A stretch of 27,800 bases of DNA from Bdellovibrionia bacterium (GTDB taxonomy: Bacteria > Bdellovibrionota > UBA1018). Where the stretch lies: assembly GCA_049424145.1 (NCBI GenBank), contig JBMSSC010000021.1, positions 1 to 27,800 of the forward strand, read 5' to 3'. Within the stretch, counting starts at the first letter, position 1, and each line of letters starts with the position of its first letter. The notes under the pieces were generated by a model, which worked only from the letters and a program-made list of their open reading frames with translations, made no database searches and had not been told where the DNA came from. Position numbers and translations under genes: made by a program. This document shows positions 1 to 27,800 of this stretch, one piece after another.

Positions 1-1720
1 CGCTTCCGGATACACCTGTCACACAGACAAAAAGCCCTAAGGGAATCTCAACAGAGACGTTTTTTAGATTGTTCTGAGAGGCCTGCTGGATTTTTAATGT
101 CCGAGCTGGATTGGGTTTTCGCCTTTGCTTGGGCACTTCAATGGCGAGCTCGTTTCGGAGGTAGGCACCAGTGAGACTTTTTTTCGACTGCAGGATGTCC
201 TTTAAAGTCCCAGCCGCAACGAGGTTTCCACCCTCCGTTCCTGCTCCAGGTCCTAGGTCCAAGATCCAATCGGCGCATTCCATGGTTTCTTGGTCGTGCT
301 CCACCACCAGGACCGTGTTTCCTAGGTCTCGAAGGTGAAATAGGGTTTGAATCAATTTTTGATTATCGCGCTGATGAAGTCCAATGCTGGGCTCATCCAA
401 GACGTAAATCACACCCACGAGCGAGCTTCCAATCTGGGTTGCAAGCCGAATCCTCTGAGCTTCTCCACCTGAGAGGGTTTGAGCCGATCGCGCTAGGCTT
501 AAGTAGCCTACGCCTACGTTGTTTAAAAACTTTAAGCGCTGAGTGATCTCATTTAAAACGCGCTCGGCGATTCGTCTCTCACGGTCGGCGAGTGGGAGGT
601 TTTGAAAAAAGTCTAAGGCTTGCTCCAGTGGGATTTGACACACCTGAGCGATGTTTTTTTCGTGAAGAAAATAGTGCAAGCTTTCTTTTCTGAGCCTCGT
701 TCCCAAGCACTCCGAGCAAGGTGTTTTCTCAGCACTCACTTCGGGCGCTAAGACCTCTTCTCCTGAGGGAGTGAGTGTTGAGGCGTCCTCTGAACTGGAT
801 TGAAGCCCGGGATCCGTTCCTAGTCCATCACAGTGGGGACAGGCTCCCATGGGGCTATTGAAAGAAAACGTCCGGGGCTCGGGCTCAGGGTAGCTGATGA
901 GGCAATCTGGGCAAGCGAACTTTTCAGAAAGAAGGGTTTCTTGAACCTTCCCCTTCTCATTCGCTTCGACGATCATGAGACCCTCACCGAGTTTTAAGGC
1001 GAGCTCCACAGAATCGCTGATGCGTGTGGCCAGTGGTCCGGGATCAGCCTTGATGACGACGCGATCCACATAGACGGAGATGTCGTGCTTTTTGTTCTTA
1101 TCTAAATGGATCTCTTCAGAGAGATCAAAAGTCGCCCCGTCAATTCGGACGCGCACGAAGCCCTTTTGTCGCAGTTGCTCCAGTTCCTTTTGGTGCTCTC
1201 CTTTTCTTCCGCGAACCATCGGCGCAAGGAGCGCAAGCTGGGTTCCTTCGGGAAACGACAAGAGGAAGTCCAAGATCTGTTGGGGGGACTGTGAGGAAAT
1301 CGGCTTTTTACACCCTAAACAGATGGGCTTTGCAATTCGAGAGTACAAAAGTCGTAAGTAGTCATAGACTTCAGTTACGGTTCCGACAGTGGATCTCGGG
1401 TTATAGCTGGTCGTGCGCTGCTCAATGGAGATTGTGGGGCTTAATCCTGAGATGGACTCGACCTCGGGCTTGCCCAGTTGTTCGAGGAATTGCCGGGCGT
1501 AGGCCGACAAGCTTTCAACGTACCTTCTTTGACCTTCGGCATAGATCGTATCAAAAGCCAGCGATGATTTTCCTGAGCCTGAAGGGCCAGTGATCACCGT
1601 GAGTTTGTCTCGCGGCAAAACGGCACTGACGTTTTTTAAGTTATGAACTTTAGCCCCTCGAACAATGATGGCTTCGTCATGGGCAATGGTCGGAGGAGCC
1701 GAGTTTTTTCGTTGAGTCAT
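1..1720 (-). CDS. uvrA: Excinuclease ABC subunit A, N-terminal ~573 aa; continues beyond the window edge
   Basis: Absent from the ORF track because there is no stop in the window. Manual translation from the ATG at 1720 (overlaps the PMM stop, TGATG) gives [14 protein letters not shown], Walker [29 protein letters not shown], Zn motifs [49 protein letters not shown] and the start of the second ABC domain (NNLKNV...VTGVSGS). Confidence 0.97.
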
Positions 1721-3177
1721 CAATGCGGTGTTTCTCCATCGGAGATTTCAATTTGAGGGTGCCCAATGCATTGGGCGGCGGCATGAAGGGCTGATTCCAC
1801 AAAGGTGCGCACTTCTTTGAGCCGAGGCGAGTTTGGAGCTTCAAAGCGGAGAACTAAAACCGGTTGAGTGTTGGAGGCCCTCACCAGTCCCCAGGCGTCT
1901 CCAAAATCCACACGTACTCCGTCAATATCCGTGATCTTGTTTTGAGTTCCCAATCGCTTTTTGGTTTCCTCCACGAGCTGAAACTTCTTTTCTTCCTCGC
2001 AGTTGACGCGAATCTCAGGCGTGCTTACAGAAACAGGTAAGTCCTGAAGTAAGCTCGACAGAGGGCCCGAATGAGCCGATGCAATCTCATAGACTCTCAG
2101 GCCTGCGTAAATGGCATCATCAAATCCAAAGTAGCGATCTGCAAAGAACATGTGTCCGGACATTTCGCCTGCTAGCGCCGCATGGGTTTCCTTCATCTTG
2201 GATTTAATGAGTGAGTGGCCCGTCTTCCACATGATGGGCTTGCCCCCTTTTTTGGCAATTTCGTCATAAAGGCGATAGCTGGATTTCACCTCAGAGATGA
2301 TGGTTGCCCCCGGCATTTCAGCTAAAATCGAGCGAGAAAAGAGGATCATCTGCTCATCGCCGAATAAAATTCGACCTTTTTCGTCGACTAAGCCCAAGCG
2401 GTCAGAGTCCCCATCAAAAGCCAAACCAAAATCAGCCTTCGTTTGAAGCACTTTCTCAATGAGGTGCTTTAAGTTGGCAGGAACCGTGGGATCAGGATGG
2501 TGGTTGGGGAATCGACCATCGAGCTCACAAAATAAGGGAATCACTTCGGCTCCTAAGGCCTCAAAGAGCTCGGGAGCAACCGTGCTTGCCGTTCCGTTTC
2601 CTGCATCCACAACAATCCTTTTGCGCTTTAAGGGACGTGCTAAGTGAGTGAGGTGCCGAATGTACTTGGGGATGATGGCATAGTCGACGACTTCGGACCC
2701 AAGGCGTTTGAGGGTTTCAGCAAGATTGAGTTTCTCGAGTTGGGGGGCCAGCTTTTCCATGAGCCCACGCAGCTCTTGAATTTGCTTTCCGTGAATCGTA
2801 TCTTTGCCGACTAAAATTTTAAAGCCGTTGTAATCAGCCGGATTATGGGAGCCGGTGATCATAATCCCTCCGTCCAAATTGAGGGAGAAAATGCTGAAGT
2901 AAGTCAAAGGACTGGGGCATACTCCCAGGCGGGTCACTTGAACCCCTCCTGCAATCAACCCCTGGATCAATTCCTGCGAGTAGCTTTCACTCGTCAGCCT
3001 GCAATCCCAACCGACGGAAATCATCGGCTGTTTTCGACCCTCTTGAGTGGGGCGACTTTTGACGATGTGAGCGTAGGCAAATCCTAAAAGCCGAGCAAAA
3101 GAGGCATCAAGATCTCGGCCTGCAATGCCGCGAATGTCATATTCCCGAAAAATGGCTGGGTTGATTTGAATCGTCAT
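1720..3177 (-). CDS. Phosphomannomutase/phosphoglucomutase (AlgC-like alpha-D-phosphohexomutase)
   Basis: IFREYDIRG N-terminus, catalytic MITGSHNP, metal loop FDGDSDR, sugar-binding GEMSGH, C-terminal VRASNTQP. Confidence 0.95.
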   Translation of the reverse strand: MTIQINPAIFREYDIRGIAGRDLDASFARLLGFAYAHIVKSRPTQEGRKQPMISVGWDCRLTSESYSQELIQGLIAGGVQVTRLGVCPSPLTYFSIFSLNLDGGIMITGSHNPADYNGFKILVGKDTIHGKQIQELRGLMEKLAPQLEKLNLAETLKRLGSEVVDYAIIPKYIRHLTHLARPLKRKRIVVDAGNGTASTVAPELFEALGAEVIPLFCELDGRFPNHHPDPTVPANLKHLIEKVLQTKADFGLAFDGDSDRLGLVDEKGRILFGDEQMILFSRSILAEMPGATIISEVKSSYRLYDEIAKKGGKPIMWKTGHSLIKSKMKETHAALAGEMSGHMFFADRYFGFDDAIYAGLRVYEIASAHSGPLSSLLQDLPVSVSTPEIRVNCEEEKKFQLVEETKKRLGTQNKITDIDGVRVDFGDAWGLVRASNTQPVLVLRFEAPNSPRLKEVRTFVESALHAAAQCIGHPQIEISDGETPH

Positions 3178-3204
3178 AGAGGTCTTTCCTTTTTAGTGTT
3201 GGGA

Positions 3205-4209
3205 TCATTCCGAACTTTTTGATGCTTCCACTTTGACGGAGGGTTCTCCGGCTCGATGAATAAAGGCAGATTGCTTTTTTCGCTCAAGCCAAAGCTGAAT
3301 CTGGTGAGCAAACTGCTGTTGAGTGAGCTGTGCCCGGATTTCGTCTTTCAGCTCATTGAGTCGATGGTTCTCGTTGGACTCGATGTTCACGAGCTTTAAG
3401 ATGAGAAACCGGCCCAACTCGGTACCGCCTAATACCGGGCTGATTTCTCCAATCTGCATTTTTTTAACGGGACTGAAAGTGGAGGAAAGATGCTCCTCTG
3501 CGATGCTGCCCAAATCTCCTCCTGAGGCTGCAGAGGGGTCATCACTCACGCGTTTGGCCACTTCTTCAAAGGACTCGGCTGAGGTCTTTAGCTCGTGAAG
3601 CGTGCGTTTGGCCACTTCTGAGGCATCTTTTACTGTTTTATAATTCTGAATCGGAATGGAGATGATCTGCAAATGGTAGGACCGATGCCCTCCTTGGGTG
3701 CTTCGGTAGTGGCTGTAGTAGTAGTTTTTGATGTCGGCCTCAGAAATGGCCAACTTAGGTCGAATCTCTCGCTCAATGAGGTTTCGTTTGCTCGCTCCAG
3801 TCCGAATGAGCTCAAAGTAGTCTTTAAAATCAAACCCTTGCTCTGCAATGGCTTCCTTTAAGGCGGTTCGACTCAAATGATTAGCCGCTTGAATGGAGTT
3901 GATCTCTTGTTCCACTTCCGAGTCGCTGACGGGAAATTGTAATCGAATGAGCTTCTCGTCGATTAAAAAAGAGATGATTTCAGAGTCCTGAGCTTGCGCT
4001 CCTTTTTGGGCTAATGCAGTCCCTGCAAATAAAGGATCGAGTTGCGCGCGGATTTGAGTGAGCTTTCTAAACTGGTTTAAGTCAGATTGATAAATCAGGG
4101 ATGAGTGAACGGAGGCCTCAAGGCGATCCAGAAGAATCGGGGCTCCCCAAACAGGAGCATTCCAAAGCATGAGAAAAACGGAGGGCCAACCCAAAAGGAG
4201 TCTGCGCAT
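3205..4209 (-). CDS. SurA-like periplasmic chaperone / parvulin peptidyl-prolyl isomerase
   Basis: Signal-peptide-like N-terminus, SurA N-domain pattern (LIDEKLI...VSDSEVEQEI), one parvulin domain (FEEVAKRVSDDPSAASGGDLG), and position after mfd and a PPIase. Confidence 0.85.
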   Translation of the reverse strand: MRRLLLGWPSVFLMLWNAPVWGAPILLDRLEASVHSSLIYQSDLNQFRKLTQIRAQLDPLFAGTALAQKGAQAQDSEIISFLIDEKLIRLQFPVSDSEVEQEINSIQAANHLSRTALKEAIAEQGFDFKDYFELIRTGASKRNLIEREIRPKLAISEADIKNYYYSHYRSTQGGHRSYHLQIISIPIQNYKTVKDASEVAKRTLHELKTSAESFEEVAKRVSDDPSAASGGDLGSIAEEHLSSTFSPVKKMQIGEISPVLGGTELGRFLILKLVNIESNENHRLNELKDEIRAQLTQQQFAHQIQLWLERKKQSAFIHRAGEPSVKVEASKSSE

Positions 4210-4281
4210 TCCCTAGATTTCGCACATCCTGGGATTAGGCTCAATCAAGAAGTGGGGGTCGGCCCTTCTCCAAACGGTTCT

Positions 4282-5130
4282 TTAATCCTTAATCAAATCC
4301 GAGCGGACGGAAACCTTAGCTGCCGAGCGGAGTTCGCCCATGTATTTTTCAAAGATTTTACCTTTTTCTTCTTCAAAGGCCATTCTTTTGACTTGCAGTT
4401 TGTCGGTGTCATCCCAAGGGCGAATGGCCGTGAGTTTAATGATGTGGTAACCAAATAAGGTTCTTACGATCCCACTGACTTTGCCTGGGGATTTGAGCTT
4501 TAAAGCTGCCTCATAGTAGGCAGGGTCTAGGCGGTCACGGGTTTGATAGTCCATGTCACCACCCATGGGTGCCGAAGGGCCTTCGGAGAACTGTTGGGCC
4601 ACTTCTGAGAAAATCGCTTTTCCATCAGCAATGTGTTGGTCTTGGTAAATCTTGGTGATCTTCTCAAGTGCGGCTTTCTGATCCGAAGCAGAAGCATCAG
4701 GTCTCAGAGCGACAAAAATATGACTGGTGCGGATTTCTGGATTCCTCTCATAAAAGCGTTTAGCTTGCTCGTCGGAGATGTGGATTTTCTCAAACTCAGC
4801 GGTGAGCTTTTTCTCTAAAAGTGCATGGAATAATAATGTATCCATGCGATCTCGAATCTCGGGGTCTTTATCTAGCCCCATGGTCTTGGCTTCCTGAATT
4901 CCCAATTCTCTTTTGATCAGGTCTTCTAGGACATTTTTCTTCGTGGGGGCTTTGAGCTGGAAGAATTTTAAATTGTCTTTATATCGCTTATTGAACTCTT
5001 CTAAGGTGATGGTCGTTCCATTGATTTTCGCAAGTTCGGTTGAAGCTTGGGCAGTGGAGTATCCCATGAGTGAGAATCCAACTGACATCATTAAAAACTT
5101 CGAAGTTTTAGGAAAATTTATCTTCCTCAT
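4282..5130 (-). CDS. Exported PpiC/parvulin-type peptidyl-prolyl cis-trans isomerase (PrsA/EpsD-like foldase)
   Basis: Signal peptide ending AQA; motifs RTSHIFV, FSEVAQQFSEGPSAPMGGDM, VRTLFGYHIIKL; strong RBS (AAGGGAGGGG) on the - strand upstream of the ATG. Confidence 0.88.
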   Translation of the reverse strand: MRKINFPKTSKFLMMSVGFSLMGYSTAQASTELAKINGTTITLEEFNKRYKDNLKFFQLKAPTKKNVLEDLIKRELGIQEAKTMGLDKDPEIRDRMDTLLFHALLEKKLTAEFEKIHISDEQAKRFYERNPEIRTSHIFVALRPDASASDQKAALEKITKIYQDQHIADGKAIFSEVAQQFSEGPSAPMGGDMDYQTRDRLDPAYYEAALKLKSPGKVSGIVRTLFGYHIIKLTAIRPWDDTDKLQVKRMAFEEEKGKIFEKYMGELRSAAKVSVRSDLIKD

Positions 5131-5218
5131 GACGACCCCTCCCTTAAAAAACTGATTTTTTAAAATTGATAGCTTGATAATAGTTTGATTTTATCAGTGA
5201 GCAAACTGATTGGCAACC

Positions 5219-5248
5219 ATTCTAAACGCACACAAGAGAATCACTCAA
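5219..5248 (-). promoter_or_regulatory. Possible sigma70-type internal promoter for the PPIase-surA-pmm-uvrA genes
   Basis: On the - strand, TTGAGT (5248-5243), 18 bp spacer, TAGAAT (5224-5219), in an AT-rich intergenic region. Confidence 0.4.
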
Positions 5249-8200
5249 ATGAATTTTTTAAAACAAGTTTCGAGCTGAAAGAACAGATCTCGTAAACTGG
5301 GTGTTGGCATTTTGGCGATCAGTCGAGAGTCGGGCAGGAGTTGGTATTCATGAGGATAGGCTGAAACCATAGCGATGATTCTTGTGGGATTAAATGTGTT
5401 TTGTTTTCCCGGGGTGAGCGAGATTTTCTCAGGCCCTACGGTGAGGGCCTCGATACCGGTCTTTTTTAGTAGTATTTTGATTCGAATTAGCCAAAGGAGG
5501 TTTTGAGCCTCAGGAGGAGGGGATCCGAAGCGCTCGCGGAGCTCTTGCTCTAAATCCTCTAAAGGCTGCTCGGTATTGAAAGCTGAAAGTCTCCGGTAAA
5601 GGGAGAGTCGGCTATGAATGTCAGGCACATACTCCTCGGACAAATAGCAGGGAAACGGGGTCTTAATCTCAGGATCAAGGCTTGAGTGTGACTCCTCGGG
5701 CTGACCTTTGATTTCTTGGATGGCTTCTTCTAAAAGCTCAGTATACAGATCAAAGCCCACGGCATTAATATTCCCCGATTGCTGAGCTCCAAGAAGGTCG
5801 CCACCACCTCGGATCTCCAAGTCATGGGAGGCCACTTGAAATCCGCTACCGAGTTCAATGAATTTTTGAATCACTTCCAGTCTTTTGATCGCGTCCTCGG
5901 AAATGGCTCCTTGTTCCGGGATGAGCAAGTAGGCATAGGCTCGTTGTTGGCTTCGACCCACGCGACCCCGGATTTGATAGAGTTGGGCTAAACCCAGCTG
6001 ATCTGCCCGTTCAATGAGAATCGTGTTGGCTGAGGGAAGATCAATGCCGGATTCAATGAGCGTGGTGCAAACTAAGACGTTTGATTTTTTCTCGTAAAAT
6101 TCAAACATTGTTTTTTCAAGCTCCGATTCATTCATTTGCCCATGAGCAACGGAGATCTTCGCTTGCGGCACAAGCTCGTGAATTCTTCGAGCAGTCTTTT
6201 GAATCGTCTGTACTCGGTTATGGAGGTAAAACACCTGGCCTCCGCGTGAGAGTTCAAACTCAATCGCATTGCGAATCACATTTTCATCCCACTGCGACAC
6301 ATAGGTGTGAATAGGAAGTCGATTGACAGGAGGGGTTTTGATCAGGCTAATTTCTCGAATTCCGGAGAGCGCCATGTGGAGGGTTCTAGGAATCGGAGTG
6401 GCCGTGAGCGTGAGCACATGCGTGTTGAGCTTGAGGGTTTTCAGCCTCTCTTTGTGCTCCACTCCAAAACGGTGCTCTTCATCGACGATGATCAGCCCTA
6501 AGTCCTGAAATTGAACGTCTTGGGAGAGGAGTCGGTGGGTTCCAATGACGATATCAATTTTCCCTAGACTGACCGCCTCTAAGATCGTCTTTTGCTCTTT
6601 CTTCGAGCGAAAGCGACAGAGGGATTCAATCAGAATCGGGTAGTCCTTCATTCGTTCTTGGAATGAGATCTGATGTTGTTGCGCAAGGATGGTGGTGGGT
6701 ACTAAGACGGCCACTTGCTTGCCTGCAGAAACCGCCTTAAAAGCAGCCCGGATTCCCACTTCCGTTTTTCCATAGCCCACATCCCCACAAACTAAGCGGT
6801 CCATCACTTGCCCTGACTCCAGATCGTTCATCACGTCTTGGATGGCTTGGAGTTGATCCGGGGTCTCATCATAAGGAAATTGAGCTTCAAACTCCCTTAA
6901 TTCACGGTCATTTGGCGGAAAGATGATGCCTTTTTGAAGTTTTCGTTTTGCGTAAAGATCAATGAGGCTGAAGGCGAGCTTCTTTACCTCCTCTTTGACT
7001 TGGTCTTTTATCTTTTTAAACCGCGCTGAGCCCAGTTGGTCTAAGGGAGCGCTGTCACCTGCTCCCACGTACTTTTGAATGGCGTTGAGGCGGTAAATCG
7101 GGATGTAGAGGCGATCCTGATTGGCATACTCTAAGAGAAGAAAATCACTGAGCGCGCCTTGGAGGTGAAGCCGACAGATGCCTTGGTAACACCCCACTCC
7201 GTGCTCCACGTGCACGACGCGGTCTCCTAAGTTCAAATCAGAGAGGGCCTGAATTGAGTTCCAGGATTGGCTTGGAGATGGGTTTTTTGAGGAGGAGCGA
7301 TGCGGTGTTTTTTTGGGTCTGCGCGTGCCTAAAAGATCGCTTTCGGTGATGACGGCAAGCTTTTCCTCGGGCCAATGAACGCTCTCGCTTAAGAGGCCTG
7401 GGAGTAAAGTGATTTGACCCGGCGAGGCGGGCTGCTGAGTGACGCAACTTAAGTTCCTCTGTTCTAAGAGGTATCGAATGCGCTGCAGTTGGCTTTCGGT
7501 TGGGGCCGTCAGTAGGATTTGGTAGCCATCTTTTAGCCAGGCTCTGAAGCACGGCTCTAGGGTGTCCCAGGAAGGGGGCTGAGAAGAGTCAGAGAAAGAC
7601 GGCGCTGGAGGGGGAATCGGCTCAAGAGATGCAGAGTCGGTGTGAGAGTGGGGGCTTAGGGAGGATCTCAAGGTCTGAAGCAGGGGTTTGAGGTTCATGC
7701 GGAGCCCAGGTTCTTGAGCTTTTTGAGTTTTGCATTCAGATTGAAGGAGGTCCAACGATTCAAAGGAAATGCGAGTGTGGGTCGAAGTGAGCTTCTCCCA
7801 ATCACCGGAGTCATGAAAGAGTTCGGAGACCTGAGGAAGGATGATCTTTTTCTCCAGAGCTTTTTTTGCAAGTCCTTCCTGAGCTTCGATGAACTTCACC
7901 CACTCCTCTTGGCAAGACCATGGATCACTCACCATGAGCTCAAAAGAATCGCTTAAGTAGTCCCAAAGGCGACCTGGTTTTTCATAAGCAAAAGGGGCCC
8001 AGCCGTCACTTTTTTCAGGATAGATCCCGCTTTTAATCGAGTCTAAGATCGGATCCCGTGCCAGTCTCGGGATCCCTTGATCATCTGCTCGCTGTTTAAT
8101 CTTCTCCCTTAGGAAATCGGAGTTTTGAGAGTGAATGAGGACTTCACGAGCAGGTGGAATGAAGACGGATTCCAGGGGTTTGGAGCTAGGGAGTGTTCTT

Positions 8201-8871
8201 TGGGTGGCAGGATCAAACTCTCGAATGCGATCCACCACATCATCAAAGAGCTCGATGCGTAGGGGTTTTTCTCGGTCGACTGAAAACACATCGAGGATAT
8301 CTCCTCGAATACAAAAGGTGCCTGGGTCCTCCACCGGATCGACCCGAAGGTAGCCTGCGGCGCCCAGCTGAGTGACGAGAGCTTCGCGCGTGAGGCTTGC
8401 GCCACAAGAGAGAGCGAGGGTGTGCTGAACAAACAGGTCCCTAGGTAGCGTACTCTGGCAGGCGGCAGCCCAAGTGGTTGCAATGATCTGTGGCTGAGTG
8501 GAATGGAGGAGGCTGTGGAGAGTTGCAAGCCGGATCAAGCGTGACTGAAGGGATAGAGCAATGGATCCATAAGGGGATTTCTCCCAAGTGGGAAAGGAAC
8601 GAAGAAGAGGCGGCTCAGAGCTCACCGCTTGAGCGAGGGTTTGAAAATTCGAGGTGAACTCTTCGAGTTGATCCGAAGTGGCGCACAGAACAACAAGACA
8701 GGCAGGGGAGTTTTGAGGTCGGAGGTGAGTTTTTTGGGTGAGAGCTTGTGCATAGTGAGCTACAAAAAAAGCCTGTGCCGGTGCATTGGAGCCCAGAATT
8801 CGAATCCCTGAGCTGGTTTTTGAGTGAAGGGCGGATTCAATCATCGCGGCCAAAGAAGAAGTGGAATTCAT
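5245..8871 (-). CDS. mfd: Transcription-repair coupling factor
   Basis: UvrB-homology module (GYLRVDPVEDPGTFCIRGDILDVF), RID (GDRVVHVEHGVG), CGDVGYGKTEV, IVDEEHRFG, TATPIPRTL, QIRGRVGRS, TRG motif DLEIRGGGDLLG. The ATG at 8871 is preferred over the GTG at 8925, which would overlap the divergent promoter. Confidence 0.97.
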   Translation of the reverse strand: MNSTSSLAAMIESALHSKTSSGIRILGSNAPAQAFFVAHYAQALTQKTHLRPQNSPACLVVLCATSDQLEEFTSNFQTLAQAVSSEPPLLRSFPTWEKSPYGSIALSLQSRLIRLATLHSLLHSTQPQIIATTWAAACQSTLPRDLFVQHTLALSCGASLTREALVTQLGAAGYLRVDPVEDPGTFCIRGDILDVFSVDREKPLRIELFDDVVDRIREFDPATQRTLPSSKPLESVFIPPAREVLIHSQNSDFLREKIKQRADDQGIPRLARDPILDSIKSGIYPEKSDGWAPFAYEKPGRLWDYLSDSFELMVSDPWSCQEEWVKFIEAQEGLAKKALEKKIILPQVSELFHDSGDWEKLTSTHTRISFESLDLLQSECKTQKAQEPGLRMNLKPLLQTLRSSLSPHSHTDSASLEPIPPPAPSFSDSSQPPSWDTLEPCFRAWLKDGYQILLTAPTESQLQRIRYLLEQRNLSCVTQQPASPGQITLLPGLLSESVHWPEEKLAVITESDLLGTRRPKKTPHRSSSKNPSPSQSWNSIQALSDLNLGDRVVHVEHGVGCYQGICRLHLQGALSDFLLLEYANQDRLYIPIYRLNAIQKYVGAGDSAPLDQLGSARFKKIKDQVKEEVKKLAFSLIDLYAKRKLQKGIIFPPNDRELREFEAQFPYDETPDQLQAIQDVMNDLESGQVMDRLVCGDVGYGKTEVGIRAAFKAVSAGKQVAVLVPTTILAQQHQISFQERMKDYPILIESLCRFRSKKEQKTILEAVSLGKIDIVIGTHRLLSQDVQFQDLGLIIVDEEHRFGVEHKERLKTLKLNTHVLTLTATPIPRTLHMALSGIREISLIKTPPVNRLPIHTYVSQWDENVIRNAIEFELSRGGQVFYLHNRVQTIQKTARRIHELVPQAKISVAHGQMNESELEKTMFEFYEKKSNVLVCTTLIESGIDLPSANTILIERADQLGLAQLYQIRGRVGRSQQRAYAYLLIPEQGAISEDAIKRLEVIQKFIELGSGFQVASHDLEIRGGGDLLGAQQSGNINAVGFDLYTELLEEAIQEIKGQPEESHSSLDPEIKTPFPCYLSEEYVPDIHSRLSLYRRLSAFNTEQPLEDLEQELRERFGSPPPEAQNLLWLIRIKILLKKTGIEALTVGPEKISLTPGKQNTFNPTRIIAMVSAYPHEYQLLPDSRLIAKMPTPSLRDLFFQLETCFKKFI

Positions 8872-8890
8872 CCTTGGCAATCTACTGAGC

Positions 8891-8919
8891 TTGACACGGT
8901 TTTTCAACTTCAGTAACCT
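8891..8919 (+). promoter_or_regulatory. Sigma70-type promoter for the nuo region
   Basis: TTGACA (8891-8896), 17 bp spacer, TAACCT (8914-8919), followed by a GGAG RBS and the ATG at 8946. Confidence 0.75.
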
Positions 8920-8945
8920 TTTCACAATCTTTGGAGAAGACCATC

Positions 8946-9422
8946 ATGACAGGCATGACAAGCAGCTGGGGTTCGTATTACGTGGTGTTCCTATCTGCGG
9001 TTTTATCCTTAGGGATTCCCTTGGTCTTAGGCGTGCTCTCTCTGGCCTTTATCCCTCGTAAAAAGCCTCAGGTTGCGGTGAGCTCGGAGCTGAAGAAAGT
9101 GGCGATTAACCAAACCGTGTTGGGCCAAAGGATGAACGTTCGCTTTTTTTTGGCAGCCAACGCCGCTTTGGTACTCATCACGCTCGCCTTAGAACTCATC
9201 CCCTGCGTGATGACTCTGCAAACCAATCATCCCGAGGATTTAATCAAGGGTCTCACCGCGATTGTGACGATTGCTGGATTTACTGTTTTAGGGTTGCTCT
9301 ATTCTGTGAGAAAAGGGGATATGGCTTGGTTAAAGACTTATCACTCAGATCCTTTGTCGGATTTTTCGGCCGATCCCTTAGGAGATTCACCTCTGGACTC
9401 TCAGGAGAGAAAGGCTCACTAA
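8946..9422 (+). CDS. nuoA: Divergent NuoA-like subunit (set 1)
   Basis: Three hydrophobic helices; RMNVRFFLAA aligns to [10 protein letters not shown] and YSVRKGDMAW to [10 protein letters not shown] of the second NuoA; first gene of the nuo run. Confidence 0.8.
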   Translation: MTGMTSSWGSYYVVFLSAVLSLGIPLVLGVLSLAFIPRKKPQVAVSSELKKVAINQTVLGQRMNVRFFLAANAALVLITLALELIPCVMTLQTNHPEDLIKGLTAIVTIAGFTVLGLLYSVRKGDMAWLKTYHSDPLSDFSADPLGDSPLDSQERKAH

Positions 9423-9434
9423 CGGTCTGACCTT

Positions 9435-9905
9435 ATGGGATCTTTTTATTTATCGACTGTCGGCAAGTTTTTAAGTTGGGCCCGATCCAAGTCCATTTGG
9501 TACATCTCCACAGGAAGTGGGTGCTGCGCCGATGAGGTCTTAGATTCCATGGGAGGACGTTACGACTTAGAGCGATTTGGGTGCGTGCCTCAAGTGGACC
9601 CCAGGCAGGCAGATCTGCTCATCGTCTGTGGTATGGTCTCTTATAAAGCGGCTCCTTACTTGAAAACTCTGTATGATTCCATGCTCTCCCCTAAGTATGT
9701 CTTAGCAGTTGGCGCATGTGCGAATTGTGGTGGGCCTTTTTCGCCCAAATACAGTTACTCCGTGGTCGCAGGAGTGGATCAAGTGATTCCTGTGGATGTG
9801 TATGTCCCGGGATGTCCGCCTCGACCTGAGGCCATTATGAACGGTTTGATTGCTTTACAGGAAAAAATCAGTGGACAAGACGCTTCTTTTAAAGACTTTG
9901 AATAA
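9435..9905 (+). CDS. nuoB: NuoB-like subunit (set 1), N2 cluster ligands intact
   Basis: [48 protein letters not shown]. Confidence 0.93.
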   Translation: MGSFYLSTVGKFLSWARSKSIWYISTGSGCCADEVLDSMGGRYDLERFGCVPQVDPRQADLLIVCGMVSYKAAPYLKTLYDSMLSPKYVLAVGACANCGGPFSPKYSYSVVAGVDQVIPVDVYVPGCPPRPEAIMNGLIALQEKISGQDASFKDFE

Positions 9906-10497
9906 AGCCCTGCCCGGCGTGGTTCTCGACTCTCAAGCCTTTGGTCGAACCGAAATCCCCTCGCTATGGATTGAGTTGAACTCGATCCACACGATTGCTC
10001 AGTTTTTAAAAACAACGGAGCCCCACTTTTTGGATTGGCTTGAGAATCTCTCAGTCGTGCAAGTCGATCAAGCCTTGGTGGTGAACTATTTTCTCAGATC
10101 CACACGCTCAAAGGATCAATTGGTGCTCCGAGGATCGGTCGTACCCGAATCTCCTTTAAAAAAAGTAGTTCTCTGCTCGACTCGCGCTATCTGGCCAATG
10201 GCTGAGCCTTGGGAGCAGGAAGCAGAAGAGCTCTTTGGAATCGCGTTTCGGAGCGACTTCACACAAAAAGAGATCGGAGTGAGGCGTCAAATTCTCCCTG
10301 AGGGTTGGGTGGGATTTCCTATGAGAAAAGAGTATGTTTTTCCCCAGGAAGTCTATGGAATCCCTCATCGCAGGGCGAAGCTCAAGCCAGAGCCGAATCC
10401 TCAGGACCCAAATGAGTCCGACTTCAGCTCAAGTGGGGATCCTCACGCGCGGAGCACTTCGTTAAGCGCTCACACCAAGAAAGACATGGGCTCATGA
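9871..10497 (+). CDS. nuoC: NuoC-like subunit (set 1)
   Basis: WEQEAEELFGIAF and ILPEGWVGFPMRKEY match the NuoC signature. The GTG start at 9871 is inferred (overlaps the nuoB end). Confidence 0.85.
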   Translation: MDKTLLLKTLNKALPGVVLDSQAFGRTEIPSLWIELNSIHTIAQFLKTTEPHFLDWLENLSVVQVDQALVVNYFLRSTRSKDQLVLRGSVVPESPLKKVVLCSTRAIWPMAEPWEQEAEELFGIAFRSDFTQKEIGVRRQILPEGWVGFPMRKEYVFPQEVYGIPHRRAKLKPEPNPQDPNESDFSSSGDPHARSTSLSAHTKKDMGS

Positions 10498-11630
10498 TTC
10501 AAGCCGATCAGGATTTTTTTGACTCCGATTTAACCGTTTGCGAAATTGGGCCTTACCATGGAGCTTTTCCTTCCCCAATGAGGATGCGCTTAAGCTTAGA
10601 TGGGGAAATTATTGCCCGAGCGGAAGTGGAAACGGGTTTTTTGCATCGGGGCTTAGAAAAAGCCTGCGAACTCCATCCTTGGTTCTCCTTAGTTTCGTAT
10701 GCTGATCATTTAGATCCCGAGGTGGCCCTTTTTGGGGAGTTGGCCGTGTGCCTAGCCGTTGAGCAGATCTGTGAAATTTCTGTTCCTAAGCGAGCCAAGG
10801 CGATTCGCATGATTTTATCTGAGTTAACCCGGATCTCTGCTCATTTGGCCTACCTCGTGCGCATGGCCAAGGTGGTGGGCTCAGAAACGATCATTCACTA
10901 TGTTTTAAGGGATCGCGAGAAGATTTTAGATCTCTTTGAGTTGCTCACGGGCGCTCGGTTTTCGCTCAACTTTTTACGCTTCGGCGGAGTCAATGCCGAT
11001 GTGACCGATGGTTTTATTGAGCGAGTGCTGGAAGTGTGTGAAATGATCCGGATTCGCATGAAAGAGTACAATGATCTATTCACCTTTAATCAGAGCTTTT
11101 TAAAGCGGACGTCATCGTTGGGGATCATTGATGCGCAGTGGATTCGAGCCTTTGGGGTTACTGGCCCAAATGCCCGTGCCTCGGGCATTGCCGAGGACTT
11201 TAGAAAGATTCATCCCTACTCGGGTTATGATGAGTTGGATTTTGAAGTTCCTGTGAGTCGCTCAGAGGCGGGAAAAAACGGGAGCGTCCATGATCGCTTT
11301 CTGCTTAGGCTGAGGGAAATGAATCAAAGCATCGAGATCCTCAAGCAAGTCTCAGATCATATTCCCTCAGGCGACTATCGCGTGGGAAAAGTGGGTCGGG
11401 ATTTTACTGTGCCTCCTGGCGAGGCCTATGCTCGAGTGGAGAGTGCTCGGGGACTCCTGGGCTGCTATGTGGTCTCTCATGGCACCCATTATCCTAACCG
11501 GGTTCAGTTTCGAACGGCGACTCAGGGAAATCTGATGCTGATTCCTCAGGTGGTCCCTGGGCTCAGAATTGAGGATTTACCCGTCTTTCTCGCCAGTTTA
11601 GATCTCGGAATCGCGGAGGCGGATCGATGA
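10494..11630 (+). CDS. nuoD: Divergent NuoD-like subunit (set 1)
   Basis: IGPYHG, LDGEII, GFLHRGLEK, ELTRISAHL, TGPNARASG, EAYARVESARG, C-terminal EADR; no NiFe CxxC motifs. Confidence 0.9.
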   Translation: MIQADQDFFDSDLTVCEIGPYHGAFPSPMRMRLSLDGEIIARAEVETGFLHRGLEKACELHPWFSLVSYADHLDPEVALFGELAVCLAVEQICEISVPKRAKAIRMILSELTRISAHLAYLVRMAKVVGSETIIHYVLRDREKILDLFELLTGARFSLNFLRFGGVNADVTDGFIERVLEVCEMIRIRMKEYNDLFTFNQSFLKRTSSLGIIDAQWIRAFGVTGPNARASGIAEDFRKIHPYSGYDELDFEVPVSRSEAGKNGSVHDRFLLRLREMNQSIEILKQVSDHIPSGDYRVGKVGRDFTVPPGEAYARVESARGLLGCYVVSHGTHYPNRVQFRTATQGNLMLIPQVVPGLRIEDLPVFLASLDLGIAEADR

Positions 11631-12706
11631 GTTCAGGTTTACTCTGGGTGATTTCTTGGTGCGATTTTCTGGGCTTCCCCTCGGATCTGCCTCAATGGTT
11701 TTATGCGCTGCTTTCGATTTTATGCATCTACTGGCTTGTGGTGGTTCCTTTTGGTCTCTTAGTGACTTTCTTAGATCGTAAGCTCAGTGCCGACTTACAA
11801 GCTCGCGTGGGTCCTAATCGTGCTGGGCCCAAAGGGGCTTTTCAGCCGATTGCTGATTTAATTAAGCTGCTTCAGAAAGAAAATCAGGCTTCTTGGTTTT
11901 GGGGAGAAAGTCTGTGGCTTGGGGTCCATACCATGGCCTTGTATTCCACGTTGGCGGTGTTGCCCTTGGGCTCACTGGCTCTTTTAGTGGACACCGAGGT
12001 CAGTGCGTTTTTACCTTTTTGGGCTGCTCTCGTGTTGGCGTTAGGAACGATGCTTTTAGGCTTGAGCCAAGGTTCCGTCTCAGGTTTGTTCGGGGGTATT
12101 CGAATCGCAGCGCAGTCGTTGGCCGGATCCCTTCCCGCTTTGGTGTCGATTCTCTGCGCGGGGGTGCGCACCGGAAGCTTCAAATGGAGCGCTTTTGCAG
12201 CCGTTCAGGAGTTTTCTCCTTGGACGTGGACGGTTTTTTCCAATCCCTTTGAGACCATGGCTTTTGGAGTGTTTGTGATGAGTGGAATGGTGCTACTTGC
12301 GATTCCTCCTTTAGATGGAGGGCTGTCCGTCTCGGATATTCATGGAGGCGTCTCCTCACACCTTCATGGACGCAGGCTGAGTCTTTATTTGTTTGGTCGA
12401 TTCTATGGATTCCTTCTATGGTCCTTGATTACTGTGGTGATGTTCCTGGGGGCTTGGCGCCTTCCGATGGGGCTTTCTGAGACTTTAAAGGAAGCCTACT
12501 CCTACAAAGTCCTCGCGTTTCTGGAGTTGACCCTACTTTTGGCTAAAACCTTGGTCCTGATGCTGTTGATCCTCTGGGTTGCACGAGTCAATTCGCGCAG
12601 TCGCGTGGATCAAATTACGGATTTCACCTGGAAAGTGCTGAGTCCGTTTTCCCTGTTGGCCCTTGTGGGGGCTAGTTTTTGGGTGAGTGGGAGGGCTTTC
12701 TGGTGA
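11627..12706 (+). CDS. nuoH: Divergent NuoH-like subunit (set 1)
   Basis: DRKLSADLQARVGPNRAGPKGAFQPIADLIKLLQKE and RSRVDQITDFTWKVLSP; multi-TM protein. Confidence 0.9.
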   Translation: MSSGLLWVISWCDFLGFPSDLPQWFYALLSILCIYWLVVVPFGLLVTFLDRKLSADLQARVGPNRAGPKGAFQPIADLIKLLQKENQASWFWGESLWLGVHTMALYSTLAVLPLGSLALLVDTEVSAFLPFWAALVLALGTMLLGLSQGSVSGLFGGIRIAAQSLAGSLPALVSILCAGVRTGSFKWSAFAAVQEFSPWTWTVFSNPFETMAFGVFVMSGMVLLAIPPLDGGLSVSDIHGGVSSHLHGRRLSLYLFGRFYGFLLWSLITVVMFLGAWRLPMGLSETLKEAYSYKVLAFLELTLLLAKTLVLMLLILWVARVNSRSRVDQITDFTWKVLSPFSLLALVGASFWVSGRAFW

Positions 12707-13236
12707 GACACTCAATTTTTCGGACCATCATCCTTTATGTTCGTGGGGTCTTCATTGGCGCGTGGTCAATTGTGGGTTCGTGCCTGACGGCTTTACCCTA
12801 CTTGTTTCGTTGGGATGAAATGAGAAAGGAAGTCACGGAAGGGTATCCTGACCCGGTTTCATCTAAAACGGCCGATGATCTACCGCCTCGCAGTCGGGGC
12901 CTATTATTCAACGATATCGATCGCTGCATTGGCTGCAAAGAATGTGAGAAGGCGTGTCCCACGGAGTCGATTCAAATTGAGGCAGAACCCGGAGCAGATG
13001 CATCGAAGATTTGGGTGTCTGTCTTTGATGTGGATTTCTCCAAATGCACCTTTTGTGGATTATGTGTGGAGGTCTGTGAGCCAGGGTCTTTAGTTCACAC
13101 CCGACAGTACGAGGGTGCGGCCTATCACTTAAAAGATTTGGTGGCCAGTTTTGGTCGCGGTCAAATCACCCCTGAGTATCGAGCCAAATGGGCTGCCATT
13201 CGCCAGATGAGTGAAAGCGATGAGGTGGTTTTATGA
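12703..13236 (+). CDS. nuoI: NuoI-like 2x[4Fe-4S] subunit (set 1)
   Basis: VTEGYP, LPPRSRG, CIGCKECEKACP and CTFCGLCVEVCEP; GTGA overlap with the nuoH stop. Confidence 0.9.
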   Translation: MRHSIFRTIILYVRGVFIGAWSIVGSCLTALPYLFRWDEMRKEVTEGYPDPVSSKTADDLPPRSRGLLFNDIDRCIGCKECEKACPTESIQIEAEPGADASKIWVSVFDVDFSKCTFCGLCVEVCEPGSLVHTRQYEGAAYHLKDLVASFGRGQITPEYRAKWAAIRQMSESDEVVL

Positions 13237-13294
13237 GCCTAAGAGATCGGTCTGGGAGTGACCCCAGCTGCGAGTTCTCAAGCAGGGAGAGGTT

Positions 13295-13789
13295 ATGATG
13301 GGATGGGTTTTCTCGGGCATTACTTTAGTGGCCGTGTTCATGACCTCATTTGATGGCAATATGAAGCGCTCCATCTTTGCGCTCTGGGTTGCGGGCCTGG
13401 GCGTCGGAGCCATTTACCTCACCATTGGAGCTGAGTTTTTAGCGATGGTCCAATGGGTCGTCTCCACGTTGGTGACCATCTCGTTTGTTTTTTTTTCCGT
13501 CATGTTTGGCGAGTACAAAACGTCTGTTTCCCATGAGACCTCCAACCCTTGGGTTTTAAAATTCTTTGCTCTGGTTTTGGGGCTGGGGTTTGCTGGAGTC
13601 ATTGGGGTGGGAACGCAGAACTTTTCCTTGAAGAACTTCTCAGTGGACTCCGGGGGAGCTGATTTAGCTTTAATCGGACAAAAACTCACGCAGGAAAACC
13701 TCCTCTCATTAGAAGTCTTGGCTTTAACCTTGTTTTTAGTCGTGGTGGGTGCCGGTGTGATTGCCCGCTCCGAAAAAAGGGGGCTGTAA
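13295..13789 (+). CDS. nuoJ: Divergent NuoJ-like subunit (set 1)
   Basis: Five TM segments, GAEFLAMVQ, IGQKL...LSLEVLALTLFLVVVGAGVIAR; RBS GGAGAGG; gene order. Confidence 0.85.
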   Translation: MMGWVFSGITLVAVFMTSFDGNMKRSIFALWVAGLGVGAIYLTIGAEFLAMVQWVVSTLVTISFVFFSVMFGEYKTSVSHETSNPWVLKFFALVLGLGFAGVIGVGTQNFSLKNFSVDSGGADLALIGQKLTQENLLSLEVLALTLFLVVVGAGVIARSEKRGL

Positions 13790-13790
13790 G

Positions 13791-14078
13791 ATGATGCTCG
13801 TTGCGGGCCTGATCGGGGGCCTAGGTTTAGTCTGCATGATTTCAAGAAGAACCTTATTGGGTTTACTCATGGGCATTCAGTTGTTGGTCTTAGGTTCCAC
13901 CATGATGTTTGTCTTGGCCGGGATTGCAGCAGGACTGCCCATTGAGGGTCATATTTTTGGTCTCTTCATCATTTTAGGTGGCGTTGCTCAACTCGTGGTG
14001 GGGTACGCACTTGCCATCCGTTTTTTCTTTTTGAAGAAGAAAATTTCTATGGATGAATTACAGGCGTTAAAACAATGA
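13791..14078 (+). CDS. nuoK: Divergent NuoK-like subunit (set 1)
   Basis: 95 aa, three TM segments, ISRRTLL...MGIQL, C-terminal SMDELQALKQ resembling the NuoK tail; gene order. Confidence 0.85.
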   Translation: MMLVAGLIGGLGLVCMISRRTLLGLLMGIQLLVLGSTMMFVLAGIAAGLPIEGHIFGLFIILGGVAQLVVGYALAIRFFFLKKKISMDELQALKQ

Positions 14079-16018
14079 TTAGCTCATCAAATCCACTCAC
14101 CCTTCTGACTCTCTGTACGTTATTCGTTCTTTTAATCGGTATGGTGTCGTTTATCTGGGGGAAACACTTACCAGGTAAAGGTCTCTGGCTCAGTTGGCTT
14201 GCCATGGTGATTTTTGTCGCAGGCCTAGGCATTGATTGCGGGCTGTTTTTTAATGAACCCTTTGAGGCAAAATCTTGGAGTGTTGGGTGGATTGGTTCCA
14301 GGCAGGATCTCGGAGCCATCACCATTGGTGTGTTTCAGGATGCCTTAGCCATTGCCATGAGCTTTCTAGCAGCCCTCGTTGCCATCACATTGATCGTGGA
14401 TCGAGCTGATTTGCCCAGTCAATGGGATCGCAATAAATCCTATGGCCCGTTGATTGTCTCGATGGCTGGTGTCGCTTTGTCGTGGAATTCGATGACTCCT
14501 TGGATGGCCCTAGGAGGCCTCATGTTTGTTATCCTGGGAGGCTTTCTATTGGGCGGCGTGGCTGGAGACTCCAATCAAGAGGCAAAGAGTGCTTCTCGAT
14601 TTTTAATGGAGCGAGTCTTTGGATTTCTCCTCTCGTTTTTGGGCTCCTGCGTTTTAGCCGTTTCAAGACCTGCGTTGACCTTAGATCAACCCCTTTCCTG
14701 GCTTTCTTCCGGGGGGAATCCAGCCTCCACCTGGGTGGGCAGTTTCCTTTTAGTGTTTGGACTTTTTTTACAAGCTCAGCCTTTTCCTTTTTTAGGCTGG
14801 GTGGTGCTGAGCTCGGAGCTCAGTCCTCCGTTTCGAATTCTATTAAATCAAATCTTTCCCGCTTGGAGCGCTTTTGCGTTATTAGTGAGGCTTGAACCGT
14901 TTTTAACAGGCCTGGGTTTGTTTCCTCATCTGGGCTGGTTTGCATTAGCTTCATCCATTTTAACCGTGTTTGTGGGGTTGTTTCAAAACCAGTGGCGTCA
15001 GGGCCTAGGGCTTTGGTTGTCTTCCGGTTTTTCCCTCTCGTTTGCGCTGCTGGCCTTTAGTGGACCTTTGGCTGCCATGAGCCTTCTTCTGGGTGTGAGT
15101 CTGGGGGCGTTAATTCTCTCCAAAGCGGCGGTTGGCTTGTCTGAGGAGAATTCAAAAAACCCTCTGCAGAAGAATCAGGGGTTTTGGACTCGGTTTGTGA
15201 TCATTTTAGGGGCCTCAGCCGGCTCAGGAATGATGGGCTTTGTTTCAGCCGTAGGGGGAGTGCGAGGGCTTGCCGATGCGCTTAATTTTCCTGGTCTGAT
15301 CACCTTGTTTGTGGTGGCAATTTTTCTCTTCGGTCTTTTGTGCTGGAAAGTGGCTTGGACTCTCACGCGATTAAAGCGAGTCTCCGATGCTTCCTGGTTA
15401 TCCATCTTCTTGCCCTTTTTTTGGGCCGTCTTGGCGATGGGCTGGGTTTGGACAGGCCTCATCTCAGGAGACCTTCTTTTGGGTGGTGCGGATCGCCTCA
15501 TCCCCTCGTTATTCTCCTATTTTTTTAACTCACAAGAGCTCGAAGTGATCCCTTCTCCGGAGTTGATCTCCGCATCGGGAATCTACTGGGGGGCTTTGGG
15601 CTTCTCCATGGCCACGGCGTTTTGGACGGCCGGACGAAAAGAGGATCGCTGGTTGAATTTAGCCCGCGTGATGCCCAAAACAACTCGGTTTATTGCCAGC
15701 GGCTATGGAGTGGATCAACTCGTTCATCGGATGCTGTGCGTGATCATTTCCTTGGGTCAATTTTCTGAACGGATGATTGATCAGCGGGTATGGAGCCTCT
15801 GGATCCCGCGCGGGCTCAGTGGGGGGGTTTTGAAGGTTTCTCGGTGGGCGGATCGCTTGGACCTAGCGATTTCTTTTTACTTGGGGCGTCTTCTCAGGCT
15901 CAGTGTGGAGCTTCCTGCAAAAGCATTGCAAAGGGTTCACACGGGGGATCTCCGCTGGTATTTATTTTTTGCTTTAACGTCGGGTCTGGTTTTGTTGTCG
16001 TATTTTTTAAAAAATTAG
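14075..16018 (+). CDS. nuoL: Highly divergent NuoL-like antiporter-fold subunit (set 1)
   Basis: 647 aa polytopic protein; DALAIAM, GYGVDQL and LQRVHTGDLRWYL match the NuoL N-terminal and C-terminal (post-lateral-helix) motifs; lies between K and M. Confidence 0.8.
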   Translation: MISSSNPLTLLTLCTLFVLLIGMVSFIWGKHLPGKGLWLSWLAMVIFVAGLGIDCGLFFNEPFEAKSWSVGWIGSRQDLGAITIGVFQDALAIAMSFLAALVAITLIVDRADLPSQWDRNKSYGPLIVSMAGVALSWNSMTPWMALGGLMFVILGGFLLGGVAGDSNQEAKSASRFLMERVFGFLLSFLGSCVLAVSRPALTLDQPLSWLSSGGNPASTWVGSFLLVFGLFLQAQPFPFLGWVVLSSELSPPFRILLNQIFPAWSAFALLVRLEPFLTGLGLFPHLGWFALASSILTVFVGLFQNQWRQGLGLWLSSGFSLSFALLAFSGPLAAMSLLLGVSLGALILSKAAVGLSEENSKNPLQKNQGFWTRFVIILGASAGSGMMGFVSAVGGVRGLADALNFPGLITLFVVAIFLFGLLCWKVAWTLTRLKRVSDASWLSIFLPFFWAVLAMGWVWTGLISGDLLLGGADRLIPSLFSYFFNSQELEVIPSPELISASGIYWGALGFSMATAFWTAGRKEDRWLNLARVMPKTTRFIASGYGVDQLVHRMLCVIISLGQFSERMIDQRVWSLWIPRGLSGGVLKVSRWADRLDLAISFYLGRLLRLSVELPAKALQRVHTGDLRWYLFFALTSGLVLLSYFLKN

Positions 16019-16028
16019 AGGGAATCCT

Positions 16029-17528
16029 GTGAGCCATCATTTAATTAGCATGACTGTTTTCTTTCCTCTGCTGGGAACCATCCTTCAAGCCATCTTGCCG
16101 TCGTCCAGAAGTCGGTGGGTGAGCTTTTCGGCCAGTCTACTCTCCAGCGTCTGTGCTGCAGTACTGGTGATTTCGATGCAAGGGCAGAGTGCGGAGCTGC
16201 AAGCCATTGAGTCGTATTCTTGGGTGGGGTCCTACGCCATCAGCTACGATATGGGTGTGGATGGTTTAAATGCTCTGATGGCCCTTTTGATTGCTATTTT
16301 ATTCCCGGTGCTCATTGCCTCAGAGTGGAATCAAAAATCCGGGGTTCGAGGGATGCATGGGTTATTTCTCATTCTTCAAACTTCACTATTTGGGGCCGTA
16401 TTTGCTCAGGACTTGTTTTTACAATTTTTCTTTTGGGGCTTAAGCGCACTCCCGTTTTACTTCTTAGTGGGGATTTGGGGAGGCGAGAATCGGGAGAAAG
16501 CTGCGTTTCGTTCCATGGTGGCTTCCTCTTTGGGAAATGCACTGATTTTTGCAGCCTTGGTTTTGATCTACTACTCAGTGGACCCTCATAGTTTTGCTCT
16601 CAAAGAGCTTAGTGGTGGAAAGCTTGCGGGGAAGTCTTTTGAGTTTTTGGGCTTTCAACTCCCTGTGGCGACAGTGGCTTTTGGGTTAATGAGTGCTGGG
16701 ATTTCCATGCGGGCTCCGATTTGGCCGTTTCATGGGTGGTTTACGGAAGTGGCCCAGGAGGCACCGCCTTCGGTCATGGTAGCGCTTGCGGCAGGGTGTG
16801 TGCCTGTGGCGATCTATATTTTTATTCGGGTGAGTTATTTTTTATTTCCTGAGATCTTAAGCGATGTCACCGGATTCATTGTGGGTGTGGGCATCATTAA
16901 CCTCATCATGGGGGGGTTGTGTGCTGCCTATCAGAGGAGTTTACGAAAACTGCTAGCGTTCATCTGTTTAAGTGAGCTGGGGTTGGTGTTGATGGGGATT
17001 GGCTCTCTGAGTCCGGTCGGTTTAGTTGGTGCTGTCTATCAACAGATGATCTTAGGGTTAAGCTTGGCAGGATTTGGTTTGTTTTCGGGGGTGATTTCTG
17101 AGCGCACCGGGCACTGCTTATTTCAAGATGAAGCAGGAGTGAGGACCTATGGCGGGATTGCTTCGAAGGCTCCTTTTTTCTCGGTCTTCACGGGGATTGT
17201 GGTGGCTTCTCTCATTGGATTCCCAGGTCTTGCTGGATTTGTGGGTCACGCGCTTGTGATGATTGGAAGCTATTCCATTCACCCCGCAGCCGTCTTAGTG
17301 GTGGGGGGAACTTTATTGTTGGCCTCCTACTACCTTTTTCATATGTACCGTGGGATTTTTTTAGGAAAACCAGCGGAGCATTCAGAGACGTTCTCTGATC
17401 TCACCCTGCGTGAGCGCGCGTATTTATTTCCTGTGGTCTCGGGACTTTTGTTTTTTGGTCTGTATCCCAAGCCCGTGATTGAGCTGATTCGTCCGACTAT
17501 TTTAACCCTACTGTCTACGGTCAAGTGA
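16029..17528 (+). CDS. nuoM: Divergent NuoM-like subunit (set 1)
   Basis: YDMGVDGL, QDLFLQFFFW, PFYFLVGIWGGENR, PIWPFHGWF...EAP, GFPGLAGFVG, DLTLRE, FGLYPKP. Confidence 0.9.
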   Translation: MSHHLISMTVFFPLLGTILQAILPSSRSRWVSFSASLLSSVCAAVLVISMQGQSAELQAIESYSWVGSYAISYDMGVDGLNALMALLIAILFPVLIASEWNQKSGVRGMHGLFLILQTSLFGAVFAQDLFLQFFFWGLSALPFYFLVGIWGGENREKAAFRSMVASSLGNALIFAALVLIYYSVDPHSFALKELSGGKLAGKSFEFLGFQLPVATVAFGLMSAGISMRAPIWPFHGWFTEVAQEAPPSVMVALAAGCVPVAIYIFIRVSYFLFPEILSDVTGFIVGVGIINLIMGGLCAAYQRSLRKLLAFICLSELGLVLMGIGSLSPVGLVGAVYQQMILGLSLAGFGLFSGVISERTGHCLFQDEAGVRTYGGIASKAPFFSVFTGIVVASLIGFPGLAGFVGHALVMIGSYSIHPAAVLVVGGTLLLASYYLFHMYRGIFLGKPAEHSETFSDLTLRERAYLFPVVSGLLFFGLYPKPVIELIRPTILTLLSTVK

Positions 17529-17534
17529 GGTCTT

Positions 17535-19004
17535 GTGAGAGAATTCTTCCTAATTCTGCCTGAAGTGTGCATTGTTTTAACCCTCGCCTTTGTGATCGCA
17601 GGGGAGATTACCCATTCAGGGGAGAGAATTCGATTGATCGGTACGGCTGCACTCATTGGGATTGCAGGAGCCCTCATTCAAACGATCATTTCCTACGGGT
17701 ATGGCCCCACCAAGGTTTTTGGGGGAAGTCTTTCAATTGACGGGTTTTCCCTATTTTTTAAGCTCGTGTTTATGACCTTAGGGATGTTGGCCATTTTTTT
17801 AATGTTCCAGTCCAAGGAAATTGCCGTAGGTAGGAGAACGGAGTACATCGCTCTTGTTTTAGCCTCCATTCTTTCAATGTGTTTAGTGGCGTCAGCCTCA
17901 GATTTGGTGGTGGCCTTTTTGGCTCTCCTTTTTATGAATCTGATCTCCTATGTTCTGGCTGCTTATGGACAAAAATCAGCGTATTCCGCCGAGGCTGGGA
18001 TTAAATTCCTTGCGTTTGGAGCCGTCTCCAGTGCGCTCCTTCTTTATGGGTTTGCCATTTTATTTGCCTCCACCCACACGCTCAACTTGTATGAAATGCA
18101 CCAAGCGCTTCTGGCCAATCCGCTTTCCTTTGAGGTGATGTGGGTCGTTTTTAGTTTGTGTTTTTTAGCCTTCAGTTTTCAGTTGGGCACGTTTCCTATG
18201 TATCTGCTGGTGCCAGATGTACTCGAGGGAGCCCCCACCCCGGTTTCTGCTTTTTTATCCATTGGGCCCAGAGCCGCGGGGTTTGCTCTTGTGACTCGAC
18301 TTTTGATTGTCCTCTTTGCTCAGCCTGGAGCGGTGCCGGGACGCTGGGAAGTTTTAGGGGAAATGCACTGGACTCAGATCGTTTCTTTGGTTTCGGGAAT
18401 TACGATGATCGTGGGGGCGTTGCTTGCATTTCGGCAACAGGGAGCTAAGCGCTTAGTGAGTGACCTTGTGGTTGCCGAAAGTGGATTTTTGCTCATGGGG
18501 CTTTTAGTGCTCGATGAAGTGGGAATTGCAGCGTTGCTTTATAACCTCGTGGTTCAGTTGTTTGCGCTCATTGGGATTTTCTTCATCCTGGGGTTCTTGG
18601 TGGACGAACTTCAATCGGACCGATTGGTCTGCATGCGAGGGATGTTGAAGAGAGCAGTACCTGAGTGTATTTGTTTGATCTTGTTTCTTTTCTGTCTCGT
18701 GGGTAGCCCTCCTTTGCCCGGATTTATCGGAAAGTTTACTTTGATTGGATCTGCCATTCGTCATAAAAGATTGGCTCTAGCAGGGGTTGCTATTTTTTCC
18801 ATGGTGCTTTCGATTGCCTCAGTGACGCGGCTTTCGTACGATTTGATCTCCCCTGTGAAGGGTGAATCTCCCGCGGCTGTGCCCGTGAGTTATTCCCGAA
18901 AAACGTTCTTGGCGTTTTTAATAATACCGATGGCACTAGTCGGGATTTTTGCTAATTTCGTACTCGGGTGGGCAGGCCGATCTTTAGGTTTTATTTTCCG
19001 GTAG
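17535..19004 (+). CDS. nuoN: Divergent NuoN-like subunit (set 1)
   Basis: IDGFSLFFK, SAEAGIKFLAFGAVSSALLLYG, PDVLEGAPTPVSAFLS, PPLPGFIGKF. Confidence 0.9.
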   Translation: MREFFLILPEVCIVLTLAFVIAGEITHSGERIRLIGTAALIGIAGALIQTIISYGYGPTKVFGGSLSIDGFSLFFKLVFMTLGMLAIFLMFQSKEIAVGRRTEYIALVLASILSMCLVASASDLVVAFLALLFMNLISYVLAAYGQKSAYSAEAGIKFLAFGAVSSALLLYGFAILFASTHTLNLYEMHQALLANPLSFEVMWVVFSLCFLAFSFQLGTFPMYLLVPDVLEGAPTPVSAFLSIGPRAAGFALVTRLLIVLFAQPGAVPGRWEVLGEMHWTQIVSLVSGITMIVGALLAFRQQGAKRLVSDLVVAESGFLLMGLLVLDEVGIAALLYNLVVQLFALIGIFFILGFLVDELQSDRLVCMRGMLKRAVPECICLILFLFCLVGSPPLPGFIGKFTLIGSAIRHKRLALAGVAIFSMVLSIASVTRLSYDLISPVKGESPAAVPVSYSRKTFLAFLIIPMALVGIFANFVLGWAGRSLGFIFR

Positions 19005-19038
19005 CGCCCAAAGCCTGAGAAGGCTATAAGAGTTGCAT

Positions 19039-19398
19039 ATGAGCTACATTCCTGTGTTGATCTTAATGTTGGCGGGCCTGACCGTTGGAAGCGCTATCCT
19101 GCTTCTGTCTTCGCTTTTAGGGGGTTCCGTTCCGAACAAACGCAAAGGGATGCCGTTTGAGTGTGGAGTGCCCGCCTATGGTTCGGCTCGTCATCGGTTT
19201 TCAGTGAAATTTTACTTGGTAGCGATTTTATTTCTTCTTTTTGATGTGGAAGGAATTTTCTTTTTTCCATGGGCAGTTGCCTTTAAGAAATACCTGGCGA
19301 TCAATTCCTTTATTCTTTTTGAGATGGGTTTTTTCGCTCTCATTTTAGTGGTGGGCTACGTTTACGTTTTAAGAAAAGGCGCTCTGAAGTGGGAGTAG
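19039..19398 (+). CDS. nuoA: NADH-quinone oxidoreductase subunit A (set 2)
   Basis: [33 protein letters not shown]. Confidence 0.96.
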
Positions 19399-19434
19399 GC
19401 CTTTTTTCTCAGGCTCGTGGTTGAGGAGATATTC

Positions 19435-19974
19435 ATGGGTAAAGACGGTTCAGTTGGTTTTTTCACAACACGCTTGGATGCTTTTATTAATTGGGGCCGA
19501 AAAAACGCGCTCTGGCCGCTTCCTTTTGGGACGAGCTGTTGCGGGATTGAAATGATGGCTACGCTGTGCTCGGATTATGATATGTCCCGCTTCGGAGCAG
19601 AGGTGGTGCGCTTTTCCCCCAGGCAAAGTGACCTTCTTATTGTGGCAGGGATTATTAACTTAAAAATGGCTCCGGTCTTAAAGACGGTCTATGACCAGAT
19701 GAGCGATCCCAAATTTGTGATGTCCTTTGGGGCTTGCGCGTCGTCAGGAGGGATCTTCAACGTGTACAGTGTGCTTCAAGGCATTGACACGATGATCCCG
19801 GTGGATGTCTATGTGCCAGGATGTCCTCCTGCTCCAGAAGGAGTGCTTCACGCCTTAGTGAGGCTTCAGGAGATGGTGGCTCGCGGTGAGACTCATTCTC
19901 AGAGAAAGCTTGCGCAGCTGAAAAACCCCACGGTGAAGGCCGTGCAAGACACATCAGAATCAGGCAGGGGATGA
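19435..19974 (+). CDS. nuoB: NADH-quinone oxidoreductase subunit B (set 2)
   Basis: [44 protein letters not shown] before the ATG at 19435. Confidence 0.96.
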
Positions 19975-19977
19975 TCC

Positions 19978-20547
19978 ATGGATATTCGACAGCCGATACC
20001 TACGAATGGCGGAGACTGGCTTTCAAAATTTGGTGAGATCTGGAAAAAACAAGTCGAGCAGCTCAGAGAAAAGTTGGCCTCCTCGATTGAAGAGGTTCGC
20101 ATGCCACCGGATTACCCCACGGATGTTCCAGTGATTTATGCCAAGAAAGAGGCCATTGTTTCGGTGCTGCGTTATTTGAAGGAGACTCCCGGGTTTGAGT
20201 ACACCTTCTTGGCAGACATCACGGCAACCGATGAGGGCGGGCACCCTCGGTTTGAAGTGGTTTATAACTTGTTTTCCATGACCCAAAAGAACCGGATTCG
20301 CGTCAAGGCACGAGTGGCGGAGAATGAGGAAATTCCCACGGTGATTTCCGTTTGGAAGGGCGCCAATTGGGCGGAGCGAGAAGTGTTCGATATGTTTGGT
20401 GTGAAGTTTAAAGATCACCCCAATTTGAGAAGAATTTTAATGGACACTCGGTGGGTGGGTCATCCGTTGAGGAAGGATTATCCTTTAAAGGGATATCAGA
20501 TGTTCACGGATGCTCAGGCGGTGGACCCGTCTCTTTTAGAAAAGTAG
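19978..20547 (+). CDS. nuoC: NADH-quinone oxidoreductase subunit C (set 2)
   Basis: RFEVVYNL, ANWAEREVFDMFG, HPNLRRIL, GHPLRKDYP. Confidence 0.96.
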   Translation: MDIRQPIPTNGGDWLSKFGEIWKKQVEQLREKLASSIEEVRMPPDYPTDVPVIYAKKEAIVSVLRYLKETPGFEYTFLADITATDEGGHPRFEVVYNLFSMTQKNRIRVKARVAENEEIPTVISVWKGANWAEREVFDMFGVKFKDHPNLRRILMDTRWVGHPLRKDYPLKGYQMFTDAQAVDPSLLEK

Positions 20548-20562
20548 GCAATTGGGTAGATT

Positions 20563-21801
20563 ATGACACAAAGCTTAGACACCTCAAATATCAACTCAGG
20601 AAGACCCGAAGGCAGTGATCCCGATGAGCTCTGGGATAACTCAGGAGTGATCGTCAATATTGGGCCCACTCATCCGGCGATGCACGGAGCCCTTCGGATG
20701 GTGGCCCAATTGGATGGGGAAACCATTGAGAAGTCCTATTGTGAGTTCGGCTTTACTCATCGAGCCAAAGAAAAGCTGGGTGAAAATCGGACCTTTCATA
20801 ATTTTATCGTCTATACGGATCGACTCAACTACTGCTCCGCTTTAACCAACAACGTGGTTTATGCTCTTTCGGTTGAAAAGCTCATGGGCATTGAGGTGCC
20901 TGAGCGGTGCGTCTGGCTTCGGATGATTTGCTGTGAGCTGGCTCGGGTGATCGATCATTTGATCTGCATTGGGATCAATGCCGTGGACTTAGGGGCATTT
21001 TCTTTCTTTCTCTATGGGTTTCACCAACGAGAAGAAGCCTACACGTTGATTGAAAAACTCTGTGGAGCGCGCCTAACGACCTCTTACGCTCGTATTGGCG
21101 GAATGATGGCGGATGCTCCTGAGGGGTTTGAGCGAGAGCTGAAGGCTTGGGTCAACAAAACCCGCACTGTGATTGACGAAATGGATGAGCTACTCACCAA
21201 TAACAAAATTTGGAGAGAGCGAACCGTGGGTGTCGGTGTGTTTAATAAAGAGCAGTGCCTAGAGTATAGCTACAGTGGGCCCAATGCCCGGGCTGCTGGC
21301 ATTGACCTGGATTTAAGGCGAGATCAGCCCGTTTTATTTTACAAGGACGTCGAGTTTGATGTGCCCATTTGCCAAAACGGGGATGTCTACGATCGCTACA
21401 TGATTCGGTTGGCTGAAATTCGTCAGTCGTTGAACATTTTAAGTCAGTGTGCGGATAAGATCCGCAAAGGTCCAATTTGGACCGAAGATAAGAGGGTGAG
21501 AATCCCTCAAAAAGAAGTGGTTCATAACACGATGGAAGGTCTCATTCATCACTTCAAGTTCTTCATGAGCGGCTTTGAGGTGCCCGAAGGTGAGGCTTAC
21601 ACTCAGTTTGAAGCCACCAATGGAGAGCTGGGGTTTTACATTGTCAGTCGGGGATCTCCCAGAGCGCATCGAATGAGGATTCGAGGTCCTTCCGTTTGGC
21701 ACTATCAAGGCTTATCTCCCATGGTCAAAGGGGAGAAGATTGCGGACATGGTTGCTGCTTTAGGCAGTATTAATATTATTGCAGGTGAATTGGATCGCTA
21801 G
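20563..21801 (+). CDS. nuoD: NADH-quinone oxidoreductase subunit D (set 2)
   Basis: NIGPTHPAMHGALR, YTDRLNY, AVDLGA, GELDR. Confidence 0.97.
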   Translation: MTQSLDTSNINSGRPEGSDPDELWDNSGVIVNIGPTHPAMHGALRMVAQLDGETIEKSYCEFGFTHRAKEKLGENRTFHNFIVYTDRLNYCSALTNNVVYALSVEKLMGIEVPERCVWLRMICCELARVIDHLICIGINAVDLGAFSFFLYGFHQREEAYTLIEKLCGARLTTSYARIGGMMADAPEGFERELKAWVNKTRTVIDEMDELLTNNKIWRERTVGVGVFNKEQCLEYSYSGPNARAAGIDLDLRRDQPVLFYKDVEFDVPICQNGDVYDRYMIRLAEIRQSLNILSQCADKIRKGPIWTEDKRVRIPQKEVVHNTMEGLIHHFKFFMSGFEVPEGEAYTQFEATNGELGFYIVSRGSPRAHRMRIRGPSVWHYQGLSPMVKGEKIADMVAALGSINIIAGELDR

Positions 21802-21835
21802 GCGATCGAATTCAGATCAAAGAGGCTGTGGATTC

Positions 21836-22312
21836 ATGAGTGCAAAAATTCTTTCAACTAAGTTTTATAGCCGAATGCAAAAGCTGGAGCCGCGCTATCC
21901 CACAAAAGTTGCTCTGCTTTTGCCCGCTTTGCATGCGGCTCAAGATGAGTTTGGGTGGTTACCCGGTGATGTGATGGATGAGATTGCCGAGTACATTGGG
22001 ATTCATCCGGCCCAGGTCCGAGAAGTGGCTAGCTTCTACACGATGTACAACTTAAAGCCCGTGGGCAAATACCATTTGAAGTTTTGCACCAATGTGGCCT
22101 GCTGTCTGAGAGGCTCAGACGAGCTGGTCGAGCATTGTGAGAAAAAGTTTGGAATTAAACGCGGCGAGACCACGCGGGATCGAAAATTCACCTTAATGGA
22201 AGAAGAATGCTTAGGGGCTTGTGCTACAGCTCCTGCAATGATGCTGAATCATGATTATCACGAGAATTTGGATGTTCAGAAGCTGGATCAGCTTTTAGAG
22301 AGTTTGGAGTAA
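21836..22312 (+). CDS. nuoE: NADH-quinone oxidoreductase subunit E
   Basis: LLPALHAAQ, VASFYTMY, N1a ligands CTNVAC...ECLGAC; GAGG RBS before the ATG at 21836. Confidence 0.95.
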   Translation: MSAKILSTKFYSRMQKLEPRYPTKVALLLPALHAAQDEFGWLPGDVMDEIAEYIGIHPAQVREVASFYTMYNLKPVGKYHLKFCTNVACCLRGSDELVEHCEKKFGIKRGETTRDRKFTLMEEECLGACATAPAMMLNHDYHENLDVQKLDQLLESLE

Positions 22313-22315
22313 GTC

Positions 22316-23593
22316 ATGACTGCGCAAAGTGAAACTTTATTTACTCAGCATTTTAAGCCCGCGTGCAGACCTTTGGATTATTATCTGAAAAACATGTCTG
22401 GCTATCAGACGGCAAAAAAAGCGTTAAGCATGTCGCCGGATGATCTGATTGCCGAGGTGAAGAAGTCGAATCTTCGCGGGCGAGGCGGAGCCGGGTTTCC
22501 CACTGGGATGAAATGGGGTTTTATCCCGAAGGAGAGTAAAAAACCCAAGTACCTCGTGTGCAACGCGGATGAATCGGAGCCAGGCACCTGCAAGGATCGC
22601 GACATCATGCGCTACATCCCTCATCTTTTGATCGAAGGGATGATCATTGGGGCTCGTGCTATTGGAGCTCATCACGGATACATATACATTCGTGGAGAGT
22701 ACGTCCGAGAAGCTCAGCTTTTGGAAGAGGCCATTGAAGAGGCCTATCAGAATCACTCTTTGGGTAAAAACATCTTAGGCAGTGATTTTAGCTTCGATCT
22801 CACGGTGCATCGCGGGGCAGGCGCCTACATTTGTGGTGAGGAGACGGCCCTGTTAAACTCCCTAGAGGGTAAACGAGGAGAGCCACGCGTGAAGCCTCCG
22901 TTTCCTGCTCAGGCCGGAGCGTTTGGTGGGCCCACGATTGTCAATAACGTGGAGACCTTAGCGGCGATTCCCTACATCATCAGTCGTGGCGGTGAGTGGT
23001 TTTCAAAGCTGGGTAAGCTTGAGAAGTCAGGTGGAACCAGGCTTTTTTGTGTGTCAGGCCATGTGAAGAAGCCGGGCGTGTATGAGTTACCCGCCGGAGG
23101 CCTGACTTTAAGGCAGCTGATCTATGATCACTGTGGAGGCATCTTAGGGGATAAGAAGCTGAAGGCTGTGATTCCGGGTGGATCCTCTGCCCCAGTGCTT
23201 ACGGCCGATGAGATCGATGTCGTTTTAGATATCGAGCCCATGATGAAAATCGGCACCATGCTGGGCTCAGCTGGCATTATGGTCGTGAGCGAAGACTACT
23301 GTATGGTGAAACTCATTGCTCGCATCACCCGCTTTTATGCGCATGAGTCCTGCGGTCAATGCACCCCTTGCCGTGAAGGTTGCCGTTGGATGGAAGACAT
23401 TTTAGAGAGAATTGAGCATGGGCATGGAAGAGAGCAGGATCTTCCGATGCTTTTAGACATTGCTGATAACATTAACGGGAAAACGCTCTGTGCCTTGGGA
23501 GACGCTGCAGCGGGCCCTGTGATGAGTTTTGTGAAAAAATTTAGATCTGATTTTGAAGCCCATATTCGAGGTGGAAAATGCCCAAGTGCATAA
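22316..23593 (+). CDS. nuoF: NADH-quinone oxidoreductase subunit F
   Basis: [56 protein letters not shown]. Confidence 0.97.
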
Positions 23594-24999
23594 TTGATGG
23601 CCGTGAAGTGGAATTTACGCCTGGACAGAACCTAATTGAGGTGGCCAAGAAGGCTGGAATTGAGATTCCGTTCTTCTGTTATCATCCGGGTTTAACTGTC
23701 GTGGCTCAGTGCCGAATGTGTGCAGTGGAGGTTGAGAAGATGCCGAAGCTGCAGACGGGGTGCTCCACTCCTGCCGTTGAAGGCATGGTGGTGAAAACAA
23801 AATCACCCAGAGTTTTGCAAGCGCAGAAAGCCACCATGGAGTTTTTGCTGATCAATCATCCCTTGGATTGCCCGATCTGCGACAAATCCGGTGAGTGTGA
23901 CCTGCAAGACAACTCCTTTGGTTATGGGGATGCTTACTCCCGTTATACTGAAGAGCGCAGGACCTATTTGGATCTCGACATGGGGCCTGTGATTAAGAAG
24001 AACATGAACCGATGCATCCACTGCACGCGTTGCATTCGGTTTGGTGATGAGATTGCGGGCATCCGTGAAATGGTCGCTGTTCAACGGGGTAATAACACAG
24101 AGATCACCACAATTGACGGCAATCCGCTTCAAACGGAGTATGCAGGTAATTATGCGGATATCTGCCCCACCGGCTCGCTGACACTCAAGGAGTTTCGGTT
24201 TAAAAAACGTGCTTGGATGCTGAAGAAGACTCCCACGGTGTGTGAGGGGTGCTCCCGCGGCTGTAATATGGAGATTCACCAGGATGCAGGCGTCATCTAT
24301 CGGTGTGTTCCCCGAGAAAATTTAGAGATCAATCGCTACTGGCTCTGCGATGAAGGTCGCTTCAACTTTAATTACCTTCACGCTGAAGATCGCATCACTC
24401 AGCCCGTATTGGAAGAGCAGGGCCAACTCAAATCAGTGGAATGGGCGCAGGCCTTGGAGTCTGCAAAAAAAGCGCTGAAAGGCCAGAAAGTAGCCGTCCT
24501 GGTGGGTTCGGATCTCACTCAAGAGGAAGCCGCCGTGCTCCTTCAGTTCTTGCCCCAGCACTTACCCGGCTCTCAGGTGTTTCATTTTGGGACCCCTGGT
24601 GTGGTCTCCTCAAAAGACGATGGGCACGCTGATACGATCTTAAAGATGAAGAGCAAGACTGCAAACTTAAACGGTCTTGAACGTTTAGGGATTCCAGGCT
24701 TCACTCAGATGCCAGCTGGAGTGACGGCCGTTTTAGTACTGAGAGGTGGACGGGCAGTGCTTCCTGCACTTCCTCAGGTGGCTTCAGTTGGAGTCGGCGT
24801 GTTTTCGCAGGCCGAAGCTTCTCGTTTCTCCGTTGTGCTTCCCGGCGCAGGCTTTGCTGAAAAAGACGGCTCAATCGTAAATTTTCAGGGGCGTGAGCAG
24901 AGATTCAAGCAGGCCATTCTCCCTCCCGGCCAGTGTAAACCTCTTTCCGAAGTGTTGATGATGTGGGTGAATTCAAAGGCCACATCAGGGGCGGCGTAA
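23578..24999 (+). CDS. nuoG: NADH-quinone oxidoreductase subunit G (short form, 473 aa)
   Basis: FCYHP...CRMC...C (N1b), [14 protein letters not shown] (N5), CIHCTRC...CP (N4), CEGCSRGC...WLCDEGR (N7). Confidence 0.94.
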
Positions 25000-25002
25000 G
25001 TT

Positions 25003-26115
25003 ATGGATCAATTTGATGTCATCGTCCTAGCAGCGAAAGCAGCTTTTTTAATCGTAATCTTGCTCCAAGTGGTGCCAATCATGGCCTGGGTGGAGCGACG
25101 GGGTTCGGCGTTGATGCAGAATCGGCTCGGGCCCAACCGGGTGGGTCCTTTGGGGTTGATTCAGTCCCTAGCTGACGCCGTGAAGTTCATTTTTAAGGAA
25201 GACCCTGTTCCTGCCCATGTTGAGAAGTTTTTTTACGTGCTGGCTCCTTTGGTCTCCTTAGTGCCCGCGTTTATGACCTTCGGGGTGATTCCCTTTGCCA
25301 GCTCCCTTTCCATGGATGGGCGCGTGATTCAGTTTCAAGTGGCTGACCTCAATGTGGGGATATTATATATCTTTGCTGTGGCCTCCTTGGGGGTTTACGG
25401 CATCATCATGGCGGGTTGGGCGTCTAACAATAAGTACACGGTGTTGGGAAGCTTGCGCAGTTCCTCTCAGATGATCAGTTACGAATTGTCCATGGGGCTT
25501 TCCGTGATTGGGATCATCATGTCGTTTTCCAGTTTAAAGTTGGGCGATATTGCCAGACAACAAGGGGAGCTACTCACCCATTTTGGACCGTGGGCTTTAC
25601 CTGAGTTTTTGCAGATCCCGCGCTGGGGGATTTTAATTCAGCCCCTGGGGTTCTTAGTATTCCTTGTGGCTGCTTTTGCCGAGACCAATCGATTGCCCTT
25701 TGACTTGCCCGAAGGGGAGTCAGAGATTGTTGCAGGCTATCACCTAGAGTATGGCTCCATGAAGTTTGCCATGTTCATGATGGCTGAGTACTTAAACATG
25801 TTTACGGCCTCAGGCCTCATTGCCACACTTTACTTTGGCGGTTGGCAGTTGTTGCCGGGGATGGGGATTCCGCTTCATGCGATTTCGGAGTGGATCGGTG
25901 GAGGCTTGGCTGCTGAGTGGGTTCGGATCGCTTTTGAGTTCCTTTCGTTCTTCCTTAAGTTGGCCTTTTTTATGTGGTTCTTCGTCTGGGTGCGTTGGAC
26001 TTTACCTCGGTTCCGCTACGATCAGCTCATGGATTTGGGCTGGAAAGTCATGTTGCCTCTCTCCCTGGTCAATATTCTAGGCACGGGAATCTGGATCTAT
26101 TACGGGTGGATTTAA
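25003..26115 (+). CDS. nuoH: NADH-quinone oxidoreductase subunit H (set 2)
   Basis: ERRGSALMQNRLGPNRVG, QMISYE, AETNRLPFDLPEGESEIVAGYHLEY, PRFRYDQLM. Confidence 0.97.
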   Translation: MDQFDVIVLAAKAAFLIVILLQVVPIMAWVERRGSALMQNRLGPNRVGPLGLIQSLADAVKFIFKEDPVPAHVEKFFYVLAPLVSLVPAFMTFGVIPFASSLSMDGRVIQFQVADLNVGILYIFAVASLGVYGIIMAGWASNNKYTVLGSLRSSSQMISYELSMGLSVIGIIMSFSSLKLGDIARQQGELLTHFGPWALPEFLQIPRWGILIQPLGFLVFLVAAFAETNRLPFDLPEGESEIVAGYHLEYGSMKFAMFMMAEYLNMFTASGLIATLYFGGWQLLPGMGIPLHAISEWIGGGLAAEWVRIAFEFLSFFLKLAFFMWFFVWVRWTLPRFRYDQLMDLGWKVMLPLSLVNILGTGIWIYYGWI

Positions 26116-26118
26116 TTT

Positions 26119-26562
26119 ATGCTACTGAAAAAAAAGAAAAGTTGGCTTCAGGAAATCTACTTAATTGAGATTTTAAAGGGCCTTTGGATTACCTTAAAGA
26201 ACCTTTTTTTCGCACCCAAGGTCACCATTCAGTACCCGGAGGAGCGTCGAAACTACTCAGAGCGATTTCGAGGCGTTCACTACATTAAAACCACCAACGG
26301 GGTGGAGAACTGTACGGCTTGTATGCTTTGCCCCACAGTTTGCCCCGCCGAGTGCATTCATATTGAAGCCGGTGAACGAGCCGATAAAGAGAAGTACCCC
26401 GTTCGCTTTGAAATTGATGTTCTGAGGTGCTGCTTTTGCGGGATGTGCGAGGAAGCCTGCCCCAAAGATGCGATTAAGCTCAGCACCATTTACGAGATGA
26501 GCACAACCCACAGAGAGGTTTACGATAAAGCCTTTTTGCTGGAGCAGAGAGGAAGTAAGTGA
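26119..26562 (+). CDS. nuoI: NADH-quinone oxidoreductase subunit I (set 2)
   Basis: TIQYPEE, RFRG, CTACMLCPTVCP and CCFCGMCEEACP. Confidence 0.96.
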   Translation: MLLKKKKSWLQEIYLIEILKGLWITLKNLFFAPKVTIQYPEERRNYSERFRGVHYIKTTNGVENCTACMLCPTVCPAECIHIEAGERADKEKYPVRFEIDVLRCCFCGMCEEACPKDAIKLSTIYEMSTTHREVYDKAFLLEQRGSK

Positions 26563-27098
26563 TGCCGATTTCTCCGTTCTTTTTCTATCTGTTTGCCAGT
26601 TTAGCCATCGGGTGTTCTTTGGCCGTGATTTTAAAGAAAAACCCCGTGGCCAGTGCCTTTAACCTGGTGCTTGCTTTTTTCTCCTTCGCAGGAATTTACG
26701 CTCTCTTAGACGCTCACCTGGTGGCAGCCCTCCAAGTTTTTGTTTATGCAGGCGCCATCATGGTGTTGTTTATTTTTGTGATCATGCTGTTGAATGCGGA
26801 TGTTCCCTCATTTGATTTGGGTCGATCTCATCGTGGATTTCAGTGGGTGTCAGCCGCCGCAGGCTTAGTGCTTCTGGGTTTTTTCATTTGGTCTTTTAAA
26901 AACGGTCAAATTGCTCCTCCTGTGGCACAGTTTTCAACTGAGAATATTGAGGCTAACGGAGGAAACACGCAGGTTCTCTCCGAGTTGCTTTTCTCCGAGT
27001 ATATTCTGCCGTTTGAGTTGACCTCGGTTTTACTGCTTGCGGCCATCATTGGCGCTGTGGCATTGGCTAAACGCAATCTGGGGAGTACAAAAGGATGA
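26559..27098 (+). CDS. nuoJ: NADH-quinone oxidoreductase subunit J (set 2)
   Basis: KNPVASA, LQVFVYAGAIMVLFIFVIML, YILPFELTSVLLL. Confidence 0.96.
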   Translation: MMPISPFFFYLFASLAIGCSLAVILKKNPVASAFNLVLAFFSFAGIYALLDAHLVAALQVFVYAGAIMVLFIFVIMLLNADVPSFDLGRSHRGFQWVSAAAGLVLLGFFIWSFKNGQIAPPVAQFSTENIEANGGNTQVLSELLFSEYILPFELTSVLLLAAIIGAVALAKRNLGSTKG

Positions 27099-27406
27099 AT
27101 GCAGTGGTTGAGCCTTGGGTGGTCTTGTCTTTTAGTGCAGTGATTTTTCTCATCGGGTTTGTAGGCATTTTGATTCGTCGCAACGTTCTGGTGCTTTTTA
27201 TGTGCATTGAGCTCATGCTGAATGCTGTAAATCTCACCTTTGTCACCTTTTCCAAGCAACTGCACCACCTAGGTGGTCAGATGGCAGTGTTTTTTATCAT
27301 CACGGTTGCAGCTGCTGAGTCTGCCGTAGGTCTTGGGATCGTTATTACGATGTTCCGGACCCTGCGTAGTGTGGATACGGATGAAATCCGGCTTTTAAGG
27401 GAGTAA
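27095..27406 (+). CDS. nuoK: NADH-quinone oxidoreductase subunit K (set 2)
   Basis: RRNVL, MCIELMLNA, VAAAESAVGL. Confidence 0.96.
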   Translation: MNAVVEPWVVLSFSAVIFLIGFVGILIRRNVLVLFMCIELMLNAVNLTFVTFSKQLHHLGGQMAVFFIITVAAAESAVGLGIVITMFRTLRSVDTDEIRLLRE

Positions 27407-27414
27407 GAGTAGAT

Positions 27415-27800
27415 ATGCTTTCCCTCATTCCTTTGTTTCCTTTCATTGGGTTTTTAATCAACGGTTCCTGGTATGCTTTTGGGCAATCCCAGGTGGGTCA
27501 AAAAAAATCAGGATCCTTGATCCCAGGGGTCATTGCAACAGTGGCCATCTTGGCCTCTTTTGTGATCTCTGTGACGCTTTTTCTTGAGCTTCAAGGGTTG
27601 GACTCAGAGCACCGAATCTTGGAACAGGTGCTTTTTCCTTGGATCACAGTGGGTTCATTGAATCTTAATTTCGTGCTGCGAGTGGACTCCTTATCCACTT
27701 TGTTCACGCTGGTGATCACCGGAGTAGGCACGTTGATCCATCTGTACTCGATTGGGTACATGAGCCACGATTAAACGCCCGGGAAGTTTTTTTCCTACTT
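27415..27800 (+). CDS. nuoL: NADH-quinone oxidoreductase subunit L (set 2), 5' part, interrupted by an in-frame TAA at 27772-27774
   Basis: LIPLFPFIGFLING, PWI, VDSLS, VITGVGTLIHLYSIGYMSHD; the same frame after the TAA reads TPGKFFSY, matching the NuoL consensus (RFFAY). Confidence 0.9.

Follow-up and report, generated by a model that had tools for sequence, protein, structure and literature searches.

The window, by which we mean the whole 27,800 nt stretch analysed here, encodes two complex I gene sets in tandem. The upstream set (set 1) has had its catalytic and pumping residues replaced whilst its Fe-S ligands persist, and this erased state is conserved and selected rather than a product of decay. 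A cluster conserved in such a state must therefore have another job. Our preferred reading, which we hold with about even confidence, is that set 1 forms a complex I-derived membrane complex that would fold and assemble without performing canonical quinone reduction or proton pumping, its peripheral Fe-S module preserved and its membrane arm serving as a neutralised anchor; that is, an uncoupled redox module not acting on quinone.

Organization of the tandem gene sets

Set 1 comprises 11 uninterrupted Nuo-like ORFs on the + strand (8931/8946-19004) in the order A B C D H I J K L M N, with no NuoEFG genes. An earlier note, made from the sequence of the window, had described this order of near full-length ORFs, and it was seen again here. 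The features are as follows.

8891..8919, + strand: candidate promoter, TTGACA (8891-8896), 17 nt, TAACCT (8914-8919), between mfd (-) and set 1 nuoA
8946..9422, + strand: NuoA-like, 3 TM; Pfam Oxidored_q4 at E=0.0014 only; aligns to NuoA across three helices
9435..9905, + strand: NuoB-like, N2 cluster carrier; Oxidored_q6 97 bits (set 2, 91)
9850..10497, + strand: NuoC-like; Complex1_30kDa 57.5 bits (set 2, 161)
10494..11630, + strand: NuoD-like, quinone pocket apparently remodelled; 239 bits (set 2, 351)
11627..12706, + strand: NuoH-like; NADHdh 164 bits (set 2, 393)
12679..13236, + strand: NuoI-like, 2x[4Fe-4S]; eight cysteines; additional N-terminal hydrophobic helix
13295..13789, + strand: NuoJ-like; Oxidored_q3 45 bits (set 2, 133)
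13761..14078, + strand: NuoK-like; Pfam/NCBIfam; likely start ATG near 13791 (orthologs 95-96 aa)
14075..16018, + strand: NuoL-like, 647 aa; AF2 model, Foldseek and profile-profile alignment
16029..17528, + strand: NuoM-like; Proton_antipo_M 132 bits
17535..19004, + strand: NuoN-like; Pfam/NCBIfam
19033..27800, + strand: set 2, canonical nuoABCDEFGHIJK and the first 119 nuoL codons; Pfam/NCBIfam; nuoL cut by the contig end

Pfam and NCBIfam models assigned nine of the set 1 genes to Nuo families, all but A and L, and most of the scores were far under those of the set 2 paralogs, B being the exception; the top NCBIfam model for H was FpoH. At the protein level the two sets share only 22-47% identity, with L below detection. 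The NuoA-like gene likely begins at the ATG at 8946, which has GGAG upstream, where the ORF list gives TTG at 8931. The start of the NuoC-like gene, which overlaps the end of B, is uncertain, and its C-terminal tail is of low complexity.

The product of the ninth gene had no Pfam, NCBIfam or PDB sequence match. Its AF2 model (pLDDT 82.9, pTM 0.81) contains a 76-residue helix (546-621) and, after it, a TM helix at the C-terminus, and the 50 Foldseek matches listed were all antiporter-like (49 NuoL/ND5/NdhF and one MrpA (Mrp); TM 0.6-0.72). Profile-profile alignment with hhalign also matched it to NuoL (98.5%, E 2.9e-14). By its predicted fold, this protein is a NuoL with lateral helix that has diverged beyond the family models, and the lateral-helix anchor motif (Q619, G624, W628, Y629) is conserved at 90% or more. 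The AF2 model of set 1 NuoD (pLDDT 89, pTM 0.90) matched 49-kDa/NuoD/NdhH chains in all 50 Foldseek matches listed, at TM about 0.9. The folds of both subunits are thus predicted to be intact.

ATGA overlaps at C/D, D/H and K/L bear out the translational coupling suggested earlier, with a GTGA overlap at H/I possible only, given an alternative GTG start at 12703; all other intergenic gaps within set 1 are 58 nt or less. Set 2 begins 28 nt past the set 1 N stop, no terminator-like site was seen in that gap, and the remainder of set 2 nuoL followed by nuoM and nuoN lies on another contig (C70:1-4836), in keeping with the normal complex I that had been reported directly downstream. The same tandem was found elsewhere: set 2 A directly followed set 1 N in 19 of 20 fetched related loci, the 20th ending at a contig edge, and the tandem was also present in 7/7 more divergent loci. 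Divergent mfd lies upstream of set 1 in 16/20 related loci and in both loci of a more reduced family (f10, 2/2); in the window the mfd (-)/nuoA gap is 60-75 bp. The description of the promoter in this gap as near-consensus was too strong, as read from the sequence the -35 is perfect and the -10 matches at 3/6 positions, and a consensus promoter scan did not include the TTGACA/TAACCT pair at 8891-8919 among its reported sites. Set 1 and the canonical nuo genes are probably transcribed together as one operon.

Loss of mechanistic residues and retention of Fe-S ligands

Residue states of A, D, H, J, K, M and N were taken from MAFFT alignments to E. coli K-12 and set 2, and those of NuoL from an hhalign profile alignment at only 14% identity. 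For NuoM, NuoN and most of NuoH, the key residues are those generally assigned in the complex I literature. Roles are documented for D Tyr273/His224, A Asp79/Glu81, J Glu55, K Glu36/Glu72, N Glu133, H Glu157 and M Glu144 in PMC8357420, and for NuoL E144/K229/H254 in PMC4938563. The alignments agreed with the earlier note that mechanistic residues are replaced in all eight of these subunits, and revealed that charged residues are substituted (by Gln, Arg, Pro or Gly) and not shifted in position.

Around the quinone site, NuoD His224 is Pro in 17/19 set 1 orthologs and Tyr273 is Pro in 16/19, whilst Asp325 is absent in 19/19. None of 20 NuoH orthologs has an acidic residue in place of Glu157, 216 or 218, and Glu241 is Arg in 18/20; the N-terminal interface motif of NuoH (R37, D63, K66, K70) is retained, and most orthologs also keep an acidic side chain at 36, 213 and 220. 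NuoA Asp79 and Glu81 are hydrophobic in 15/15 set 1 orthologs (D/E in 19/19 of set 2), and NuoJ Tyr59 is absent in 20/20 (Tyr in 10/10 of set 2). NuoK Glu36 and Glu72 became Gln in 18/21 and 16/21 set 1 orthologs, where set 2 has Glu in 17/17 and 16/17, respectively. Among the antiporter-like subunits, NuoL E144, D178, K229, H334, H338, K342 and K399 are absent in 21/21 and all kept in 16/16 of set 2, with K229Q in 15/21. In NuoM, E144 is absent in 21/21, K234 is Arg in 21/21, K265 is Pro in 20/21 and position E407 is non-acidic in 21/21, compared with retention of all four in 17/17 set 2 proteins. NuoN E133 is Gln (13/20) or Leu (7/20), K217 is Gln in 14/20 and K247 is Arg in 15/20.

These losses recur across 15-21 orthologs per subunit, whereas set 2 of the window retains all of the key residues, and the repetition of the erasure pattern in about 20 orthologous clusters rules out chance. 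The substitutes are themselves conserved and isosteric, with Gln for Glu in K and N and Arg or Gln for Lys in L, M and N. Judged from residues alone, set 1 would support neither quinone reduction at the canonical site nor proton pumping. NuoN retains K158 (20/20) and K395 (17/20), so that together with the acidic NuoH positions a residual or rewired ion path is possible. Set 1 also has conserved charged residues of its own, among them E99, Q117 and E156 in NuoM and E10, E24, E30 and E377 in NuoN.

All 12 Fe-S cysteines are present in set 1, four in NuoB and eight in NuoI, as had been noted before. The four N2 cysteines of NuoB are kept in 17-18 of 18 set 1 orthologs and the eight of NuoI in 20/20, and NuoI additionally carries a set-1-specific insert bearing Asp66/Asp67. 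NuoD has gained conserved residues, namely Asp272 (19/19), Glu274 (17/19) and His333 (19/19), the last at the position of T. thermophilus Nqo4 F147, which PMC4758237 names as part of the Q chamber. An acidic residue at 274 combined with His at 333 was seen, within the 150 best library proteins, in 26 of the 70 lacking the His/Tyr pair and in 0/80 keeping it. The former quinone-headgroup pocket of NuoD thus appears to have been rebuilt with conserved polar residues.

Selection and variation among relatives

In an unsaturated pair of loci (L038/L039; dS 0.41-0.47), dN/dS was 0.058 for all 11 set 1 genes, compared with 0.048 for set 2 (A-H). Among set 1 genes the value was lowest for I (0.005), and that for L was 0.105. 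Other metagenomes gave a list of 20 strain differences within set 1, of which 16 were synonymous and none was an indel. Given the conserved tandem, the losses shared by orthologs and the low dN/dS, set 1 is not in random decay, and the proposal that orthologous clusters would share the same substitutions under dN/dS<1 held, for the substitutions in about 20 clusters and for dN/dS in the pair compared. Slow neutral decay or an assembly artefact is barely credible: end branches of the D tree are longer for set 1 (0.26-4.3 changes per site) than for set 2 (0.12-0.40), and an in-frame TAG interrupts the D gene of a single ortholog at codon 196 (G035, locus L032), but this reading is contradicted by the dN/dS, the mostly synonymous strain differences, intact set 1 ORFs in dozens of genomes from several families, and the presence of the same stretch in contigs from runs of at least three other studies. 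Among the sequencing runs searched for the stretch, no RNA run contained it.

Relatives form a graded series of half-erased, fully erased and shrunken forms. In the half-erased families f7 and f2 (L084, L085), His224 and some of the NuoH glutamates are gone, but Tyr273, NuoN Glu133 and the Glu/Lys/His residues of NuoM remain; most families are fully erased. In f10 the cluster has shrunk, with unrecognisable membrane ORFs of 74-510 aa, yet it keeps 4/4 B cysteines, 8/8 I cysteines and a Pro..Pro-Glu..His signature; its two species are 91-100% identical in protein. The B and I cysteines were retained in every checked form of the series, and the Pro/Glu/His signature at the former quinone pocket was conserved in erased and shrunken forms. 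No separate C gene was present between B and D in f9 and f10 loci. Three relatives carry a third 11-gene cluster (set 3) that keeps nearly all key residues. Set 3 serves as an internal control for the residue loss in set 1 and, occurring in some of the same genomes, supports the earlier statement that EFG-less types normally keep these residues.

For NuoD, the trees of the two sets mirror each other. In a NuoD FastTree analysis (rooting weak), set 1 grouped with EFG-less short-D/Fpo-type proteins and set 3 and not with set 2, and Methanosarcina FpoD and other archaeal D proteins fell near the base of set 1. One library neighbour of set 1 D was named from Anaerolineales.

Possible function and comparison with known systems

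Under our preferred reading, set 1 proteins would fold and assemble into a membrane complex that probably functions beside canonical complex I. Selection would preserve its peripheral Fe-S module, in which NuoB with the N2 ligands and NuoI with the N6a/N6b ligands are both held on NuoD, whose pocket has Pro and Pro replacing His and Tyr, and new Asp, Glu and His added. The seven membrane subunits may form an anchor or scaffold whose chemistry has been neutralised, with Glu replaced by Gln and Lys by Arg, Gln or Pro, and the NuoL lateral-helix strap retained. The complex would likely serve as an uncoupled module that transfers electrons or is otherwise redox-active, working on a non-quinone partner. 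No donor is evident for set 1, since EFG are missing and the genome (95% complete) had no POR_N or Rnf-Nqr family match. Of the functions previously proposed, a non-pumping Fe-S module with an inert membrane anchor fits the data best; a transporter with new specificity is disfavoured because charges are substituted without being relocated and one family has a reduced arm.

A clearly less probable reading is that set 1 is a pure structural partner of canonical complex I, for example in a heterodimer or supercomplex, acting as scaffold, assembly platform or membrane-organising partner with Fe-S clusters needed only for folding. Its constant position directly upstream of set 2 in an apparent single operon across the order would fit this, as would the isosteric, structure-preserving replacements in the membrane arm, the conserved L anchor motif and the want of a donor module or evident ferredoxin source in the genome. 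The most constant parts, however, are the 12 cysteines and the new polar pocket beside N2 and not the membrane arm, which in f10 shrinks beyond recognition whilst B, D and I persist. We consider it unlikely that the set 1 Q-module borrows NuoEFG from set 2 as a non-pumping NADH dehydrogenase relieving redox pressure. Both sets probably share one operon with a single EFG and the set 1 NuoI/NuoD fold is canonical, but the placement of set 1 NuoD with EFG-less types, weakly rooted as it is, suggests that its ancestor probably never bound EFG, and the acceptor is missing because the quinone ligands are gone.

Similarly improbable is an energy-coupled enzyme with rewired chemistry, using another lipophilic acceptor in the remodelled pocket and another ion path. 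Loss of His224 alone need not inactivate, since Pro occupies this position in the Methanosarcina FpoD cluster, where Tyr is retained, and Fpo functions, and the residues kept in half-erased f7/f2, the charged residues peculiar to set 1 M and N, and NuoN K158 and K395 are compatible with coupling. Against this, in fully erased forms every position of the central Glu/Lys axis through A, J, K, L, M and N carries either an uncharged residue or a constant Arg, NuoH channel glutamates 157, 216 and 218 are uniformly absent, and the f10 arm shrinks. That single set 1 subunits swap for their set 2 paralogs in hybrids, tuning pumping stoichiometry, seems very unlikely: co-encoded paralogs of all 11 core subunits are the sole point in its favour, whereas full-size forms keep all 11 genes as one co-evolving set with mirrored D trees, and the low identity to set 2 makes interface fit doubtful.

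We found no published description of this erased tandem in the literature; new here are the NuoL-like identity of 'L', the graded series, the pocket signature, the constant B/I cysteines and the residue-keeping third cluster. Respiratory complex I (NDH-1; E. coli NuoA-N; T. thermophilus Nqo1-16) shares with set 1 the 11 core subunits, gene order and N2, N6a and N6b cysteine ligands, and its solved chains match the predicted set 1 NuoD (TM about 0.9) and NuoL (0.6-0.72), lateral helix included. Set 1 differs in having no NuoEFG and in the loss of Tyr273, His224 and Asp325 from NuoD, Asp79/Glu81 from A, Tyr59 from J, Glu36/Glu72 from K and the channel glutamates from NuoH; very few of the Lys/Glu/His residues remain in L, M and N. 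Enzymes of 11 subunits without the N-module are described as 'NUO11' (PMC4758237) and in Desulfitobacterium (PMC11238625), and include Fpo (Methanosarcina) and cyanobacterial NDH-1. They share with set 1 the ABCDHIJKLMN complement without EFG and a short NuoD but keep the acceptor-site Tyr and pumping residues, of which set 1 has neither; the Methanosarcina FpoD cluster, for instance, keeps the Tyr that set 1 has lost. Ehr is hydrogenase-type, with a smaller gene set. It is presented as a relative of complex I and group 4 hydrogenases whose large subunit lacks Ni-Fe cysteines or a recognised acceptor site, in the parts of PMC6349859 and PMC4758237 that treat it, and it is proposed to translocate charge through its Mrp-like subunits (PMC6349859). 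Set 1 is likewise a complex I relative without Ni-Fe cysteines or a recognised acceptor site, but it differs in possessing the complete Nuo gene order, including A, C, J and N, and the lateral helix of NuoL, and in no longer having the translocation residues.

Gene content and arrangement of the two nuo-type clusters

The window corresponds to one entire contig (C21, 27.8 kb) of a genome bin that comprises 2.69 Mb in 193 contigs and is rated 95 % complete. ORF listing together with Pfam and NCBIfam searches bore out an earlier note, which had described eleven uninterrupted Nuo-like ORFs in the order ABCDHIJKLMN without EFG (hereafter set 1), followed directly by a canonical nuo operon (set 2). 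The features are arranged as follows:

1 to ~8871, minus strand: uvrA, a phosphomannomutase gene, two SurA-like PPIase genes and mfd
8931/8946-19004, plus strand: set 1 A, B, C, D, H, I, J, K, L, M and N, eleven open frames
From 28 bases after set 1 to the end of the contig, plus strand: set 2 nuoA, B, C, D, E, F, G, H, I, J and K, and the first 119 codons of nuoL
Contig C70 of the same genome, 1-4836: the remainder of set 2 nuoL, then nuoM and nuoN

Set 1 thereby holds homologs of all 11 core complex I subunits in one cluster, A being recognized by its match to the NuoA family (E=0.0014 only) with an alignment covering three helices and the C-terminal motif, and L by fold and profile comparison. 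No NuoE, NuoF or NuoG genes lie between set 1 D and H, and within the two sets EFG occur in set 2 only. Set 2 proteins scored in full against the family models, whereas the nine set 1 proteins that were recognized mostly scored far lower (bits, set 1 versus set 2: D 239 vs 351, H 164 vs 393, C 58 vs 161, J 45 vs 133, K 45 vs 97), B being about equal (97 vs 91). The best NCBIfam model for set 1 H was FpoH.

Within set 1, C/D, D/H and K/L overlap by ATGA, H/I possibly by GTGA, and no other gap exceeds 58 nt. Nothing resembling a terminator was listed by the scan in the 28 nt that separate the sets, and set 1 and set 2 therefore likely form one long operon. The near-consensus promoter proposed earlier stood in part: the element TTGACA-17 nt-TAACCT at 8891-8919 has a perfect -35 hexamer, but its -10 hexamer matches at only 3/6 positions and the element was absent from the consensus scan. 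The divergent mfd ORF was listed from a GTG at 8925 (minus strand), and an ATG at 8871 preceded by AAGG (window 8866-8925) gives a typical Mfd N-terminus; a start there would leave a divergent promoter gap of 60-75 bp. No RNA runs containing the window stretch were listed.

Set 1 L (647 aa) had no sequence match in Pfam, NCBIfam or PDB, even at E values up to 10. Its AlphaFold2 model, built from a profile of 21 orthologs (mean pLDDT 82.9, pTM 0.81), has 14-16 membrane helices, including a single 76-residue lateral helix (546-621) followed by a terminal membrane helix (626-646). Among the 50 Foldseek matches listed, 49 were NuoL/ND5/NdhF chains from solved complex I/NDH-1 structures and one was the MrpA chain of the Bacillus Mrp antiporter, at TM scores of 0.6-0.72 and identities of 12-16 %. 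Profile-profile alignment to 17 canonical NuoL sequences gave a probability of 98.5 % (E 2.9e-14), the C-terminal QxGxxxxY motif aligned with that of NuoL, and the Atlas model of the protein also matched NuoL families structurally. Together, the model, the Foldseek matches and the profile-profile alignment identify set 1 L as a NuoL homolog with a lateral helix, diverged past the family models.

Loss of mechanistic residues and the altered NuoD pocket

The E. coli K-12 nuo operon was aligned subunit by subunit with set 1 and set 2 and then with orthologs from related genomes, NuoL positions being mapped via hhalign; E. coli numbering is used for all residues. The portion of PMC8357420 available to us names D Tyr273 and His224, A Asp79 and Glu81, J Glu55, K Glu36 and Glu72, N Glu133, H Glu157 and M Glu144 as functional residues, Tyr273 and His224 of NuoD being the quinone headgroup ligands; an excerpt of PMC4938563 does the same for L Glu144, Lys229 and His254.

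Residue states in set 1 and set 2 orthologs (counts are orthologs with the residue, or with the substitution, over orthologs aligned)
Subunit; set 1; set 2
NuoD; His224 0/19 (Pro in 17), Tyr273 0/19 (Pro in 16, Ser in 3), Asp325 0/19; 16/16 each
NuoA; Asp79 and Glu81 acidic in 0/15; 19/19
NuoH, acid lost; Glu157, 216 and 218 acidic in 0/20, Glu228 in 1/20, Glu241 to Arg in 18/20; 17/17 at all
NuoH, acid kept; position 36 17/20, 213 18/20, 220 18/20; 17/17
NuoJ; Tyr59 0/20; 10/10
NuoK; Glu36 to Gln 18/21, Glu72 to Gln 16/21; Glu in 17/17 and 16/17
NuoM; Glu144 0/21, Lys234 to Arg 21/21, Lys265 to Pro 20/21, His322 2/21, His348 0/21, Glu407 acidic in 0/21; 17/17 each
NuoN; Glu133 to Gln 13/20 or Leu 7/20, Lys217 to Gln 14/20, Lys247 to Arg 15/20, His305 2/20, Lys158 retained 20/20, Lys395 retained 17/20; 16/16 each
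NuoL; Glu144 and His334 in alignment gaps, Lys229 to Gln 15/21, Asp178, His338, Lys342 and Lys399 0/21, Arg175 retained 13/21; 16/16 each

The remaining M, N, L and H positions are ones that we take to be functionally important, backed here by their invariance in E. coli and set 2. Formal alignment to E. coli and set 2 confirmed that, as had been noted from the window alone, catalytic residues are replaced in set 1 and the Fe-S cysteines of B and I are kept; the same states in 15-21 set 1 orthologs per subunit extend the losses beyond the window's genome to the whole lineage. The central protonatable axis (A D79; J E55/Y59; K E36/E72; the Lys and Glu residues of N, M and L; H E157 and others) is absent or replaced by Gln, Arg or Pro, with the exception of N K158 and K395 and the acidic residues at H 36, 213 and 220. 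Many of the replacement residues are conserved in their turn, with Gln standing for Glu and Arg for Lys as isosteric analogues that are neutral or permanently charged. The N2 cysteines of NuoB are complete in the window (4/4) and in 17-18/18 set 1 orthologs, as are the N6a/N6b cysteines of NuoI (8/8 in the window, 20/20 orthologs).

In the window's set 1 D, Pro occupies both 224 and 273. Other residues at the quinone-head site are conserved among set 1 D proteins, namely Asp272 (19/19), Glu274 (17/19) and His333 (19/19). Position 333 corresponds to Phe147 of T. thermophilus Nqo4 (constant offset 186), which the available part of PMC4758237 places among the Q-chamber residues. When 1.84 billion representative proteins were searched with a profile built from 24 set 1 D sequences, 80 of the best 150 matches combined His224 with a Tyr or Trp at position 273 and the other 70 did not; the signature 'acidic 274 plus His333' occurred in 26 of these 70 and in none of the 80. 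The AF2 model of set 1 D (pLDDT 89, pTM 0.90) matched 49-kDa/NuoD/NdhH chains in all 50 Foldseek matches listed, at TM scores of ~0.9. These data indicate that the quinone pocket of set 1 D is, on alignment evidence, rebuilt and not merely broken, with the new residues placed relative to N2 from homology only. Several other NuoD-like lineages in the global protein library also lack His224 and/or Tyr273 (P0131, P0146, P0059, P0110, P0115 and P0138), with named members from Bathyarchaeota, Heimdallarchaeota and Anaerolineales.

Conservation in relatives and graded states of the cluster

A set 1 L query matched in 28 of 41 related genomes and in 21 of the 24 from the same family, always as a full-length open frame unless cut by a contig end; the profile search for related loci used a 7-row L alignment. 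Across 20 fetched loci the set 1 gene lengths were near-constant, mfd lay divergently upstream in 16, and set 1 N was followed directly by set 2 A in 19, the twentieth ending inside N. Among named genome records, 24 loci turned up (22 carrying a MAG flag), with titles reading Bdellovibrionota, Oligoflexia, Bdellovibrionales, Bdellovibrionia, Bacteriovoracaceae or Bdellovibrio. The two sets adjoined in 22 of these 24 and the other two were cut by contig ends; the named records probably overlap with the genomes of the fetched loci, and the two counts are not independent. Two of these titles are FG-1 and FG-2, which the accessible text of PMC13200544 places in the family, order and class UBA1018 of Bdellovibrionota; the paper proposes the name 'Bdellonasia' and is silent there on complex I copies.

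Selection was gauged by Nei-Gojobori dN/dS in the sole pair of loci with unsaturated synonymous divergence (L038/L039; dS 0.41-0.47, two further pairs being dS-saturated), which gave 0.058 over the 11 set 1 genes versus 0.048 over set 2 A-H. Among individual set 1 genes, I was lowest (0.005) and C highest (0.19); L stood at 0.105. In a second close pair, six set 1 genes lay at 0.012-0.10, the K row and the total of this pair being left out as artefacts. Such artefacts, in which a stop inside the tblastn match shifted the codon register, affected set 1 K of three pairs and set 2 B of pair L035/L045, and the set 1 total of 0.165 for pair L045/L046 was disregarded as inflated in this way. Contigs from four metagenome runs of three other studies also span the stretch, with no indel among the differences listed (40 of 233 in all). 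In set 1, 16 of the 20 listed differences were synonymous and two of the other four fell in the low-complexity tail of C; in set 2, 19 of 20 were synonymous. One relative, whose sequence is in five contigs, has set 2 B, C, D and F each in two pieces and all set 1 genes intact (L014 12131-16267); the splits may be assembly indel errors or real frameshifts.

Across 401 genomes of the phylum, strong matches to the L profile (E <1e-19) were almost confined to the window's order, comprising 52 of 57 genomes of its own family and single genomes of five other families, with one strong outlier (E 1.7e-31) in another family of the phylum. This outlier and the weak matches (E 1e-4 to 1e-15) were rejected as members of the system upon inspection of three loci, which proved to be other nuo-type A-H-J-K-L-M-N membrane-arm runs, one also with C, E and F, closer to set 2. 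Clusters of the membrane arm only, with the same A-H-J-K-L-M-N content, were seen in other Bdellovibrionota families (L074 5602-12975; L075 5554-12779 and 15541-19884; L077), sometimes two per locus and apart from the B, C, D and I genes. NuoD-like genes were found in all 116 searched genomes of the window's order.

Within the loci inspected in this order, the cluster upstream of set 2 occurs in three states. The half-erased state, in families f7 and f2 (L084, L085), keeps D Tyr273 with Ile at 224 and Lys or Gln in place of Asp325, and has lost H Glu157, 216 and 218; M Glu144, Lys265, His322, His348 and Glu407 and N Glu133 are kept, and M Lys234 is already Arg. The fully erased state is that of most families, the window's included. 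The shrunken state, in family f10 (19 genomes, two loci read: L092 8511-15060, and L093), occupies ~6.5 kb between mfd and canonical nuoA and encodes B (125 aa), D (335 aa) and I (137 aa) together with a 74-aa protein of two helices and six further, hydrophobic proteins (80-510 aa), the membrane proteins measuring 74, 269, 116, 80, 299, 327 and 510 aa. No C gene lies between B and D in the two loci. The f10 membrane proteins had no match to Nuo-type Pfam families or, by BLAST, to the window's Nuo proteins, and one had a weak sub-threshold match to HlyIII; between two f10 species the proteins are 91-100 % identical. The Fe-S ligands are constant through all three states (4/4 B and 8/8 I cysteines in f10), and the D signature is missing in half-erased forms and common to the erased and shrunken ones.

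The set 2 NuoG of the window is short (473 aa, 23578-24999) compared with 908 aa in E. coli (locus L001), most of the C-terminal molybdopterin-like domain being missing. A link between short NuoG and full-size set 1 was rejected, as NuoG is equally short in f10 (477-485 aa).

In a maximum-likelihood tree of D, set 1 formed one clade (SH-aLRT 98) with the half-erased forms sister to all others (100), and set 2 showed the same basal split; end branches spanned 0.26-4.3 changes per site in set 1 versus 0.12-0.40 in set 2. On the simplest interpretation, the ancestor of the order already had the tandem, which was passed on by vertical descent and lost its functional elements step by step. The graded series would then give the order of loss: the quinone-site His and the NuoH channel came first, the Tyr followed together with the antiporter residues, and lastly the membrane arm shrank.

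Origin, relation to known systems and possible function

Three relatives carry a separate ABCDHIJKLMN cluster, set 3 (L080 2908-13220, L081 6820-17209 and L086 6996-17333), and tblastn found no cluster of this type in the window's genome. Set 3 keeps D His224, Tyr273 and Asp325, all seven glutamates of H, A Asp79/Glu81 and J Tyr59, both K glutamates in two of the three loci (Gly for Glu72 in the third), and the M and N residues except Leu at M Lys234 and Gln at N His305 in two of the three. Because set 3 retains nearly all key residues, EFG-less complexes in the window's lineage are read as normally keeping the machinery, in keeping with what the earlier note had said of 11-subunit types. FastTree, run on 171 D proteins, grouped set 1 with 44 library proteins in one clade (support 96) nested among short-D and C-D-fused EFG-less types including set 3 (supports 91-99), and put set 2 in another (96). 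Clusters with members named Methanosarcina (FpoD), Bathyarchaeota, Heimdallarchaeota and Anaerolineales branched close to the base of the set 1 clade, the Methanosarcina FpoD cluster having Pro at 224 and keeping the Tyr. This topology suggests that set 1 may descend from an Fpo/NUO11-type complex, and lends no support to an origin by duplication of set 2; we treat it as a lead, because the tree was rooted on E. coli alone and has many long branches. A tree under a more careful model with few outgroups did not resolve sets 1, 2 and 3.

With respiratory complex I, set 1 shares the 11 core subunits, the N2 and N6a/N6b cysteines and the NuoL lateral and anchor helices, but lacks EFG, D Tyr273/His224 and most of the protonatable axis. 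The NUO11, Fpo and NDH-1 types likewise have ABCDHIJKLMN without EFG, but theirs include the acceptor Tyr and pumping residues (set 3) or the Tyr (FpoD), neither of which is present in set 1. Group 4 membrane-bound [NiFe] hydrogenases have four Ni-Fe-binding cysteines that are missing in set 1 D, which reads IGPYHGAFPS and SLDLGIAEADR at the N- and C-terminal hydrogenase motif positions, with no Cys at either and the Tyr and His absent as well. Ehr complexes, as Marreiros et al. are said to have described in 2013, have a small hydrogenase-type gene set that is not in Nuo order. Going by the part of the Ehr literature available to us, the likeness is limited to a large subunit without a recognized acceptor site, and set 1 differs in having the Nuo order throughout, A, C, J, K, L, M and N included. 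Gene content and fold place set 1 in the complex I superfamily, nearest the 11-subunit EFG-less types, and it is predicted to fail their defining functional features. No description of such a cluster was found in the main text of the full-text literature as available to us, including PMC12361115, PMC4758237, PMC13200544 and PMC4453560; supplementary fig. S2 of PMC4758237, which according to the available text lists Bdellovibrio nuo clusters, may bear on novelty. The finding is real and robust: a residue-erased variant within a known superfamily.

Going by its residues, set 1 quite probably neither reduces quinone at the canonical site nor pumps. Our best full explanation, on which we are evenly poised, is that of a non-pumping Fe-S module on an inert anchor, acting on a non-quinone beside canonical complex I. 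The set 1 proteins would form an L-shaped complex with a chemically inert membrane arm as its anchor or scaffold; the activity under selection would lie in the B-D-I Fe-S module, directed at something other than quinone, and the complex would act alongside canonical complex I. No electron donor is evident for set 1, which lacks EFG. A ferredoxin donor was considered: in all six frames of the 95 %-complete genome neither POR_N (2-oxoacid:ferredoxin oxidoreductase) nor Rnf-Nqr gave a match, and korAB is reported from two related MAGs in the accessible part of PMC13200544.

The main rival holds that set 1 is a purely structural partner of complex I, with the clusters kept for folding only. We judge it unlikely though worth serious consideration: B, D, I and the pocket persist while the f10 arm shrinks. 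An NADH-fed uncoupled branch borrowing EFG from set 2 is improbable, as the D FastTree puts set 1 with EFG-less types and not with set 2; a predicted complex of set 1 NuoI (residues 44-185) with set 2 NuoG scored 0.00, was run without controls and weighs neither way. We give equally little credence to a rewired, still coupled enzyme, and still less, as a quite marginal prospect, to set 1 as a donor of subunits for hybrids with set 2. Decay is scarcely credible. The earlier claim that the cluster is not randomly decaying is upheld by the selection measured, the intact ORFs and the kept architecture; against it stands one internal stop, an in-frame TAG at codon 196 of set 1 D in one relative (L032 15207-16343, minus strand), where orthologs have Thr and the rest of the gene is well conserved.

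Few energy-converting machines are as conserved as complex I, and the mechanism coupling quinone reduction to pumping is debated. In an entire lineage, 11 core subunits are under selection as strong as that on the working enzyme, with the residues held to do the chemistry and pumping removed. If the complex is made, the complex I scaffold would have a second use, for example as a membrane-anchored Fe-S module with a new N2-side site or as a structural partner. We tentatively raise the possibility of a natural 'pseudo-complex I', its proton axis neutralized and its quinone pocket rebuilt as a conserved Pro/Asp/Glu/His site next to cluster N2 for non-quinone catalysis or sensing, as the obligatory partner of the complex I in the same operon. 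It is similarly conceivable, if somewhat doubtful, that an 11-subunit machine was converted in this way over the history of one uncultured Bdellovibrionota class, by the Glu to Gln and Lys to Arg exchanges that experimenters use. If true, the half-erased, erased and shrunken forms would be a ready-made evolutionary dissection of redox-pumping coupling.

Set 1 is currently annotated as ordinary NADH-quinone oxidoreductase subunits, with L hypothetical, and metabolic reconstructions would therefore wrongly count two proton-pumping complex I enzymes. The window's genome also carries an extra antiporter-like (NuoL/Mrp-type) gene outside both nuo sets (contig C125, ~4235-5101, minus strand), with 35 % identity to E. 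coli NuoL over 279 residues.

Follow-up and report, generated by a model that had tools for sequence, protein, structure and literature searches.

A complex I-like operon kept across a class of Bdellovibrionota without most of its quinone ligands and pump residues

What does a complex I-like operon do once its quinone site is gone? The question is raised by a stretch of 27,800 nucleotides (hereafter the window) from a Bdellovibrionia bacterium, which is one entire contig of a 2.7-Mb genome that is 95% complete and whose homologues carry the taxon labels Bdellovibrionota, Oligoflexia and Bdellovibrionia. The gene order runs from a divergent mfd-like ORF to a first set of nuo genes, ABCDHIJKLMN (set 1, 8931-19004), and, after some 30 bases, to a second set (set 2), of which the remainder of nuoL, together with M and N, lies on another contig, C70 (Table 1). 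The mfd name is based on sequence motifs, and by the same criterion the ORFs at 1720-5130, downstream of mfd, are presumably a phosphomannomutase-like gene and two parvulin/SurA-like genes, ordinary neighbours all. Set 1 has all 11 core subunits (A, B, C, D, H, I, J, K, L, M and N) and lacks NuoEFG, the sole copy of which in the genome sits in set 2; its NuoL-like protein has no Pfam or NCBIfam match and was identified from position, size and an iterated profile. Scans for promoters and terminators gave a signal no higher than shuffled sequence. An initial annotation of the window had singled out the NuoD of set 1 as a protein without its quinone-binding residues that was not a hydrogenase. 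As we describe here, this NuoD belongs to something larger that the first reading missed, an 11-subunit complex that is wholly disarmed, membrane arm included.

Table 1. Coordinates of the genes discussed, in the window unless a locus is named.
Feature	Position	Strand	Remarks
mfd-like helicase ORF	5245..8925	-	Divergent from set 1; chromosomal site marker; same neighbour in relatives
Set 1 NuoA	8931..9422	+	Probable start ATG 8946; weak PF00507 match, E 0.0014
Set 1 NuoB	9435..9905	+	N2 cysteines C30, C31, C95 and C127 kept
Set 1 NuoC, divergent	9850..10497	+	ORF limits; real start probably later
Set 1 NuoD, flagged gene	10494..11630	+	378 aa; triad lost, pocket remodelled
Set 1 NuoH	11627..12706	+	No E-channel Glu or TM5-6 loop acids; Arg/Asp of the TM1-2 loop kept
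Set 1 NuoI	12679..13236	+	Two 4Fe-4S motifs intact; new motifs class-wide
Set 1 NuoJ	13295..13789	+	Ser replaces TM3 Tyr
Set 1 NuoK	13761..14078	+	Gln at both Glu sites (13878-13880, 13989-13991)
Set 1 NuoL-like, most divergent subunit	14075..16018	+	All eight tested key residues lost
Set 1 NuoM	16029..17528	+	Pump residues substituted
Set 1 NuoN	17535..19004	+	TM12 Lys400 retained
Set 2 nuoABCDEFGHIJK and start of nuoL	19033..27774	+	Canonical; every tested key residue intact; internal control
Extra NuoM-like gene (f13/f14)	L038:9488-10954		
Extra NuoM-like gene (f13/f14)	L093:8033-9394		
Extra NuoM-like gene (f13/f14)	L094:7934-9361		
Extra NuoM-like gene (f13/f14)	L095:8461-9804		
Extra NuoM-like gene (f13/f14)	L096:8249-9613		
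Extra NuoM-like gene (f13/f14)	L097:8149-9498		

The product of the flagged gene is of the NuoD family, yet it scores under every NCBIfam NuoD cut-off. Its phmmer alignment to Thermus Nqo4 (2fug_4) is ungapped across the three ligand sites, with a constant offset of 12, and sets Pro26 (codon 10569-10571) against His38, Pro75 (10716-10718) against Tyr87 and Val127 (10872-10874) against Asp139, the numbering of these quinone ligands being that of PMC4758237 and PMC9503403 in their accessible parts. The replacement of the triad by Pro, Pro and Val is therefore as the initial annotation had it, and the motifs that it quoted for both NuoD proteins are all found; Thermus His34 is retained, as His22. 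Since Pro26 occurs in 114 and Pro75 in 116 of 120 homologues, these substitutions are due neither to chance nor to sequencing error; residue 127 is Ala in 81 of them, Ser in 28 and Val in 7. The arginine next to N2 (Arg84) has indeed become a histidine in this protein (His72, codon 10707-10709), but the change is not fixed, His being present in 103 homologues and Arg in 17. The loss of the triad, complete in the flagged protein, is likewise not universal: among 58 set-1 copies across the class neither His38 nor Asp139 is ever found (Glu takes the latter position in 3), but Tyr87 stays in 12. The triad is intact in 51/51 set-2 copies and in 10/10 outgroup BCDI copies. As for hydrogenase motifs, the flagged protein ends in EADR and no CxxC is present in it or in any other of the 120 listed homologues; one of 56 set-1 copies carries one. 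The absence of both CxxC and triad supports the view that this is not a hydrogenase and that the canonical quinone site is gone. The fold is another matter, as an AlphaFold model built on an 80-row alignment is NuoD-shaped (pLDDT 91, TM 0.92), with the NuoD fold of the complex I superfamily, and 63 of 80 canonical NuoD invariants are kept, the 14 lost ones including residues of the pocket.

The quinone chamber appears to have been rebuilt and not merely eroded, because new residues have become conserved in it. The search for such residues among orthologs, proposed with the initial annotation, yielded Arg123, Glu131 and His135 in NuoD and Asp33 in NuoB. Many other residues that seemed specific to set 1 proved to be common to BCDI copies and were excluded. 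In the phmmer alignment the three NuoD residues replace Thermus Thr135, Leu143 and Phe147, which the available portions of PMC4758237 and PMC9503403 count among the residues of the chamber or near the quinone. Among the 120 homologues, His135 is found in 118, Glu/Asp131 in 114 and Arg/Lys123 in 114. NuoB Asp33 (codon 9531-9533) lies two residues past the Cys pair and is present in 33 of 37 copies of the group without Tyr87 versus 0 of 12 in the group that keeps it. We presume that position 33 faces the pocket, and no placement of its equivalent there was found in the literature searched. The tally gives both Asp33 and Arg123 in 27 loci, in 2 more that have Lys and in others with Ser, Thr or Ala at 75; the coupling is not strict, several loci carrying just one of the two. 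Tyr21 and His22 are conserved in close homologues (116 and 115 of 120) and not across the class, where the His34 equivalent is found in 37 of 58 copies.

The membrane arm tells the same story on a larger scale. Positions are labelled here with E. coli residue numbers, the columns themselves having been located via set 2. The set 1 of the flagged genome has lost 8 of the 8 residues tested in NuoL, 7 of 8 in NuoM and 5 of 6 in NuoN, as well as both NuoA acids, both NuoK glutamates and the NuoJ tyrosine. NuoA has Ile/Leu at the equivalents of Asp79/Glu81, and its TM1-2 loop motif is gone. The substitutions are Glu to Gly137 (TM5), Lys to Arg228 (TM7), Lys to Pro259 (TM8), His to Glu316 and Glu to His407 (TM12) in NuoM, and Glu to Leu132 (TM5), Lys to Gln216 (TM7), Lys to Arg246 (TM8) and His to Glu315 in NuoN. 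Class-wide, with 41-55 sequences per membrane subunit, truncated or unrecognised genes (chiefly the most divergent) omitted and divergent rows less certainly aligned, set 1 retains none of NuoA Asp79/Glu81 (0/47), NuoJ Tyr59 (0/46), NuoK Glu36 and Glu72 (0/49 each), NuoH Glu157 (0/55), or NuoL Glu144 (0/42) and Lys229, Lys342 and Lys399 (0/43, 0/43 and 0/42), and next to none of NuoM Glu144 (1/50), Lys234 (2/50) and Glu407 (2/50) or NuoN Glu133 (4/49) and Lys217 (2/49). What stays is NuoM His241 (41/50), the TM12 lysine of NuoN (33/49) and the TM1-2 loop residues of NuoH, and new conserved polar residues have appeared: Arg228, Glu316 and His407 in NuoM, and Gln216, Arg246, Glu315 and Lys400 in NuoN. 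The tested residues of A, J, K, L, M and N are kept in 9/9 outgroup AHJKLMN clusters. The roles of these positions are those given in the accessible text of PMC10212512, where NuoL is proposed to be the sole proton exit; the NuoL of set 1 retains 6 of 114 canonical invariants, and so near-complete a loss is in line with the suggested link between NuoL conservation and that role. Set 1 is thus without the NuoEFG module, the quinone site and the L/M/N and E-channel charges of a pumping NADH:quinone oxidoreductase, and without the intact pumping membrane arm of NUO11. Judged from its genes, it very probably assembles into a complex I-shaped particle that would be unable to couple redox chemistry to proton pumping.

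This state is shared by a whole bacterial class. In our sample of the phylum, 63 of 68 genomes of the class have at least two NuoD-like matches at E <= 1e-15 (not all of them set 1), and 5 have a single one. The 58 set-1 NuoD rows come from 59 class loci picked for a second NuoD match, minus two duplicates (L052 and L072), plus the flagged genome; since these genomes are kin, the counts describe one inherited state and not independent events. Wherever a locus extends over both sets, set 1 lies immediately ahead of set 2. The losses are staged: families f2/f7 keep Tyr87 plus some M/N charges, f13/f14 keep only Tyr87, and in f1 and neighbouring families Tyr87 is gone. In 6/6 f13/f14 loci an additional NuoM-like gene stands between L and M; it is highly divergent, and degenerate M copies account for all of its best profile matches. 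In family f10, set 1 (L046:3476-9814 and L103-L105) has shrunk, NuoC being undetected, H having some 265 aa and the positions of L, M and N being occupied by shorter hydrophobic ORFs without family matches.

Several features of other copies deserve mention. In some genomes of the class (L122-L128), the flagged one not included, there is a third complex I, of 11 subunits, whose NuoD motifs look canonical; in L122 it comes after a 2-oxoacid:ferredoxin oxidoreductase pair. Other Bdellovibrionota (L031-L037 and L048-L050) carry a stand-alone nuoBCDI with intact triad, far from AHJKLMN, and in one such genome (G138) NuoF gave no match with the query used. In outgroup genomes, second membrane-arm copies have long NuoM branches and isolated losses in L081 (G172; J Tyr to Asn, N TM8 Lys to Ile) and L084 (N His to Asn), possibly an early decay of the other copy. 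Locus L089 (G061, family f15) has an unrelated order, in which J, K, B, C, D, H and I follow three antiporter-like genes. In L043:13131-17270 (G005) it is set 2 whose nuoB, C/D and F are in pieces, probably through assembly frameshifts, set 1 being intact. Set 2 of the window has peculiarities of its own: its NuoG (23578-24999) is only 473 aa long, as in relatives (455-508 aa), and its NuoD (20563-21801) has Ile at Thermus Thr135 and Asn at Asp86, Arg350 and Asp401, the same three Asn changes that are listed for antibiotic-producing Myxococcales in the consulted portion of PMC4758237.

Set 1 is under purifying selection. In the sole unsaturated pair of loci (L060/L063) dN/dS is 0.01-0.17 over the eleven set-1 genes, which argues that set 1 is not a decaying pseudogene; four set-2 genes of the same pair give 0.05-0.09. 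Over ten pairs, in most of which dS is saturated, dN/dS is well below 1 in every measurable gene, the single exception (0.66) coming from an ORF that was called too long. The broken frames and dN/dS near 1 of a pseudogene are not seen, as two NuoD matches hold one stop each and frames are otherwise open. The suggestion that the site "may be dead" is thus not supported if a decaying gene is meant, though the complex may be catalytically dead. Set 1 evolves faster than set 2 across the class (NuoD identity 0.48 versus 0.73), and the losses are targeted, invariants being mostly kept in D, B and I and nearly all gone in L; NuoM and NuoN are conserved about as well as NuoH.

The Fe-S arm is what has been preserved best. 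The set 1 of the flagged genome keeps the full complement of twelve Fe-S cysteines in NuoB and NuoI, the ligands of N2, N6a and N6b, and across the class the four NuoB cysteines are found in 54/56 copies and both NuoI motifs in 57/58. They persist in family f10 despite the undetected NuoC and the barely recognisable L, M and N. The slowest-evolving subunits are B, I and D; NuoB keeps 36/46 and NuoI 14/16 canonical invariants, and NuoI carries new conserved motifs.

With quinone and pump residues lost, Fe-S clusters kept and selection maintained, set 1 probably does a different, non-pumping job. Our best reading, to which we give slightly less than an even chance, is that set 1 assembles into an Fe-S relay that does not pump and whose membrane arm is sealed. 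We favour it because the Fe-S arm outlasts the other parts, even in copies where these have collapsed, and because NuoI and the pocket have gained conserved features. A soluble carrier might dock on NuoI, electrons would pass from N6a to N6b and N2, and a small polar acceptor held in the remodelled pocket by NuoB Asp33 and NuoD Arg123, Glu131, His135 and His72 could take them, without any energy being conserved. The membrane arm would be a sealed anchor in which Arg-Glu pairs stand in for the Lys-His relays. The different acceptor suggested by the initial annotation gains some support from the new charged residues. Several facts speak against the relay. The genome has no match to PF01855, the 2-oxoacid:ferredoxin oxidoreductase family that would be the obvious source of reduced ferredoxin, and no evident donor, although one 83-aa ferredoxin-like frame is present; the cysteines would also be explained if the clusters just keep NuoB and NuoI folded; Asp33 and Arg123 could equally form a plug; some working enzymes tolerate single substitutions at the triad (PMC7567858 and PMC4758237, in the passages accessible); and NuoH suffices as an anchor, so that the relay leaves the conservation of M and N unexplained. 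That conservation, with strong selection on a charge-free membrane arm (dN/dS of 0.02 for NuoM and 0.05 for NuoN), is better accounted for, as is the extra M, by the main rival, in which the complex is catalytically dead and serves as scaffold or regulator. Such a whole-complex pseudoenzyme, in which the clusters would be structural and the pocket plugged by an Asp-Arg-Glu-His network, could be a partner or assembly template for set 2, a supercomplex spacer or a membrane organiser, shape being what matters. The constant position of set 1 immediately ahead of set 2, across a gap in which no terminator-like site is listed, and an added NuoM-like gene, as though arm length mattered, fit this view, as does the detrimental effect on activity of Ser192Arg in Yarrowia, at the position of Arg123 (in the part of PMC7567858 available to us). 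We nevertheless consider it rather unlikely, as the membrane arm is the most variable part and much shrunken in f10 while the Fe-S arm is the best conserved, twelve copies hold Arg84-Asp86-Tyr87 beside N2, and in other Bdellovibrionota complex I is used without any partner of this kind.

An uncoupled quinone reductase or quinol oxidase, turning over menaquinone via Tyr21, His22, His72 and His135 without pumping, is improbable for the flagged family, which lacks all three ligands and has Arg, Glu, His and Asp at formerly hydrophobic pocket positions. It is likelier in the 12 of 58 copies that combine Tyr87 with Arg/Lys84, and Tyr87 mutants are active with short-chain quinones (PMC7567858 and PMC4758237, in the accessible text). 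The genome makes menaquinone by menD, which is present, the futalosine gene mqnA (PF02621) having no match, and the NuoH TM1-2 loop is kept; the conservation of Tyr21 and His22 in close homologues speaks for the same chemistry, their lack of conservation across the class against it. More doubtful still is the repurposing idea of the initial annotation in its strong form, be it as a pump, of MBS type or otherwise coupled, that uses a new acceptor, or as passive passage of another ion or solute: His38 and Tyr87 are missing as in MBS and M and N have new conserved polar residues, but N2 has its four cysteines, the E-channel and the coupling loops of A, H, J and K are stripped, and NuoL, the proposed sole proton exit, has few canonical invariants left. 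Least probable of all is a slowly decaying relic, kept because of the way the operon is built or because it has become entrenched with set 2. Its long branches relative to set 2, the gradient of loss down to f10 and the genomes with a single NuoD-like match are what a relic would leave, but the low dN/dS values, the open frames across the class and the gain of new invariant residues are not. The relay reading can be extended, a shade more tentatively, to the class: a whole respiratory pump may have been turned into a non-pumping Fe-S relay or redox sensor, with a charged pocket for a new ligand and a sealed arm. Just as tentatively, the living intermediates, with Tyr87 and some M/N charges kept, would record the steps of this conversion, and one lineage would have lengthened the arm.

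Where did such an operon come from? A recent duplication of set 2 is ruled out by the separate, short-branched clade that set 2 forms in the NuoD, NuoM and NuoB trees. The NuoM tree has a split with support 100 between set 2, together with other second copies, and set 1 with six intact mfd-side copies; L091 and L092, counted as outgroup, nevertheless group with set 2. The sister group of set 1, which may be the outgroup BCDI copies, does not emerge from the D and B trees. A 24-aa NuoD segment, which we take to be in contact with NuoG, is missing in 58/58 set-1 and 10/10 BCDI copies and present in 47/47 set-2 copies. The available part of PMC13147790 places nuoAHJKLMN at one chromosomal site in all the Bdellovibrionota studied, describes a second, probably acquired, complete operon, and makes no mention of degenerate residues. 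From the NuoM tree and synteny, we hold with moderate to firm confidence that set 1 descends from the mfd-linked 11-subunit complex of the phylum. At the same grade, the pump was lost after the adjacent 14-subunit operon had assumed the task of conserving energy; the His/Asp pair and the membrane charges would have gone first and Tyr87 later. This order of events is one that we infer, the trees being quick and unrooted, with long branches, SH-aLRT support only and no clade test.

Energy conservation is taken for granted in complex I homologues, and set 1 could not provide it under any current model, so that the keeping of about 10 kb of non-conserving genes across a bacterial class suggests a second use for the complex I architecture. 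Set 1 also amounts to a natural deletion series, in which what was lost (the His/Asp pair, three coupling loops, the E-channel, the central axis and most of NuoL) would be what pumping needs, and what stayed would mark fold and assembly. In practice, operons of this type are annotated as ordinary NADH dehydrogenases, and metabolic reconstructions are misled. Triad-less NuoD proteins are already known (from the consulted part of PMC4758237); added here are counts for the whole class, set against two controls, the stages of the loss, the rebuilding of the pocket with charged residues and the extra M gene. In the literature searched, which was mostly without subscription papers, we found no description of a complex that had lost triad and pump together while under selection, and supplementary figure S2 of PMC4758237, on deltaproteobacterial nuo clusters including Bdellovibrio, may hold a remark on it.

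Among the closest known systems are the 11-subunit complex I-like enzymes, NUO11, as defined in the accessible text of Moparthi and Hagerhall 2011 (PMC3144371), which include the BCDI and AHJKLMN of other Bdellovibrionota. Set 1 shares with them 11 subunits, the absence of an N-module and of a C-terminal Cys pair, the short NuoD and the mfd-linked site, but the outgroup copies keep the triad (10/10) and the pump residues (9/9 clusters). The MBS/Mbx sulfane sulfur reductase, invoked as a precedent in the initial annotation, resembles set 1 in having neither NiFe site nor His38/Tyr87, and the parallel ends at those positions. According to the portion of PMC7684303 at hand, the proximal cluster of MBS has three cysteines and a reactive iron without a cysteine ligand, MbsL has two leftover cysteines and the membrane arm contains working pumps. 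In set 1, NuoB has the four cysteines of set 2 (tandem CC plus two), there is no leftover pair, and in place of an Mrp-type ion-pumping arm we find the NuoAHJKLMN layout with its charges lost; as its N2 holds four cysteines and its pump is disabled, set 1 does not appear MBS-like. The Nuo of Sulfolobus, Nautiliales and Desulfurobacteriales also lacks His38, Tyr87 and Asp139, and Fpo keeps Tyr87 alone, as do 12 set-1 copies (Degli Esposti 2015, PMC4758237, in the part seen, which reads the triad-less forms as ancestral, pre-quinone states); in set 1, by contrast, the loss is secondary and an intact complex I lies next to it. The group 4 [NiFe] hydrogenases (Ech, Hyc, Mbh) have a homologous large-subunit fold (Mbh, E 3e-39; HycE, E 1.5e-34), but the flagged protein has no CxxC and is much closer to NuoD/NdhH. 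In 2M complexes an extra NuoM has a pumping role, and the fourth antiporter-like gene of f13/f14, absent from the window, resembles theirs, except that all copies here are without pumping residues. With respiratory complex I itself (NuoA-N; Thermus Nqo4, E. coli NuoCD), set 1 shares eleven core subunits in canonical order, the NuoD fold, a tandem-Cys NuoB and a two-cluster NuoI, and it differs in being without NuoEFG, the quinone triad and nearly all the charges of the central axis and the E-channel.
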